Source: an uncultured Bacteroidales bacterium
Lineage (GTDB): Bacteria > Bacteroidota > Bacteroidia > Bacteroidales > DTU049
Direction: 5' to 3'
DNA: 64,000 nt
Assembly: GCA_964551645.1 (NCBI GenBank)
Contig: CAZKDV010000001.1
Span: 17,065 to 81,064, forward strand
Part shown: in pieces, positions 1 to 64,000 of the stretch
Layout of the letters: every line of letters starts with the position of its first letter
How positions within the stretch are numbered: position 1 is the stretch's first letter
Position numbers and translations under genes: made by a program
Notes under the pieces: generated by a model
Databases searched by the model: none
The model's input: the letters and a program-made list of their open reading frames with translations, nothing else
Told to the model about the DNA's origin: nothing

Positions 1-2
1 AG

Positions 3-308
3 TTTGCTCAAAACATTATTGGTTATACTTCTGTACAAACAAACACTCAAGATGCTAATTTTAGTTTTGTTTATATTATTGTCAAAGGTATATTATATGC
101 TTTTGTTTTATATTCTGCTTATTTAATGTTTTACAAAAAAGCAAAAGGATTTTTCCTATATATTATCGGACAATTTTTATTAATTGTTATATCGTTTATT
201 TTCTTTCCTTATCCTTTGCTTGAGATTTTATCAATTGTTATTCCCGAAATAATCTTCTCTATTGCTTTTATTCTTCTTTACGCTCTGCACTTCAAAAGCA
301 TGGAATAA
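3..308 (+). CDS. 3-prime end of a membrane protein gene; the 5-prime part lies upstream of the window
   Basis: The frame of the 126..308 ORF stays open back to nt 3 (FAQNIIGYTSVQTNTQ...), so the gene enters from outside the window. The product is strongly hydrophobic. A hairpin follows at 311..338. No family recognised. Confidence 0.45.
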   Translation, partial: FAQNIIGYTSVQTNTQDANFSFVYIIVKGILYAFVLYSAYLMFYKKAKGFFLYIIGQFLLIVISFIFFPYPLLEILSIVIPEIIFSIAFILLYALHFKSME

Positions 309-310
309 AA

Positions 311-338
311 AAAGGACTGCTATTTCTAACAGTCCTTT
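311..338. terminator. Bidirectional hairpin terminator between convergent genes
   Basis: Perfect 9-bp stem aaaggactg (311-319) / cagtccttt (330-338) with a 10-nt loop. An A-run lies upstream and T/A-rich sequence downstream. It sits between the stops at 308 (+) and 363 (-). Confidence 0.6.
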
Positions 339-362
339 GAAAAATCAGTATTCTTTTTAGTT

Positions 363-3300
363 CTACTTGTTAATTACAATTTTCTTGCTAACAATGTATT
401 TATCAAATTTAACTGTAACAAAATAAACTCCATTAAGTTTATTTTCAAGCTGACATGCAATAACATTTTTGCCTTTAGCTAAACTACCGGTTTGCGAATG
501 TACAACTTGACCAATTATATTTGATACTTCAATAGAATAATCTGAACCATAAATGGTGTTAATATCTATATTGAAATTACCATTGTTAGGATTAGGATAA
601 ACTGTAAGTGCTTCTTCATTACTGAATGTTTCAATTGAAACAGAAGATTTCGTTGTAAATGAAGCTTCAGCCCAATCTGATTTATCTCTTGTACTAACGG
701 CTCTAACTCTCCAAAAATACTTAGTTGAAGGGCTTAAAGAGATAGGTATATCATAAGAAATATTATCAGCTTTAGCATGAGGAACGATTGCTGTTGTAGC
801 ATCTGAAAAATCTTGTTCTTTTGCATATTCTACTTCATAAGATATTGAGCCTTCAATCGCAGTCCATTGTAAATTAGGTCTTAATGCAATATCAGTAGCA
901 TTATTTGCCGGTTTTGATATTGTAACCTTAGAAATTGTTTCCAACCAAAACGAATCGCTCCATTTTGAAGTATCTAAATCGGAAATACTTCTTGCTCTCC
1001 AATAAATTTTCTCGCCATAAGGCAATGTATCGGCAGCAATTTTTACTAAGCCAGTTCTTTTTGTTGGATTTGTAGATGGGGCAGTAATTGTAAATGCAGA
1101 ATAAGGTACATTAACTATTGTACCACTTGCAAAAGTTGGGTCTGCTGAATATTCATATTGGAATTTCTTAGAACCAATAATTCCCTGCCATTCAAGCTGT
1201 ACAATTGGCATAACATTCAAATGTAAGTTGCCTGCAGCACTTGGATTTGGTTTTTCAAGTATAGGTTTGTCCATAGTTGAGAAATAATTAACTAATGACC
1301 AATCAGAAGTATCAACTGAATGTGCTGCTTTTGCTCTGAAATAATATTCTTGTCCGTAATAGAACAAATCAATAATAGTTGTATCAACAGCTTGCGTTAT
1401 TTTAGTCTTTTTAAGTTCTGAACTAAAATCGGGAGTAAGATCTACTTCAACAATATAATTTGTACTTCCTGATATTTCTTTCCATTGGAAGTATGGAGAA
1501 ATAGCATGAGTATATTTATCATAATCATTAGCTGCAAAATCCAATGTTACATCTTTGAAAGAAACTTGTAAGCCTGTTGTATAATCAGCTGGCTTGTATG
1601 TATGAGTTTCATCAGGATTTTGTAGCAAAACAGTATTTCCTTTCAGAATTTCAACTCCTGAATTTACAATAAGTGGTTCTCCTGCAATAAATTCTTTAAT
1701 ATTAAAATTAATTGAATTTTGATTCATTGGACTTGGATTTTCGCATACTTCGTCAAATCTATCATAATGCTTTTCTCCATCGCATGTTGAATTGAAACTT
1801 GTACCTATTTCTTCGCCAATATTGTCGCATGAATATATTGTATATACAAACTCATAATTACCTTCAACTTCAAAATTAAAAGTAAAATCAATATTACGGT
1901 TTCTTGAAACACAGTAATTATCAACAACACCAAGCGTTAATGCTTCAATTTCAATGCCATTATACTCTAATTTAACAATGCCTGATCCATTAATAATATC
2001 ACCTACTTGATACTCGTTGCCTTGTTTTCTCAATTTGTAGCTAACAGTTCCATAATCAGCAACATTATCAATCAAAATACCATCTTTATAAATTTCATAG
2101 CCAATGCTACATAATTCGTCCGTTATTCCTACCGAATTTAAACTTGCAGTAATGTGGATATCTTTTTCAGGTAACAAAGTTTCTTTATAGTTGCTAAATA
2201 CAAAATGTGGCAAAGCATCTTCAACTTCTTCACCAACTTGGAAATTTATTTTGCTTTGGTTAAGACTTGTTGGATTTTCACAAATATCGCTAAATCTGTC
2301 AAAGTGTTTTTTTCCATCACATTTTGATGCTTTGAAACTTGTACCAATTTCTTCTCCAATATTATCACAAGTATATATAGTTGCAACTAACTCGTAATTA
2401 CCTTTTTCGTAGAAATTAAATTGAAAATCAATATTACGGTTTCTTGAAACGCAATAATTATCAACAACACCAAGCGTTAATGCTTCTATTTCAATGCCGT
2501 CATACTCTAATTTAATAATGCCTGATCCATTAATAATATCCCCTACTTGATACTCGCTTCCTTGTTTTCTCAATTTGTAGCTAATAGTTCCATAATCAGC
2601 AACATTGTCAATCAAAACACCATCTTTATATATGTCATATCCAATACTGCACAAGTCGTCAATAATGCCCATTGAGTATAAACTTGCAACAACTTGAACA
2701 TCATCATTTGGCATAACAACTTTCTCATAATTACTAAATACAAAATGTGGTAAATAATCTTGTGTGTCTATTTCTACTTTAAATTCAATTGCACTTTGAT
2801 TAACTGCTATCGGATTTTCACATATTTCACTAAATCTATCAAAATGTTTTTGTCCGTCACAATTAATAGCCATAAAACTTGTACCTAATTCTTCGCCTAT
2901 GTTATCACAATTGTAAATTGTTGAATATAAAATGTATTCTCCTTCCTCTGCAAAATTAAAAGTAAATTCAATATTGCGATTTCTTGAAACGCAATGATTA
3001 TCAAGCACTCCTAATGTTAAAGCTGTTAATTCTAAATCTTCAAATTCTATTTTAATTACGCCTGAACCTTCAGTGATTTTGCCTTCATAGTATTCATTTC
3101 CCTGTTTTCTAACTTTATATCCAACTGTTCCATAATCAGCAACATTACTTATTAATTGTCCATCTTTATAGATTTCGTAGCCTACACTACAAAGTTCGTC
3201 AATCATGCCAGCAGAATTTAAACTTGCAGTAACCTGAAATTCATTATTAGGTTCTATAACTTTTTCATATTCGCTAAACACGAAATGTGGTAATCCTTCT

Positions 3301-4364
3301 TCTAATTCGCTCTTATTATTAATTATTGTAGTATTTTGTGTAATAATGCTTGGATTATCACATTTAGCACTTAATTTATCTGCATATTCTAATTCATCGC
3401 AATTTTCAGCAATAAAACTTGTTCCAATAATTTCTCCATCATTTTCACAAGCATACAATGTGCTAATCAATGTATAAGTTTCGTCTTGTTTAAAATCAAC
3501 CACAAATTCAATAACTCTATCTCTATTTACACAGAAATTATCAAAGAAGCCCAATGAAAATGCTTCAACTAATTCGCTATCATTCGGAAATTTTATCATG
3601 CCTTCGCCTGCAATAATTTCTTGCTCATATACATTATATTTATCTAACTTTACACGATAAGATACTTTACCCTCTGTTTTGATGTCTTGGATTAATTTTC
3701 CATTTCTATAAAATTCATATCCTACTGCACACATATCGTCAAGTGTTCCATTTGAATTAATGTGATAAGTAATTTTTTTATTTCCGTCAGTATGATAAGG
3801 TTCTGTATATATTGAAGTTGTTGACTCGGGTAAAATTGTGTAAACTACTGTGGTATTTTCATACTTTACTTCAACTGCAGTATTGTCAGAAGCATTGATT
3901 GAATAAGTTTCATTATCAGGAGTTACATTAATTGTAATATTGTCTGTTTTTAGACCAACTGAAACAAGCTGCTTATTCTCAATAATCTTATCTTGTGGTA
4001 AAATCAACTCAGGAAATAATATAGTTTTAAAAGTCCATACATCTGACCATTCAGAAATATTATTTTGAGTGTCTTTTGCTCTGACACGCCAAAAATATGT
4101 CATTCCATATTCTAAGTCAAAAGTATTTACAGCTGACAATTGTGTTTCGCCATGAATAACCAGATTTGAAAAAGTTTCATCTTTATCAACCATATATTCA
4201 TATTTATATGCTCCTGCAACTGGAGACCAATTAAGAAGAGCATCAACCATGTTTTGTTCTGAGTAATCAGCTGGGGACTTCAATAAAGGTTTGTACACTT
4301 TATTTTGTGCAAACATAGTTAAGCACAATGTAGAAATTAAAACTGTAAATAAAATTTTTCTCAT
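363..4364 (-). CDS. Large secreted repeat protein, T9SS cargo with type A C-terminal sorting domain
   Basis: 1333-aa ORF with signal peptide MRKILFTVLISTLCLTMFAQ. It has one N-terminal and three C-terminal FN3-like modules (W..V.GA..Y ... YFWRVRA ... S.WS). The centre holds four tandem 180-aa Cys-containing modules. The C-terminus VYPNPNNGNFNIDI...GVYFVTV matches the Por secretion tail pattern. Confidence 0.85.
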   Translation of the reverse strand: MRKILFTVLISTLCLTMFAQNKVYKPLLKSPADYSEQNMVDALLNWSPVAGAYKYEYMVDKDETFSNLVIHGETQLSAVNTFDLEYGMTYFWRVRAKDTQNNISEWSDVWTFKTILFPELILPQDKIIENKQLVSVGLKTDNITINVTPDNETYSINASDNTAVEVKYENTTVVYTILPESTTSIYTEPYHTDGNKKITYHINSNGTLDDMCAVGYEFYRNGKLIQDIKTEGKVSYRVKLDKYNVYEQEIIAGEGMIKFPNDSELVEAFSLGFFDNFCVNRDRVIEFVVDFKQDETYTLISTLYACENDGEIIGTSFIAENCDELEYADKLSAKCDNPSIITQNTTIINNKSELEEGLPHFVFSEYEKVIEPNNEFQVTASLNSAGMIDELCSVGYEIYKDGQLISNVADYGTVGYKVRKQGNEYYEGKITEGSGVIKIEFEDLELTALTLGVLDNHCVSRNRNIEFTFNFAEEGEYILYSTIYNCDNIGEELGTSFMAINCDGQKHFDRFSEICENPIAVNQSAIEFKVEIDTQDYLPHFVFSNYEKVVMPNDDVQVVASLYSMGIIDDLCSIGYDIYKDGVLIDNVADYGTISYKLRKQGSEYQVGDIINGSGIIKLEYDGIEIEALTLGVVDNYCVSRNRNIDFQFNFYEKGNYELVATIYTCDNIGEEIGTSFKASKCDGKKHFDRFSDICENPTSLNQSKINFQVGEEVEDALPHFVFSNYKETLLPEKDIHITASLNSVGITDELCSIGYEIYKDGILIDNVADYGTVSYKLRKQGNEYQVGDIINGSGIVKLEYNGIEIEALTLGVVDNYCVSRNRNIDFTFNFEVEGNYEFVYTIYSCDNIGEEIGTSFNSTCDGEKHYDRFDEVCENPSPMNQNSINFNIKEFIAGEPLIVNSGVEILKGNTVLLQNPDETHTYKPADYTTGLQVSFKDVTLDFAANDYDKYTHAISPYFQWKEISGSTNYIVEVDLTPDFSSELKKTKITQAVDTTIIDLFYYGQEYYFRAKAAHSVDTSDWSLVNYFSTMDKPILEKPNPSAAGNLHLNVMPIVQLEWQGIIGSKKFQYEYSADPTFASGTIVNVPYSAFTITAPSTNPTKRTGLVKIAADTLPYGEKIYWRARSISDLDTSKWSDSFWLETISKVTISKPANNATDIALRPNLQWTAIEGSISYEVEYAKEQDFSDATTAIVPHAKADNISYDIPISLSPSTKYFWRVRAVSTRDKSDWAEASFTTKSSVSIETFSNEEALTVYPNPNNGNFNIDINTIYGSDYSIEVSNIIGQVVHSQTGSLAKGKNVIACQLENKLNGVYFVTVKFDKYIVSKKIVINK
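366..608 (-). other. Type A T9SS C-terminal sorting domain (about 81 aa)
   Basis: LTVYPNPNNGNFNIDINTIYGSDYSIEVSNIIGQVV...LNGVYFVTVKFDKYIVSKKIVINK. The hallmarks are vYPNP at the start and G.Yf near the end. Confidence 0.8.
1677..3833 (-). repeat. Four in-frame tandem repeats, period exactly 540 bp (180 aa)
   Basis: The Leu codon of the LPHFVFS landmark recurs at 3293, 2753 and 2213. A degenerate first copy lies at about 3833-3294. Long runs of DNA identity link the copies (for example caatattacggtttcttgaaac and ccaagcgttaatgcttc). Confidence 0.85.
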
Positions 4365-4392
4365 AACTCTATTTTTTTTATTAATTAAAAAA

Positions 4393-4418
4393 AGGGAGTA
4401 CCTTATAAAGCACTCCCT
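4393..4418 (-). terminator. Rho-independent terminator after the BNR-repeat cargo gene
   Basis: Stem agggagt (4393-4399) / actccct (4412-4418). On the minus strand it is followed by tttttttaatt, 13 nt after the stop at 4431. Confidence 0.6.
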
Positions 4419-4430
4419 ATAAAATCACTA

Positions 4431-7250
4431 TTATTGTTTAATAAACTTTCCTGTATAATAAAATTCGACATTTGATACTTGTATAAAGTATAGTCCCTTA
4501 GGTAAATCCGAAATATTTACTGAATTAGTTTTGCTTCCTCCTGCAACAACTTGATTTGCCACCATATTGCCATTAACTCCGAAAATAGAAATTTTAATAT
4601 CAGAGTTAGTTTTAGGAATATCAAAACTTATCATATCGTGTGCAGGGTTAGGATAAACAGATATTATATTATTATCTAAATTAGATGCTGTTTCATTAGC
4701 TTCTGGGATATTAACCAAACTAAATGATTCGAATACTCCTCTCCCGTGTGTGCCTGCATAAACAACTCCGTAATTAGTTACGCCGGGAAACATAAATGTT
4801 TGTTGTTTCAAGTCATAAACTGGAACATTTGGAAATCCACTTTCAGTATCTGTTGACCATTGTGGAGAAGGTACAGTAATATTATCCGTAACAAAAATTC
4901 CGAACTCAGTTCCAGCAATAACTCTATTAGGGTTGCTTAAATCAAAAATTACTGAATATACAGGTATTTTTGGTAAGTTTCCTTGTTTTTGAACAAAAGT
5001 AGGTTCTTCACTTAATGCATTAGCTGAATAATAAACATAGAAATTATTGCTATAGTTGCCTAAAACAATAATAACTTTTTCAGGATTATTTGGGTCAATA
5101 GCAACTTTATTAACGGCTCTATTTCCTATGCCTGCAATATTTAATTTCTTTACTTCAATCACACTATGCGTACTTGCTACACTAGCACTTAAAGAGTCAT
5201 TTGCAAAGTTTAAATTTGAAATTCTATATACATTACCATTGGTAGTGCCAACAAACAAATAATTTCCGCATTGACTAATAGCCATACTTTGCGTAGTGCC
5301 ATCAATATCAGCTATTTGAAACCATTTTGGCTGTCCTGAGAATTTATGGGATTCTCTTGTCATAAATACTTTATTTGTAGCTCCAAGATATAGTTTTGCA
5401 GTAATAATATCTTGTACTCTCAATGTATCATCTTCAATCATATCATTTTCAATAACACATGGAAATGGGTATGAACTATTGCTACTTAAAGCATAAATAG
5501 TAGCTCCTGCCAAAACTTTTTCTCCTGTATGTGTGTATGTAACAGAATCGGGGCTAAAGTAGTCGTCAATTTTTTCATGTAAAACAATTGGAGTAACAAA
5601 TGAAGCAAAACTTGCATTACCTGGAGCAGGACTTAAACCTTGCATATAATCATCATAAAAAGAAGCTAATGTTGTAGCAGTTCTGTTAGGTGTACGGTAC
5701 AAAGAACCGTAGTATGAAGTCATAAACAATAAATCGGAGTTAATATGTGAGATAGCTGAATAACCACCATCATTACTTGATAAATAACTTGCCTTTCCAT
5801 CTATAAGTCCTTTTCTTTCAAGGAACAAAGTTCCATTATCTTGTGTTCCGCCTAAAATTTCACCTGTAGGACCAATTCCTATAGCATAAAATTGTGTTGA
5901 AACAAAGTTTCTATTCACCGTTTCAAAAGACTTTCCACCATCAACACTTTTTGAAATACCGCCACTTGTAGCAAAGTACATAATTTTTGGATTATCGTGA
6001 TTAAATACATAATCATGGTGGTCTGAATGTATGTAAGAAGAGCTAGTTGAACTTAAATATCCAGAAGATGCAACTTCCCAATTTCCATTTTCCTCCCAAA
6101 CCCACATATTAACACCACCAACATATACTTTATTTTCATTTGTTGGATGAATTCTAATAACATTATCGTATCTTCCTTGTGAACCAAGAGGGTTAAAACT
6201 ATCACTTCCACCTGGACCAACAATTTCCCAAGTATCTCCAGCATTTTTTGTTCTATATATGTTATGTAAAGAACCATTAGTTTTAGCTGCACAAGCATAA
6301 ATATAGTTTGGATTGCTTGGGGCAATATCAAGTTCTATTCTTGAAATGCCAGAAGTTGGAAGCATATTTCCACCTGTCGAATTAGTTTTGTAAGTTTGTC
6401 CTCCGTCTTTTGAAATTAAGACTCTATTTCCTACTACTAATGCAATTACTTTTCCGTCTTTATGAATATCTACATCGTTTGCTTCAAGATTTTTATAAGC
6501 ATTTGAGAAATTTTCAATATTAATGTCTGTTAATGGATTAATCCATGTTTTTCCACCATCTGAGCTTTTTCTAAATCCTCTTTGTGTAGCTGCATAAATA
6601 TCTCCATTGGGGTGTGCTGCTATTTTATACACATATTCCCAAGCAATATCAGAAGAAGGAGAAGTATTTGACAAATGCACAAATTCAGTTCCTGTAGCAT
6701 CTGTAGATTTAAATATTCCTTGTCCTACGAATCCTGTTCCGCCTGCATTACTAGCCATAACATTAGCAAAACCTTCGCCAGTGCCGAAATATAGTGTACC
6801 ATCATAAGCTTGCGTAATACAGCTTATGATAAGACTTTCATTATGATCATTTATTTTAAACCATGATTGCGCACCATTAGTAGTTTTCCAAAGACCACCA
6901 GAAACAGCACCTGCATATAAAGTATTAGAATTATTTCTATCAACTATAAGTGCTCTAACTCGACCTGCAATATTTGTTGGACCAACAGATTCCCATACTA
7001 AATTAGTATTTTTTGCAGCTTTTAGCTTTTTTAAATCGCTAATGGAATTATAATAATCTTCATAGTTTACTTCTTTTGTTATTTGATTATTCCGAATTGC
7101 TGCATAATACTCCATCGCATTATGAATACCCAAAATTGGTTCACTTTTTGGGATGTACTTTTCGTTTGAATTTATTTGTGCTGACAATGTAGAAAAACAT
7201 GCAAGTGCAGCAAAAACTAGCGTAAAAATAAAAGTTGTTCTTTTGTTCAT
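4431..7250 (-). CDS. BNR/Asp-box repeat (sortilin/VPS10-like beta-propeller) protein, T9SS cargo with type A CTD
   Basis: Asp-box motifs SSDGGKTW, SKDGGQTY, TKNAGDTW and SVDGGKSF. The signal peptide MNKRTTFIFTLVFAALACFSTLSAQ starts at the ATG at 7250, whereas the track start at 7289 is TTG. The C-terminus is VYPNPAHDMISFDI...GLYFIQV. Confidence 0.8.
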   Translation of the reverse strand: MNKRTTFIFTLVFAALACFSTLSAQINSNEKYIPKSEPILGIHNAMEYYAAIRNNQITKEVNYEDYYNSISDLKKLKAAKNTNLVWESVGPTNIAGRVRALIVDRNNSNTLYAGAVSGGLWKTTNGAQSWFKINDHNESLIISCITQAYDGTLYFGTGEGFANVMASNAGGTGFVGQGIFKSTDATGTEFVHLSNTSPSSDIAWEYVYKIAAHPNGDIYAATQRGFRKSSDGGKTWINPLTDINIENFSNAYKNLEANDVDIHKDGKVIALVVGNRVLISKDGGQTYKTNSTGGNMLPTSGISRIELDIAPSNPNYIYACAAKTNGSLHNIYRTKNAGDTWEIVGPGGSDSFNPLGSQGRYDNVIRIHPTNENKVYVGGVNMWVWEENGNWEVASSGYLSSTSSSYIHSDHHDYVFNHDNPKIMYFATSGGISKSVDGGKSFETVNRNFVSTQFYAIGIGPTGEILGGTQDNGTLFLERKGLIDGKASYLSSNDGGYSAISHINSDLLFMTSYYGSLYRTPNRTATTLASFYDDYMQGLSPAPGNASFASFVTPIVLHEKIDDYFSPDSVTYTHTGEKVLAGATIYALSSNSSYPFPCVIENDMIEDDTLRVQDIITAKLYLGATNKVFMTRESHKFSGQPKWFQIADIDGTTQSMAISQCGNYLFVGTTNGNVYRISNLNFANDSLSASVASTHSVIEVKKLNIAGIGNRAVNKVAIDPNNPEKVIIVLGNYSNNFYVYYSANALSEEPTFVQKQGNLPKIPVYSVIFDLSNPNRVIAGTEFGIFVTDNITVPSPQWSTDTESGFPNVPVYDLKQQTFMFPGVTNYGVVYAGTHGRGVFESFSLVNIPEANETASNLDNNIISVYPNPAHDMISFDIPKTNSDIKISIFGVNGNMVANQVVAGGSKTNSVNISDLPKGLYFIQVSNVEFYYTGKFIKQ
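4434..4667 (-). other. Type A T9SS C-terminal sorting domain (about 78 aa)
   Basis: IISVYPNPAHDMISFDIPKTNSDIKISIFGVNGNMV...LPKGLYFIQVSNVEFYYTGKFIKQ. Confidence 0.8.
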
Positions 7251-7315
7251 AACTAATTGTAATTTATATTTCACTAAATTAAATGGCAAAGGTAATGTAA
7301 TTTTTCAAAACCAGA

Positions 7316-7323
7316 CAAAATTA
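7316..7323 (-). promoter_or_regulatory. -7 promoter box TAATTTTG for the BNR cargo gene
   Basis: The plus-strand caaaatta is the reverse complement of the Bacteroidota TAnnTTTG consensus, 66 nt upstream of the ATG at 7250. Confidence 0.4.
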
Positions 7324-7382
7324 CTTAAAATTATTTATTTGAAATGCTTATAGATATACATTTTGTAAAAGAACTTTAAACA

Positions 7383-8126
7383 CTAAAATCTTTTACCGAA
7401 ATGATATTGTAAATATAAATTAATATATAAAAAGTCATTATGAGCAAAACCCATTATTTCAATAGGTTTTAAAAACACATTTATCATTGCTCCTGCTTCG
7501 AGTGCATTAACGGTTTCATCATTTGACCCATGCTCAACATTTAATCCAATTTTGAAATGAAAACCGGGATGTAGCTTGATTTCATCAATCCCTTTCATAA
7601 ATGGGCCTCTTCCATAAATATTATCATAGAAATGCAATTCAGGATTATATTTTTCAAGTGTTTGACTGATAGAACTTCCCGTAAAATCAAAAATATATAA
7701 ATAAACAGGTTTAGTAATGCCTAATACCGGACCATAAGAATAAAATGAACGCAACTCAATCCCACCCCAATATGGTTTTTCATTTAAAACTTTCTGTTTA
7801 CCAGTGCTTGCTTCTAAGATGAAAAAAAAGTTCTTTTTTCCATATACATAGCTTTTAGCATTCATAAACAATAATGAATTAACCATCTTCACTTCCTTAG
7901 GATGTTTCATAGTAAAAAAACTAAGCTCGTACATCCTTTTTTCCCAAGTAGAAATATTATTTCCGTATCTAAAGCCACCACCCCAACCTAAACCATGAAT
8001 TAATCCGTAAAAGCTTTGTTCGTTGCGAAGTAAAATTTTTCCATCAATATTGCTCGCAGATTGTGCAAATAAGAATTCGCTTACACACATACAAGTAAAC
8101 AAAATAATAATCCTTAATTGCCTCAT
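7383..8126 (-). CDS. Hypothetical secreted protein, possible outer-membrane beta-barrel
   Basis: Signal peptide MRQLRIIILFTCMCVSEFLFAQS from the ATG at 8126. The TTG at 8144 lies inside the -7 box. The sequence has alternating aromatic/Gly-rich segments and a C-terminal ...HFGKRF ending in Phe. No family recognised. Confidence 0.5.
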   Translation of the reverse strand: MRQLRIIILFTCMCVSEFLFAQSASNIDGKILLRNEQSFYGLIHGLGWGGGFRYGNNISTWEKRMYELSFFTMKHPKEVKMVNSLLFMNAKSYVYGKKNFFFILEASTGKQKVLNEKPYWGGIELRSFYSYGPVLGITKPVYLYIFDFTGSSISQTLEKYNPELHFYDNIYGRGPFMKGIDEIKLHPGFHFKIGLNVEHGSNDETVNALEAGAMINVFLKPIEIMGFAHNDFLYINLYLQYHFGKRF

Positions 8127-8141
8127 AACAATCTTTTTTTG

Positions 8142-8149
8142 CAAAAATA
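8142..8149 (-). promoter_or_regulatory. -7 promoter box TATTTTTG for the 7383..8126 gene
   Basis: The plus-strand caaaaata is the reverse complement of TAnnTTTG, 16 nt upstream of the ATG at 8126. Confidence 0.45.
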
Positions 8150-8232
8150 TATAAAGATTAAATTAAATGCAATAATAATATCTCAAACGGCAGACTTGCC
8201 TTTTAATTTTGTTGCAAAGCTAACACATATTT

Positions 8233-8358
8233 TTACTTTAAATGTCCATAAGACTTATAGGCTGGGCATTTTTTTTGAGATTTGCAAGAAGTAGATCCCA
8301 AAACAACAAATACTAATGCCAGAGTTAAAGTGGACAGTATAAGAAATCTTTTCATCAT
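8233..8358 (-). CDS. 41-aa putative small lipoprotein/lipopeptide
   Basis: MMKRFLILSTLTLALVFVVLGSTSCKSQKKCPAYKSYGHLK has an h-region followed by Cys. A TAATTTTG box lies 9 nt upstream of the ATG at 8358. The 64-aa track ORF is an upstream extension. Short length keeps confidence modest. Confidence 0.45.
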   Translation of the reverse strand: MMKRFLILSTLTLALVFVVLGSTSCKSQKKCPAYKSYGHLK

Positions 8359-8366
8359 TTTTTTTG

Positions 8367-8374
8367 CAAAATTA
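8367..8374 (-). promoter_or_regulatory. -7 promoter box TAATTTTG for the small lipoprotein ORF
   Basis: The plus-strand caaaatta is the reverse complement of TAnnTTTG. It lies directly back-to-back with the ung box. Confidence 0.4.
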
Positions 8375-8375
8375 C

Positions 8376-8383
8376 TACTTTTG
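8376..8383 (+). promoter_or_regulatory. -7 promoter box TACTTTTG for ung
   Basis: Matches TAnnTTTG, 44 nt upstream of the ATG at 8427. Confidence 0.4.
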
Positions 8384-8426
8384 TATAATATAATTGAGAT
8401 TTTTTTTATCTTTACAAAAAACACCA

Positions 8427-9119
8427 ATGACTAATAACGCTATAAATCCCAACATACATCAGTCGTGGAAAGAACTATTGTATGATGAGTTTCAACAAGA
8501 ATATTTTCACAACCTAAAAAACTTCTTAGTGTCAGAAAAAAAACGCTATACGGTTTTTCCTCCCGGCAATTTAATATTTAATGCTTTTAATTTAACTCCT
8601 TTTAGTGATGTAAAAGTTGTTATTTTGGGACAAGATCCCTATCACGGCATTGGGCAAGCACACGGTTTATGCTTTTCGGTTCCCGATGGAGTTGCTATTC
8701 CTCCATCTTTACAAAATATTTTTAAAGAAATTTCAAGCGACATCGGCTGTTCAATTCCTAAAAGTGGAAATCTGACAAATTGGGGAAAACAAGGCGTATT
8801 ATTAATAAATGCCACTCTAAGCGTAAGAGCACATTCAGCAGGTTCGCATCAAAAAAAAGGTTGGGAGATTTTTACCGATAAAGTTATACAACTCGTTTCT
8901 AATCACCATAATAATATAGTATTTATATTGTGGGGCAATTATGCCAGAGCCAAAAAAAATGTAATCAATACTGACAAACACCTTGTTCTGGAAGCTGCAC
9001 ATCCCTCACCACTTTCTGCATATAATGGTTTTTTTGGTTGTCGTCATTTTTCTAAATGTAATAACTACCTTGTAGAAAATTCTAAAACAGCTATTGAATG
9101 GTGTTCCGTAAACAAATAA
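8427..9119 (+). CDS. ung: Uracil-DNA glycosylase (family 1)
   Basis: Motifs GQDPYHG and HPSPLSA, with typical length from the ATG at 8427 (MTNNAINPNIHQSWKELL). The track start at 8394 is TTG and overlaps the promoter region. Confidence 0.93.
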   Translation: MTNNAINPNIHQSWKELLYDEFQQEYFHNLKNFLVSEKKRYTVFPPGNLIFNAFNLTPFSDVKVVILGQDPYHGIGQAHGLCFSVPDGVAIPPSLQNIFKEISSDIGCSIPKSGNLTNWGKQGVLLINATLSVRAHSAGSHQKKGWEIFTDKVIQLVSNHHNNIVFILWGNYARAKKNVINTDKHLVLEAAHPSPLSAYNGFFGCRHFSKCNNYLVENSKTAIEWCSVNK

Positions 9120-9130
9120 ACTAATAGCGT

Positions 9131-12100
9131 ATGCGTAACTTTAAAGTATATAAAACATCTGCCGGTGCAGGAAAAACTTATTCAATAGTTAAAGAATTTA
9201 TTATTCAAAGCGTTTTAGAAGGCAGTTCGGCACAAAATCTATTGGCTATAACTTTTACTAATAAAGCTGCCAATGAAATGAAAGATAGGATTATTGAGTA
9301 CCTTTTTCAAATAAAAAATCAAAATACATACACCTCCAAGCATATAAATGAACTTATTGACAGTATTGCAAATGAAACAAAAAAAAATCATAATGATATT
9401 AAGAATGCTGCTGAAAAAATACTACAAATAATTCTTCATAAATATCATTACTTTTCAGTTTCAACCATTGATAGTTTTGTTCATGATTTATTAAGAACAT
9501 TTAGCCGAGACTTAAAACTACCCGACAATTTTAATGTCGAATTGGAAGAAGATATTTTGATTGGAGTTATTGTGAGCGAATTATATACACAATTGGGAAA
9601 AAACGATAAAACATCGAATGAGATAACTAAGTACATGATAGACTTTTCTTTAAGAGAATTAGAAGAAAACGACAAATGGGATATCACTTGGTCTTTAAAA
9701 AATATTGCTAAAATCATATTTTCTGAAGAAGGCATGCAATATCTTGATGAAATTAGAACAGTTGAACTTGAAGAGTACAAACAATCAATTAACAATATTT
9801 GGGAAAAACTTAGAGGACACGCAAAAAACATAAGGGAAATTTCTGAAAAAGCCATGAATGCTATTCACTCTGCCAATTTAGAGATAACTGATTTTTATTA
9901 CTCGGACAAAGGGATTGCTGGTTTTTTCAAGAAAAACACTAAATATGTTGAAGGCAGTCAAATTAAAACCAATTCTTACATAACAAAAACTATTGATGAG
10001 GGAAATTGGAGTAAAAGCAATTCCAAAACAATAATTCCTACCGATTTACAAGCAACACTTACTGACTTATACAATAAAATTATCTTTTCTCCGCTCACTC
10101 CACACCTTAAACTGCTTAATGAAATTAGGAAATCTCTTACCCCTATGGCGCTTGTTGGCACTATGCTAAAGATACTTGACGAATACAAAGAAAGCGAGAA
10201 TATAATTCATATTTCAGAATTTAATAAGTATATTTCGGATATTGTAAGAAACGAACCTGCACCATTTATATATGAAAGAATTGGTCAATTATACAAACAT
10301 TTTTTTATAGATGAATTTCAAGACACTAGTATAGTTCAATGGCATAATATTCTGCCCCTTATTGATAACGCACTTTCTCAACAACAAGGCAATAATCCAA
10401 GCACTACATTTATTGTAGGCGATATCAAACAAGCTATTTATAGATTTAGAAATAGTGAAATGCAGCAACTAATGGAGTTGCCAAACATTTATGCAAAAGA
10501 ATTATCAGGGAGTCATTATTCAAATATAGAAAATAATTTGCGTAACAATTATTTTGACCAAACAACAGATGAAAATTACAAAAACACCAATTATCGTTCG
10601 GATGAATATATTGTAGAATTTAATAACAAACACTTTGAGTGGATTCATAATCAGTTTGATTATCCAAAAACAAATGATTTTATCTCAAGAGCATATAAAG
10701 ATGCTTCGCAAGCCATAGCTCAAGGCAAGGAAGGAAAAGGCTTAGTAGAAGTTCACATTTTAAATAATGAAACATATAAAGAAGCAAGTTTACACAGAGT
10801 TGTAGAAATCATCAAGTTCTTAGCAAAATTAGAGAATGAGAGTATTAATTATAATGACATAGCAATTTTAGTTCGAACCAAAGCTAATGCAAAAAATATA
10901 GCTCAATACTTAATGCAGCTAAAAGAACCAATTCCTGTAATTAGCGATGAGTCATTAGAACTATCATTTTCTCCGAAAGTAAATTTTCTTATCAGTTTAT
11001 TGAAAATAATTGAAAATAATAATAGCCCTTTGGCAATAGCAAACGCTGTTTCATATATTTATCAGTATATCAAAACCCCCAACCACATTGTATCTTTTGG
11101 AAGTTATATTGAACAAATATTTAGGAGCAATTCAAATCCTTTTGGCAAATTTGATGAATTATTGAATGATATTGGCATTTCAATCAATTGGAATATGATG
11201 AATTTTACTCATCTCAATACTGCTATCACCTATCTAATTGATGCTTGTTCTTTCAACAAAACAGTAGATCCGTATATCTTATTTTTTCAAAATACAGTAA
11301 TAGACTATACTAAGCAAAACAACGGAAACATTAGCGATTTTATAGAATGGTGGGAGCTTATTGGCAGCAAAAAAAGTATTATTGTTCCCGAAGGTGCTAA
11401 TGCTGTTAAAATACTAACTATCCACAAATCAAAAGGACTTCAGTTTGAAAATGTTATTTATCCATTTGCCGATTTTTCTTTAGTGCACAAACAAAAAGTT
11501 TGGATGCCAAAAAAAGATTTACCCGATATTGTTAAAAATCTTTTACCTAACGACTTAGAACATCTTTTAATATCCGAAACTGCATTGGAGGCAAATAACG
11601 ATAATGATGCGTATGACATTATTAACGCAGAATCAAAAAAACAAGAATTAGACGGATTAAACATTCACTATGTTGCAATGACAAGAGCTAAAAACAAACT
11701 TTTTGTTCTGACAAAGAAAGAAGATGACGAAAAAGGAAATTTGACCAAAATAAGTCATATTATAAATAAGTTTATTAACGAAAAGAAGAATGACAAAGAA
11801 TTTCATCTTGAAACTGATGAAGAAAACGATATATACAAATACGGAATTAATACAGAAATTAATATTTTACAACAAGAAACTTCTTTGCAAGACCAACCAG
11901 AATTGCACACTTATCACACACAAACAAATGCTGTCAAAACACTACATGTTAAAAGAAGTAAAGTTTTGAAAAAAGCAACTAAACTTCAAATAGGAATACA
12001 ATTTCATCTATTTTTGTCTCAAACTAATTCATTAAACAATATTCAAGAAAAATTTATTTCGTTCTGTGCCAAAAATAATACTGATAATGAAAAGCAACAA

Positions 12101-12406
12101 ATTATGCAGTTGATGTTAAATCAATTGATTGAAAATCAAGAATATGCAGACTTAATATTTTCTGACACTTATCAGACTGCCAATGAAGTTAATATCATTA
12201 CAAAAAATGGTTTGTACAAACCCGACAAACTAATTTGGAAAGACAATGAAATAAAAGTAATAGACTTTAAAACAGGAAAACCTAATGAAAAGCACAAAAA
12301 ACAAGTAGCTAATTATAAACAACTTTTAACAGAAATGTCTTATCAGGTAAATGATGCCTATTTAATATACATAGATGAAGATAAAATACATACGATAAAA
12401 GTTTAA
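9131..12406 (+). CDS. UvrD/Rep-family helicase fused to a C-terminal PD-(D/E)XK nuclease (AddA-like)
   Basis: Walker A AGAGKTY and TFTNKAANEM near the N-terminus, then FIDEFQDTS and VAMTRAK helicase motifs. The C-terminus DKLIWKDNEIKVIDFKTGK is a PD-(D/E)XK-like D..(D/E)xK pattern. It starts 11 nt after ung. Confidence 0.8.
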   Translation: MRNFKVYKTSAGAGKTYSIVKEFIIQSVLEGSSAQNLLAITFTNKAANEMKDRIIEYLFQIKNQNTYTSKHINELIDSIANETKKNHNDIKNAAEKILQIILHKYHYFSVSTIDSFVHDLLRTFSRDLKLPDNFNVELEEDILIGVIVSELYTQLGKNDKTSNEITKYMIDFSLRELEENDKWDITWSLKNIAKIIFSEEGMQYLDEIRTVELEEYKQSINNIWEKLRGHAKNIREISEKAMNAIHSANLEITDFYYSDKGIAGFFKKNTKYVEGSQIKTNSYITKTIDEGNWSKSNSKTIIPTDLQATLTDLYNKIIFSPLTPHLKLLNEIRKSLTPMALVGTMLKILDEYKESENIIHISEFNKYISDIVRNEPAPFIYERIGQLYKHFFIDEFQDTSIVQWHNILPLIDNALSQQQGNNPSTTFIVGDIKQAIYRFRNSEMQQLMELPNIYAKELSGSHYSNIENNLRNNYFDQTTDENYKNTNYRSDEYIVEFNNKHFEWIHNQFDYPKTNDFISRAYKDASQAIAQGKEGKGLVEVHILNNETYKEASLHRVVEIIKFLAKLENESINYNDIAILVRTKANAKNIAQYLMQLKEPIPVISDESLELSFSPKVNFLISLLKIIENNNSPLAIANAVSYIYQYIKTPNHIVSFGSYIEQIFRSNSNPFGKFDELLNDIGISINWNMMNFTHLNTAITYLIDACSFNKTVDPYILFFQNTVIDYTKQNNGNISDFIEWWELIGSKKSIIVPEGANAVKILTIHKSKGLQFENVIYPFADFSLVHKQKVWMPKKDLPDIVKNLLPNDLEHLLISETALEANNDNDAYDIINAESKKQELDGLNIHYVAMTRAKNKLFVLTKKEDDEKGNLTKISHIINKFINEKKNDKEFHLETDEENDIYKYGINTEINILQQETSLQDQPELHTYHTQTNAVKTLHVKRSKVLKKATKLQIGIQFHLFLSQTNSLNNIQEKFISFCAKNNTDNEKQQIMQLMLNQLIENQEYADLIFSDTYQTANEVNIITKNGLYKPDKLIWKDNEIKVIDFKTGKPNEKHKKQVANYKQLLTEMSYQVNDAYLIYIDEDKIHTIKV

Positions 12407-12462
12407 TTCATTGCAAATAAGCCAAAAAAACATTTTTTAAATCCTTATGCAAATATTTTGTT

Positions 12463-12470
12463 TAATTTTG
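12463..12470 (+). promoter_or_regulatory. -7 promoter box TAATTTTG for the Wzz-like gene pair
   Basis: Matches TAnnTTTG, 20 nt upstream of the ATG at 12490. Confidence 0.4.
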
Positions 12471-12489
12471 ACCACTAATTTTTTTTAAA

Positions 12490-13506
12490 ATGACAAATAC
12501 TAAAAACTCTAATCAAGAGAACGCATTTAACTCTACTTCTCTCATACAGTTTTTTTGGAAGTGGAGAAAAATCCTTATTATTGTTTCAATTGTTGCATTT
12601 GTAGTATCAGCTGCTATTTCTTTGCTAATCACACCCAAATACAAATCAACTGTAATTATGTTTCCAACTTCAACCAACTCTATTTCCAAAGCCTTACTAT
12701 CTGACACCTACGGCTTGAAACAAGATGTGATGGAGTTCGGAGAAGAAGAACAAAGCGAGCAATTGCTTCAAGTGCTACATTCAAGTGTAATTCGAGATAA
12801 AATTTCTCAAAAGTATGATTTATATAATCACTATAAGATACCCGAAAATGCCAAGATGAAGCAAACCAGATTAATTAAGGAATACAACAACAATATTAAA
12901 TTTAGAAGAACCCAATATATGGCTGTTGAAGTATCTGTTTTGGATAAAGATGCCCAAATGGCTGCTGATATTGCCAACGACATTGTATCTCTTTTGGATA
13001 CAATTATGAATAATATGCAAAAAGAAAGAGCCATTAGAGGCTACGAAATTGTTGCTCATACATATAATAAACTAAAACAAGAAATACAAGAAATGGAAGA
13101 CTCTCTTTCATTTTTAAGAACTAAAGGAATTCATGACTACGAATCGCAAGCTGAAAGACTTTATGAATCATTATCAAAAGAACTTGCATCTGGAAACACA
13201 AGAGGAATAAAAGCAATAGAAAACCGACTTGACACCTTAGCCAAATACGGAAGTGGATTCGTATCTATTAGAGACCAACTTGAGCATGAGAAAAAACAAT
13301 TAAGCGCAATAAAATCAAAATATGAAGAGGCAAAAGTTGATGCCGAAGAGTTTTTGCCACACAAATTTATTGTTGACCACGCATATAAAGCTGAGAAAAA
13401 AAGCTATCCAATCAGGTGGTTAATTGTTGTCGTTTCTACATTCTCTACTTTCTTTTTCGCTTTGATAATTATTATCATTAAAGAAAATCTAAAGAATTTA
13501 TCTTAA
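12490..13506 (+). CDS. Wzz/chain-length-determinant-like (PCP family) membrane protein, copy 1
   Basis: N-terminal TM segment followed by PKYKSTVIMFP (Wzz-type P.Y.S motif). It has a long coiled-coil periplasmic region and a C-terminal TM after YPIRWLIVVV. Confidence 0.65.
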   Translation: MTNTKNSNQENAFNSTSLIQFFWKWRKILIIVSIVAFVVSAAISLLITPKYKSTVIMFPTSTNSISKALLSDTYGLKQDVMEFGEEEQSEQLLQVLHSSVIRDKISQKYDLYNHYKIPENAKMKQTRLIKEYNNNIKFRRTQYMAVEVSVLDKDAQMAADIANDIVSLLDTIMNNMQKERAIRGYEIVAHTYNKLKQEIQEMEDSLSFLRTKGIHDYESQAERLYESLSKELASGNTRGIKAIENRLDTLAKYGSGFVSIRDQLEHEKKQLSAIKSKYEEAKVDAEEFLPHKFIVDHAYKAEKKSYPIRWLIVVVSTFSTFFFALIIIIIKENLKNLS

Positions 13507-13518
13507 AAATATAACATT

Positions 13519-14457
13519 ATGGATTTAGATAATAGAAATTTATTGTTTTTATTAAAAAAGTGGAAAAAACCATTGTTTTTAGTGTTCCTTGCATCTGTTC
13601 TACTTTCAATTGTTTTTACATCTCCCTTTTTTATTAAACCGCTTTACAAATCAAGTGCGACGCTATATCCGGTAAATATTTTTAGCTATTCTGACGAATC
13701 TCCGACCGAACAAATGGTTCAACTTCTTTCTTCAAAAGAACTACACAAGCAAATTGTTGAAGACTTAAATCTGATTTCATATTACAATATAAATCCAGAC
13801 GACAAACTTGCTGAAATGAAAGTGCTTCAAAAACTTGAAAAAAGATTTAAAATAAAAAGAACACAATATGAATCTGTTGATTTAGAAGTACACGACCATG
13901 ACGCTGAATTTGCACACAAGCTGTTGCAAAATATTTTGACACAATATAATGAATTTGCACTTAAACTTGTCAAAGCCAGAGCAAGTGAAATTTATGTGAT
14001 TAATAGAGACCTGTATTTTAAAAAACAACAACAAGTTGACTCCTTAAAAAAGCACATTCAGCACCTTATTGAGGAAAATAATCTGTACGAGCATAATATT
14101 TTAAAAGAAACAATGAGAGGTGCATCTCAAACACTTACCAACACTGATGCTCAAAGTATAAAACTAAGAAATGCTTTATCGTCTGCATCTTTAGAGATAT
14201 TTTCCAACCAAATTATCCTCGAAGCCGATGTTAAATATCTTGCAGAACTAAAAAATGAATATGTTAAATCTCTTATTGACTTGGATAAAAAACTCGAATT
14301 TGCAAACACAGTATCATATCCAGATATTTCATACAAAAAAGTTTACCCAATCAGATGGCTAATTGTTTTATTATTATCTAGTGCAACTATATTTTTCACT
14401 ATTGTACTAATAATTTTAATTGAAAAAAAACATCAATATAATGTTGCACAAAAATAG
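13519..14457 (+). CDS. Wzz/chain-length-determinant-like membrane protein, copy 2 (paralog)
   Basis: Same architecture as copy 1: a TM segment, then KPLYKSSATLYP, a coiled coil, and YPIRWLIVLLL plus a TM. It is collinear with the upstream gene. Confidence 0.6.
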   Translation: MDLDNRNLLFLLKKWKKPLFLVFLASVLLSIVFTSPFFIKPLYKSSATLYPVNIFSYSDESPTEQMVQLLSSKELHKQIVEDLNLISYYNINPDDKLAEMKVLQKLEKRFKIKRTQYESVDLEVHDHDAEFAHKLLQNILTQYNEFALKLVKARASEIYVINRDLYFKKQQQVDSLKKHIQHLIEENNLYEHNILKETMRGASQTLTNTDAQSIKLRNALSSASLEIFSNQIILEADVKYLAELKNEYVKSLIDLDKKLEFANTVSYPDISYKKVYPIRWLIVLLLSSATIFFTIVLIILIEKKHQYNVAQK

Positions 14458-15919
14458 TTTACTTAAAACAATAGGGCAAAATAAAAAAATACTGATACTT
14501 GTACTAACTTTTGTGTTCTTTGCAGTTAATACTTATTTAGTTACAAAGGAACTTTATTTGTTTTCTGTTTTACCTTTAATTATCCTTATCATATATTTAT
14601 ATTTTAAATCTCTTGATTTAGTTTTTTTTATTGCTGTTGCTTTAACTCCTCTTTCATTTGAATTATATTTCGAAAATTTCAATATGGGAATTAATCTCCC
14701 TTCGGAAGCATTATTTATAGGTATTCTTATTTTATTTTTCTTTAAACTTCTATTAAAAAATCCTCTAAACCACAAGTTTACTAAACACGCTATTTCTTTT
14801 TGGATTTTGCTACATCTATTTTGGATGTTTATTACATCAATAACAAGTCAAATTCCACTTGTATCATTCAAATATTTATTCATGCAATTGTGGTTTATAG
14901 TTCCATTATACTTTTTTGGGTCATTGCTGTTTAAAGACAAGAAAAAAATATACACTTTTTTGTTTTTAATGATTATTGCTGTTTGCATTACAATCATATA
15001 CACAAGCATTCATCATGCTATGCACGGATTTGCCGAAAAATCAGGAAATTGGGTTATGAAACCTTTCTATAATGACCATACTGCCTATGGAGCTGTTCTT
15101 GCTCTTTTATTACCTATTTCTTTCGGAATTTTTCTTAAAAGCAAATTTTCAAAAACGATTAAGCTTTTTATGCTAATTGCCTCTGCACTTATTTTATTAG
15201 GGATTTTCTTGTCTTTTAGTAGGGCTACATGGATGAGCGTTGCCCTATCACTTATATTTTTAATCATCGTAGTGTATAAAATAAAACTTAGATATTTGTT
15301 TTTAGGAAGTCTTTTTGTAATTGGTCTTGCATACCTAAATATGGATACAATTTTACGCAAACTTGAAAAAAACCGACAAGATTCTTCAGCACATTTTGTG
15401 GAACATGTCCGTTCTATCACAAATATCTCAACAGACGCATCTAATCTTGAAAGAATAAACCGCTGGAAATCTTCAATAAGAATGTTTAAAGATTATCCGT
15501 TTTTTGGAACAGGCTCAGGAACATACCAATTTTTATATGCTCCTTATCAAAAATCAAAAGATAGGACTATCATAAGCACCAATGCAGGAGACTTAGGCAA
15601 TGCTCACAGCGAATATCTTACTCCACTATCCGAAAGAGGAGTATTTGGATTATTGATTTTTATTGGAATCATTATTTCTGTATTTACTACAGGCATACGA
15701 ACCTACAATAGAACAAAAGATGTGGAAATTAAAATGATTATGATATGTCTATTAACCGGATTATTTTCTTATCTAATCCACGGCTTTTTGAATAATTTTT
15801 TAGACAAAGATTATGCTTCCGTAATATTTTGGGGATTTGTATGTATAATTACTTCTTTGAGCATAACAACAAAAGAACAACAATTGAACGAATTGACACA
15901 AAATACACTTTTAAACTAA
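14441..15919 (+). CDS. O-antigen ligase/polymerase family (Wzy_C-like) polytopic membrane protein
   Basis: About 10-12 hydrophobic segments. It has the FSFSRATWM loop motif and NAHSEYL, typical of the O-antigen ligase domain. The ATG at 14441 overlaps the upstream stop (14455-14457) by 17 nt; the track start at 14420 is TTG. Confidence 0.7.
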   Translation: MLHKNSLLKTIGQNKKILILVLTFVFFAVNTYLVTKELYLFSVLPLIILIIYLYFKSLDLVFFIAVALTPLSFELYFENFNMGINLPSEALFIGILILFFFKLLLKNPLNHKFTKHAISFWILLHLFWMFITSITSQIPLVSFKYLFMQLWFIVPLYFFGSLLFKDKKKIYTFLFLMIIAVCITIIYTSIHHAMHGFAEKSGNWVMKPFYNDHTAYGAVLALLLPISFGIFLKSKFSKTIKLFMLIASALILLGIFLSFSRATWMSVALSLIFLIIVVYKIKLRYLFLGSLFVIGLAYLNMDTILRKLEKNRQDSSAHFVEHVRSITNISTDASNLERINRWKSSIRMFKDYPFFGTGSGTYQFLYAPYQKSKDRTIISTNAGDLGNAHSEYLTPLSERGVFGLLIFIGIIISVFTTGIRTYNRTKDVEIKMIMICLLTGLFSYLIHGFLNNFLDKDYASVIFWGFVCIITSLSITTKEQQLNELTQNTLLN

Positions 15920-16203
15920 ATATTATTTCATTTTAGTAAAAATTGTTTTTCCACGAAACACATCGGTATTATATTCTAAATAGGCATTTATTTCCCGCTC
16001 AATATCATATATTGAGTGTAAAACTCATCGTTTTTCGCATTTTTGCTTTTGTCAGATTTCTATTACTCGCTTTTTTATCTATCATTTGCTGTCCGATTTA
16101 CGATAACAAGTCTAAAACGGACTTTTTACATTTACGGCATCATATTAATCTTTCACCTGACACATTAGTCTTGCTGCCAAATACAAAATAATTTACAATA
16201 ATA

Positions 16204-17457
16204 TTATAATTTCGAATAAACATATTGTGTCAATTTTGACAACATATTTACATAGCTTCCGTATTCATTATCATACCAAGCAAATATCTTGGCTTGAGTT
16301 ACGGGAATACTAACATTTGTTTTTGTTGAGCCAATTGAACTTAAAATGCTACTGTCAATTTTCAAATTTGCAGTTTTGGCATCTGTTTCATTTCCTTCAA
16401 TAATCACTGCTGCACGCTTTCCGATAAGATCGGCAGACACATTTTGCCTCATAGAAAACTCCAACATATCTTTTTGCTCTCCGTTTGCTGCCTGTTTAAA
16501 CAAATTATTCAAATATGCTTTATCAATAACATTTGCATTTCCATTTGCGTCAAATGTTGGGCTAAATGACATATTCAAAGAAATCAGAGAAACTGTGTTA
16601 GTTGGTATTCTGATTGAGTCAGCCATAAATCCTATTTCTTGAATTTGAGGAAGAACATTTACGAGGGCTTTTGCAGCACCTGTTGTAGAAAGAATAACAT
16701 TATTAAGTATTGATCTGTTTTTTCTCAAATCGCTTGCTCCGGTTTTCGGCATAGAATCTAAAACCGACTGAGTGTTAGTTGCAGCATGTATTGTTGACAT
16801 GGTTGCCGTAAGTATTTGTGAAATTTTATCAGATTCAAGAATTGGTTTCATCATGTGTGCCAATGCGGTAGTTGTGCAGCTGGCTGCTGAAATTATATTA
16901 TGTTTTTCGGGTAAAAAATCTAAATGATTAATTCCGTAAACCATCATAACAACATCTTCGGGGACTCCATTTGCCGAATTTTTAATTTTGTAGGGGGCGC
17001 TTAATATTACTTTTTTTGCTCCTGCTTCAAGATGTCCTCTCAAATCGCCTTTTGAAGAGTTAAGTCCTACTGATGGGTCAGAAAATTGTCCCGAGCAATC
17101 AACTACAATACTCACATTCTCATTATCCCAAGCAATATCTTTGGGATTTCTTTGAGTATTTAGTATTTTTACTGGAAAACCGTCAATTTCCAACAGAATA
17201 TTTTTGTCAGAATCAAGCAATTTAATCTCTACTTTTTTCCCTGATCTACCATATAAAAATTGGCTTAAATCGCCATAAGTTGAGTCAGACTCAATAACTG
17301 TAATAATATCTTCTAGTTTTTTTCCTACTTCGCGTCCTACATTTATTACAATTCCATCAAAGTATCGTTCAATTAATTGGTGCCATAAAAAAAGTTTACC
17401 AATTCTTCCAAGGCTATTAATGCCTAAAATTTTTTTGTTATTAATATTTATGCTCAT
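16204..17457 (-). CDS. gap: Glyceraldehyde-3-phosphate dehydrogenase family protein, long form (417 aa)
   Basis: GINSLGRIGK matches the NAD-binding GINGFGRIGR. Catalytic ASCTTTAL matches ASCTTNCL, TIHAATNTQ matches the TxHxxTxxQ box, and C-terminal AWYDNEYGY-like WYDNEYGSYV is present. It is longer than the classical form because of insertions. Confidence 0.7.
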   Translation of the reverse strand: MSININNKKILGINSLGRIGKLFLWHQLIERYFDGIVINVGREVGKKLEDIITVIESDSTYGDLSQFLYGRSGKKVEIKLLDSDKNILLEIDGFPVKILNTQRNPKDIAWDNENVSIVVDCSGQFSDPSVGLNSSKGDLRGHLEAGAKKVILSAPYKIKNSANGVPEDVVMMVYGINHLDFLPEKHNIISAASCTTTALAHMMKPILESDKISQILTATMSTIHAATNTQSVLDSMPKTGASDLRKNRSILNNVILSTTGAAKALVNVLPQIQEIGFMADSIRIPTNTVSLISLNMSFSPTFDANGNANVIDKAYLNNLFKQAANGEQKDMLEFSMRQNVSADLIGKRAAVIIEGNETDAKTANLKIDSSILSSIGSTKTNVSIPVTQAKIFAWYDNEYGSYVNMLSKLTQYVYSKL

Positions 17458-17489
17458 AATAAAGATATTTATTTAGTACACTATATTTG

Positions 17490-17497
17490 CAAATTTA
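17490..17497 (-). promoter_or_regulatory. -7 promoter box TAAATTTG for the GAPDH-family gene
   Basis: The plus-strand caaattta is the reverse complement of TAnnTTTG, 33 nt upstream of the ATG at 17457. Confidence 0.45.
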
Positions 17498-17853
17498 TAC
17501 AATAATTTTATCATTTTTAAGTATTGGTGATTTTATTTTTTAGTCGGTAGCAACTTCCAATTTGTCAATACTTATTTATTAATTGCGTTGTTTTTTTGCA
17601 ATTTAGCAATTATGATAAAATTCTATTACAAATCAATTTTTTGCTTGTCGTTCTGCTTTTGCTCCATTCGGTCATTGCATCTCCAAACAACACCACGCAA
17701 CTACAATGGGCTAGCTTTTGTATTATTAAGAGCATATTGTTAAAGTTCTTGATAATAATTGAAGTTCTTGACAAAAAAACCATATCTATAAAAAAGGAAA
17801 CAAAAGGCAAGTATAAGCAGAATTAGCACCTGCTTTGGCAATAGCTAATAAAA

Positions 17854-18786
17854 CTAAAACATTTTTTTTCGTTTAGTCAAATAAGGTTTTAAAATGCTGT
17901 CGGGTGGTGAATTAATATCTATTTCAACAACATCTATTCTATGTGCCGAACATTTTTTTGTAATATCCTGAAACATATTTTTTAAATATTCTTGGTATTC
18001 GTCTCGTATATCGTTTGGGTTTAAAATCAGTTCAGAGCCTGTTTCCATATCAATAAACTTATGCGGTCTATTTTCATAATTCAATTCAAATTCTTTTTGC
18101 TTATCGTTTATATGAAAAACAATTATTTCATGTTTATTATGTCTTAAATGTTGCAATGCGTCAATGATTTGAGGAGCTGAATTATGTCCGTCCAACATAT
18201 CACTAATGATGACGACCAAAGATCGTTTGTGAATTTGTTCGGCAATTTGATGCAAAGTGTCAGCAATTGCAGTTGGTTTGCGTTTATCTGTTCCTATTTC
18301 TTTGGCAATGCTATCCAAAGTGTTCATCAAATGCTTGTGATGTTGGCTTGTTGACCTTGCTCCCGTATGAAATTCTATTTTGTCAGAAAATACTGTTAAT
18401 CCAAAAGCATCTCTTTGTAGCTTTAACAAATAAATGATAACTGCAGCTACAAATAAGCCATAGTTTGTTTTGCTTTTTGAAATAAATGGCTTAGTTTCGT
18501 CAAAAGGAAAATACATTGAAGAAGAATTGTCAAAAACTATATGACAACGCAAATTTGTTTCTTCTTCAAATTTTTTCACAAACAATTTGTCTGTTCTGCC
18601 AAACAACTTCCAATCAATATGCTTAATACTTTCTCCTTGATTATATTGTCTGTGTTCAGCAAACTCAACTGAAAATCCATGAAAAGGGCTTTTATGCAAT
18701 CCAGTTATAAAACCAGCAACAGCCTGACGAGCAAGTAATTCAAGATGACTGTATAATTGTATTTCTTGTTCGTTGTAAAGAGCCAA
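17854..18786 (-). CDS. DUF58 domain protein (vWA-like, MoxR-associated family)
   Basis: The signature HRQYNQGESIKHIDWKLFGRTDKLFVKKFEEETNL matches the DUF58 Y..GD..R.IDWK..AR...L.VK.FE.E core. A TTG start at 18786 is the only in-frame start, 17 nt after the trxA stop. Confidence 0.8.
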   Translation of the reverse strand: MALYNEQEIQLYSHLELLARQAVAGFITGLHKSPFHGFSVEFAEHRQYNQGESIKHIDWKLFGRTDKLFVKKFEEETNLRCHIVFDNSSSMYFPFDETKPFISKSKTNYGLFVAAVIIYLLKLQRDAFGLTVFSDKIEFHTGARSTSQHHKHLMNTLDSIAKEIGTDKRKPTAIADTLHQIAEQIHKRSLVVIISDMLDGHNSAPQIIDALQHLRHNKHEIIVFHINDKQKEFELNYENRPHKFIDMETGSELILNPNDIRDEYQEYLKNMFQDITKKCSAHRIDVVEIDINSPPDSILKPYLTKRKKMF

Positions 18787-18803
18787 AATATTAAACTTAA
18801 AAA

Positions 18804-19121
18804 TTACAGAAGAGAGCGCAATTTCTCTTCAATAGTGCTACGAGGCACAGCCCCAAGTTGCTTATCTACAACTTCGCCATTTTTGAAATATAACAATGTA
18901 GGTATAGAGCGAATACCGAAACGAGCAGTAATTTGAGGATTATTATCAACATCTACTTTGCCAATAACAATATTTTCGCCATATTCTTCTGCTAACTCTT
19001 GTACAATTGGAGCTATCATGCGGCAAGGACCACACCATTCTGCCCAAAAATCAATCATAGCAGGCTTTCCTGAATCTACTACTAATTGTTGAAAATTGCT
19101 ATCTGTAATTTCTATTATCAT
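18804..19121 (-). CDS. trxA: Thioredoxin
   Basis: 105 aa with the WCGPC active site and typical thioredoxin length and pattern. Confidence 0.93.
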   Translation of the reverse strand: MIIEITDSNFQQLVVDSGKPAMIDFWAEWCGPCRMIAPIVQELAEEYGENIVIGKVDVDNNPQITARFGIRSIPTLLYFKNGEVVDKQLGAVPRSTIEEKLRSLL

Positions 19122-19142
19122 AGTAATAATTTTTTAAGAATA

Positions 19143-19150
19143 CAAAAATA
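19143..19150 (-). promoter_or_regulatory. -7 promoter box TATTTTTG for trxA
   Basis: The plus-strand caaaaata is the reverse complement of TAnnTTTG, 22 nt upstream of the ATG at 19121. Confidence 0.45.
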
Positions 19151-19381
19151 CAAATATTTTTAATGTTTTTTATTTAGCAGTGTAATAAATTTGAAAAATG
19201 TAAAATTAACAATTAGTTTTAATATATTTATACTTTCATAAAAAATCATTAATCGCTAATTATCAGATGATTACTAAATATCAAAAAAATAAATGTTAAT
19301 AAATGTTAATTTTTTTTGCATATTCTCAAAAAAAAGTATTTATTTTGCATTGTTATTATTAACCCTTAAATTTTTTGAATT

Positions 19382-19567
19382 ATGAAAAAAATGAAGTATT
19401 TATTATTAGGATTTGCTACACTTGCATTTGTAGCATGTGGTGGTCCAGCTGAAACACCAGCTGTTGAAGAAGAAACTACAGATGTTGAAGTTGTTGAAGG
19501 ATCAGAAATTGATGTTGTTGAAGGAGCAGAAATTACAGACGAAGTTACTGAAGAAGCTGCTGAATAA
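19382..19567 (+). CDS. Small highly acidic putative lipoprotein (61 aa)
   Basis: Lipoprotein-type signal MKKMKYLLLGFATLAFVAC. The mature part contains no basic residue and repeats VEVVEGSEI / DVVEGAEI. A perfect hairpin terminator follows. Confidence 0.5.
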   Translation: MKKMKYLLLGFATLAFVACGGPAETPAVEEETTDVEVVEGSEIDVVEGAEITDEVTEEAAE

Positions 19568-19590
19568 GGCTAAGATCTTTGATTAAAATA

Positions 19591-19618
19591 ATAAAAGCTA
19601 CCAATTGGTAGCTTTTAT
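19591..19618. terminator. Bidirectional rho-independent terminator
   Basis: Perfect 12-bp palindrome ataaaagctacc (19591-19602) / ggtagcttttat (19607-19618) with loop aatt. It lies between convergent stops at 19567 (+) and 19646 (-). Confidence 0.7.
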
Positions 19619-19645
19619 TATTTATAAATGATAATTATTTTGGTT

Positions 19646-20233
19646 CTATTTTAACAATAAACTTTCTTTTCCTTCAATCATTTTTCTAATATTCATCAAG
19701 GCATATCTCATTCTCCCCAAAGCAGTATTAATACTAGTATTTGTTCTCTCCGAAATTTCTTTAAAGCTCATATCAGCATAATGTCGCATAATCAGCACTT
19801 CTTTTTGTTCAGGAGGTAGTTTAGCAATTAGCTTTCTAAGATCACTATAAATTTGTTCCTTTATTATAGTATCTTCAATCGAAGGTTCTGATAGATTTAT
19901 AAAATCAAACACATCGCTATCATCATTTGATTCTATAGTTTGAAATCTCTTGCCTTTTCGGAAATAATCAATAACTAAATTATGCGATATTCGCAATACC
20001 CACTGAATAAACTTGCCCTCTTCCTTATATGTTCCCGATTTCAAAGTATTAATAACTTTTAAAAAAGTATCTTGAAAAATATCTTCAGCATTTTCAACAT
20101 CTTTTATCATATACAATATATACGAATAAACTCTATCCTTATGACGATTTAACAATATTGTAAATGATTGCTGGCTACCGGCGATGAATTCTCTTATAAG
20201 AATATCATCACTTTTTTCTGTTTTAGTCTTCAT
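19646..20233 (-). CDS. RNA polymerase sigma-70 family ECF sigma factor
   Basis: Region 2 (DIFQDTFLKV..., HNLVIDYFRK) and a region 4 helix-turn-helix (MSFKEISERTNTSINTALGRMRYA). No adjacent anti-sigma gene. Confidence 0.85.
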   Translation of the reverse strand: MKTKTEKSDDILIREFIAGSQQSFTILLNRHKDRVYSYILYMIKDVENAEDIFQDTFLKVINTLKSGTYKEEGKFIQWVLRISHNLVIDYFRKGKRFQTIESNDDSDVFDFINLSEPSIEDTIIKEQIYSDLRKLIAKLPPEQKEVLIMRHYADMSFKEISERTNTSINTALGRMRYALMNIRKMIEGKESLLLK

Positions 20234-20296
20234 ACGCTAAAAAAAATTGGTTAGCGTAAAAATGTATCGATAGCTTTGCGTTTTAGAATTATTTTA

Positions 20297-20304
20297 CAAA
20301 TGTA
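20297..20304 (-). promoter_or_regulatory. -7 promoter box TACATTTG for the ECF sigma gene
   Basis: The plus-strand caaatgta is the reverse complement of TAnnTTTG, 64 nt upstream of the ATG at 20233. Confidence 0.35.
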
Positions 20305-20347
20305 CAAACATTTAATGGCAAAAAGCAAATAAAAGGTAAAAAAAAAT

Positions 20348-20355
20348 TAAATTTG
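20348..20355 (+). promoter_or_regulatory. -7 promoter box TAAATTTG for uvrA
   Basis: Matches TAnnTTTG, 24 nt upstream of the ATG at 20379. It lies before the trimmed start, and the track TTG start at 20361 is too close to it. Confidence 0.45.
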
Positions 20356-20378
20356 CAGTTTTGATATTTCTCATAAAC

Positions 20379-23204
20379 ATGTCTGATTTCGCAGAACAAC
20401 AATATATTTATATAAAAGGGGCTCGCTCACACAATTTAAAAAATATTTTTATAAATATACCTCGAAACACTTTAACAGTATTTACAGGTCCATCAGGTTC
20501 GGGGAAATCATCTATTGCTTTTAACACGATTTTTGCTGAAGGACAAAGAAGATATGTCGAAAGTTTGAGTGCGTATGCCAGACAGTTTTTTGATAAAATG
20601 CCACCACCCGATGTTGATGCAATTGAAGGTATTCCGCCTGCTGTTGCCATCGAACAAAAAACAGGAACAAAACAACAAAACTCAACAGTTGGAACGATTA
20701 CCGAAGTTTATGATTATCTGAAATTATTGTTTGCACGAATAGGCAAAACAATTTCACCCATTTCTGGAACAGAAGTGAAGCAACACACAGTTAAAGATGT
20801 TATTGATTTTGTTATGGAAAAAGGAAAGAATTTAACTGTTTACATTGTTGTTCCTATAGATTTAGACAGCGAAAGAACTTTATCTGTACAACTTGAAATA
20901 TATCGCAGTCAAGGATATGGAAGAATATTAGTAGATAATAAAACTGTTCGATTTGATAGAAACATTGAGGAATACCAACATTATGGCAATAAAGAGATAT
21001 TTCTTGTGATTGACAGGTTTTTATTTGACGAAGAGCTTGATATATATTCTCGATTGTCTGATAGTGCAAGTATTGGGTTTATTGAAGGAAACGGGAAACT
21101 TATTGTCAAAATGTATAATGAAAATGATGAAATTCAATATAATACCGAATTTTCAAATACTTTTGAAGCCGACGGCATCCGCTTTGAAATACCAACTCCA
21201 CAATTATTTGCGTTCAACAGTCCTTATGGTGCTTGCCCTAAGTGTGAAGGCTATGGCACAGTGTTAGGAATTGACGAAAATCTTGTAATACCCGACAAAA
21301 CTCTCTCTTTGTGGGAAAACGCAGTTGTATGCTGGAAAGGGCCTAAACTTTCTGAATGGAAAACATATTTTATTAAAACAAGCTCAGTTTTTAACTTCCC
21401 AATACATACACCCATTTGCGATTTAACCGAAGCAGAATATGACTTGCTTTGGAATGGGAATGCACAAGTAGAAGGAATTATGTCATTTTTTGCTTATATT
21501 GAAAGAAAAGCATATAAAATTCAATATAGGGTTATTTTGTCAAAATATCGTGGAAGAACAAAATGCTATGAATGTTACGGAACAAGAATAAGAAAAGAAG
21601 CACAATATGTAAAAATTTGTTCAAAGTCCATAAGCGATTTAGTTACTATGCCCATTGACGAACTAATTAACTTTTTTCAAAATATCAATTTAGATGAATA
21701 TGAGAAGAAAATTAGCGAACGAATATTAACTGAAATTAAAAACAGATTATTGTTCTTAGATCAAGTTGGACTTAGCTATTTAACATTAAACCGAGCATCA
21801 AACACACTTTCTGGTGGAGAAACTCAAAGAATCCATCTTGCCCAAGCTGTCGGAAGCAATTTAGTTGGAGCCTTGTATATTATTGACGAACCAACTGTCG
21901 GACTTCATTCAAAAGATACTCAAAAACTTATACAAATTCTTTTACACTTAAGAGATTTAGGCAATACTGTAATTGTTGTTGAACATGACGAAGAAATAAT
22001 TCAAAAAGCTGACTATATTGTTGATTTAGGTCCATTAGCCGGAAGCTTAGGTGGCGAAATAGTTTACTCCGGCAATTTTACAGACTTATTAAAAGAAAAT
22101 AAATCTCTCACTGCACAATATTTCACTAAAAAAATGAATGTTCCAATGCCCATTAACAGACGAACATTCAGAAACTCAATAAAACTATTTGGAGCATACG
22201 AACATAACCTCAAGCAAATTGATGTTATATTTCCTTTACAAACACTAACAGTTATTACCGGTCCAAGCGGTTCAGGAAAAACTACATTAGTGAAAAAGAT
22301 TCTTTATCCTGCACTTAAATCTATTTTAAGTGGCTCTAACGACAAATCGGCTAAATATAAATCCATACAAGGAGATTTTCATTTGATAAAAGGAGTAGAA
22401 TTTATTGACCAAAATCCGATTGGCAAATCATCTCGCTCAAATCCAATAACTTACATAAAAGCTTTTGATGATATCCGAACTCTATTTAGTAATTTACCTT
22501 TGGCAAAAAAAAGAAATTATAAGCCCGGTTTTTTTTCTTTTAACACTTCAGGTGGCAGATGCGAATCATGCAAAGGAGACGGTATGATTGTAATTGAAAT
22601 GCAGTTTCTTGCAGATGTAGAGTTAGTATGCGAAGATTGCGGCGGAAAAAGATATAAAGAAGAAACGCTTGATATTTTACTTGATGGGAAATCAATTTAC
22701 GATGTTTTAGAAATGACAATTGATGAGGGAATTGATTTTTTCAGAAAGCTTTCCGGGAGTTCGCACTCATCAACAACACTAAAACATATCTTACAAAAAA
22801 TTATTCCTTTGCAAGAAATTGGACTTGGATATTTAAAAATGGGACAAGCAACCTCAACTTTAAGCGGCGGAGAAATACAAAGATTGAAATTAGGCTCTTT
22901 TCTCGTAAATGCAGAAAGTATTGAACCATTGCTGTTTATATTTGACGAACCAACAACAGGATTGCACTATTATGATATAGCAAAATTACAAACAGCTTTT
23001 GAGCAACTACTAAATAAAAGACATTCTTTGATTATTATTGAACATAATATGGAAGTTATCAAATGTGCCGACTGGCTTATAGACTTAGGCCCCGATGGCG
23101 GCAAACACGGTGGAGAGCTTGTCTTTCAGGGAGTTCCAGAAGATTTGATTAAATGCAAAAAATCACATACCGCACAGTTTTTAAAACAAAAATTTAAAAA
23201 TTAA
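20379..23204 (+). CDS. uvrA: Excinuclease ABC subunit A
   Basis: Two Walker A motifs (GPSGSGKSS, GPSGSGKTT), two ABC signatures (LSGGETQR, LSGGEIQR) and CxxC zinc modules. At about 941 aa it is full length and retains the UvrB-binding-region length. Confidence 0.95.
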   Translation: MSDFAEQQYIYIKGARSHNLKNIFINIPRNTLTVFTGPSGSGKSSIAFNTIFAEGQRRYVESLSAYARQFFDKMPPPDVDAIEGIPPAVAIEQKTGTKQQNSTVGTITEVYDYLKLLFARIGKTISPISGTEVKQHTVKDVIDFVMEKGKNLTVYIVVPIDLDSERTLSVQLEIYRSQGYGRILVDNKTVRFDRNIEEYQHYGNKEIFLVIDRFLFDEELDIYSRLSDSASIGFIEGNGKLIVKMYNENDEIQYNTEFSNTFEADGIRFEIPTPQLFAFNSPYGACPKCEGYGTVLGIDENLVIPDKTLSLWENAVVCWKGPKLSEWKTYFIKTSSVFNFPIHTPICDLTEAEYDLLWNGNAQVEGIMSFFAYIERKAYKIQYRVILSKYRGRTKCYECYGTRIRKEAQYVKICSKSISDLVTMPIDELINFFQNINLDEYEKKISERILTEIKNRLLFLDQVGLSYLTLNRASNTLSGGETQRIHLAQAVGSNLVGALYIIDEPTVGLHSKDTQKLIQILLHLRDLGNTVIVVEHDEEIIQKADYIVDLGPLAGSLGGEIVYSGNFTDLLKENKSLTAQYFTKKMNVPMPINRRTFRNSIKLFGAYEHNLKQIDVIFPLQTLTVITGPSGSGKTTLVKKILYPALKSILSGSNDKSAKYKSIQGDFHLIKGVEFIDQNPIGKSSRSNPITYIKAFDDIRTLFSNLPLAKKRNYKPGFFSFNTSGGRCESCKGDGMIVIEMQFLADVELVCEDCGGKRYKEETLDILLDGKSIYDVLEMTIDEGIDFFRKLSGSSHSSTTLKHILQKIIPLQEIGLGYLKMGQATSTLSGGEIQRLKLGSFLVNAESIEPLLFIFDEPTTGLHYYDIAKLQTAFEQLLNKRHSLIIIEHNMEVIKCADWLIDLGPDGGKHGGELVFQGVPEDLIKCKKSHTAQFLKQKFKN

Positions 23205-23209
23205 ATTAT

Positions 23210-24331
23210 ATGGGTACTATTAACATTAAAGAAGTTTCAACAAATAAAGAAATGAAAGAGTTTATTAAACTTCCTTTCAAAATTTATAAAAACAATCCTT
23301 ATTGGGTGCCATATATAAAAAAAGACGAACTGAGAAGTATTGACAAAAACTACAATCCCGCATTTGACACTTGTGATGCAAAATTTTGGATTGCACTTAA
23401 AGACAATAAGTGCGTTGGAAGAATTGGAGCAATAATTAATTATTTATATAACGAAAAAGTTAATGAAAAAATAGGTCGAATTTCAAGAACTGAATTTATT
23501 GATGACAATGAAGTTAGCAATAAATTATTTGAAATTGCAGAAAAATGGCTAAAAGAAAAAGGAATGACAAAAGTGTTGGGACCATTAGGATTTAACAATT
23601 TGGATAATCAAGGTGTGTTAGTAGATGGATTCGAGCACATAGCAACGGTCGGTTCGGTATATCATCACAAATATTATCACCAACATTTTGAAAGATTAGG
23701 TTATTCTAAAGAAATTGACTGGATAGAATTTAGATTGAAAATATCCGACATTCCGGAAAAAGCATTACGACTTAATGAAATAGTCAAAACAAGACTTGGA
23801 ATCAAGGTTTTGCCACTACAAAATCGTCAAGACATTGCAAAGTACGCAAAATCGATTTTCAACTTAATAAATAGTGCTTTTGAAGAACTTCCGTTTGTTT
23901 CTCCATTTACAAAAAAAATGATTGATTTTTATGTAAAAAAATATTTTCAAACTCTTAATCCCAAATTCATTAAGTTGGTTGTCAATGAAGATATGCAAGT
24001 TGTAGCATTTGTTGTTGGCTTGCCTGATATTACAAAAGCTATGCAAAAATCAAAAGGCTCATTATTTCCATTTGGATTTTTGCATATAATCAATGCACTC
24101 AAAAAACCTAAAGGATTGGAATTATTGCTCACAGGTGTTGACCCTAAGCTACAAAAAATGGGTGTTTCTGCGATATTAATTACCGAACTGCAAAAAGAAC
24201 TTATTAAATATAAAATTACTGATGTTGAAACTACTGGGATTTTTGAAACTAACAACAAAGTAATTGAGCATTGGAAAAATTATGAACATATTCAGCATAA
24301 ACGAAAAAGGTGTTACGGTAAATTATTGTAA
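23210..24331 (+). CDS. Hypothetical protein, possible GNAT-fold N-acyltransferase
   Basis: The N-terminus F.KLPFKIYKNNPYWVPY resembles a conserved GNAT-like family. A C-terminal LLLTGVDPKLQKMGVSAILITEL resembles the acetyl-CoA motif A (Q..G.[GA]). Recognition is weak. Confidence 0.4.
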   Translation: MGTINIKEVSTNKEMKEFIKLPFKIYKNNPYWVPYIKKDELRSIDKNYNPAFDTCDAKFWIALKDNKCVGRIGAIINYLYNEKVNEKIGRISRTEFIDDNEVSNKLFEIAEKWLKEKGMTKVLGPLGFNNLDNQGVLVDGFEHIATVGSVYHHKYYHQHFERLGYSKEIDWIEFRLKISDIPEKALRLNEIVKTRLGIKVLPLQNRQDIAKYAKSIFNLINSAFEELPFVSPFTKKMIDFYVKKYFQTLNPKFIKLVVNEDMQVVAFVVGLPDITKAMQKSKGSLFPFGFLHIINALKKPKGLELLLTGVDPKLQKMGVSAILITELQKELIKYKITDVETTGIFETNNKVIEHWKNYEHIQHKRKRCYGKLL

Positions 24332-24349
24332 ACTACTAAAAACGAAATT

Positions 24350-25792
24350 ATGAAATCCTTAAGATTATTGCTTTTATCATTAAGTTTATTATTATCATCA
24401 AACATTGCTAAATCGCAGCTTTTGACAAATTTATATATTGATAAACAATTTACTGTGCACATTAGAGGTATTTATGATGCCAAAATAATACTTTCAGCCC
24501 TCAGTTTAAAAAATTTAAACCCTATCGAAAAAGTTGGTGTACGAAATAATCAAATTGTAAATTTTACAATACCTCTAAACGCAGTACCTGGAAAATTCAA
24601 ATTGAGAATTGAATATCGCGAACATCCACAAGAACAATTTTCGTATGTTGAGAAATTGATTATTATTAATCAAAATGATATTGAATATTTTATTCGCCCT
24701 GCTTATATAAACGACACAGATAGCTCTTACTTCAAAAAAGGAGAAAAAGAAAATACTACTTATGCCGAACTTTCAAATTATGTTAAAACTGAGCGTGAAC
24801 AAATTGATTTACTTGAAGTAGTTTTGATGAATTATGACAAACAAAACTCAACTTTTTACAAACAACTTATTGAAGAATACAACCTAAGACGAGATAATTT
24901 TAATATATGGATTACAGAAAAGCAAAAACAATATAGCACATTGTATATTAGCCACTTTTTACAATTTGAATATATTCCAGAAATAAATTGGGAAGGCACA
25001 TACAAAGAAAAGCTAAAAACAAAGCTAACAAATTATTTCAATGGAATAAACTTTAATGATAGTTTGCTAATTGATTTACCTGAATTTACAAACATGTTGG
25101 CACAATACATGGGAAACTGGGGAGAACTAATTGAATCGCAAGAAGATATGATTAATTTTTACACTAAAGCTGGTGAAATTGCTATCGAAAAAGCTTCAAA
25201 AGGAGATCCCAAAGTGTATGGTTGGATGGTTGATTATTTTTTCATAGGATATGAATCTTTCAATATTGCTTCTGGAATGAAAATGCTGGAAAAACACATT
25301 CAAAATCCAAATTGTCTCACATCAAAAAAGCGTGAAATATCAAGAAGAATAGAAGGACTTAAAACACTAAAAACAGGCACCTTAGCACCAAATTTTGAAA
25401 TACTTGACGATAAAGGTAAAATGTTTAATTTTCATAAATATCAAACTAATAGTCCTAATAAATTAATTGTGTTTTGGTCGGCAGACTGTTCTCATTGTGA
25501 GGCGATTATCAAATTGTTATATGAATGGCATTCGCAAAGTAATAACACAAAAAAAGTTGATATTATTGCTATTAGTCTTGACGAAACCGATACCGAAATA
25601 AACAAGTGGAAAAACAAAAAAGAAAATCTAAAAAATTGGTATCATATACTTGCAGATGGAGGTGTAAACAGTCAGATTGCTACAGATTATTACATTTTAA
25701 GCACTCCTGTAATATTTATTGTTGATGCTAAAACGAATAAAATAGTTGATATGCCTACAAGTATAGAAGAAATATTAAAAATTGTTGATTAA
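24350..25792 (+). CDS. Secreted protein with C-terminal TlpA/AhpC-like thioredoxin-fold domain
   Basis: It has a signal peptide. The C-terminal third carries FWSADCSHCEA (CxxC) in a TlpA-like context (APNFEILDDKGKMFNF...). The N-terminal ~330 aa are unassigned. Confidence 0.6.
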   Translation: MKSLRLLLLSLSLLLSSNIAKSQLLTNLYIDKQFTVHIRGIYDAKIILSALSLKNLNPIEKVGVRNNQIVNFTIPLNAVPGKFKLRIEYREHPQEQFSYVEKLIIINQNDIEYFIRPAYINDTDSSYFKKGEKENTTYAELSNYVKTEREQIDLLEVVLMNYDKQNSTFYKQLIEEYNLRRDNFNIWITEKQKQYSTLYISHFLQFEYIPEINWEGTYKEKLKTKLTNYFNGINFNDSLLIDLPEFTNMLAQYMGNWGELIESQEDMINFYTKAGEIAIEKASKGDPKVYGWMVDYFFIGYESFNIASGMKMLEKHIQNPNCLTSKKREISRRIEGLKTLKTGTLAPNFEILDDKGKMFNFHKYQTNSPNKLIVFWSADCSHCEAIIKLLYEWHSQSNNTKKVDIIAISLDETDTEINKWKNKKENLKNWYHILADGGVNSQIATDYYILSTPVIFIVDAKTNKIVDMPTSIEEILKIVD

Positions 25793-25793
25793 G

Positions 25794-26603
25794 TTACACA
25801 AACAGAACTAAACTAACTGCCATTACTCCCATTCCGGCAATCAGTCCGCTTATTGCAACATGATGTTCTCCATATTCTTCAGCCGTAGGAAGCAGCTCGT
25901 CAAGAGATACATAAATCATAATCCCTGCAACTGCAGCAAAGACTACTCCTAAGGTAATGTCATTTAAAAAATTTTGCAATACAAAAAAACCAAGTAGCGC
26001 TCCTATTGGTTCTGCCAAACCTGACATAAATGATAACCAAAAGGCCTTTTTGCGACTTTTAGTAGCATAATATATTGGCACTGACACAGCAATCCCCTCC
26101 GGAATATTATGAATGGCAATAGCAATAGCAATACCAATTCCAAGTGCCGGATCAGACAAAGCAGCCATAAATGTAGCTAAACCCTCAGGAAAATTATGTA
26201 TTGCAATAGCCAAGGCAGAAAACAAACCCATTCGATATAAATTTTTACCCTTCACTTCTGGGCAATCAACATCTTCACAAAGATTTTTTACTTCATGCGG
26301 ATTTTGAAAAGCAGGTATTAATCTGTCAATTATCGCAATAAATGCAATGCCAGCAAAAAACGAAGCAACAGTAATCCAATAGCCGTTTGTTTCTCCCATT
26401 TCAGTTGTTAAATATAGTTTTGATTTTGCAAAAATCTCAACAAGAGAAACATAAATCATAACCCCCGCAGAAAAACCCAATGAAGCAGCTAAAAATTTTG
26501 GATTGAATTTTTTTGACAAAAAAGCCATCAAACTACCAATACCCGTGGATAAACCAGCCAATATGGTTAAACTAAAAGCAAATATTATATTTTGTGTAAT
26601 CAT
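25794..26603 (-). CDS. zupT: ZIP-family zinc transporter ZupT
   Basis: Duplicated HNFPEG / HNIPEG motifs, 8 TM segments and about 269 aa. Confidence 0.9.
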   Translation of the reverse strand: MITQNIIFAFSLTILAGLSTGIGSLMAFLSKKFNPKFLAASLGFSAGVMIYVSLVEIFAKSKLYLTTEMGETNGYWITVASFFAGIAFIAIIDRLIPAFQNPHEVKNLCEDVDCPEVKGKNLYRMGLFSALAIAIHNFPEGLATFMAALSDPALGIGIAIAIAIHNIPEGIAVSVPIYYATKSRKKAFWLSFMSGLAEPIGALLGFFVLQNFLNDITLGVVFAAVAGIMIYVSLDELLPTAEEYGEHHVAISGLIAGMGVMAVSLVLFV

Positions 26604-26631
26604 AAATGAAGCAAATGTTAATATAAAACTG

Positions 26632-26639
26632 CAAAATTA
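26632..26639 (-). promoter_or_regulatory. -7 promoter box TAATTTTG for zupT
   Basis: The plus-strand caaaatta is the reverse complement of TAnnTTTG, 29 nt upstream of the ATG at 26603. Confidence 0.45.
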
Positions 26640-26774
26640 CTGACTTTCATAAAAACATTAAAAATAATTTTAACTCTATGAATTTTACAAACTTACTTAC
26701 AGTAAAAAATTAGTTAATCTTCAAAACCATACTCTACAATTGCATTAATTTAAAGCTATTGAAAATAAATCTAT

Positions 26775-26782
26775 TAAATTTG
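26775..26782 (+). promoter_or_regulatory. -7 promoter box TAAATTTG for the GT2/sigma pair
   Basis: Matches TAnnTTTG, 24 nt upstream of the ATG at 26806. Confidence 0.45.
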
Positions 26783-26805
26783 CAACTCTATTTTTTTAAC
26801 GCTAT

Positions 26806-27903
26806 ATGCTTTTGATATTGTTTTTAATCAGCACTTTATTTTTAATTACATACTATTTTTATTTTTGGTTTAGAGTTCACATACACCACAAAAAAAGAAT
26901 CCCTTTAAATAAACTTAATCCTGTTTCTGTCGTGATATGTGCAAAAAATGAAGAACTTAATATTATCAACAACATACCGCTAATATTGCAGCAAGATTAT
27001 CCTATGTTTAATATTGTGGTTGTTGATGACGACTCAAGTGATGAAACTTACTATCACTTAAAACAGATGCAATTGCAAAATCCTATTTTGAGTGCCATTC
27101 ATTTAAACAAAAATGTTAATTTTTTCAAAGGAAAAAAATTTCCTCTATCTATCGGAATTAGGTCGGCAAAACATACACACCTTATTTTAACTGATGCAGA
27201 TTGCAAACCAAGTTCAAATAGATGGCTTGTACGAATGTCTGAATGTTTTTCTGATAACAAAAATATTGTTCTCGGTTATGGAAAATATGAAATGCACAAC
27301 ACATTTCTAAACTCCTTAATTAGATTTGAAACTATGCACACAGCAATACAATATTTTTCTTACGCTTTAGCCGGAATACCATATATGGGAGTTGGCAGAA
27401 ATTTAGCGTATAAAAAAGAACTGTTTTATCTAAATAATGGTTTTTCCAAACACTATAATATACCGTCAGGAGATGATGATTTGTTTATAAACAGTGTTGC
27501 TAATGCACAAAATACTACAATTTGTCTTCATCATGAAGCACATACAATTTCATCGCCTCCAAAAACATGGTCAACATGGTTTAAACAAAAACTAAGGCAT
27601 GTTTCAACGGGAAAATATTACAAAATAAAACATAAACTGCTTTTAAGCTCCTATCACTTTTTCAACATATCATTTTGGGGAACATTTATTGCTCTTTGCG
27701 TATTATCAAATAATTTATATTTAATTTTGTCGTTATTTCTAATAAAGAGTGTGCTATATATGTATTTGATGTATAAAAACACAAAGATTTTTAATGAAAA
27801 AAAGTTATTCGGCTTATCTGTTTTTTATGAACCTCTTTTGACAATGATTATAGGGACAATATATATATTCAAATTGTTTTTAAAGACTACAAAATGGAAG
27901 TAA
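26806..27903 (+). CDS. Family 2 glycosyltransferase, membrane-anchored
   Basis: VSVVICAKNEE, VVVDDDSSDET and LTDADC (DxD) motifs, with an N-terminal TM and C-terminal TM segments. Confidence 0.8.
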   Translation: MLLILFLISTLFLITYYFYFWFRVHIHHKKRIPLNKLNPVSVVICAKNEELNIINNIPLILQQDYPMFNIVVVDDDSSDETYYHLKQMQLQNPILSAIHLNKNVNFFKGKKFPLSIGIRSAKHTHLILTDADCKPSSNRWLVRMSECFSDNKNIVLGYGKYEMHNTFLNSLIRFETMHTAIQYFSYALAGIPYMGVGRNLAYKKELFYLNNGFSKHYNIPSGDDDLFINSVANAQNTTICLHHEAHTISSPPKTWSTWFKQKLRHVSTGKYYKIKHKLLLSSYHFFNISFWGTFIALCVLSNNLYLILSLFLIKSVLYMYLMYKNTKIFNEKKLFGLSVFYEPLLTMIIGTIYIFKLFLKTTKWK

Positions 27904-28505
27904 CGCAACATTTGACAGAAAAAGCACAATATGACTATGTGCTAATTCAGAGGGCTTTGCAAAACAGAGACCAAAAAGCTTATACTGAGCTTATGTCGCG
28001 CTATCGAGATTCATTATATTTTATGATGATGAAAATGACCAATGACCCAATAGATGCCGAAGATATGACCATTGAAGCATTTGGGAAAGCATTTAGAAAC
28101 TTACAAAATTATACGACAGATTTTGCTTTTAGCACTTGGCTTTTTAAAATTGCATCAAATAATTGTGTTGATTTTATTAGAAAACGCAAAAAGCAATCTT
28201 TCCAACTTGTTGAAGATTATAGCTCGTACGATAATTATACCGAACAAAAATCATTTTTAAATAATTCACAACAAAACCCTGAAGAACTATACATCACAAA
28301 GCAAAAGCATAAATATATTAGAGAAATTGTTGAAAAACTTAAACCTCATTACAAAAGCCTTATAGAATTAAGATATTTTCAAGAGCTTTCTTACGAAGAA
28401 ATTGCTGTAAAACTTAATTTACCTATGGGAACAGTAAAAGCACAACTTTTTCGTGCAAGAGATTTTCTATATCAAATTATGAAAGACAATACCCATCATA
28501 TTTAA
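27894..28505 (+). CDS. RNA polymerase sigma-70 family ECF sigma factor
   Basis: Region 2 (EDMTIEAFGKAF, NNCVDFIRKR) and region 4 (LSYEEIAVKLNLPMGTVKAQLFRAR). The ATG at 27894 overlaps the GT2 stop by 10 nt. Confidence 0.85.
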   Translation: MEVTQHLTEKAQYDYVLIQRALQNRDQKAYTELMSRYRDSLYFMMMKMTNDPIDAEDMTIEAFGKAFRNLQNYTTDFAFSTWLFKIASNNCVDFIRKRKKQSFQLVEDYSSYDNYTEQKSFLNNSQQNPEELYITKQKHKYIREIVEKLKPHYKSLIELRYFQELSYEEIAVKLNLPMGTVKAQLFRARDFLYQIMKDNTHHI

Positions 28506-28527
28506 CATATACTGTAATAATTAAGCA

Positions 28528-29160
28528 ATGATTAAAACTTTTATTTTAAATCCGTTTCAAGTAAACACCTATATTGTTTCAGATAAGAATAAAAACTCTA
28601 TCATTATTGATCCTGCATGTTATGGCAAAGAAGAAGAAAAATTAATTTCAGATTATATTGATACAAATTCCTTATCAATAAAGCACATTGTTTTAACTCA
28701 TGCACACATTGACCACATACTCGGAGCTAATTTTATTCAAAACAGATATAAACCTGAACTTATTGCTCACAAGGAATCTGAGCTTTTTATCAATCAAGCA
28801 AGTGATTATGGAATGAATTTCGGATTTACCAATGTTGTGCCTCCAAGTATAACAAAATATATCAATGACGGAGATATTATACAATGTGGAGAAATGTCTT
28901 TTCAGGTATTATATACGCCCGGACACGCCAATGGAAGTATTTGCTTATATAGCAACAAATCTCAAATAGTATTTACAGGAGATGTTTTATTCAACGGAAG
29001 TATTGGCAGAACCGATTTGCCAACAGGCAATTACAATATGCTTATTGATAATATTCAAACTAAAATATTTACACTCCCCGATAATACTACTGTCTATTCT
29101 GGACATGGACCTTCTACTTCAATTTTGCAAGAAAAAACACACAATCCTTTTTTCAACTAA
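28528..29160 (+). CDS. MBL-fold metallo-hydrolase (glyoxalase II-like)
   Basis: THAHIDH (HxHxDH) and TPGHANGS motifs; 210 aa. Confidence 0.85.
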   Translation: MIKTFILNPFQVNTYIVSDKNKNSIIIDPACYGKEEEKLISDYIDTNSLSIKHIVLTHAHIDHILGANFIQNRYKPELIAHKESELFINQASDYGMNFGFTNVVPPSITKYINDGDIIQCGEMSFQVLYTPGHANGSICLYSNKSQIVFTGDVLFNGSIGRTDLPTGNYNMLIDNIQTKIFTLPDNTTVYSGHGPSTSILQEKTHNPFFN

Positions 29161-29186
29161 TCAATTTTTTTTACAACCCACATTTA

Positions 29187-30515
29187 TTATTTTACAATAC
29201 TGCCTTGCAAAGTGGCACTACTACATTTTTCAATTTTAACTAAAACCTTATCTCCAATATTTGAAACACCTTGAACAGAAGGAAACACTACAACTTTATT
29301 ATGCGAAGTACGCCCCATCATTTTTGAAATATCGCGTTTTGACTGTGATTCTATTAAAACTTCATAAATTTTATTTATATCATTTTTATTATGTTGCAGA
29401 GATAACGATTGTTGGAGTGAAATAATTTCTTCAAGTCGCGATGATTTTACTTCTTCAGGAACATCATCAACAAATCGCTTTGCCGCAGTTGTACCGCTCC
29501 TTTCGCTATACTTAAACATAAAAGCATAAAAATAACCAACTTCTTGCATAATTTCAAGTGTTTGATTATGATCCTCGTCTGTTTCTCCACAAAAGCCAAC
29601 AATAATATCAGTTGAAATACTACATTCAGGAATAATGGTTTTAATTGCTTCTATCCTACTCATATACCATTCTCGTGTATATTTTCTATTCATTTTCTGC
29701 AAAACATTATTACTTCCTGATTGCAGTGGTAAATGTATTGATTTACAAATATTTTCATGATTTGCAATTACATGGAGCAAATCATCAGAAATGTCTTTTG
29801 GATGGCTAGTTGCAAATCGAAATCGCGTTATTGGATATTTTGAAGCAAGCATATCAAGAAGGTCAAAAAACAAAATTGTTTTGCCATCAGCAACATATTT
29901 ATACGAATTAACATTTTGACCAAGTAAAGTTATTTCTTTTATATTTCCATCAATTTGCATATCCACTTCTTGTATTATTGATTCAGCCGACCTACTTCTC
30001 TCTTTTCCTCTGGTATAAGGCACTACACAATACGAACAAAAATTTTCACAACCTCGCATAATTGGGACAAAAGACGAAATTCCTTGTGTTATTAATTTTT
30101 GAGGAAAAATATCATCATAAGTTTCAGAATTAGATAGTAAAATATCTGTTATATTCTGAAATTCTGATTTTTCAATAATATTTACAATATTTCTATACGA
30201 ATCAGGACCGACAAGAAATTGAATTTGCTTTCCATCTTTATATAAAGACTCTCCAAGCCTCTCCGCCATACACCCAATAATTCCTATTCTCAATGAAGGC
30301 TGCTTTTTTCGTAAATGTTGCAACTCTTTAACTCGTTTTATAATTCTCTGCTCAGCATTATCCCTAATTGAACAGGTGTTAAGCATAATTATATTCGCCT
30401 CGGCAACATTTTGAATAATGGAATAATTATTTTGTTGCAAAATACTTGCAACAATTTCACTATCTGCAATATTCATTTGGCAACCATAAGTTTCAATATA
30501 TACTTTGTTTGACAT
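29187..30515 (-). CDS. miaB: tRNA-2-methylthio-N6-dimethylallyladenosine synthase
   Basis: N-terminal MSNKVYIETYGCQMN, radical-SAM CENFCSYC and a C-terminal TRAM domain. The ATG at 30515 is used because the track start at 30548 is TTG upstream of the -7 box. Confidence 0.93.
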   Translation of the reverse strand: MSNKVYIETYGCQMNIADSEIVASILQQNNYSIIQNVAEANIIMLNTCSIRDNAEQRIIKRVKELQHLRKKQPSLRIGIIGCMAERLGESLYKDGKQIQFLVGPDSYRNIVNIIEKSEFQNITDILLSNSETYDDIFPQKLITQGISSFVPIMRGCENFCSYCVVPYTRGKERSRSAESIIQEVDMQIDGNIKEITLLGQNVNSYKYVADGKTILFFDLLDMLASKYPITRFRFATSHPKDISDDLLHVIANHENICKSIHLPLQSGSNNVLQKMNRKYTREWYMSRIEAIKTIIPECSISTDIIVGFCGETDEDHNQTLEIMQEVGYFYAFMFKYSERSGTTAAKRFVDDVPEEVKSSRLEEIISLQQSLSLQHNKNDINKIYEVLIESQSKRDISKMMGRTSHNKVVVFPSVQGVSNIGDKVLVKIEKCSSATLQGSIVK

Positions 30516-30530
30516 ATTTAAAATTTGTTG

Positions 30531-30538
30531 CAAAAATA
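30531..30538 (-). promoter_or_regulatory. -7 promoter box TATTTTTG for miaB
   Basis: The plus-strand caaaaata is the reverse complement of TAnnTTTG, 16 nt upstream of the ATG at 30515. Confidence 0.45.
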
Positions 30539-30612
30539 CGAATATCAAGCTAAAACAAATGTAAAACGAAGATGATAAAAAAGAAAAATTGCTTGTTTAA
30601 TTTGAAATACCT

Positions 30613-30620
30613 TAATTTTG
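30613..30620 (+). promoter_or_regulatory. -7 promoter box TAATTTTG for topA
   Basis: Matches TAnnTTTG, 27 nt upstream of the ATG at 30647 and inside the extended track ORF. Confidence 0.45.
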
Positions 30621-30646
30621 CCAAAATTTTAAAATTGAAAATTACG

Positions 30647-32971
30647 ATGGCAAAAAATTTAGTAATTGTAGAGTCCCCAGCCAAAGCTAGAACAATTGAA
30701 AAAATATTAGGAAAGGATTATAGTGTTAAATCTTGTAATGGACATGTTAGAGACTTATCAAAAAAAGACTTGAGTATAGATATTGATAATAGTTTCCAAC
30801 CAAAATATACAATTATTGACGAAAAAAAAACTCTCGTTAAAGAACTTTCTCAAATCGCAAAAAAGTCTGAAAAAGTATTGTTAGCAACAGATGAAGACCG
30901 CGAAGGAGAAGCAATATCATGGCATCTTGTTGAAGCATTAGAATTAGACGAAGACAAAACAGAACGCATCACATTTCATGAAATAACTAAGAAAGCAATC
31001 TTAAACTCCTTAAACCAGTCAAGAAAAATCAATTATGAATTAGTTAATGCACAGCAAGCCAGAAGAGTTTTGGATAGGTTGGTTGGATATGAGTTATCTC
31101 CATTGCTTTGGAGAAAAGTTAAACCTGCCCTTTCTGCTGGTAGAGTTCAATCTGTTGCAACTCGATTAATTGTTGATAGAGAAGAAGAAATTAATGCTCA
31201 CACTGCAAAATCAAATTTTAATATAGTTGGGCTATTCACTACAAAATCAGATAATAATTCAATTATAAAAGCCCAACTTTCACATCGTTATGATAAAAAA
31301 GAAGAAGCTGCAAAATTCTTAGAATCTTGTAAAAACACTAAGTTTCAAGTGTTAGACATTGAAACAAAACCTTTTACTAAATCTTCTTCTGCACCATTTA
31401 CTACCTCATCATTACAACAAGAAGCAAGCAGAAAACTTGGATTTTCTGTATCCAAAACCATGATTGTTGCACAACAATTGTATGAAACAGGAAAAATAAC
31501 TTACATGAGAACTGACTCTGTTAATCTTTCTGATATAGCAATAGCTCAAAGTAAAGATATTATTTCAAAATTATATGGAGAAAACTACTCAAATCCGAGA
31601 CAATTTCAAAATAAAATAAAAGGAGCTCAAGAAGCACACGAAGCAATTAGACCAACTGAAATATCAGTAGAGGATATACCTGGAACAAAAGACCAAAAAA
31701 GATTATATGAGTTAATTTGGAAACGCACCATAGCCTCTCAAATGAGTAATGCAATTTTTGACAGAACAACTATTCAGATTAATTCTCCAGAACCTAAATA
31801 CTTCTTTGTTGCAAAGGGAGAAGTCTTAAAATTTGATGGATTTTTGAAAATATATTCTGAAAACACCGATGATGAAACCACAGAAGAAGATACAAGTTTA
31901 TTGCCATTAGTGCAAGTAAACGAAGCATTAGACTATAAAGAAATAAATGCAACACAAAAATTCTCTACTCATTCTCCAAGATATACCGAAGCTGCTTTAG
32001 TTCGCAAATTGGAAGAACTCGGTATTGGTCGTCCATCTACTTATGCTCCCACAATTTCAACTATTATGAGAAGAGAGTATGTAGTGAAAGACTCTCGCGA
32101 TGGACAAGCAAGAAACTATGAAATTGTAAGGCTTGTAAAAAAGGAGATAACTGAAGAAACAAAACAAGAAATAGTTGGGAGTGAAAAAAATAAATTATTT
32201 CCTACAGATATCGGGATTTTAGTTACGCAATTCTTAAAAGAATCTTTTCCCGATATTTTAGATTATTCATTTACAGCAAAAGTAGAAAAGCAATTTGATG
32301 AAATTGCTATGGGCAAAGTTGTATGGAATGATATGATTAATTCATTTTATAAAACATTTCATCCACAAATTGAAAAAATCAGTACAGAATCAAAGAAATT
32401 TGTTGGAGAACGACTACTTGGAGTTGATCCTAAAACAAAACAAAATGTATATGCTAAGATTGGTAGATATGGACCAATAATTCAAATTGGAGAAACCGGA
32501 AGCGACACAAAACCTTTATTTGCTAGCCTACTAAAAACCCAATCAATTCATTCAATTGTTTTAGAAGAAGCTCTGCAACTATTCTCTTTTCCGTTAAACA
32601 TTGGAAAACACAATAATGAAGATGTATATGTTAATGATGGACCTTATGGGCCATATATCAAACATGCAAAAGCAAACTATAAAATACCCCAAAACATCAA
32701 CCCACTCGAATTATCTCTTGAACAAGCCATAAAAATCATAAGCAATAAAAATGATAATGTAGCAAGCAATATCCTTAAAACTTTCGATGAAGATAATGAC
32801 TTGTCCTTAAGAAAAGGAAGATGGGGAACATATATTAAGTTTAAAAACAAAAACTACAAAATTCCAAAAGGAACTGAAATTGACAGTATAACATACAAGA
32901 TTTGTATGGAAATAATTGAAGAAAGCGATAAAAATACAACACCAAGTAAACGAAATTTTAAAAAGAAATAA
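30647..32971 (+). CDS. topA: DNA topoisomerase I
   Basis: N-terminal MAKNLVIVESPAKA, Toprim TDEDREGEAI and catalytic-Tyr context ITYMRTDS. Confidence 0.95.
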   Translation: MAKNLVIVESPAKARTIEKILGKDYSVKSCNGHVRDLSKKDLSIDIDNSFQPKYTIIDEKKTLVKELSQIAKKSEKVLLATDEDREGEAISWHLVEALELDEDKTERITFHEITKKAILNSLNQSRKINYELVNAQQARRVLDRLVGYELSPLLWRKVKPALSAGRVQSVATRLIVDREEEINAHTAKSNFNIVGLFTTKSDNNSIIKAQLSHRYDKKEEAAKFLESCKNTKFQVLDIETKPFTKSSSAPFTTSSLQQEASRKLGFSVSKTMIVAQQLYETGKITYMRTDSVNLSDIAIAQSKDIISKLYGENYSNPRQFQNKIKGAQEAHEAIRPTEISVEDIPGTKDQKRLYELIWKRTIASQMSNAIFDRTTIQINSPEPKYFFVAKGEVLKFDGFLKIYSENTDDETTEEDTSLLPLVQVNEALDYKEINATQKFSTHSPRYTEAALVRKLEELGIGRPSTYAPTISTIMRREYVVKDSRDGQARNYEIVRLVKKEITEETKQEIVGSEKNKLFPTDIGILVTQFLKESFPDILDYSFTAKVEKQFDEIAMGKVVWNDMINSFYKTFHPQIEKISTESKKFVGERLLGVDPKTKQNVYAKIGRYGPIIQIGETGSDTKPLFASLLKTQSIHSIVLEEALQLFSFPLNIGKHNNEDVYVNDGPYGPYIKHAKANYKIPQNINPLELSLEQAIKIISNKNDNVASNILKTFDEDNDLSLRKGRWGTYIKFKNKNYKIPKGTEIDSITYKICMEIIEESDKNTTPSKRNFKKK

Positions 32972-32975
32972 ATTT

Positions 32976-34145
32976 ATGATAGATTGGTTTGAAATATTAG
33001 AGCCCATAACATTTGACAAACAAACTTTTGATTCTTTTTCCGAAAATTCTTTAGGAAAAACCACATTATTCAATTTACACAAAAATCAATCTTTTGAAAA
33101 TATAGGTATTGCAATAATTGGAGTGCCAGAAGAAAGAAATGCTGTTGGAAATATTGGAGTTTCTTACGCTCCTGAAACAATCAGAAAATATCTGTATAAC
33201 TTAAAAAATAAAATGCCAGATATTAAAATTGCTGATTTGGGAAATATGATTATTGGAAAAACTCCTGAAGATACATACTCTGCTGTTAGCAATATTGTAG
33301 CTGACTTAATCCAAAACGAAATATTTCCTATAATTATAGGAGGCTCTAATGATATTGCATTTGCTAATTACTTAGCATACGAAAGACTAAAACAAATTAT
33401 CAATATTGCTTCACTTGATGCTGAAATAGATATTGAAAAAAACTTCAATTCCATAAATTCAAAAAATTATTTAAATAAAATTATACTACAAAAACCCAAT
33501 TTTTTATTCAATTATACAAATATCGGATATCAAAGTTATTTTGTTGAAGAAGATATAATTACATTAATGAGAAAATTATATTTTGATGCGTATCGTCTTG
33601 GCAAAATTCGTAATGATTTTGAAACTGCCGAAGTATTAGTAAGAAATGCCAATATGCTATGCGTTGATATTAGTTGTGTTAGACAAAGTGATGCTCCTGC
33701 TTGTGAATATACTTCTCCAAATGGCTTTTATGGTGAGGAAATATGTAAAATTTTACAATATGCTGGAATGAATGATAAACTCACATCAGCAGGCTTTTAT
33801 GAAGTCAATCCTCTGAAAGATATTAATGGACAAACTGCTCATTTAACTGCACAAATGATTTGGTTTTTGATTGAAGGAATTTCGTTACGCAAAAATGATT
33901 TCCCAAAAAGAGATAGCGATGATTATGTTAAATATTATGTATTTAACAAACAATTAGATAATGAACTTATTTTTTACAAGAGCAAAAAAACAAGCAGATG
34001 GTGGATGGAAGTAGCTTTGACAGCAACAGAAACATCTGTTTTAAAAAGACATTATTTAGTTGCATGTAGCTACAAAGACTATCAAACTGCGTTAAAAGAT
34101 GAAATTCCTGATAGATTATGGCTTACATATCAAAAAATTATGTAA
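32976..34145 (+). CDS. Arginase/formimidoylglutamase-fold protein with degenerate metal-binding motifs
   Basis: It is collinear with the ureohydrolase fold: IGIAIIGVPEERN, then GGSND (33338-33352) where GGDHS is expected. DAEID (33416-33430) stands where DAHxD is expected, and VDISCVRQSDAP (33663-33698) where S.D.D..DP is expected. There is an extra ~80-aa C-terminal extension. The ATG at 32976 is 5 nt after the topA stop. Confidence 0.65.
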   Translation: MIDWFEILEPITFDKQTFDSFSENSLGKTTLFNLHKNQSFENIGIAIIGVPEERNAVGNIGVSYAPETIRKYLYNLKNKMPDIKIADLGNMIIGKTPEDTYSAVSNIVADLIQNEIFPIIIGGSNDIAFANYLAYERLKQIINIASLDAEIDIEKNFNSINSKNYLNKIILQKPNFLFNYTNIGYQSYFVEEDIITLMRKLYFDAYRLGKIRNDFETAEVLVRNANMLCVDISCVRQSDAPACEYTSPNGFYGEEICKILQYAGMNDKLTSAGFYEVNPLKDINGQTAHLTAQMIWFLIEGISLRKNDFPKRDSDDYVKYYVFNKQLDNELIFYKSKKTSRWWMEVALTATETSVLKRHYLVACSYKDYQTALKDEIPDRLWLTYQKIM

Positions 34146-34260
34146 TTTTGTTTTTTTTGATGCAAAATATGTGCAAAAAACAATATAAATTTTGTAGTGT
34201 GAAAAAATCTTCGTTACTTTATCTCCCAATTTTTAAAAAAAACTATAATTATTAAAAATT

Positions 34261-35265
34261 ATGAAAAAACAAGTATATTTTTCTCTTGTTATAACTATTG
34301 CTCTAATATCGTTGAGTTTACCATCATTTAGTCAACAAGAAGCCCAATTCAGCCACAATATGTTTAACATATTATCATATAATCCCGCATACGCCGGAAG
34401 TAACAACCAAATATGTCTAACAACTCTTGGCAGGCAACAGTGGATGGGTTTATCAGAAACTAATGAACAAGGAAATTCGGTTAATGTTGCTCCACAAACA
34501 TTCTTATTTAGTATTGACGGAAATGTAGATTTTTTAAGAGGCGGACTTGGAGCTGTTGTTTATAAAGACAAATTAGGACACGAAGACAATATAGGCTTAA
34601 AACTTGGCTATTCATACAAACATGCAATCGGACCAGGACACTTGAGCGGTGGCATTATGCTTGGATTTTTAAATAAAGTTATTGATTATTCAGCATTTAA
34701 TGCAATTAATGAAAATGACCCTTTATTAAATGGAGCTAAAGAAAGCGATATGATTTTTGACATGTCTTTTGGAGCATTTTATCGAGTTCCCGGAAGTTTT
34801 TATGCCGGAATTTCATCTTCTCAACTTTTACAATCTGAATCTACTTTCCCTGATAATTTAGGTAGTCCAAAACTAAAAAGACACTACTATATCACAGGAG
34901 GATACAATTATACATTACCGTCAATGCCTGAATTGGAATTACAACCATCAATATTGATAAAATCTGAATTTGTAACTGCTCAATTTGACATAAATTGTTT
35001 ATTATTATGGAATTCGCAAATTTGGGGAGGAGCATCATATCGCTCAACTGATGCTGTAGTGCTATTTTTAGGAGGCAAACCATTTTTAAATTCAACAATA
35101 TCATCAATGGAAGCATTATCTTTTGGTATTGCTTATGATATTACTACTTCAGCCTTGGGCGGAGCAGGAAGAAGTTTTGGTAGTGCAGAAATTATGTTAA
35201 ATTATTGCTTCGAAATTAAAATAGAGAAGCCAATTTCGAGTTATAAGAATGTAAGGTTTTTGTAA
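34261..35265 (+). CDS. porP: PorP/SprF-family type IX secretion system membrane protein
   Basis: A signal peptide is followed by QQEAQFSHNMFNILSYNPAYAGS, the family hallmark. It is beta-rich, about 334 aa, and immediately upstream of gldK as in Porphyromonas porP-porKLMN. Confidence 0.8.
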   Translation: MKKQVYFSLVITIALISLSLPSFSQQEAQFSHNMFNILSYNPAYAGSNNQICLTTLGRQQWMGLSETNEQGNSVNVAPQTFLFSIDGNVDFLRGGLGAVVYKDKLGHEDNIGLKLGYSYKHAIGPGHLSGGIMLGFLNKVIDYSAFNAINENDPLLNGAKESDMIFDMSFGAFYRVPGSFYAGISSSQLLQSESTFPDNLGSPKLKRHYYITGGYNYTLPSMPELELQPSILIKSEFVTAQFDINCLLLWNSQIWGGASYRSTDAVVLFLGGKPFLNSTISSMEALSFGIAYDITTSALGGAGRSFGSAEIMLNYCFEIKIEKPISSYKNVRFL

Positions 35266-35323
35266 AAGCAATGTAACCTTTCAAAAAAAGTGTCGTAAAA
35301 GTTAAATAGTTAAAATTACAACC

Positions 35324-36712
35324 ATGAAAATATACGTCTTGCTGAAAACAAAAAAAACTCTTAGTTTACTAATGTTTCTTGCAATCATAATTGCAGGATG
35401 TAGTAAAGCTGATAGAGGCTACCTTGTAGGTGTTCAAGATCGTCCTTCTTGGTATCAACCAGATCCATTCGGAATGATTTTTATTCCTCAAGGAAGTTAC
35501 AATATGGGACAAAACGACCAAGATGTACCATATAGCCATATTGCTCAATCAAAAACAGTAACTGTTACATCGTTTTATATGGATGAAACAGAAATTACAA
35601 ACAATGAATACAGACAGTTTGTTTACTGGGTAAGAGATTCAATTGCTCGACGAATACTTGGAGATGTTAATGAAGAATATCTTATCATGGAAGATAAGTA
35701 TGGCGAATTTTATGATCCTCCTTTTTTGAATTGGAAAAAGAAAATTCGTTGGGACGGAGAAGAAGAAAGAGAAGCTCTTGCAGAACTATATCTTCAAGAA
35801 CATGAACGCTTTTATCGAAGAAAAGAATTAGATGTTAGAAAACTTAACTATGAATATTGGTGGGTTGACTATCAAGCTGCTGCTAAAAAAGATATGAAAA
35901 ACCCTGTTAGCGACCTAAACACTAATCCAGCTTCTATGTGGACAAACAGACAACAAAGTTGGACTGACAGATCTGTATATGTAAAAAAAGACATTATAAA
36001 TATATATCCCGATACTCTTTGTTGGATACATGACTTTACATATTCATATAATGAACCAATGGCAAAGAGTTATTTCTCCCATCCAGCTTATGACCACTAT
36101 CCTGTTGTTGGAGTAAATTGGAAACAAGCAAGAGCTTTCACTATTTGGAGAACTAATTATTTAAATAATTATCTACAAGGAAAATTAGGACAATGGCCTG
36201 TTAATGATTTCAGACTTCCAACAGAATCTGAATGGGAATGGGCTGCAAGAGGTGGACTTGATTTAAGCCCATATCCATGGGGCGGTCCTTATATTAGAAA
36301 TAGCAATGGTTGTTTTTTAGGCAATTATAAACCCTTAAGAGGAAATTACTCAGATGACGGAGGCGTTTATCCCGTTGTTGTTGCACACTATGCTCCTAAT
36401 GATTTTGGACTATATGATATGGCAGGCAATGTTGCTGAATGGAATATTGACGCATACGACCCATCATTATATAACTTTGCACACGACATGAATCAAGTAT
36501 ATCAATATGAAGCAAAAGATACTGACCCTCCTGCTTTAAAAAGAAAAGTTATTCGCGGTGGATCATGGAAAGATTTTGGATATTTCATGCAAGTTAGTAC
36601 TCGCTCATTTGAATATCAAGATACAGGGAAAAGCTATGTCGGCTTCAGAAATGTTCAATCTTACTTGGGAAGAATGAAAGGAGATGGACCAAACTCTTCA
36701 AATGTATATTAA
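35324..36712 (+). CDS. gldK: T9SS/gliding lipoprotein GldK (PorK), SUMF1/FGE-fold
   Basis: Lipobox IIIAGCSK, then PFGMIFIPQGSYNMG and FYMDETEITNNEYRQFVYWV. The C-terminus RGGSW...GFR is the FGE-sulfatase fold signature. Confidence 0.93.
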   Translation: MKIYVLLKTKKTLSLLMFLAIIIAGCSKADRGYLVGVQDRPSWYQPDPFGMIFIPQGSYNMGQNDQDVPYSHIAQSKTVTVTSFYMDETEITNNEYRQFVYWVRDSIARRILGDVNEEYLIMEDKYGEFYDPPFLNWKKKIRWDGEEEREALAELYLQEHERFYRRKELDVRKLNYEYWWVDYQAAAKKDMKNPVSDLNTNPASMWTNRQQSWTDRSVYVKKDIINIYPDTLCWIHDFTYSYNEPMAKSYFSHPAYDHYPVVGVNWKQARAFTIWRTNYLNNYLQGKLGQWPVNDFRLPTESEWEWAARGGLDLSPYPWGGPYIRNSNGCFLGNYKPLRGNYSDDGGVYPVVVAHYAPNDFGLYDMAGNVAEWNIDAYDPSLYNFAHDMNQVYQYEAKDTDPPALKRKVIRGGSWKDFGYFMQVSTRSFEYQDTGKSYVGFRNVQSYLGRMKGDGPNSSNVY

Positions 36713-36758
36713 AAATTAATAATCTTAACATAATAACTAATTCTTAAAATAATAATTT

Positions 36759-37817
36759 ATGGGACTAAAAAATATCGTAGAAAGTAAAGCTTACAAAAAC
36801 TTTATGGCTAAATTGTACGGATGGGGTGCTTCTATTGTAATTGTTGGAGCACTTTTCAAAATTCAACACTATCCTGGTGCAGGTTTAATGCTTGGACTTG
36901 GACTTGGGACTGAAGCACTTATATTTTTCATGTCTGCGTTTGAACCACAACACATTGAACCTGATTGGAGTTTAGTCTATCCTGAATTATGGGGATTATA
37001 TCATGAAAACGAACCACATCCTGATGGATTTGATATTATTACTTCCGCAGATAATGGTAAAAAATTAAGCACAACACAAGAATTAGACAAGATGTTAGAG
37101 GAGGCAAAGATCGGTCCAGAACTCATTGCAAGCTTAGGTGAAGGAATGCGTAACCTAAGCGAAAATGCTTTAAAATTATCTGGTGTTTCATCTGCAGCCG
37201 GCGCTACTGACGCATTTGTATCAAATTTATCAAAAGCTTCTGATAGTGTTGAAAAATTGAATAACATTTATGATAAAACCAGCGAATCATTAACACAAAA
37301 TGTTGGCGTAAATGAAGAATTAGCAAACTCAATGAAAGGTGTTATCAATTCTGCAAATAAAACTTCAGAAAGCTTTAATACATTTGCTAATACTGTACAA
37401 CAAGAAATTGGAGCCAATGAAGAATATGTAAATAGCCTTAAACTTGCTACTGAAAGTGCACAAAATCTTGCAAATCAATACACAAATTCTGCTGCAAACT
37501 TAACAAAAGCAACAGAAGCAATTGATTTCTCAGAAATTGATGGAAAATCATACGGAGAACAAATTCAAAAGGTTACAAAAAATCTTTCTGCTTTAAATGC
37601 TGTGTACGAATTACAATTACAAAACACTAACGAACAATTAGAAAAAACTCAACAAATGCAAAAATCTGTTGGTGATTTTGTAAATAACATCAATGAAACA
37701 TCAGAAAGTGTTCAAAAATATAAAGAACAAGCTGAAGCATTGGCAAAAAATTTATCCGCATTAAATTCTGTTTACGGCAATATGCTGTCTGCAATGAATA
37801 TGAATATTAACAAATAA
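36759..37817 (+). CDS. gldL: T9SS/gliding motor protein GldL (PorL)
   Basis: The N-terminus YGWGASIVIVGALFKIQH ... GTEALIFFMSAFEP ... DWSLVYPEL and the C-terminus LSALNSVYGNMLSAMN match GldL. The middle is a long N/S/A/E-rich coiled-coil-like region. Confidence 0.9.
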   Translation: MGLKNIVESKAYKNFMAKLYGWGASIVIVGALFKIQHYPGAGLMLGLGLGTEALIFFMSAFEPQHIEPDWSLVYPELWGLYHENEPHPDGFDIITSADNGKKLSTTQELDKMLEEAKIGPELIASLGEGMRNLSENALKLSGVSSAAGATDAFVSNLSKASDSVEKLNNIYDKTSESLTQNVGVNEELANSMKGVINSANKTSESFNTFANTVQQEIGANEEYVNSLKLATESAQNLANQYTNSAANLTKATEAIDFSEIDGKSYGEQIQKVTKNLSALNAVYELQLQNTNEQLEKTQQMQKSVGDFVNNINETSESVQKYKEQAEALAKNLSALNSVYGNMLSAMNMNINK

Positions 37818-37831
37818 AAAGAGAAAACTGT

Positions 37832-39448
37832 ATGGCGTCAAAAAACTGTCCAGAAACCCCCAGACAACGAATGATAGCTATGATGTACCTTGTACTTACG
37901 GCATTATTAGCTCTCAATGTATCAGCTGATGTACTAAACTCTTTTGTTGTTGTAAATGAAGGAATAGTTGCAACAAATCAAATTTTCTCTAAAAAAGTAG
38001 AAGCATCTTATAGTATTTTTGAAGCTGCCATGGCAGAGAATCCTGAGAAAACTAGAACTGCTTACAACAAAGCAATGGAAGTAAAACAAATGTCTATTGA
38101 CATGGTTGATTACATTGAAAACCTAAAAGCAGAACTAATTTCTCTAACTGAAGGAATCTCTATTGAAGAGGCAAAAACAATTAGTGCCTCAAAATTAAGA
38201 AAAAGAGACAACTATGATATTCCAACCACATTCTTAATTGGGCAAGACCAAACGACAGGAAAAGATGGACGAGCAAATATGCTCAAAGAAAAAATAATTG
38301 AATATAAAACATCTATTATAAATGTATTAGATGAAAGTTCTAGAGATAAAGTAAACTTAACATTGAATGTTGATGATATGCCATCATCATTAGATAAAAA
38401 TGTTACAAGAACATGGGAAATTGGTTCTTTTTATAAAATAGTTCAAATAGCATGTGTTGCTATTTTAAATAAATTAGTTTTAGAAGTAAGAAATTCCGAA
38501 GCAGATGTTATTGCACAATTATATGCTGATGTTGATGCTGGAGACTTTAAATTTAACAAAATTTCTGCTAAAGTCGTTCCTAAAAGTAATTTCGTAATTA
38601 CAGGTGGAGAATTTGAAGCTGAAATATTTGTAGCTGCTTACGATACACTTACTTCTCCTGAAGTTATTATTGGTTCTGGGATTGATACAACCGGTGGTGC
38701 AGTTAAAGTTTTAGGCGCTCCAAGAACATTAGAAGGAGAAAATGGCATTGTAAAATATAAAACAATTGCTAGTGGTGTTGGCGTACAAACTTATGGCGGA
38801 GTAATTAATGTACCCCTACCTACTGGAGGAAAAAAATCTTATCCCTTTAAAGGAGAATACGCCGTAGCCGCCCCTACTGCAACAGTTTCTGCCGACAAAA
38901 TGAATGTATTTTATATAGGAGTTGACAATCCTGTTTCTATTTCTGTTCCTGGAATTCCTAATGATAAGGTAAAACCTTCAATAACAAATGGAAGAATGAG
39001 TTCAACGGGAAGCGGTAAATATAATGTTCGTGTTGAAAGTGGAAACGAAGCAACTATTAATGTGTCAGCAGAAATGGATGGACAAGTAAGATCTATGGGT
39101 TCATTTAAATTTAGAATTCGTAGAGTTCCTGATCCAGTTCCATATATCGCAAGTATTAGAGAAGGAAATATCCCTAAAGGAAATCTTATTGCAAGTCCTA
39201 TTATTATTCCAAGAATGGAAAATTTTGAGTTTGACCTTAACTTTACCATCGTTTCATATAGATTTATTATTACACAGCCCGGTGGCGACATTATTGAAAG
39301 AGATGGTTCAGGTGGAAGATTAACACAAGAAATGATTAATTATATTAACAACGCAAGAAGAGGGACAAGATGTTATATAGAAAATATTAGAGCTCAAGGT
39401 CCTGACGGAACACGCGGTGTTGCCCCAATCAGTTTAAGAATTATTTAA
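37832..39448 (+). CDS. gldM: T9SS/gliding protein GldM (PorM)
   Basis: The N-terminus TPRQRMIAMMYLVLTALLALNVS is the GldM signature. It has a single TM and a long periplasmic region of 538 aa. Confidence 0.9.
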   Translation: MASKNCPETPRQRMIAMMYLVLTALLALNVSADVLNSFVVVNEGIVATNQIFSKKVEASYSIFEAAMAENPEKTRTAYNKAMEVKQMSIDMVDYIENLKAELISLTEGISIEEAKTISASKLRKRDNYDIPTTFLIGQDQTTGKDGRANMLKEKIIEYKTSIINVLDESSRDKVNLTLNVDDMPSSLDKNVTRTWEIGSFYKIVQIACVAILNKLVLEVRNSEADVIAQLYADVDAGDFKFNKISAKVVPKSNFVITGGEFEAEIFVAAYDTLTSPEVIIGSGIDTTGGAVKVLGAPRTLEGENGIVKYKTIASGVGVQTYGGVINVPLPTGGKKSYPFKGEYAVAAPTATVSADKMNVFYIGVDNPVSISVPGIPNDKVKPSITNGRMSSTGSGKYNVRVESGNEATINVSAEMDGQVRSMGSFKFRIRRVPDPVPYIASIREGNIPKGNLIASPIIIPRMENFEFDLNFTIVSYRFIITQPGGDIIERDGSGGRLTQEMINYINNARRGTRCYIENIRAQGPDGTRGVAPISLRII

Positions 39449-39466
39449 AAAAAACAGGAGGTTATC

Positions 39467-40300
39467 ATGAAACGCTTCTTTTTGATTTGCATAACATTTT
39501 TCTCTTTCAGTGCATTTGCACAAGTTATAGATGCTCCTCCTATTACAACTGGAGCATGGGAAAAAGAATATGTCGCAAGCAGAAAACCAATTCCTTATTC
39601 GCATTTGCGTGAAGCAGATGTTCTTTGGGGAAAAAGAATTTGGAGAGTGATTGATTTAAGAGAAAAAATGAATCACCCACTATATTATCCAACTCAACCT
39701 ACTGCTGGTCGTGTTAATTTAATGACAGTTATCTTTGACGGACTTAAAGAAGGAGAGATTAAAGCATATTCTGCTGACGATTTTCAATTAGAAATGAGTT
39801 ATAATGAAATCATGAACTCTCTCGAAAGACGAGATTCAATAGTTGCATACCGAGAAGAACCTCCTCACGATCAATATGATACTGTTATTGTACAACCATT
39901 TGATCCGGGTTCAGTTATGATGTTTAGAGTTCAAGAAGATTGGTTTATTGATAAACAACGCTCCGTGATGGATGTTAGGATTCGTGGACTTTGCCCACTT
40001 AGAGCAAGTTATGATGCTGACGGAAATGTTAGAGGTTATAGTCAATTATTCTGGATTTATTTTCCATACGCAAGAGAACTTTTTGCTAAAAATGAAATTT
40101 ACAATAGACATAACGATGCTGCACGAATGAGTTTTGATGACTTATTCTTTAAAAGAATGTTTTCAAGTTATATTATTAAAGAAACTAATGTTTACGATAG
40201 ATCTATTGCGGAATATGCCCTCGGACTTGATGGCTTGCTTGAAGCTGAACGAATCAAAGAAGAGTTATTTATTATGGAACACGATTTGTGGGAATACTAA
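39467..40300 (+). CDS. gldN: T9SS/gliding periplasmic protein GldN (PorN)
   Basis: Signal peptide plus LREADVLWGKRIWRVIDLREKMNHPLYYP, a conserved GldN block. It occupies the last position in the gldKLMN order. Confidence 0.85.
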   Translation: MKRFFLICITFFSFSAFAQVIDAPPITTGAWEKEYVASRKPIPYSHLREADVLWGKRIWRVIDLREKMNHPLYYPTQPTAGRVNLMTVIFDGLKEGEIKAYSADDFQLEMSYNEIMNSLERRDSIVAYREEPPHDQYDTVIVQPFDPGSVMMFRVQEDWFIDKQRSVMDVRIRGLCPLRASYDADGNVRGYSQLFWIYFPYARELFAKNEIYNRHNDAARMSFDDLFFKRMFSSYIIKETNVYDRSIAEYALGLDGLLEAERIKEELFIMEHDLWEY

Positions 40301-40313
40301 GATATTTTTATCA

Positions 40314-40344
40314 TAAAAAAGAGGACTAAAGTCCTCTTTTTTTT
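40314..40344. terminator. Bidirectional rho-independent terminator shared by gldN and polA
   Basis: Stem agaggac (40320-40326) / gtcctct (40331-40337), loop taaa. It is flanked by an A-run on the left and a T-run on the right, and the T-run overlaps the polA stop codon. Confidence 0.7.
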
Positions 40345-43123
40345 AATGTGCAATTAACCAATTGGCACCAAAGTTAATATCAATCTCTATCGGTACATCA
40401 AAACAAAAAGCTGTAACCATTTCTTCTTTCACAAGTTGCTTCATTACTTCAATTTCTGAGATTTCTGTATCAAACAACAACTCATCATGAATTTGCAAAA
40501 TCATTCTTGACTTAAGTTGCTCCTCTTGAATTCTATTCTGTATCAAAATCATTGCAACTTTAATAATGTCAGCTGCAGAACCTTGAATAGGTGCATTGAT
40601 TGCACTTCTTTCGGCAAAACCCCTGACAAATGCGTTTGATGATTTTATATTAGGAATAATCCTTTTTCGATTTTTGATTGTCTCCACAAACCCATGTACT
40701 TTTGCAAATTCTACCGTTTCATCAATAAACTTTTTAACTTTTGGGTATTGAATAAAATATGTTTCAATCAATATATCTGACTCTTTTTTTGAAATTCCTA
40801 ATCTTTCAGACAAACCAAAACCAGAAATACCATATATAATTCCAAAATTAACAGTTTTTGCATTTCTTCTATGTTCTGAATTAATCTCCTCAATTGGAAT
40901 ATTATAAATTCTTGAAGCTGTTGCCTTGTGAATGTCAATTCCATTTGTAAAGTCTTCAATCATATTTTCATCTTGGCTCATTGCAGCAATAATTCTTAGC
41001 TCAATTTGAGAATAATCTGCTGAAAGAATCAAATAATTGCTATTTCTCGGAATAAAAGCTTTTCGAATTTCTTGTCCCAATTCAGTACGAATTGGAATAT
41101 TTTGCAAGTTTGGATTTGAAGATGAAAGTCTGCCTGTTGAAGTAACTGTTTGATTAATAGTGCTATGGATTCTGCCTGTTGCATGATGAATATTTTTGGG
41201 CAATGCATCTACATAAGTTGTTTTTAGCTTATTAATTGTTCGATGTTCTAATATATATGGTATTATCGGATGCTTGTCTTTAAATTTTAATAATACTTCT
41301 TCTCCAGTTGAATATTGTTTAGTTTTTGTTTTAGGGGGATTGTTTGTAATAGCTAATTTTTCAAACAACACCTCACCTAATTGCTTTGGTGACGCAAGGT
41401 TGAAATTAGTTCCTGAAAGTTTGAAAATTTCATTTTCTAAAAAAATTAGCTGTTCTTGTAATTTCATTGAGAACTTTGCTAATTCTTCTGTATTAATAGT
41501 TATTCCTTCCTCTTCAATTTGGGCAAGTACAGAAACTAAAGGCATTTCAATATCATAAAATAGTTTGATTAGTCCATTTTGTTTTAACTCAATTTCAAGC
41601 AAATTTTTCAACCTCAATGCTATATCAGCATTTTCACATGAATAATCCTTCATTATTTCTATTGGAACTCGCAATAACTGCTCTGTGCCTATATTTTTAA
41701 AAGGTAAAATATCTTCAAAAGCAATCGGTTTATGAGATAAATATGTTTCTGAAAGATAAATCAAACTGTGTTTTACATCTTGGTTTACTAAATAGTGTGC
41801 AATCATTGTATCAAAACACGGTGATTTTACAAGAATGCCGTATTTCTTTAACAGTTTATAATCAAACTTTAAATCGTGAGCAACCTTCATTATTGATGGT
41901 GATTCGAAAATTTCTCTTAAAAAAACTGAAAGTTTTTTTAGAGTAAAAGTAGTATCATTAAAAGCTAAATAATATGCTTTTCCCTCCTCAATGCAAAAAC
42001 TTATTCCGATTACTATGTCTGTAAAAGGGTCTAATCCACTTGTTTCCGTATTAAAGGCAAAACATTTGCAAGTTTGTAATAATTCAATCAATTTAGCAAA
42101 ATCATCAAGATTATTAATTAATTGATAATTGCTATTGTCAAATGTTTTAGGAATTAAATAAGGTATTTTTGCATTAGTTTGACTGAACAAATCTCCTTGA
42201 ATGCCATATCTAATAGAAGCAATTTCAGGTTGATTTGCATAAAAAGCATCATGAAATCGTTTTGAAAAAGTTCGGAATTCAAGCTCTTTGAATAACTCCA
42301 TAATTTCTGTTGGTTCGGGGACAGACCACTTAAGCTCATCAGCATAAAACGAAATCGGAGTGTCTGTAGCAATTGTTGCTAAATTTTTTGAAAATATGGC
42401 TTGATTACTATACTTTTTAACAAGTTCTCTCAATTTATTATTTTCAATCGCATCTGAATTTTTTATTAAGTTTTCAATACTTCCATATTCTTGAAGTAGC
42501 CTTTTTGCTTTTACCTCACCAATCCCCGGAACACCAGGAATATTATCAGAAGCATCGCCCCAAAGTCCAAGAATATCTATAAGTTGAGTTGGACTATCTA
42601 TCGAATATTTTGAACATACCTCTTTTACTCCTATTTTCTCAGCTGATTTTCCTTGTTTTCCAGGTCTATAAATAAAAATATTATCACTGACAAGCTGTCC
42701 AAAGTCTTTGTCTGAAGTCATCATATATACAGTAAATCCTTCTGCTTCTCCTTTTTTAGCAAGTGTGCCAATTATATCATCAGCTTCAAAGCCATCCATA
42801 GCAAAAGTAGGAATTGACATCTTATTAAGCATTTCCTTAATATAAGGAATAGAAATTGCTATATCTTCAGGCATGGCATCGCGTTGTGCTTTATACTCCT
42901 CATATTCCTCATGTCGAAAAGTTGGAGCTGCCGAATCAAAAGCTACTCCAATATGAGTAGGTTTTTCATTCTTTAAAATATCTAATAACATATTTGCAAA
43001 ACCAAGTATTGCCGAAGTATTTAATCCTTTGCTGTTTATTATTGGCGACTTACTTAAAGCAAAATATGCCCTATATATCATTGACATCGCATCAATCAAA
43101 AACAAAGTTTTTGTGTTACTCAT
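40343..43123 (-). CDS. polA: DNA polymerase I
   Basis: It has a 5-prime nuclease N-terminus and a 3-5 exonuclease-like middle. Pol motifs DYSQIELR and QIHDELLF are present; 926 aa. Confidence 0.95.
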   Translation of the reverse strand: MSNTKTLFLIDAMSMIYRAYFALSKSPIINSKGLNTSAILGFANMLLDILKNEKPTHIGVAFDSAAPTFRHEEYEEYKAQRDAMPEDIAISIPYIKEMLNKMSIPTFAMDGFEADDIIGTLAKKGEAEGFTVYMMTSDKDFGQLVSDNIFIYRPGKQGKSAEKIGVKEVCSKYSIDSPTQLIDILGLWGDASDNIPGVPGIGEVKAKRLLQEYGSIENLIKNSDAIENNKLRELVKKYSNQAIFSKNLATIATDTPISFYADELKWSVPEPTEIMELFKELEFRTFSKRFHDAFYANQPEIASIRYGIQGDLFSQTNAKIPYLIPKTFDNSNYQLINNLDDFAKLIELLQTCKCFAFNTETSGLDPFTDIVIGISFCIEEGKAYYLAFNDTTFTLKKLSVFLREIFESPSIMKVAHDLKFDYKLLKKYGILVKSPCFDTMIAHYLVNQDVKHSLIYLSETYLSHKPIAFEDILPFKNIGTEQLLRVPIEIMKDYSCENADIALRLKNLLEIELKQNGLIKLFYDIEMPLVSVLAQIEEEGITINTEELAKFSMKLQEQLIFLENEIFKLSGTNFNLASPKQLGEVLFEKLAITNNPPKTKTKQYSTGEEVLLKFKDKHPIIPYILEHRTINKLKTTYVDALPKNIHHATGRIHSTINQTVTSTGRLSSSNPNLQNIPIRTELGQEIRKAFIPRNSNYLILSADYSQIELRIIAAMSQDENMIEDFTNGIDIHKATASRIYNIPIEEINSEHRRNAKTVNFGIIYGISGFGLSERLGISKKESDILIETYFIQYPKVKKFIDETVEFAKVHGFVETIKNRKRIIPNIKSSNAFVRGFAERSAINAPIQGSAADIIKVAMILIQNRIQEEQLKSRMILQIHDELLFDTEISEIEVMKQLVKEEMVTAFCFDVPIEIDINFGANWLIAH

Positions 43124-43150
43124 AATCTTAATATTTATTTGATAAAATTA

Positions 43151-43158
43151 CAAAAATA
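43151..43158 (-). promoter_or_regulatory. -7 promoter box TATTTTTG for polA
   Basis: The plus-strand caaaaata is the reverse complement of TAnnTTTG, 28 nt upstream of the ATG at 43123. Confidence 0.45.
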
Positions 43159-43227
43159 ACTTTTAGTATTTATGTATTCTTTTATGCTTGAAAAAAAGCC
43201 ATTCTATAAACACTAAGAAAAAAACAA

Positions 43228-43235
43228 TAAATTTG
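43228..43235 (+). promoter_or_regulatory. -7 promoter box TAAATTTG for the phosphoesterase gene
   Basis: Matches TAnnTTTG, 19 nt upstream of the ATG at 43254. Confidence 0.45.
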
Positions 43236-43253
43236 CATTTCAAGAACTAAGTA

Positions 43254-43751
43254 ATGAAGTATCGAATTGGCGTATTGTCTGACACTCACGGCTATCTCTC
43301 TCCATCTGTCAAAACATTTATTTCTAATTGTGATGAAATTTGGCATTGTGGAGATATTGGCAGTTTTCAAATAAGCGATGAGCTTAGCTCCATTGCCAAA
43401 CTAAGATGTGTAGCCGGAAATATTGACGATATGAACATTGCAAAAGAGTTTGGGTATGAACAACTATTTAAAATAGACGACTGTCTAATAGGAATATTGC
43501 ATATAGGTGGACATCCCAATAAATATTCAAAACAAGCCATAGAGTTTATAAAAAAAAACAAACCCAATATTTTGTGCTGTGGACATAGCCATATTTTGAA
43601 AATAATGTACGACAAAACCAATGAATTGCTATACATTAATCCAGGGGCTGCCGGAAAATTTGGTTTTCATCAACAAATAACTGCGGTTAGATTTATACTT
43701 GATAATGGTGTTCCCAAAGAAATGGAAATTATAGATATTGAAAAAGTATAA
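43254..43751 (+). CDS. YfcE/MJ0936-family metallophosphoesterase
   Basis: Motifs GVLSDTHG, HCGDIG, AGNID and CCGHSH; 165 aa. Confidence 0.85.
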   Translation: MKYRIGVLSDTHGYLSPSVKTFISNCDEIWHCGDIGSFQISDELSSIAKLRCVAGNIDDMNIAKEFGYEQLFKIDDCLIGILHIGGHPNKYSKQAIEFIKKNKPNILCCGHSHILKIMYDKTNELLYINPGAAGKFGFHQQITAVRFILDNGVPKEMEIIDIEKV

Positions 43752-43790
43752 AAAAGTATTTAAACCAAATTTTTGAAAATCAATTTTAAT

Positions 43791-44546
43791 TTAAGTTGGA
43801 ATAAAAAAGAAATTCTGGGTTTGTTGATTATAAAAATCAGTTAAATTATTGTGTTCAATTACTTTAGGAGTATAATTAAGTGATCCCATAAAATCAAATA
43901 TTTCTTTCCGCTGTTTACCAGGCCATAACTCACAGTAAATAATTGGTGAATTTTTATTAATCAATTTAACAGCTCCCTTCAATACACTTAACTCATGTCC
44001 TTCAACATCAATTTTAATAGCTGTAATTCTCTTTATAGAATTACTCAATTCATCAACATTATCAAGTTGTTTACAGGGAACTTTAAAGATTTCCCCTTCT
44101 TCATTTATTATATTAATATCTTTAACCACATGACTCAATCCTTGCTTTTTTGCAGTATCAATTATTGGAAGTATCATATCAATTTCACCCTCAAAATTAC
44201 TTAAAGCGCATTCATACAAGTTGACATTTTTGAGTTTGAAAAACTTAACTATACGCTTTAATGTTTTTATATTACAAGGGATAGGCTCAAAAGAATATAT
44301 CTCTGAATATTTTAAACGCTTTGCAAAATGGGCCGTCATAACTCCAATATTAGCCCCTATATCAAGTACAATTCCATCATCATGAATTATGTCAAATAAT
44401 TTTAGAAAATCTTTTTCATTTTTATCCCATCTTAATTTATAGTACATAAATAATGAGAAGATAAATAAATAATTTTCAAAACCAAAAATCCTTTGTAAAA
44501 GCGATATTATTTTATTTTTCATATATTTTTGTATTTTAACAAACAT
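43791..44546 (-). CDS. FkbM-family SAM-dependent methyltransferase
   Basis: LDIGANIGVMT (SAM motif I) and IKIDVEGHELSVLKG (FkbM hallmark). The start could alternatively be the ATG at 44522. Confidence 0.8.
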   Translation of the reverse strand: MFVKIQKYMKNKIISLLQRIFGFENYLFIFSLFMYYKLRWDKNEKDFLKLFDIIHDDGIVLDIGANIGVMTAHFAKRLKYSEIYSFEPIPCNIKTLKRIVKFFKLKNVNLYECALSNFEGEIDMILPIIDTAKKQGLSHVVKDINIINEEGEIFKVPCKQLDNVDELSNSIKRITAIKIDVEGHELSVLKGAVKLINKNSPIIYCELWPGKQRKEIFDFMGSLNYTPKVIEHNNLTDFYNQQTQNFFFIPT

Positions 44547-44749
44547 AGGGTAAACTATAGAAAATCAGTTTTAATTCCAGAAAAATACAAACCTCTTTAC
44601 ATTTTTTAAAATCGTTTTCAAATATACAATAATTATTTAACAACCAAAATATTCAATAACAAAATCCTCATAAGAAATAACTTTCTAATCATCAATTTAA
44701 CAGCTAATTATCAAAGAATTGTATTTTATTTAATTCCATAAAATAATCG

Positions 44750-44757
44750 TAATTTTG
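44750..44757 (+). promoter_or_regulatory. -7 promoter box TAATTTTG for yidD
   Basis: Matches TAnnTTTG, 17 nt upstream of the ATG at 44774. Confidence 0.45.
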
Positions 44758-44773
44758 TAGCGTTTTTTTAACT

Positions 44774-44986
44774 ATGCTAAGTAAATTATTCATTCTTTTA
44801 ATAAAATTTTATCAGCGAACTATTTCTGTTTTACTTCCTCCTAGCTGCAGATTTACACCTAGTTGTTCTAACTATGCAATTGAGGCTTTAAAAAAACATG
44901 GACTTTTTAAAGGCAGTTTCTTGACAATCAAGCGAATTAGTCGCTGTCATCCGTGGGGAGGCAGTGGTCATGACCCTGTTCCATAA
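44774..44986 (+). CDS. yidD: Membrane protein insertion efficiency factor YidD
   Basis: [31 protein letters not shown]...CHPW..GHDPVP; 70 aa. Confidence 0.9.
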
Positions 44987-45018
44987 AACGACAATTAATT
45001 ACAACTAATTTAATTAAA

Positions 45019-46683
45019 ATGAAAAAAACTTTCAGAAATCCATTAATTATTGTACTTGCTATAATATTTTCGGGCATTATAGCTTTATCTGCTATTAAAC
45101 AAACTACTTCAGATTTTGAAATAAGCAAAAATTTAGAAATATTTATAAAACTATATAAAGAACTTAATAATAACTATGTTGATGAAATTAATCCAGGACA
45201 ATTAATAAAAACTGGTATTGATGAAATGTTAAAATCTCTTGATCCGTATACTAATTTCATACCCGAATCAGATATTGAAGATATTCGTTTAATGACCACA
45301 GGACAATACGGAGGCATAGGTGCATTAGTTCAGCAACGAACTGATTATATAGTAATTAGCGAACCTTATGAGGGCTTTCCTGCACATAAAGCAGGACTTA
45401 AAGCAGGTGATGAAATCCTTGAAGTAAATGGAGAATCTGCCAAAAACAAAAAAGTTAGCGATGTTAGTACAATATTAAAAGGCGCTCCCGGAACAAAAGT
45501 AAAGTTGAAAATAAATAGACCTATTGAAAACAAACAACATATATTTGAAATTACAAGAGAAGATGTTAAAATTAAGAATGTTGCCTATTCGACAGTATTA
45601 GACGATAATACTGCTTACATTAAATTAACCAGCTTTACGGTGGGTGCATCACAAGAAGTTAAAAGTGCATTGCTTGAGCTGAAGTCTAAACACAATATAA
45701 CATCTTTAATTTTTGATTTAAGAGGCAATGGTGGTGGTTTGCTAAACGAAGCAATTAATATTGTTAATATTTTCATTCCTCAAAATACTCTTGTTGTTAA
45801 AACCAAAGGAAAATTGAAAGATAGCAATAAAGAATACTTAACCATGAATACGGCTGTAGATACCGAAATACCAATAGCTATTCTCATTGATGGGCATAGT
45901 GCTTCTGCTAGTGAAATTGTTGCCGGAGCCATTCAGGATTTTGACAGAGGAGTTATTATCGGGAGTCAATCATTTGGAAAAGGATTAGTACAAAACATTA
46001 TTCCGTTAAATTACAATACACGACTTAAAGTTACAGTTGCAAAATATTATATTCCAAGCGGAAGATGTATTCAGTCGGTAGATTACTTCGATAAAGACAC
46101 TTTGACAAATAAGCGTAAAAATGCTATTGATACTAACTTAACAGTTTTTTACACAAAAAATAAACGAGCTGTTTATGATGCCGGAGGCATTATCCCCGAT
46201 ATAAGCACGGAAAAAGAAGATGCTGCACAAATTACCATCAGCTTAATAACAAAACATCTGTTTTTTGACTTTGCAACATATTATACAAACAAATATTCTG
46301 AAATTGGCGAAGCTCTAAATTTTTCAATTACTGATAATATTTACAATCAATTTGTTGAATATCTGAAAGATAAAGATTACGATTATGTTACGGAAACCGA
46401 AAAAAAACTTGAAGACTTGCAAAGTATAGCAAAAAAAGAAAAATATTACGATAATATTGAAGATGTTTATGTACAAATGTTATCTAAATTAACTCACAAT
46501 AAAGAAGAAGATCTTAACACTTTTAGAAAACAAATTTCTGAAGTACTTGGAAGTGAATTAATTTCACGATATTATTTCCAGAAAGGAAGAATAGAATTTT
46601 CATTAAAACATGACAAAGATATTGAAAAAGCACTATCACTTTTAAAAGATAAAACATCATATAAAAATATATTGTTACCCTAA
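45019..46683 (+). CDS. S41-family C-terminal processing peptidase with PDZ domain
   Basis: PDZ (GLKAGDEILEVNG), DLRGNGGG and catalytic SASASE...K context. An N-terminal TM anchor is present. Confidence 0.88.
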   Translation: MKKTFRNPLIIVLAIIFSGIIALSAIKQTTSDFEISKNLEIFIKLYKELNNNYVDEINPGQLIKTGIDEMLKSLDPYTNFIPESDIEDIRLMTTGQYGGIGALVQQRTDYIVISEPYEGFPAHKAGLKAGDEILEVNGESAKNKKVSDVSTILKGAPGTKVKLKINRPIENKQHIFEITREDVKIKNVAYSTVLDDNTAYIKLTSFTVGASQEVKSALLELKSKHNITSLIFDLRGNGGGLLNEAINIVNIFIPQNTLVVKTKGKLKDSNKEYLTMNTAVDTEIPIAILIDGHSASASEIVAGAIQDFDRGVIIGSQSFGKGLVQNIIPLNYNTRLKVTVAKYYIPSGRCIQSVDYFDKDTLTNKRKNAIDTNLTVFYTKNKRAVYDAGGIIPDISTEKEDAAQITISLITKHLFFDFATYYTNKYSEIGEALNFSITDNIYNQFVEYLKDKDYDYVTETEKKLEDLQSIAKKEKYYDNIEDVYVQMLSKLTHNKEEDLNTFRKQISEVLGSELISRYYFQKGRIEFSLKHDKDIEKALSLLKDKTSYKNILLP

Positions 46684-46697
46684 ACGCAACAATAGTA

Positions 46698-48275
46698 ATG
46701 CTTAAATTATCTATTGACTGGTTAAAATTATCCCTAAACAGATACTTGTTTTTGATATTTGCTTTTTTAATAGGATTACTATTTTCAAAGTTTTTATTAA
46801 GCGTTACATTATTTTTTCTTGTCGGTAATTGGATATTTGAAGGTGAGCTAAAAAAGAAAATATTAGTTTTATTTCGCAATAAAGCTGCAATATTTTTTTT
46901 GCTAATATTTGCTTTACATATTGTTGGATTAATTTATACTTCAGATTTTAATTATGCTCTAAAAGATCTTAGAGTTAAACTCCCTTTACTTGTACTTCCT
47001 ATAGTTTTTGGAAGTATTGAACCTTTTCCTCAAAAATATATCAAACAAATTATTCGTTTTTTCGTACTTTTAGTACTTGTATCTTCCATTTTTTCAATTG
47101 TTACATATTACCAAGCTCCTCATCTTGCTCACAGAAACACATCTCCTTTTATTCATCACATTAGGTTTAGCTTACTTGTAACAATAGCTTTCTTTTTTGT
47201 TATTTATGAAGCATTATGCAAAAAAAGCAAATCCTTTTCAATTCAACTTTTGTATTGGCTAATAGCTTCGTATCTTTTTTTGTTTATATTGCTATTCCTT
47301 GGTTCTATCAATGGAATAGTGATTTTTGCTTTCACTTTATTTTGGTGGATAGGATATTTTATATTTAAAAACAAGTCAATAACATTCAAAATTATATCCG
47401 TAATTGGTATTTTGAGTATTAGCTACCTACTCATCATTTGGCTATTCCAATTTAAAAACAACTATTTTCCTCCCCAAAAATCATTATCTTTCCCTCTTGA
47501 AGAATATACAGCACAAGGCACACCGTACTTTCATGGACTTGAAGCAAATGTTTATGAAAATGGCAATCCAATCCATATTTATGTTTGTGAAGAAGAATTA
47601 GAAAAAGAATGGAGCAAAAGAGATAATAACATTAGTTTTAATGAATTATTTAATGAAAAACATCAAATTAAAGATGTGCTAATAAGGTATATGACTTCCA
47701 AAGGGCTAAAAAAAGACTCTGTTGGATTTAGCCAACTCAACGAAAAAGACATACATTACATTATCAACGGAGTAACACATTACAAACTTGCAGGAAAAAA
47801 ACCAATTATCAGCCGATTATATGAATTATATTGGGGATATTACAATAAAAACAGCAAAGGCTTGGCTAATGATAATTCTTTATTGCTTCGACTACAATAT
47901 TGGAAAGTCTCTGTAATGATTATTCAACAATATCCCATATTTGGAGTAGGAACTGGAGATATTAAACATGCGTTTAAAGAGCAATACGATAAAATTAATA
48001 CTACACTTGAACCCAATAAGCAAAGGCGTTCGCACAATCAATATTTGTCTATATCTGTTACTTTTGGACTGTTTGGGCTATTTGTATTTATATTTGCGCT
48101 CACTTATCCTGCAATTATTAACAAGAGGTTTAATTCTTTCCACTTCACTACCGTTTTTATAATACTTTTACTATCAATGATTACAGAAGATACTATTGAA
48201 ACACAAGTTGGAGTTAGTATTTTTAGTTTTTTCTATTGTTTCTTTCTCGAAAACAATCCATCTATTGAAAACTAA
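46698..48275 (+). CDS. O-antigen ligase-like polytopic membrane protein with large soluble insert
   Basis: Many TM segments and a late GVGTGD ... RRSHNQYL motif typical of the O-antigen ligase domain. A soluble insert of about 150 aa lies between TM blocks. Confidence 0.6.
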   Translation: MLKLSIDWLKLSLNRYLFLIFAFLIGLLFSKFLLSVTLFFLVGNWIFEGELKKKILVLFRNKAAIFFLLIFALHIVGLIYTSDFNYALKDLRVKLPLLVLPIVFGSIEPFPQKYIKQIIRFFVLLVLVSSIFSIVTYYQAPHLAHRNTSPFIHHIRFSLLVTIAFFFVIYEALCKKSKSFSIQLLYWLIASYLFLFILLFLGSINGIVIFAFTLFWWIGYFIFKNKSITFKIISVIGILSISYLLIIWLFQFKNNYFPPQKSLSFPLEEYTAQGTPYFHGLEANVYENGNPIHIYVCEEELEKEWSKRDNNISFNELFNEKHQIKDVLIRYMTSKGLKKDSVGFSQLNEKDIHYIINGVTHYKLAGKKPIISRLYELYWGYYNKNSKGLANDNSLLLRLQYWKVSVMIIQQYPIFGVGTGDIKHAFKEQYDKINTTLEPNKQRRSHNQYLSISVTFGLFGLFVFIFALTYPAIINKRFNSFHFTTVFIILLLSMITEDTIETQVGVSIFSFFYCFFLENNPSIEN

Positions 48276-48637
48276 GCAACTACAACACTATTTATTGCAG
48301 CTACAACATCTCCCATTCCAAATGGTTGATAAATAAATGAAGTAATTCCTGCTTGATATGCTTTCTTTTGAAATTGCTCCATTTTAATATCAGTAACCAT
48401 AATAACTGGAACAAAAATATTCATTTCTGTTCTGATTAATTCAGCGATTTCGAGAGAAGCACGCCCAGAAATCATATCGTGAAGAATAATAATATCATAC
48501 TGTTCTTGCTCTAGTACGCTTTTAAAATCGGCAGCATTATCTTTCCAATTTACTTCAGCATTTGTATATTCATTTTGGATAATTGACTTCATCAATTTTC
48601 CAATAATAATTTCTTCAATTAAAAGTAATACTTTCAT
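48272..48637 (-). CDS. Stand-alone receiver (REC) domain protein, atypical
   Basis: A 121-aa CheY-like pattern: LLLIEE where DD is expected, IIILHDMISG (phospho-acceptor Asp), VIMVTD (Thr), and IYQPF where the conserved KPF Lys is Gln. No output domain. Confidence 0.7.
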   Translation of the reverse strand: MKVLLLIEEIIIGKLMKSIIQNEYTNAEVNWKDNAADFKSVLEQEQYDIIILHDMISGRASLEIAELIRTEMNIFVPVIMVTDIKMEQFQKKAYQAGITSFIYQPFGMGDVVAAINSVVVA

Positions 48638-48652
48638 TTATAACAAACTTTA

Positions 48653-49858
48653 TTATTTTTCTTTTACAAAATCAGCATAATATGTATCTATGATACGCCT
48701 AAGCATTGGACGATAGTAATTCCAAAAGAAACTATCTCTTTCAACAGTATTTTTCAAATAGAAAAAACTGCTTACCCATTGCACTCCTCTAAATTTTGAA
48801 GTATTCATAGTTACTGGATTGTCGCAGAAATCGCCGGCAAAGTAATAAAAAAGATAATCATTTGGTTTATCATATTCTAAAACAGCAGGAAACTTAGTTG
48901 GGATTCCCCAAGTTCTCATGAGTTTTACTCCTTCTGAATTGCAATCAATAATATACTCAGAAGTAACTTGATTTTTTCCGTGATAATCAATGATATCAAA
49001 CCAAAATGGATATTTCATTGTTGCAGGAATATTATATTTATTCATATATGCGACATGAGTATGTATAATTGGAACATCTATATTTAAATGAGTATTATTT
49101 TCAAGAATTTCAACTTTATCGTCCCATCTAACAAATGCAATTCCCGATTTTGTAAAAGGCCAAATACTATCATGCTGTTCAAGATAATTTCTTTTTAGCC
49201 ATTGAGGTATTTCTTTATTTTTATTTGTATCTAATGTTTCAAAATATCTTCCTATCCATCCCGACCACCTCATGTCGAATTCGTCTTCAAATCCTTTTCG
49301 AATATTTCTCGGCGTCGGCGAACCAATGATATTAAATTCTGTAAGTATCAACTTCTTGCGCTCTTTCATCTTTTTAAGAAGTTCCAACTCAACCCATGTC
49401 AAACCTCCATATATTTTTCTTGAACGCTCAAGAGCACTTATTTTTTCTTTATCTTCCAACAAACTCGGGTTAGCAGATTTATTTTCTTCGAGCCATTCAA
49501 TAGTATAAATACCATACAAGTCTGTATAATATAACATATCATTAGCATCAGCTAATGAATCTAATTGATAGTCTTGAAAACCATTAAAATCATGTATATC
49601 ATAATCAAATTTTTCTTTTGGAAAAAATCCGTAATAATCTTCATGACGATTGTAAAAAGTGCGATCTTTTTTTACATATTTTCTATTAGTCAACAACCAA
49701 TTTAATGAAATATGTTCTTGTGTTTTGCTATTTAATACTGTCTTGTCTAAAATTAAAACATTCATTTCTTTTTTAGGTGTAACAAACCAAGCAATAAACA
49801 ACCATAATGGAAGCAAAAACAATAGTGCGAGAACAATTAATAAAATATATCTTCTCAT
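48653..49858 (-). CDS. Hypothetical N-terminally anchored membrane protein (401 aa), unknown family
   Basis: A long ORF in an AT-rich genome with an ATG start. The MRR + TM anchor (ILLIVLALLFLLPLWLFIAWFV) precedes a Trp/Tyr-rich ~370-aa domain. It has its own -7 box and ends 15 nt before the REC gene. No motif recognised. Confidence 0.6.
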   Translation of the reverse strand: MRRYILLIVLALLFLLPLWLFIAWFVTPKKEMNVLILDKTVLNSKTQEHISLNWLLTNRKYVKKDRTFYNRHEDYYGFFPKEKFDYDIHDFNGFQDYQLDSLADANDMLYYTDLYGIYTIEWLEENKSANPSLLEDKEKISALERSRKIYGGLTWVELELLKKMKERKKLILTEFNIIGSPTPRNIRKGFEDEFDMRWSGWIGRYFETLDTNKNKEIPQWLKRNYLEQHDSIWPFTKSGIAFVRWDDKVEILENNTHLNIDVPIIHTHVAYMNKYNIPATMKYPFWFDIIDYHGKNQVTSEYIIDCNSEGVKLMRTWGIPTKFPAVLEYDKPNDYLFYYFAGDFCDNPVTMNTSKFRGVQWVSSFFYLKNTVERDSFFWNYYRPMLRRIIDTYYADFVKEK

Positions 49859-49877
49859 GGAATTAAAATAAGTTATA

Positions 49878-49885
49878 CAAAGTTA
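49878..49885 (-). promoter_or_regulatory. -7 promoter box TAACTTTG for the 401-aa/REC pair
   Basis: The plus-strand caaagtta is the reverse complement of TAnnTTTG, 20 nt upstream of the ATG at 49858. Confidence 0.4.
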
Positions 49886-49933
49886 TTTAATTTTTATCGT
49901 ATTCAGTAAATCGATTTTTTAAGAGCTGAAATT

Positions 49934-52465
49934 TTAATAAATTATTGAAATTGTGCCCCTATACTTTTTAGCATGCGAACCAAAGTTAGCCTTAATAAAA
50001 TAAACATAAACTCCTTGTGGAACTTTTTGATTTATGTTATCCCCATATTGATATGTGCCGTCCCATTTTGCATTATTGATATTTTCTGCAAAAAACACAA
50101 TATTTCCCCACTTATCGTAAACATACATTTCAAAATCATCAGCTTGTATATTTGTTGCTAAAGGCATAAAATAGTCATTAATGCCGTCTCCATCAGGAGT
50201 AAAAGCATTTGGGATATACAAAGCAACTAATGGTTTGATTTGTATTGTTTTACATATAGTATCTAAACATCCCCACTGATTGCTAACTATTTGACAAACT
50301 GAAAACTCACCAGGTGATGTAAATGCATGGCTAGGGTTTTGCTCTATTGAGTGATTATCCTTAATATCATTAAAATCCCAATTCCATGAAACTGCTCCTA
50401 ATGATTGGTCAGAGAACAAAATTGTGGACTCTTCTTCGCTTGCAATACTAGACGATGGCTTAAAATTAGCTTTAGGTTTTGGAAAAACTGTTATATAATC
50501 AGTTAAAACAAGTATATTATCACAGCCTAAACTAGTAACAGTTAGAGATACTGGGTAAGAACCTGAATTTACATAAGTGTATGTGGGAGTTGTAGCACTT
50601 GAAGTAGCTCCATCTCCAAAATCCCATTTATATGAACCAGAATCACTTTGGTTAGAAAAAGTAATCTGTAATGGCATACACCCCGTTGTTGATTCTGTAA
50701 AAAAACTAACATTAGGAATTGGAACAATATCAACTTCAAAAGTATCAATAGCAAAACAAGCATTTGCATCTATAACTTGGATAGTTTGTACTCCTCCACT
50801 TAAGTTAGATGCTGTTTCTGTTTTTTCTCCACTTTCCCACGAGTAAGAATAGCTGGCTGTGCCACCTGTAACAATAGCCATAGCACTTCCATCTGATTTT
50901 CCTTCACAAACAGATGTTATATTACTTGCAACAACATTTAACACATCAGGTTCAACTAGTACACCCGTAAGAACTTGTTGGCACATATCTGCAGAAGTAA
51001 CCGTAACGGTATATGCTCCATCAGCCAAATTATCAAGACTTGAGTCGGTAGAATTATCAAACCATACATATTGAAAAGGAGCTTCGCCTTCCTTAATATT
51101 TACACTTATACTTCCATTGCTATCTCCATTACAGAGTGGATGTTTAATGCTTAACTCAGCTGACAGCACTCCAAAGTTTGGCACATTTATAGACTGCTTT
51201 AATGGACATTCGCCATTCGGACCAGTTACTGTTACATTATAAGTACCTTCTTTTAAATTGTAAGCATTGGGAGTATTGTCAGTAGTATGTTCCCAAGTAT
51301 AAACATGGGGCTGAACTCCACCTGTGGTTTGAAGTTCGATAGAACCTATTCCTTGTTGGCATGTATCACTCTTAACGGTGTAAACAATATCTATATCGCT
51401 CACATCGTCTATAGTAGCACTTCCAGCTGTAGAGGCAGGTGGACTTTGGCTATCTGTGATAGTTACAGAATATATTCCGGCAAATAAGCCTGTTACTATA
51501 TGCGGATTATCAGATGTTGTAAAACTGTTGAAATATCCACTACTTCCAGTAATTTCATAATGGTACGGAGAAGGTGAAGATATTGCAATAGGAACTTCTA
51601 ACGATAATTTACCTTTTCCTACAGAGCATGTGTCTTGAAATGGAGTTACAACAAGATTCGCACACGAAATACAATTCCCATCATTACATCTGTCCACTCT
51701 GTTAGGTCCAATACTTGGAGCTACATTTGGCTGAAAATCTCCCCCATCGGGAATGCGGCTAAATGTTTTTCCCATTTCAATGCTATTCCCTTGTCCTAAA
51801 TAAATTATCGGATCTTTATCATAATACATTCCTGTAGCCGATTTTAAGTTAGTACCCAAATATGCAATAGGAATACATGGGCTTAAACCAAAGTCATTAC
51901 CTACAGAAGAAACATTATCTTCATAATTTGACCAATAAACAGCAGCATGCGTTGAACCATCCGGATTGTATATAGCAATCCAACCTTGTCCATTTGGCAA
52001 AAACCAAGTTTCTGAATAATTTTGACCATCTTCACAAATACACAAGTAGTCCGAAGGTAGATAATCCCTTAACTTAATATCAATTGAATTACTCAAATAT
52101 GCGTCAGCACAAGCATTGCAAGTTTCATCTGCACCACCGATTGTCAAAAAACCTCCTGCCGGAACAACTGTTCCCGGAGGAAAACAAAAAGAACCACCAA
52201 CACAATCACTCCCTCCGTCAATATCTCCGGTTTTACTAGCTATTAGCCAGCCACTTATGTCAATATCTTTAGTACAATCAGGATTATACAACTCAATATA
52301 TTCTCTGCCCAAATTAGGATTATCAATATCAAGCATACTTTGACACGGATCTTGCGTAGATGATGGTCCTGGGTTGAACATCACCTCATTTATAATTATT
52401 TGTTGAGCAGAAATACTGCTTACTAAAAGAAAAGTAAAAATAAATAAAAAATAATTATATTTCAT
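49934..52465 (-). CDS. Lamin-tail-domain / SprB-repeat / PKD surface protein, T9SS cargo with type B CTD
   Basis: Signal peptide MKYNYFLFIFTFLLVSSISAQ from the ATG at 52465. LTD (IIINEVMFNP...EYIELYNP...GWLI), about four SprB-type repeats (C.G..(D/N)GSI...Y.Y.W...G.Y.VTV.D...C) and two PKD domains (WDFGDG, WNWDF). The C-terminus is IPNAFTPDGDGINDYF...DKWGNIVF...WDG....GVYVYF. Confidence 0.85.
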   Translation of the reverse strand: MKYNYFLFIFTFLLVSSISAQQIIINEVMFNPGPSSTQDPCQSMLDIDNPNLGREYIELYNPDCTKDIDISGWLIASKTGDIDGGSDCVGGSFCFPPGTVVPAGGFLTIGGADETCNACADAYLSNSIDIKLRDYLPSDYLCICEDGQNYSETWFLPNGQGWIAIYNPDGSTHAAVYWSNYEDNVSSVGNDFGLSPCIPIAYLGTNLKSATGMYYDKDPIIYLGQGNSIEMGKTFSRIPDGGDFQPNVAPSIGPNRVDRCNDGNCISCANLVVTPFQDTCSVGKGKLSLEVPIAISSPSPYHYEITGSSGYFNSFTTSDNPHIVTGLFAGIYSVTITDSQSPPASTAGSATIDDVSDIDIVYTVKSDTCQQGIGSIELQTTGGVQPHVYTWEHTTDNTPNAYNLKEGTYNVTVTGPNGECPLKQSINVPNFGVLSAELSIKHPLCNGDSNGSISVNIKEGEAPFQYVWFDNSTDSSLDNLADGAYTVTVTSADMCQQVLTGVLVEPDVLNVVASNITSVCEGKSDGSAMAIVTGGTASYSYSWESGEKTETASNLSGGVQTIQVIDANACFAIDTFEVDIVPIPNVSFFTESTTGCMPLQITFSNQSDSGSYKWDFGDGATSSATTPTYTYVNSGSYPVSLTVTSLGCDNILVLTDYITVFPKPKANFKPSSSIASEEESTILFSDQSLGAVSWNWDFNDIKDNHSIEQNPSHAFTSPGEFSVCQIVSNQWGCLDTICKTIQIKPLVALYIPNAFTPDGDGINDYFMPLATNIQADDFEMYVYDKWGNIVFFAENINNAKWDGTYQYGDNINQKVPQGVYVYFIKANFGSHAKKYRGTISIIY
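49937..50221 (-). other. Type B T9SS C-terminal domain (gliding-motility-associated CTD, about 95 aa)
   Basis: LYIPNAFTPDGDGINDYFMP...YVYDKWGNIVF...KWDGTY...VPQGVYVYFIKA... Confidence 0.8.
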
Positions 52466-52513
52466 TCGATTGATATTAAAAAACAACCTTTATATTAACT
52501 AAATTATTTGATG

Positions 52514-52521
52514 CAAAATTA
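52514..52521 (-). promoter_or_regulatory. -7 promoter box TAATTTTG for the 850-aa cargo gene
   Basis: The plus-strand caaaatta is the reverse complement of TAnnTTTG, 49 nt upstream of the ATG at 52465. Confidence 0.4.
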
Positions 52522-52583
52522 ACATATTAGTTTAAGAAGAATAAAGTTTTTTGATATATAAATCATACTCATAAATTATACTG

Positions 52584-55500
52584 TTATCTTATTATTGTCA
52601 GAGACGACTTATGCTCCTTGTCATAATAGTAAAACACATAGTAATAAGTTCCATCTGGCAAGTTGCCGCCATCCCAATCATTCTGATAATTGGTTTGTTC
52701 AAAAACTTTATTTCCCCAACGATTAAAGACAACTAATTTAGTGTTTGGAATTTTTTCGGCATTTGTTATTTCAAGTTTATCATTTATACCATCTCCATTC
52801 GGAGTTATTACATTGGGAAATTTATTATCAATAATTTTAATTTCTTTAATAATTGTATCTGCACAACCATAATTGTTTGACAATATCAGAGTTACAGTAT
52901 ATGATGCATCATCGCTTGGATATTTATGAATTGTTGAATTTGGTTCATTGTTATTTTCGCCGTCTCCAAAATCCCAATTCCAATATTGTGCATCAGAAGT
53001 AGATGTAAATGTTATTTCTGGATTATCGGCTGTGCCATAATCAGGAGAAAAAGTAAAATCTGCTATTGGTTGCGGATATGCTTCAATATAATTTGTTATT
53101 TTAAGAGTATCCTTACAACCATAAGTATTTGTAACTAATAGCGTTACTGTATATTTACCTTCAGGATATGTATTTGAAGGATTTTGTTGTGTTGATGTGC
53201 TAGCGTCTCCAAAATCCCAATTCCATTCAATTATTGAATTGTCTTGTGAAACATCTACAAACTCAACATAAAGAGGTTCGCAGCCATTTGTAACATTTGA
53301 CGAAAAATCAACTTCCGGTTTAGGATTTACAACAACATATACAGAATCAATACCTTTGCAATTTGATTTATCTGTTACAGTAACTATATATGAAGTTGAT
53401 GATGATGGAGAAACACTTATTTGTTCTGTTTGCTGATTAGAGTTCCACATAAAATTTGGATTTTCTGCTGTTGTGGATACGCTAAGCAAAATTGATTCTC
53501 CCATACACAATTCTGGATTTTTGGGTTGAACTTGAACTGTAAATGCTTCATGCACAACAATTTCAATATTAGCTGTTGAACTACAAAAATTTTCGTCGGT
53601 TCCTGTTACGCTATATATTGTTGTTTCGGAAGGACTTATATTATGAGAATCTCCTGCCCCTAAATTATTATCCCAAACATAAACAGTGCCACCAGATGCT
53701 ACTATTGTTGTTTGCTCTCCTACACAAATTGAATTTGGGTCTGCACTTGCCACAATTTCAGGTAGTGGTGCTACTGTTATCGTAATTGAAGCTGTATTTT
53801 GACAATCATTGCTTGCTGTTGCTGTTACATTGTAAGTAGTTGTTGTTGTCGGGGATATAATATGAGTAGCACTTGCCGGCAAGTCATTATCCCATGCATA
53901 ATTTACGCCACCTTGTGCGGTGATAGTTGTTGACTCTCCCATGCAAATTATATTTTTTTCTGCCGAAATAACAATATCGGGAGCCGGATAAACAGTAAGT
54001 TCTGTAGATGAAGTAGCAATACAACCACCTTCATCTGTAACTGTAACTGTATATGTACCAGACATTGCTGTTGTAACATTGCTTATAGTATTATTAGAAG
54101 AAGTACTTGAAAAGTTATTTGGACCATTCCATTTATATTTATGGTTTTCCAGATTAGTTGCTTCAAATGTAAATGTTTCACCTTGACACATAGCAGCATC
54201 AGCAGAAGTAGAAATGTCAAAAGTTACATTTTTCACTTCAACACATGCAGTAAGTGTATTGTTTTCTGTATCAGTAACGGTAACACAATAAGTACCTTCG
54301 CACAAACCAACAGCCGTTTGTGTAGTTTGAGCCATTCCATCATTCCATTTATATGTATAGGGAGCTTCACCACCTGAAACAATTGCAGATGCAGTACCCG
54401 TACAAGTAATTTCTGGTTCGGGGTCGCAAACAGAATTGCAAAAACCGATTGTTTGGTTTTCTCCATAAGAAGACCAAGCTCCACCATCAGGAATTCTCAT
54501 ATAACTCAATCCTGTTGCCGGAGTGCTATAAGTAATAATTGTTTTTCTTTCTGAGGGAATATTATCATAAGGCAACAAGCTTCCGGCATAGCCACAAGAG
54601 CCTATAGCACCCGGATTACACGGATAACATGACATACATGAATTTGATTGACTTCCCCATGAAATAGCGTCTTGAGGCACTCCATTTCTATCATAAAAAG
54701 CAAACCAACCACCTGCATTTGGAAACCACAATCTTGAACCACCACCTAAACATACTCTAGACGGATCATCTACAACAATCTCAACAGTTTTTCCTCCATT
54801 TTGCACCAAATATTGGGAATTAACGGCAGGTGCATTAACTCCTCTTATCACACAAAAACCTTGAGGAGGAATAATAGTGCCTTCTGGAATTACATATCCT
54901 CCGGGAAAATCTTTTTGCGAAAAAATTCCATCTTGATCTTTCGCATTATTTCCAAGAAAATAACATGAAATATCAATTGATTGACATCTGTCCGGGTTAT
55001 ACAATTCTATCCACTCCCCGCCACGACTATCCGGACTTTTACTATAAATAGAACCATCACCCGTATTGGGTGATAGCATAACTTCATTAATCAAAATTGA
55101 AGGTCCATCATAATTGCAACCAAAACCATCACATTTTGTATTTTCGGTAGAACTCATTGATAATGAAAAATTTGATGTAGGTGTATAAAACATTCGCACT
55201 TCATCAACAGAAAAAGCAGGATCGTCTCCACCACTCACATTATTGTCAAACATGAAAGCAAATCGTAAATCTGCTTGATTATCAAATTCTGGATTAACGA
55301 ATGTTGCAAAAGTCCAATTTGATACATTTGTATAATTTGCACCCAAATCTTTCCACGAAGTTCCGCCATCTATGCTATACCAAACTGAGCCTTTTGCTCC
55401 ATTACAAAGCCACCAAAAAGAAAGTGTTACATCGCTAATGCCAGAAGTATTTATCCCTGCATTCATTTTGGTAAAATTTGCACCTGCTTCACCACCAACA

Positions 55501-55862
55501 ATAGATGAAGAAAACCCATCAACAAAATTTGCATTACCAACTCCATCTGCCAAAGCAGCACCGCAAACAATGTGTAAATATTGACTCTGAGGGCTATTTG
55601 TTATCTGTGCAGGCTGATTGGGGGTACTGGGAATTGTTACGGGGAAAAAAACGCCTAAGTTATATGTGCCACCAGCATAGGTATTGTTAATTATCCATTG
55701 ATTTGCACCATTACTGCCAACACTACCCATGTCAGAAGTATTTAACGACCAATTTGCACTCCCGCTTTCAAAATTATCATAAAACAATTCAACCTCCGGA
55801 AGTTGAGAAAAAACAAACTGACCTGCCAAAATTAAAATAAATAAAAGATAAAGTTTTTTCAT
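52584..55862 (-). CDS. Lamin-tail-domain / Ig-like-repeat / PKD surface protein, T9SS cargo with type B CTD
   Basis: Signal peptide MKKLYLLFILILAGQFVFSQ from the ATG at 55862; the ATG at 55886 sits only 3 nt from the -7 box. It has an N-terminal lectin/MAM-like region and an LTD (ILINEVMLSP...EWIELYNPD). These are followed by one SprB-type repeat and four Ig-like repeats (C.GE...I.A.GG..Y.W...). It ends with two PKD domains (WNWDFGD) and the C-terminus FPNVITPNGDGINDKL...FNRWGNKVF...WDG...DGTYYYV. Confidence 0.85.
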   Translation of the reverse strand: MKKLYLLFILILAGQFVFSQLPEVELFYDNFESGSANWSLNTSDMGSVGSNGANQWIINNTYAGGTYNLGVFFPVTIPSTPNQPAQITNSPQSQYLHIVCGAALADGVGNANFVDGFSSSIVGGEAGANFTKMNAGINTSGISDVTLSFWWLCNGAKGSVWYSIDGGTSWKDLGANYTNVSNWTFATFVNPEFDNQADLRFAFMFDNNVSGGDDPAFSVDEVRMFYTPTSNFSLSMSSTENTKCDGFGCNYDGPSILINEVMLSPNTGDGSIYSKSPDSRGGEWIELYNPDRCQSIDISCYFLGNNAKDQDGIFSQKDFPGGYVIPEGTIIPPQGFCVIRGVNAPAVNSQYLVQNGGKTVEIVVDDPSRVCLGGGSRLWFPNAGGWFAFYDRNGVPQDAISWGSQSNSCMSCYPCNPGAIGSCGYAGSLLPYDNIPSERKTIITYSTPATGLSYMRIPDGGAWSSYGENQTIGFCNSVCDPEPEITCTGTASAIVSGGEAPYTYKWNDGMAQTTQTAVGLCEGTYCVTVTDTENNTLTACVEVKNVTFDISTSADAAMCQGETFTFEATNLENHKYKWNGPNNFSSTSSNNTISNVTTAMSGTYTVTVTDEGGCIATSSTELTVYPAPDIVISAEKNIICMGESTTITAQGGVNYAWDNDLPASATHIISPTTTTTYNVTATASNDCQNTASITITVAPLPEIVASADPNSICVGEQTTIVASGGTVYVWDNNLGAGDSHNISPSETTIYSVTGTDENFCSSTANIEIVVHEAFTVQVQPKNPELCMGESILLSVSTTAENPNFMWNSNQQTEQISVSPSSSTSYIVTVTDKSNCKGIDSVYVVVNPKPEVDFSSNVTNGCEPLYVEFVDVSQDNSIIEWNWDFGDASTSTQQNPSNTYPEGKYTVTLLVTNTYGCKDTLKITNYIEAYPQPIADFTFSPDYGTADNPEITFTSTSDAQYWNWDFGDGENNNEPNSTIHKYPSDDASYTVTLILSNNYGCADTIIKEIKIIDNKFPNVITPNGDGINDKLEITNAEKIPNTKLVVFNRWGNKVFEQTNYQNDWDGGNLPDGTYYYVFYYYDKEHKSSLTIIR
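52587..52823 (-). other. Type B T9SS C-terminal domain (about 79 aa)
   Basis: KFPNVITPNGDGINDKLEI...VVFNRWGNKVFE...DWDGGNLPDGTYYYVFYY... Confidence 0.8.
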
Positions 55863-55888
55863 AAGATGTGTTTTCAATATATACATTA

Positions 55889-55896
55889 CAAAGATA
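55889..55896 (-). promoter_or_regulatory. -7 promoter box TATCTTTG for the 1100-aa cargo gene
   Basis: The plus-strand caaagata is the reverse complement of TAnnTTTG. It lies 27 nt upstream of the ATG at 55862 and only 3 nt from the ATG at 55886. Confidence 0.4.
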
Positions 55897-55931
55897 TTAA
55901 TTTTTTTATATTTATGCTCAAAAACTTTTTC

Positions 55932-56477
55932 TTATGTATTTTTAAGCCTATCAAAAAATATACTTTTTGACGATACGCTCAAAGGAATTCCAAATGCAAT
56001 TTTAACTTCTTTGGGAATAAATCTACCTTTTATTGCTGCATATCCAGCTGAAAAAAATACTCTGTTATCAACATTATTTTGGCTGGCAATGCTTACAGCT
56101 GAACCAATAGCAATCCCCAAATCAACATTGTTAAAAGTGCATGGAATGTCGGGATTTTCTAATTTTTCATCACAATTATTAAAACCGCAATAACTGCATG
56201 CTTTCAGTCCTAAGGGAGATATTTTTGTTCCTATCAAAACTAAGGCTTGGGCGTTTTCAAGATTCACTGCATCTCTCGCAAAAAAACTCACTTGTTTTTC
56301 TTCAGCAATTTTTTTCATTAAATCTGCAATTTTTTGTTTTTCTTCTTGTGTAATAATTGCCATGTATAAACTGTCTAAACCTCTTGCTTTTGGAGCTGTT
56401 CGAGCAGATGTCAACATTTGTTCAGCTACTCTTAAAACTACTTTTTCTCTGATTGATTCTTCTGTTATTATTGCCAT
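55932..56477 (-). CDS. DUF2148-like ferredoxin-domain protein
   Basis: The N-terminus ...VAEQMLTSARTAPKARGLD and the Cys cluster CSYCGFNNC...C resemble the DUF2148 family. It starts 11 nt after the MORN gene. Confidence 0.55.
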   Translation of the reverse strand: MAIITEESIREKVVLRVAEQMLTSARTAPKARGLDSLYMAIITQEEKQKIADLMKKIAEEKQVSFFARDAVNLENAQALVLIGTKISPLGLKACSYCGFNNCDEKLENPDIPCTFNNVDLGIAIGSAVSIASQNNVDNRVFFSAGYAAIKGRFIPKEVKIAFGIPLSVSSKSIFFDRLKNT

Positions 56478-56488
56478 ATTAAATATTT

Positions 56489-57139
56489 TTAATTATATTC
56501 CTCAATACATTGAATTTCGTTGCCGTATTCATAACACTTTACTTCCTTAATATTGGAGTTTTTTTCAAACCATATTTCTTTTCCATGCTTTTGATTGTCA
56601 ACAAAATATGTTTTCACTAAAGTATCTCGCGTATTATAGTAAAAAGATATATGTTGACCTGTACCATTTGTATATTCGCCAAAACCTGAAAAAATTCCAT
56701 TAAAATCATAATATTTCCACTCTCCGTCAAACATATCCTTAACAAAGCCACCTTCAATCTTCAATTGTCCATTTTCGTGTAGTTCTTTGTATTTTCCGTT
56801 TTTCAGACCTTTTTCATAACTCATTGAAATTTTTAAATTTCCATTTTCGTAGTAAGACAAAAACTCACCATTCAGAGTATCCATAATATAATGCTCCATT
56901 CCTTCAATATGACCATCATAATACCATCGCTTCATTTCTCCGTTTAATTTCCCATAGTAATATGTTGTTTCAAGTTGTTTATTCCCATTTGCGTGATAAT
57001 ATACTGCTTTTCCGTGCATAAGATTGTTCTTAAATTCAACTTCTGACCTCACATTGCCATTTGGATAATATTGGGTAACTTGCTTTTTACAAGAAAAGCT
57101 CAAACACGCAAAAACACAAATAATTAGAACTCTATACAT
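56489..57139 (-). CDS. MORN-repeat-variant (YwqK-like) lipoprotein
   Basis: Lipoprotein-type signal VFACLSFSCKK. It carries repeated YYxNGxxxxExxYxxGxxxGxxxxWYxxG units (for example YYPNGNVRSEVEFKNNLMHGKAVYYHANGN). Confidence 0.75.
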   Translation of the reverse strand: MYRVLIICVFACLSFSCKKQVTQYYPNGNVRSEVEFKNNLMHGKAVYYHANGNKQLETTYYYGKLNGEMKRWYYDGHIEGMEHYIMDTLNGEFLSYYENGNLKISMSYEKGLKNGKYKELHENGQLKIEGGFVKDMFDGEWKYYDFNGIFSGFGEYTNGTGQHISFYYNTRDTLVKTYFVDNQKHGKEIWFEKNSNIKEVKCYEYGNEIQCIEEYN

Positions 57140-57145
57140 TGTTAT

Positions 57146-59485
57146 TTATTCAGCTAATTGTAGAAAAAACGAAAATGTTGAACCTTGATTCGGAATACTT
57201 TTTACTTTTATTTTTGTATTATGCTTCAACAAAAATTCTTTACAAATCAACAAACCTAATCCACTACCTTTTTCTGAAGCAGTTCCGCGAGTTGATTTAC
57301 TTTTGTTGACATTAAAAAGATTTTGAACCTGCTCTTGACTCATTCCAACACCATTATCAATTATTGCAATTTGAATTCTTTTTTGCACTTTTTCAGCTTT
57401 GATTATTATTTTTTCTTTTGGGGGTGAAAACTTCAAAGCATTGGATATCAAATTCCTAAAAACTGTTGAAATCATGGACTTATCAGCTAATATCTGAATT
57501 GTTGAGTCAAAAACCTTAAGAATTTCCACTTGTTTAGAAGCTGCATGACTTGCAAATAAACTAATTGCATCATCAACTAGTTCGGACAAGTAAATTGGTT
57601 CTGGATTGTACCTAATTTTTCCTGTTTGAGACATTGACCACTGCAAAAGATTTTCTAACAAATAATATATTTGGTCGGTAGTTTTCTCTAAATCTTCTGT
57701 AAGTTCTTGAATCTCAGTTTTTTTCAACTTATTTATATCTCTTTTAATAAGTCGGGTAAAACTAACAACCGAAGCAAATGGACTTCTAAGATCATGAGCT
57801 ATGATAGAAAATAATTTGTCTTTAGTTGAATTAAGAGACATTAGTTCTTCTTCTGACTTTTTAAGTTTCTCATTTGCAGATACAAGCGAATTATTTAGTT
57901 TGTTTAGTTCTTGTTTCTGTTCTTCAAGACTTAAGTTCATGCTGACAAGCAGTTTGTTTGCAGAAGATATTTCATTTTTTTGCTCAATAAGTAATCTATT
58001 TTTCTTTCTGATGAAAAATATCAAATAAACTGCAAACACCAATAAGCAAAGCAAAACAACAGCTCCGATAGTTATATTTCGTTTCACGGCAATAGCTTGC
58101 TCTTTTAAGACTTGTTCTAACTTATGAGACTTTTTGAGAATTTCTAAATCGTTTTGTTGTTTTGATAGTTCAAAAATTAAATCTATAGTTTGAAAAGTAC
58201 TTGCCTCTTTAAGTTCAAAAAATCTTATTGCATGAGTCTTGCTTTTAAGCATGTACTCATAAGCAGCTTTATAATTATTTAGATTGAATTCAACTTTTGC
58301 TAAATGCGTATATATCTCGCTAATCAGGTCGTCTCTATTTGTGTAAATACCAATGCTAATGCTTTTTAGAAGGGTTTCTTTTGATTTAAAATTTCTTCCT
58401 TGTAACAAAAGATAGTGTCCAATTCTCATCAAAGTTTGAGCTTCATTCTCAAGATCATTTATATTGCGTGCAATAACAAGATTCCTGTCAAGATACAATA
58501 ATGCTTTATTAATACTATTTTTACTTGCGTATGCTGATGCAATTTCATAATTCAAATTTAAAATTTGTAAAAAGTTGTTTTCTTGCTCTGCCAACAATTT
58601 CCCTCGCATAAAATAATTCAATGCTTTATCAATATTGTTTTGAATCAGATTAGTTTTTCCAAGTTCTATTAAAGAAGATATTTCGCCTGTTAAATTATTA
58701 TTTTGTTTATAAAATTTATTTGCTAACAAATAATTTGTTATTGCTTCATCATACTGTTGATTTTCTCGCAATAAAGTTCCTAAATTGATATATAAAATAG
58801 GCAAATAGGTAATTTCTTTTATGTTTCCTGCAATTTCAATGGCAGTATTATATTTTTCTATTGCTTTGGATTTTTGATCGAGTAAAGCATAAATCTGCCC
58901 AAGATTTATCAAAGACATTACTATTTGTTGCTCGTCTGAAATAGTTTTACTTATATCAAAAGCTTTTAGTCCATATTGCAATGCTTGATAATAATTATTG
59001 TTTGCCAAATATAGTGTGCTATATGCTTGATAAGTGTCGTATAAGCCTTTATTATTAGCATTTTTGGAGAATATTGACTCAGCTTGAGAAAAATGAAAAA
59101 CTGCATTTTGAATATCTCCTAACAAATTAAAAGTTTTTCCTATATCTATAGAAATTCTTGCAACTTCATTGTGTTTGTTCGCTTTTTTTGCAACCGACAT
59201 TGCTCTATTATAATAATCAAGTGCATTGCGATAATGTCCATAGCGGATTTCAATTAACCCAAGATTAGCTAAAGAAGTAATTACACCATTAGTGTATGAT
59301 TTTTTGTTCGAAATCTGAAGTGCTTCTAATAAATTAGATATTGCTTGGTTTGAATCGGTAACAGATAATTCAAGTGCCTTTGCATTCATTTGAATTATTT
59401 TGTTTGTATCAATTGCAAAAATTTGAGCTTTTAATACAAAAACAATAATAAAACATACAAATATACGAACTTGAGTGTATTTCAC
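57146..59485 (-). CDS. TPR-repeat sensor histidine kinase
   Basis: N-terminal signal/TM, about 10 TPR-like repeats, a TM (ITIGAVVLLCLLVFAVYLIFFI) and a coiled coil. H-box FSIIAHDLRSP and HATPase motifs DNGVGM and GSGLGL follow. The start is set to the GTG at 59485 because the TTG at 59509 lies inside the -7 box; start confidence is moderate. Confidence 0.85.
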   Translation of the reverse strand: MKYTQVRIFVCFIIVFVLKAQIFAIDTNKIIQMNAKALELSVTDSNQAISNLLEALQISNKKSYTNGVITSLANLGLIEIRYGHYRNALDYYNRAMSVAKKANKHNEVARISIDIGKTFNLLGDIQNAVFHFSQAESIFSKNANNKGLYDTYQAYSTLYLANNNYYQALQYGLKAFDISKTISDEQQIVMSLINLGQIYALLDQKSKAIEKYNTAIEIAGNIKEITYLPILYINLGTLLRENQQYDEAITNYLLANKFYKQNNNLTGEISSLIELGKTNLIQNNIDKALNYFMRGKLLAEQENNFLQILNLNYEIASAYASKNSINKALLYLDRNLVIARNINDLENEAQTLMRIGHYLLLQGRNFKSKETLLKSISIGIYTNRDDLISEIYTHLAKVEFNLNNYKAAYEYMLKSKTHAIRFFELKEASTFQTIDLIFELSKQQNDLEILKKSHKLEQVLKEQAIAVKRNITIGAVVLLCLLVFAVYLIFFIRKKNRLLIEQKNEISSANKLLVSMNLSLEEQKQELNKLNNSLVSANEKLKKSEEELMSLNSTKDKLFSIIAHDLRSPFASVVSFTRLIKRDINKLKKTEIQELTEDLEKTTDQIYYLLENLLQWSMSQTGKIRYNPEPIYLSELVDDAISLFASHAASKQVEILKVFDSTIQILADKSMISTVFRNLISNALKFSPPKEKIIIKAEKVQKRIQIAIIDNGVGMSQEQVQNLFNVNKSKSTRGTASEKGSGLGLLICKEFLLKHNTKIKVKSIPNQGSTFSFFLQLAE

Positions 59486-59506
59486 TTTTTTTAAGAATAT
59501 AAAAAG

Positions 59507-59514
59507 CAAAAATA
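59507..59514 (-). promoter_or_regulatory. -7 promoter box TATTTTTG for the sensor kinase operon
   Basis: The plus-strand caaaaata is the reverse complement of TAnnTTTG, 22 nt upstream of the GTG at 59485. Confidence 0.4.
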
Positions 59515-59567
59515 TAAATAATTATTATTGTTATTTGGAATATTTGCTTGATTGGTAATCAAATAAA

Positions 59568-59602
59568 TATTTTTGTATATCTAATTTATTTTTGTAATTT
59601 TG
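59568..59602 (+). promoter_or_regulatory. Three closely spaced -7 boxes upstream of greA
   Basis: TATTTTTG (59568-59575), TATTTTTG (59587-59594) and TAATTTTG (59595-59602) all match TAnnTTTG. No further match lies between them and the greA ATG. Confidence 0.45.
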
Positions 59603-59609
59603 CAAAATA

Positions 59610-59656
59610 AACAAGAGGACCTCTCGCAAAAAAGGTCTTCTTGTTTTGTTTTTTAT
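59610..59656 (+). terminator. Terminator-like hairpin in the greA leader (possible attenuator)
   Basis: Stem aacaagaggacc (59610-59621) / ggtcttcttgtt (59634-59645), 12 bp with one G-T pair. It is followed by ttgttttttattt and lies between the -7 boxes and the greA ATG at 59682. Confidence 0.5.
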
Positions 59657-59681
59657 TTATATCTTTTATATATAAGTAGTT

Positions 59682-60164
59682 ATGGGAAAACCAGTATATT
59701 TTACAAAAGAAGGATTAAAGAAATTACAAGATGAACTTGAATATCTTGTTAATGTTGAGCGTGCTCGTATCTCACAACAAATTGCTGAAGCAAGAGACAA
59801 AGGAGACTTATCAGAAAATGCGGAATATGATGCAGCCAAAGAAGCACAAGCAATGCTTGGCTTGAGAATTGCCAAACTTCAAAATGCAGTCGGAAATGCA
59901 AGAATTATTGACGAATCGCAAATAAGCAATGAAGAAGTAAGACTGTTCACAATTGTAACAGTTAAAAATAAAACAGCAAAAAAAGATTTTATTTATACCA
60001 TAGTATCTGAAAATGAAACAGATATTAAAACACGAAAAATATCAATAAATTCACCTATTGGAACAGGATTGCTCGGTAAAAAAGTTGGAGATACAGTTAC
60101 AATTGATGTCCCAGCAGGAAAAATTGAACTTGAAATATTGTCAATTGAAGCAATGCAACTATGA
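59682..60164 (+). CDS. greA: Transcription elongation factor GreA
   Basis: The AEARDKGDLSENAEYDAAKE coiled-coil tip with acidic residues and a C-terminal FKBP-like domain; 160 aa. Confidence 0.93.
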   Translation: MGKPVYFTKEGLKKLQDELEYLVNVERARISQQIAEARDKGDLSENAEYDAAKEAQAMLGLRIAKLQNAVGNARIIDESQISNEEVRLFTIVTVKNKTAKKDFIYTIVSENETDIKTRKISINSPIGTGLLGKKVGDTVTIDVPAGKIELEILSIEAMQL

Positions 60165-60556
60165 GCAACTCTATATTTACAAAAATTATCAATAAGGAAA
60201 TTCCAGCATATATAATTCATGAAGATGAAAAACATATTGCTTTCTTAGATATTAACCCACTTGCCCAAGGACACACATTAGTAGTTCCTAAAATAGAGAT
60301 TGACTATATATTTGACTTGCCAACTGATGCCTATGAAAGTCTTTGGATTTTTGCAAAAAAAATTGCATCTGCTATTGATAAATTTAGTGGTGCCGAAAGA
60401 ATTGGAATAGCGGTGATAGGACTTGAGGTTCCACATGCACATATTCATCTTGTGCCAATTAACGGTATTCATGATATTGATTTCTCAAAACCAAAACTCA
60501 AACTAAATCCTGAAGAGTTTCAAAATATTTTAACAGAAATACGCAAAAACTTATAA
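60161..60556 (+). CDS. HIT-family (histidine triad) nucleotide hydrolase
   Basis: The HAHIHLVP triad. The start ATG overlaps the greA stop (ATGA). Confidence 0.9.
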   Translation: MSNSIFTKIINKEIPAYIIHEDEKHIAFLDINPLAQGHTLVVPKIEIDYIFDLPTDAYESLWIFAKKIASAIDKFSGAERIGIAVIGLEVPHAHIHLVPINGIHDIDFSKPKLKLNPEEFQNILTEIRKNL

Positions 60557-60657
60557 TAACCTACTTATTGTGCAATTTGAAAAATAAATCAAAAATTGTT
60601 CAATTTCCCGAAGAAATTCAGATATTCATCAATTTCTAATAAATTGAACTGATTGCT

Positions 60658-60948
60658 ATGAGATATAACATATTAAGCAATTTGCTAAGTGATTTACATT
60701 TAAGACCCATGTTCCACTATAAAGAGCAACCTATATTGTTGCATGTTTTAGTCTGCTTTATGGCACTTGTTATATCTAAGCATATAGAGATAAAAACAAA
60801 TTACTCAATAAAGAAGTTTGTTAATGAGGCGAAAAAGATTACAGATGCACGCTTATACAATAAAATAACAAATAAAGAAGTGAAGATTAGAACAGAAATA
60901 ACAAATACAATGACAGAAATTTTAAAAAAATTAAATTTGTCGCACTAA
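60658..60948 (+). mobile_element. 5-prime-truncated remnant of an IS4-superfamily (IS1634-like) DDE transposase gene
   Basis: LRPMFHYKEQPILLHVLVCFMALVISKHIE matches the conserved C-terminal block (L..RPI.H.......I..H......AL) of these transposases. Only about 96 codons remain, with an in-frame stop at 60640 just upstream and no N-terminal or DDE core. Confidence 0.55.
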
Positions 60949-61180
60949 AACGGACAAATCAGGAGTTAAATTTATTTGATAAGTAAAATTAATTTACTGA
61001 TTAATCATAAAAACACAACTTATGTAATGAGTCATATGTTTATACACTTTTGGCAAAAACAGCGTGAACTACTAAAAAACTGAATTCGATATAAACTTTT
61101 AAGGTATCAAAAATAAATACAATAAAAGTTATTGAAACAAGACTAGTAATAAATTTCTTTTTTTATCACATAAAAACGAG

Positions 61181-62428
61181 TTAATATTGTTCTCGGATTT
61201 GATTTTCAATTTTTGGAAAAATTGTTAAAAAGTCTTCATAACATTTAATTTGGTTTAATTCTTTCTCATAGGTTTGCAAGTCTACTTCGTCAAGATAGGT
61301 GCAGCCTGAACCTGCAAAATCAAAATAAAACATATTTGTATAATATTGATTTGTTATATCAGTCTTAGAAATTACAACTATAAATTCTCGTTCAACATGG
61401 TGGTCTAATTGAGCTTTGTATTTAAACACGCTAAGTACAGAGTCTCTGCCACCTAGCGCAAAAGTGTAAATATAATCAAGGTAATTGTAATAAAACTTTT
61501 TATTACAAAGAGATAATTTAATTGGAACGCAAATCTCAATCCATTTATCATCATTTGATTCTACAAGTCTAAATCCTATAGTTTGTATATAATTATTAAA
61601 TTCACGTCCATCTGTTAGATTTAAGTCTTTAAGAGAAAAAGTTTTATGGGTTTTTGAGTATTTTAAATCTAAATCTTCTTCATACCAATTTAACCAAAGA
61701 TCGTAATCAATCGTGTACCCCAAATAATAATTTATTGTGTTTGAATCAGCATTATTAATGGTTTTAGGTTTAGGAATTTCTTCTTTACCTGAAAAGAAAA
61801 TATAAGTAAATCCGTAATTTAAGTCATTAATTTTAATTTTCTTATTTTTATAATCATTATAAAAAGTAAGTAAAAAATCTTCTTTATTAATAGGTTTTTT
61901 AAATTCATATTTCTTATAAAGTCTAATAAAAGATTTTTTTTCTTTAGAATATATAAATGAATCATATAAGAAATTATTATTTGTTCTTTTTGTAATTATA
62001 GTTAAAAAATATTCTTTATTTCCATTTATTTCAAAATCATGTATAAAAACAGATATAAATTCATCTCCTTCGATTGAAAAACTTTCAATTCTTTTTATTT
62101 TATCGCTTGTCCGATAAACTAAAATAATCTCTAAATCTCTGTCTATGTCAATACTGTAGTTAGACCATGTAAATAGATATTCATATTTTTCATTAGGGTT
62201 TTTTAAATCTCCTTCTCCAAAATTATATATGCTATCAATTGCACCATATGTCCCAAAACAAATATCTTCTGCCCATAATGGATTGTTTCCATTTACAACA
62301 ATATTAGGATTTTGAATATGGGATTCTTCAGGTTCATAGGTTTCGTCATTATTTGCATGTCTCGTACATGCAATATTAAATAATAATAGGTTTATTACCA
62401 GTAAAGTACAAGCAAAATATTTAAACAT
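61181..62428 (-). CDS. Putative lipoprotein, unknown family, paralog 1 (415 aa)
   Basis: Signal LLVINLLLFNIAC. It is collinear with the upstream paralog (EKYEYLF, DKWIEIC, DSVLSVFKYK, REFIVVISKT, YEDFLTIFPKIE). It starts 28 nt after paralog 2 with no promoter box in between. Confidence 0.75.
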   Translation of the reverse strand: MFKYFACTLLVINLLLFNIACTRHANNDETYEPEESHIQNPNIVVNGNNPLWAEDICFGTYGAIDSIYNFGEGDLKNPNEKYEYLFTWSNYSIDIDRDLEIILVYRTSDKIKRIESFSIEGDEFISVFIHDFEINGNKEYFLTIITKRTNNNFLYDSFIYSKEKKSFIRLYKKYEFKKPINKEDFLLTFYNDYKNKKIKINDLNYGFTYIFFSGKEEIPKPKTINNADSNTINYYLGYTIDYDLWLNWYEEDLDLKYSKTHKTFSLKDLNLTDGREFNNYIQTIGFRLVESNDDKWIEICVPIKLSLCNKKFYYNYLDYIYTFALGGRDSVLSVFKYKAQLDHHVEREFIVVISKTDITNQYYTNMFYFDFAGSGCTYLDEVDLQTYEKELNQIKCYEDFLTIFPKIENQIREQY

Positions 62429-62456
62429 CTCTATTAGTATTAATTTTTATAAATTA

Positions 62457-63743
62457 TTAAAAAGAATATTCTATTATTAAATCATCCTCTATTTTTGGAA
62501 AAACTGTTATAAAATCTTCATAAGATTTTATATTATTTAATTTATCCTCACAGCCTTTAATAGTTAACTGCGTAAGGTAACAACAACCTGTTGCACCACA
62601 ATCAGCTTCAAATAAATCAATATAGTGTTTGTTTGTTGAATTTGTTTTAGATATAACAACAATAAATTCTCTATTATTCTTATAATTATATTTAAAAGTG
62701 CTTAAAACAGAATCCTTCCCTTTTAGAATATGAGTATCTAAGTAATAAATATTATTGCAATAATCAAATTTTATACAAACTGCTTTATCATGTAGATAAC
62801 AAAGTTCAATCCACTTATCGTAATTATTTTCTGCATTTCTAAACGCAATAACTTCTATGGCATAACTATAATCTTCCTTAAACTTAAAATTTTTAGCTGT
62901 AAAAATATTATGAGTTTTAGTATATTTAATTCCTTGAATTTTATCTTCCCAGTTTAACCACGCTTCATTTATACCAAAGCTGTTGAAGGTTTCACTTTCG
63001 TCAGTTTTTATAGATTCTAAATTATTATTAATATTTGGGTCGCTTATTGGTTCTGTTCCAGCAAAAAATACATATTCAATATGTGTATCTATTTCATTAA
63101 TTTCAAAATTATTACTTAGATTTTGGGCATTAAATAAACTGATAAAATCATCTTTGCTACTATAATGATTTAGTAAATAATAATGAGGTTCATTTTCTTC
63201 TATAATATCTTCGTAAATATTGTTCTCAACAGAATATTTAAAAGTATTTGAATAATACTCCTCATCACTTTTTGTTATTATAGAAATAAAAAATATTTTT
63301 TTACCATTTTGCTCTAAAGTATGTGAAAATATATCAACATAATCATCACCAAATAAAATAAGATCTTGTATTTGTTTAACCCTATCATCTACCTGTGAAA
63401 CAATAGTGATTTTCAGTGTATTATAACATGGATATGTAATATTTTTTTTTGTGACAAATATATATTCATATTTTTCCAAAGGATTATCTGTAATTTCTTT
63501 TCCATAAGAATAGATTTTTATAATATTTGAATAAGCATCTTTATATCCAAATAAATTACATACATCGCTTGCCCAGCAAGAGTTATTATCATATAATACA
63601 GTATCATATAATACAGAATGTGAAATATGAATTTTTACTACTTCATCTTTTAAATCATTATTTTCACTGTTTTTACAAGCAAAATTAAGTAATAAAATGA
63701 TTGCTAAAAGCAAGTAATAAACAAAATACTTATTAGTTTTCAT
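62457..63743 (-). CDS. Putative lipoprotein, unknown family, paralog 2 (428 aa)
   Basis: Signal LLLAIILLLNFAC. It shares ordered motifs with paralog 1 (EKYEYIF, DKWIELC, DSVLSTFKYN, REFIVVISKT, YEDFITVFPKIE). Confidence 0.75.
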   Translation of the reverse strand: MKTNKYFVYYLLLAIILLLNFACKNSENNDLKDEVVKIHISHSVLYDTVLYDNNSCWASDVCNLFGYKDAYSNIIKIYSYGKEITDNPLEKYEYIFVTKKNITYPCYNTLKITIVSQVDDRVKQIQDLILFGDDYVDIFSHTLEQNGKKIFFISIITKSDEEYYSNTFKYSVENNIYEDIIEENEPHYYLLNHYSSKDDFISLFNAQNLSNNFEINEIDTHIEYVFFAGTEPISDPNINNNLESIKTDESETFNSFGINEAWLNWEDKIQGIKYTKTHNIFTAKNFKFKEDYSYAIEVIAFRNAENNYDKWIELCYLHDKAVCIKFDYCNNIYYLDTHILKGKDSVLSTFKYNYKNNREFIVVISKTNSTNKHYIDLFEADCGATGCCYLTQLTIKGCEDKLNNIKSYEDFITVFPKIEDDLIIEYSF

Positions 63744-63781
63744 AGTTTTAAAAAGCTGAATTTTTAATACTCATTAAGCAA

Positions 63782-63789
63782 CAAAAATA
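63782..63789 (-). promoter_or_regulatory. -7 promoter box TATTTTTG for the lipoprotein paralog pair
   Basis: The plus-strand caaaaata is the reverse complement of TAnnTTTG, 39 nt upstream of the ATG at 63743. Confidence 0.4.
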
Positions 63790-64000
63790 AGAATTTTTAT
63801 TAATTTACAAGTGTAAATATCGTTATATTTTGGAAATAAAAGTACTGTTTTTAACTATTTATAAATTTTATAAAGTCATTTATCCCAGATTCCACAATAG
63901 GAATTTTTTGAGTTAAATCTATATTACGAAACATAAAAATACAGTTATAAATTATTGATATACAGTAAGTAAAGTTGATGTTTTTCTAATGCGTAGCGTT

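Follow-up and report, generated by a model that had tools for sequence, protein, structure and literature searches.

Two neighbouring genes, designated here cargo 1 and cargo 2, of an uncultured Bacteroidota bacterium with a low GC content (about 30%) very likely encode surface adhesins that are collected by an unlinked PorP/SprF-family shuttle, which would be either the PorP encoded in the porP-gldKLMN operon or a paralogue encoded elsewhere in the genome. To judge from their sequences, both proteins are type B CTD cargos of the T9SS, as each presents matches to the CTD models and a putative signal peptide, and the T9SS core is encoded in the same window (i.e., the whole 64-kb stretch of DNA analysed; Table 1). 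Neither gene has an adjacent porP/sprF-like gene, which is the feature that defines the orphan type B substrates described previously (PMC12618676).

Table 1. Coordinates of the features discussed in the text, in window numbering.
Feature	Coordinates	Strand	Evidence and remarks
PorP/SprF-family gene	34261..35265	+	PF11751 189 bits, TIGR03519 200 bits; candidate shuttle/anchor
Stand-alone receiver domain protein, 121 aa	48272..48637	-	PF00072 43 bits
401-aa conserved protein	48653..49858	-	No described family; predicted N-terminal membrane helix and alpha/beta domain
-7-like box TAACTTTG	49878..49885	-	Upstream of the 401-aa gene; consensus match only
Cargo 2	49934..52465 (843 aa) or to 52486 (850 aa)	-	ORF; Pfam and NCBIfam
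Cargo 2 type B CTD	49946..50215	-	Residues 758-847 (850-aa numbering); TIGR04131 36.0 bits, PF13585 58.6 bits
Cargo 2 lamin-tail domain	51932..52411	-	Residues 26-185 (850-aa numbering); PF00932 50.9 bits (cut-off 34.3)
-7-like box TAATTTTG	52514..52521	-	Upstream of cargo 2; consensus match only
Cargo 1	52584..55862	-	1092-aa ORF; Pfam and NCBIfam domain calls
Cargo 1 type B CTD	52590..52823	-	Residues 1014-1091; TIGR04131 50.6 bits, PF13585 83.7 bits
Cargo 1 lamin-tail domain	54777..55106	-	Residues 253-362; PF00932 35.1 bits, barely over the cut-off of 34.3
-7-like box TATCTTTG	55889..55896	-	27 nt 5′ of the start codon (ATG) of cargo 1; consensus match only

The domain architecture proposed in the initial annotation (a lamin-tail domain [LTD], SprB or Ig-like repeats, two PKD domains, and a type B CTD) was recovered by the Pfam and NCBIfam scans, the LTD of cargo 1 being a marginal match. 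Cargo 1 presents, in this order, a signal peptide, approximately 230 aa without a family match, the LTD, SprB/Ig_7/PKD-like repeats, two PKD domains, and the CTD; its Pfam scores were 33.3 bits for Ig_7, 83.6 bits in two stretches for PKD_4, and 83.7 bits for CHU_C, while SprB, with 27.7 bits, fell slightly below its cut-off of 28. In cargo 2, the signal peptide is followed directly by the LTD, and then by SprB repeats, two PKD domains, and the CTD, and the 850-aa version of this protein scored 62.6 bits for SprB, 87.6 bits in two stretches for PKD_4, and 58.6 bits for CHU_C. The LTDs of the two proteins align with each other; of the LTD motif that had been proposed, [EW]IELYNP, the core IELYNP stands, but cargo 2 reads EYIELYNP, so that the residue preceding the core is Y and not E or W. 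The putative signal peptides were read from the translations by eye as MKKLYLLFILILAGQFVFSQ/LPE and MKYNYFLFIFTFLLVSSISAQ/QII. No PDB relative was found for the first 231 aa of cargo 1, and Rfam and tandem-repeat scans found nothing. For cargo 2, the ATG at 52465 is the most likely start codon, rather than the TTG at 52486, as suggested by the gene callers (843 aa) and by an 845-aa congener, which is 66% identical to cargo 2. Predicted masses of the two cargos are about 90 and 120 kDa. The two proteins are collinear, old paralogues that are 28% identical across ~890 aa; their architecture is common, with LTD and CHU_C found together in 15 of the best 120 homologues.

Assignment of both C-terminal domains to type B, as initially annotated, was upheld by the HMMs. 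Both CTDs exceeded the cut-offs of the type B models TIGR04131 (35 bits) and PF13585 (27 bits), with near full-length matches at the extreme C-terminus (positions 2–84 of the 85 positions of the TIGR04131 profile in cargo 1). By contrast, the type A model TIGR04183 gave 16.7 bits for cargo 1 and 18.0 bits for cargo 2, below its cut-off of 23 bits, and the type A family PF18962 had no match in either cargo in the Pfam scan; a type A classification was thus ruled out. Stretches conserved in the family (PN.FTP.GDGIND, (N/D)(R/K)WGN.VF, and WDG) are present in both CTDs. Cargo 2 lies only 1 bit over the TIGR04131 cut-off, and its CHU_C score is comfortable. Identity between the CTDs is only 34% over their last 100 aa; cargo 1 and cargo 2 may therefore use different shuttles, since the cross-talk shown in F. 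johnsoniae involves closely related CTDs, even though three orphans in that species share a shuttle with non-identical CTDs (PMC12618676).

A scan of all 46 ORFs of at least 110 aa in the window identified a single PorP/SprF-family gene, which is the first gene of porP-gldK-gldL-gldM-gldN (34261-40300); the PorP family models and the GldK, GldL, GldM, and GldN equivalog models were all passed. The end of porP is separated from the cargo genes by 14.7 kb, so that two statements of the initial annotation, that no porP/sprF-like gene adjoins the cargo genes and that the only PorP of the window heads the gldK operon about 15 kb away, are both borne out. The usual site of sprF-like genes is immediately downstream of the cargo gene, and no such gene is present directly 3′ of the cargo genes here, where cargo 2 and then the genes for the 401-aa protein and the receiver are found. 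A hidden PorP elsewhere in the window could also be ruled out, as its five unannotated ORFs (253, 312, 401, 415, and 428 aa) had no match to PorP even at E ≤ 1. No PorE-like gene was found in the window, and no relative of the PorP encoded there was found in the PDB.

Among relatives of the cargo proteins (i.e., the SprB/PKD/LTD subfamily), the orphan arrangement is the rule. Only one of nine informative loci carrying such relatives had a porP/sprF gene in its flanks. This locus, L012, has one PorP_SprF gene within 8 kb, and it is the only one among the relatives with a cognate sprF-like gene beside the cargo gene; no PorP_SprF was found within 8 kb in L009, L010, and L011, and in L013, which has two type B genes, 16 kb contained no PorP. 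When 56 ORFs flanking the cargo relatives at 12 loci were scanned with Pfam, PF11751 was found only in the L012 control; single-sequence phmmer searches with the window PorP were too insensitive and missed even the L012 PorP. Two kinds of genes that accompany the relatives, small secreted proteins preceding the type B genes of L013–L015 and a helical protein of 455 aa encoded 3′ of the cargo genes in L010 and L011, have no homologue in the window.

In P. gingivalis, porP presumably heads the porKLMN genes and lies far from PG1035. PG1035, a type B protein, is bound and anchored by the single PorP of that species (PMC9143113), and the arrangement described here resembles this system in that only one PorP was seen in the 64-kb window, encoded directly upstream of gldK. 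The two systems differ in that PG1035 is a protein of ~50 kDa and the sole type B protein of P. gingivalis, whereas the window encodes two much larger multidomain cargos, and in that the P. gingivalis complex includes PorE. Another parallel is provided by F. johnsoniae, where three of the 12 type B genes have no adjacent sprF-like gene, their products share the unlinked shuttle Fjoh_1677, and secretion of reporters carrying the CTDs of these orphans needs a co-expressed PorP/SprF paralogue (PMC12618676). Cargo 1 and cargo 2 share with these orphans the type B CTD (TIGR04131), the lack of a neighbouring sprF-like gene, and a putative adhesin role; the passengers here, which consist of LTD, SprB/Ig repeats, and PKD domains, and the host, an uncultured low-GC bacterium that probably belongs to the Bacteroidales in view of its nearest relatives, distinguish them. 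With SprB-SprF and Fjoh_3952-Fjoh_3951-Fjoh_3950 of F. johnsoniae, they have in common SprB-type repeats, the type B CTD, and a putative role as surface adhesins; however, SprB (~669 kDa) is far larger, and both SprB and Fjoh_3952 are followed directly by a cognate sprF-like gene, with a PorE-like gene in addition for Fjoh_3952, an arrangement absent from the window.

Taken together with these systems, secretion of the two cargos through an unlinked shuttle would proceed as follows. Each cargo would be exported over the inner membrane by Sec via the N-terminal signal peptide read from its sequence, and the type B CTD of ~85 aa would target it to the T9SS translocon, whose putative GldK/L/M/N core, recognized by HMM matches, is encoded 10–15 kb away. 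A non-adjacent outer-membrane barrel of the PorP/SprF family would then collect the cargo and hold it on the surface, by analogy with F. johnsoniae and P. gingivalis. This shuttle could be the PorP encoded at 34261-35265, as in the PorP-PG1035 model, or an unlinked paralogue encoded elsewhere in the genome, as in the Fjoh_1677 model, and we consider these two options about equally likely. The LTD, SprB/Ig-like, and PKD modules would make up the exposed stalk together with the binding region.

The cargo genes belong to a group of seven genes (59509 to 48272) that are located on the same strand with short gaps between them. No terminator-like site was found from cargo 1 to the receiver gene; the one site found lies right where the receiver gene ends. 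As the initial annotation had noted, -7-like boxes with the consensus TAnnTTTG are present on the coding strand 5′ of each cargo gene; a single box is weak evidence, because TAnnTTTG occurs often in a window as AT-rich as this one (145 matches vs. 122 expected). On the basis of these consensus matches, cargo 1 and cargo 2 probably each have their own promoter.

The 401-aa protein, encoded immediately 3′ of cargo 2 and in the same orientation, matched nothing in Pfam at E ≤ 1 or in NCBIfam at E ≤ 0.01. In its AlphaFold model (pLDDT 90.7, pTM 0.90), a mixed alpha/beta domain is flanked by an N-terminal helix of 25 residues and by a C-terminal helix, and the best Foldseek matches of this model were ThuA-like and class I glutamine-amidotransferase-like folds. 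Homologues are widespread (622 clusters, 45–60% identity) across Bacteroidota and were also found in one Ignavibacteriaceae MAG. Outside this lineage, none of five genomic contexts of the family placed it beside a type B cargo or LTD gene, while three of the five included a GT2 synthase, a TPR/YaiO protein, and a receiver, and the other two were without any polysaccharide genes. The order of cargo 2, the 401-aa gene, and the receiver gene is kept in a congener, the 401-aa protein of which is 81% identical. The 401-aa protein and the receiver are a module separate from the secretion pair.

This neighbourhood raises the alternative that the two cargos, the 401-aa protein, the receiver, and an upstream TPR histidine kinase constitute one co-regulated surface-matrix unit, in which adhesin display is coupled to exopolysaccharide production via two-component proteins. 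The seven closely spaced genes, the lack of an internal terminator-like site between cargo 1 and the receiver, and the occurrence of 401-aa homologues in GT2, TPR/YaiO, and receiver clusters of three other lineages are consistent with such a unit. We nevertheless consider it unlikely, as cargo 1, cargo 2, and the 401-aa gene each have a promoter-like box of their own, no GT2 synthase or YaiO gene is found near this cluster in the window, and the overlap with the GT2 clusters is limited to the 401-aa gene and, weakly, the receiver; in addition, two contexts of the 401-aa family contain no polysaccharide genes, and the kinase resembles the kinases of the other loci in its catalytic core only. 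A combined reading, improbable in our judgement, would make the PorP of the porP-gldKLMN operon a general shuttle or anchor for several large LTD adhesins and would also have the adhesin genes placed beside a pair, the 401-aa protein and the receiver, that elsewhere travels with synthase-type exopolysaccharide genes; if this were true, adhesin display and matrix production would be controlled together.

It appears very unlikely that the cargos cross the outer membrane via the T9SS without any PorP/SprF shuttle, for example by being released to the medium or handled by PorV. The lack of a shuttle gene adjacent to the cargos and the weak sub-threshold type A matches of both CTDs would fit such a route, but the type A scores remained under the cut-off while the type B models were passed, and every type B CTD tested to date needs a PorP/SprF-family protein and not PorV (PMC12618676; PMC10202324). 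That the 401-aa protein is a new non-PorP accessory replacing the SprF-like partner for both cargos, a substitution suggested by its place in the usual sprF-like position, by the gene order kept in the congener, and by its standing in no described family, can hardly be maintained, since its sequence (neither PorP_SprF nor TIGR03519 matched, even at E ≤ 1), its predicted fold (a membrane helix and a ThuA-like/amidotransferase-like alpha/beta domain, not an outer-membrane beta-barrel), the wide distribution of its family in contexts without type B cargo, and the -7-like box of its own gene all speak against a PorP analogue.

Collection by an unlinked PorP/SprF-family shuttle is thus the reading that we favour for both cargos. 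The missing porP/sprF neighbour, which had initially been presented as remarkable, is real but ordinary, because the orphan type B class has already been described (PMC12618676), and the related loci mostly lack this neighbour as well; the two genes extend the list of orphan type B T9SS substrates and have little import beyond annotation. The 401-aa family is the more useful by-product of this analysis: it is well conserved and confidently modelled, has no assigned family, and is often found in putative exopolysaccharide synthase clusters. For the cargos themselves, the shuttle-less neighbourhoods fit the recent observation that several cargos can be handled by a single unlinked PorP/SprF shuttle.

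The proteins encoded by cargo 1 and cargo 2 both combine a lamin-tail domain (LTD) with repeats, PKD domains, and a C-terminal sorting domain (CTD). Cargo 1 begins with a typical signal peptide (MKKLYLLFILILAGQFVFSQ) and contains an LTD (PF00932; 35.1 bits, cut-off 34.3), repeats of the SprB, Ig_7, and PKD-like kinds, a pair of PKD domains, and, at the C-terminus, CHU_C (83.7 bits); neither Pfam nor the PDB gave a match for the approximately 230 residues ahead of the LTD (window 55113–55805, minus strand). In cargo 2, a signal peptide is accompanied by an LTD (50.9 bits), SprB repeats (62.6 bits), a pair of PKD domains, and CHU_C (58.6 bits); these Pfam matches bear out the domain content proposed for both proteins in the initial annotation. 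Counted from a TTG at 52486, cargo 2 would have 850 aa; an ATG at 52465 (843 aa) is the more probable start, to which gene calls in three metagenome assemblies and the 845-aa protein of a congener point. Both proteins passed TIGR04131, the NCBIfam model for type B CTDs (50.6 bits for cargo 1 and 36.0 bits for cargo 2; cut-off 35), and both fell below the cut-off of 23 bits for the type A model (16.7 and 18.0 bits, respectively); the type B assignment thus holds, and the possibility that these CTDs are really of type A came out negative. Both CTDs also carry the family-typical stretches PN.FTP.GDGIND, (N/D)(R/K)WGN.VF, and WDG, and the last 100 residues of the two proteins are 34% identical. 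Overall, cargo 1 and cargo 2 are collinear, with 28% identity across approximately 890 residues, and so are old paralogues rather than products of a recent duplication. The passenger domains (LTD, SprB/Ig, and PKD) suggest a putative adhesin; a single paper naming both lamin tail domains and type IX secretion was found, and it touches on them only in passing. A tandem pair of large cargo genes with type A CTDs (Por_Secre_tail) is also present at 363–4364 and 4431–7289 (both minus strand); the window thus includes four T9SS substrates besides the core operon.

Features of the cargo region, with the PorP/SprF-family gene and homologues of the 401-aa protein
Feature	Contig or locus	Position	Strand	Detail
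Two long ORFs (cargo 1 and cargo 2)	window	55862 to 49934	-	
Cargo 1	window	52584-55862	-	1092 aa
401-aa protein	window	48653-49858	-	no family model
Sole PorP/SprF-family gene of the window	window	34261-35265	+	PF11751 189 bits, TIGR03519 200 bits
TAnnTTTG box upstream of cargo 1	window	55889-55896	coding strand	motif match
TAnnTTTG box upstream of cargo 2	window	52514-52521	coding strand	motif match
TAnnTTTG box upstream of 401-aa gene	window	49878-49885	coding strand	motif match
401-aa protein homologue	L004	5113-6318		
401-aa protein homologue	L006	10001-11182		
401-aa protein homologue	L007	10001-11158		

A scan of all window ORFs of at least 110 aa against Pfam or NCBIfam identified only one PorP/SprF-family gene, which is followed by gldK, gldL, gldM, and gldN, each passing its own equivalog model; none of the five unannotated ORFs matched PorP, even with the threshold relaxed to E ≤ 1. 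Cargo 2 is followed by the gene for the 401-aa protein, which has no family, and by a gene encoding a 121-aa stand-alone receiver; the observation that no porP/sprF-like gene lies beside the cargo genes is therefore correct. Immediately ahead of cargo 1, the same strand (55932–59509, gaps of 6 and 11 nt between the genes) encodes three further proteins: a 787-aa TPR histidine kinase, a MORN-repeat protein of 216 aa, and a 181-aa protein with a DUF2148 ferredoxin domain; the kinase and the receiver therefore bracket both cargo genes. The -7 box assigned to each cargo gene is present, as is one upstream of the 401-aa gene; the motif is frequent in this window of 30% GC (145 matches, 122 expected), and the three boxes are consistent with separate promoters without demonstrating them. 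No terminator-like site was found between the cargo 1, cargo 2, 401-aa, and receiver genes.

The missing neighbour, which had been considered remarkable, is not unusual; published work deals with this very case. In F. johnsoniae, an sprF-like gene adjoins nine of 12 type B genes, and the three orphans (Fjoh_1123, Fjoh_1720, as well as Fjoh_4934) are all collected by the unlinked shuttle Fjoh_1677 (PMC12618676); in P. gingivalis, the lone PorP binds PG1035, which is the sole type B protein, and serves as its surface anchor (PMC9143113). Among the best 120 cargo 2 homologues, 15 have LTD and CHU_C together; the architecture is common. Four of these homologues, each on a long contig, were inspected: L009, L010, and L011 had no PorP_SprF gene within 8 kb, and in L012 one lies close downstream, together with a PorE-like gene. 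In a Bacteroidales MAG locus (L013), a gene with a type A CTD lies beside two of type B, with no PorP across 16 kb. When the 56 complete flanking ORFs of 220–480 aa at 12 related loci were all scanned against Pfam, PF11751 appeared at the L012 control only. Nine loci combine a true type B CTD with a downstream flank (L009–L013, L015–L017, and L019), and one of them has a porP/sprF gene as a neighbour; orphans are the norm in this cargo subfamily.

Other genes recur beside these relatives. In L010 (11882–13258) and L011 (11177–12538), two unrelated metagenome contigs, the LTD-SprB-CHU_C homologue is directly followed by a gene for a helical protein of approximately 455 aa (41% identity between copies, E = 2e-122), with no signal peptide, no Pfam match, and no counterpart in the window; this protein may serve the cargo subfamily as a conserved partner or regulator. 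In three Bacteroidales MAGs with two type B cargo genes each (L013, L014, and L015), a small secreted protein of approximately 170–180 aa is encoded immediately before each type B gene (in L013, at 311–814 and 7859–8407); the two copies are paralogues (32% identity, E = 4e-32) that lack Pfam matches and have no counterpart in the window. Contig NZ_DAOOUJ010000018.1 (L021), which is assigned to a Methanosarcina MAG and may be archaeal or mis-binned, encodes a PKD-repeat protein related to cargo 2 as well as a homologue of the window DUF2148 protein (E = 8.5e-38).

The 401-aa protein, considered earlier as an alternative partner of the cargos, matched no Pfam or NCBIfam model. Its family is well conserved, with 622 homologous clusters (45–60% identity) across Bacteroidota (Bacteroidales, Sphingobacteriales, Cytophagales, and Chitinophagales) and in an Ignavibacteriaceae MAG. 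The AlphaFold model (32 sequences) is confident (pLDDT 90.7, pTM 0.90) and places a mixed alpha/beta domain between a 25-residue N-terminal helix, read as a membrane helix, and a long helix at the C-terminus. Foldseek returned distant matches only (TM-score 0.45–0.55, normalised on the target); they are folds of the ThuA-like and class I glutamine-amidotransferase-like types and the related domains found in GH42 enzymes, IFT52, and the Wbp1/OST48 oligosaccharyltransferase subunit. The modelled fold is no outer-membrane barrel. None of five contexts outside the lineage of the window had a type B or LTD gene beside the homologue, and the succession of cargo 2, 401-aa gene, and receiver is confined to that lineage (the window, metagenome contigs identical to it, and a congener with an 81% identical 401-aa protein); the 401-aa protein and the receiver therefore represent a separate module, which happens to follow the cargos here. 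In three of the five contexts (a Bacteroidales MAG, Pedobacter aquae, and an Ignavibacteriaceae MAG), the genes beside the homologue encode a TPR/YaiO protein, a receiver, and a glycosyltransferase of the GT2 synthase-like type, suggesting a role of this family in a synthase-type exopolysaccharide system; HEAT-repeat and sulfatase-family proteins are also encoded there in the latter two. In Acetobacteroides and a Cyclobacteriaceae MAG, the homologue is located among unrelated genes. Beyond the 401-aa protein and the receiver, the window has nothing in common with these polysaccharide-type clusters. Two Wzy_C/O-antigen-ligase-like membrane proteins (499 and 525 aa) are encoded within 12490–15919 and at 46698–48275 (both plus strand); the first is preceded by a pair of Wzz-like chain-length-determinant proteins, and the gene for the second is convergent with the receiver gene, with a 4-nt overlap.

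The observation behind the initial annotation was confirmed, and its interpretation found partial support: cargo 1 and cargo 2 are orphan type B T9SS substrates, an already known class. Three points are established: which type of sorting domain the proteins carry, that the T9SS core is present along with one PorP, and that no shuttle gene adjoins the cargo genes. By analogy with F. johnsoniae and P. gingivalis, both proteins would be exported by Sec and then translocated through the T9SS, and an unlinked PorP/SprF-family barrel would collect them and anchor them on the surface; this barrel may be the operon PorP or, about equally likely, a paralogue elsewhere in the genome.
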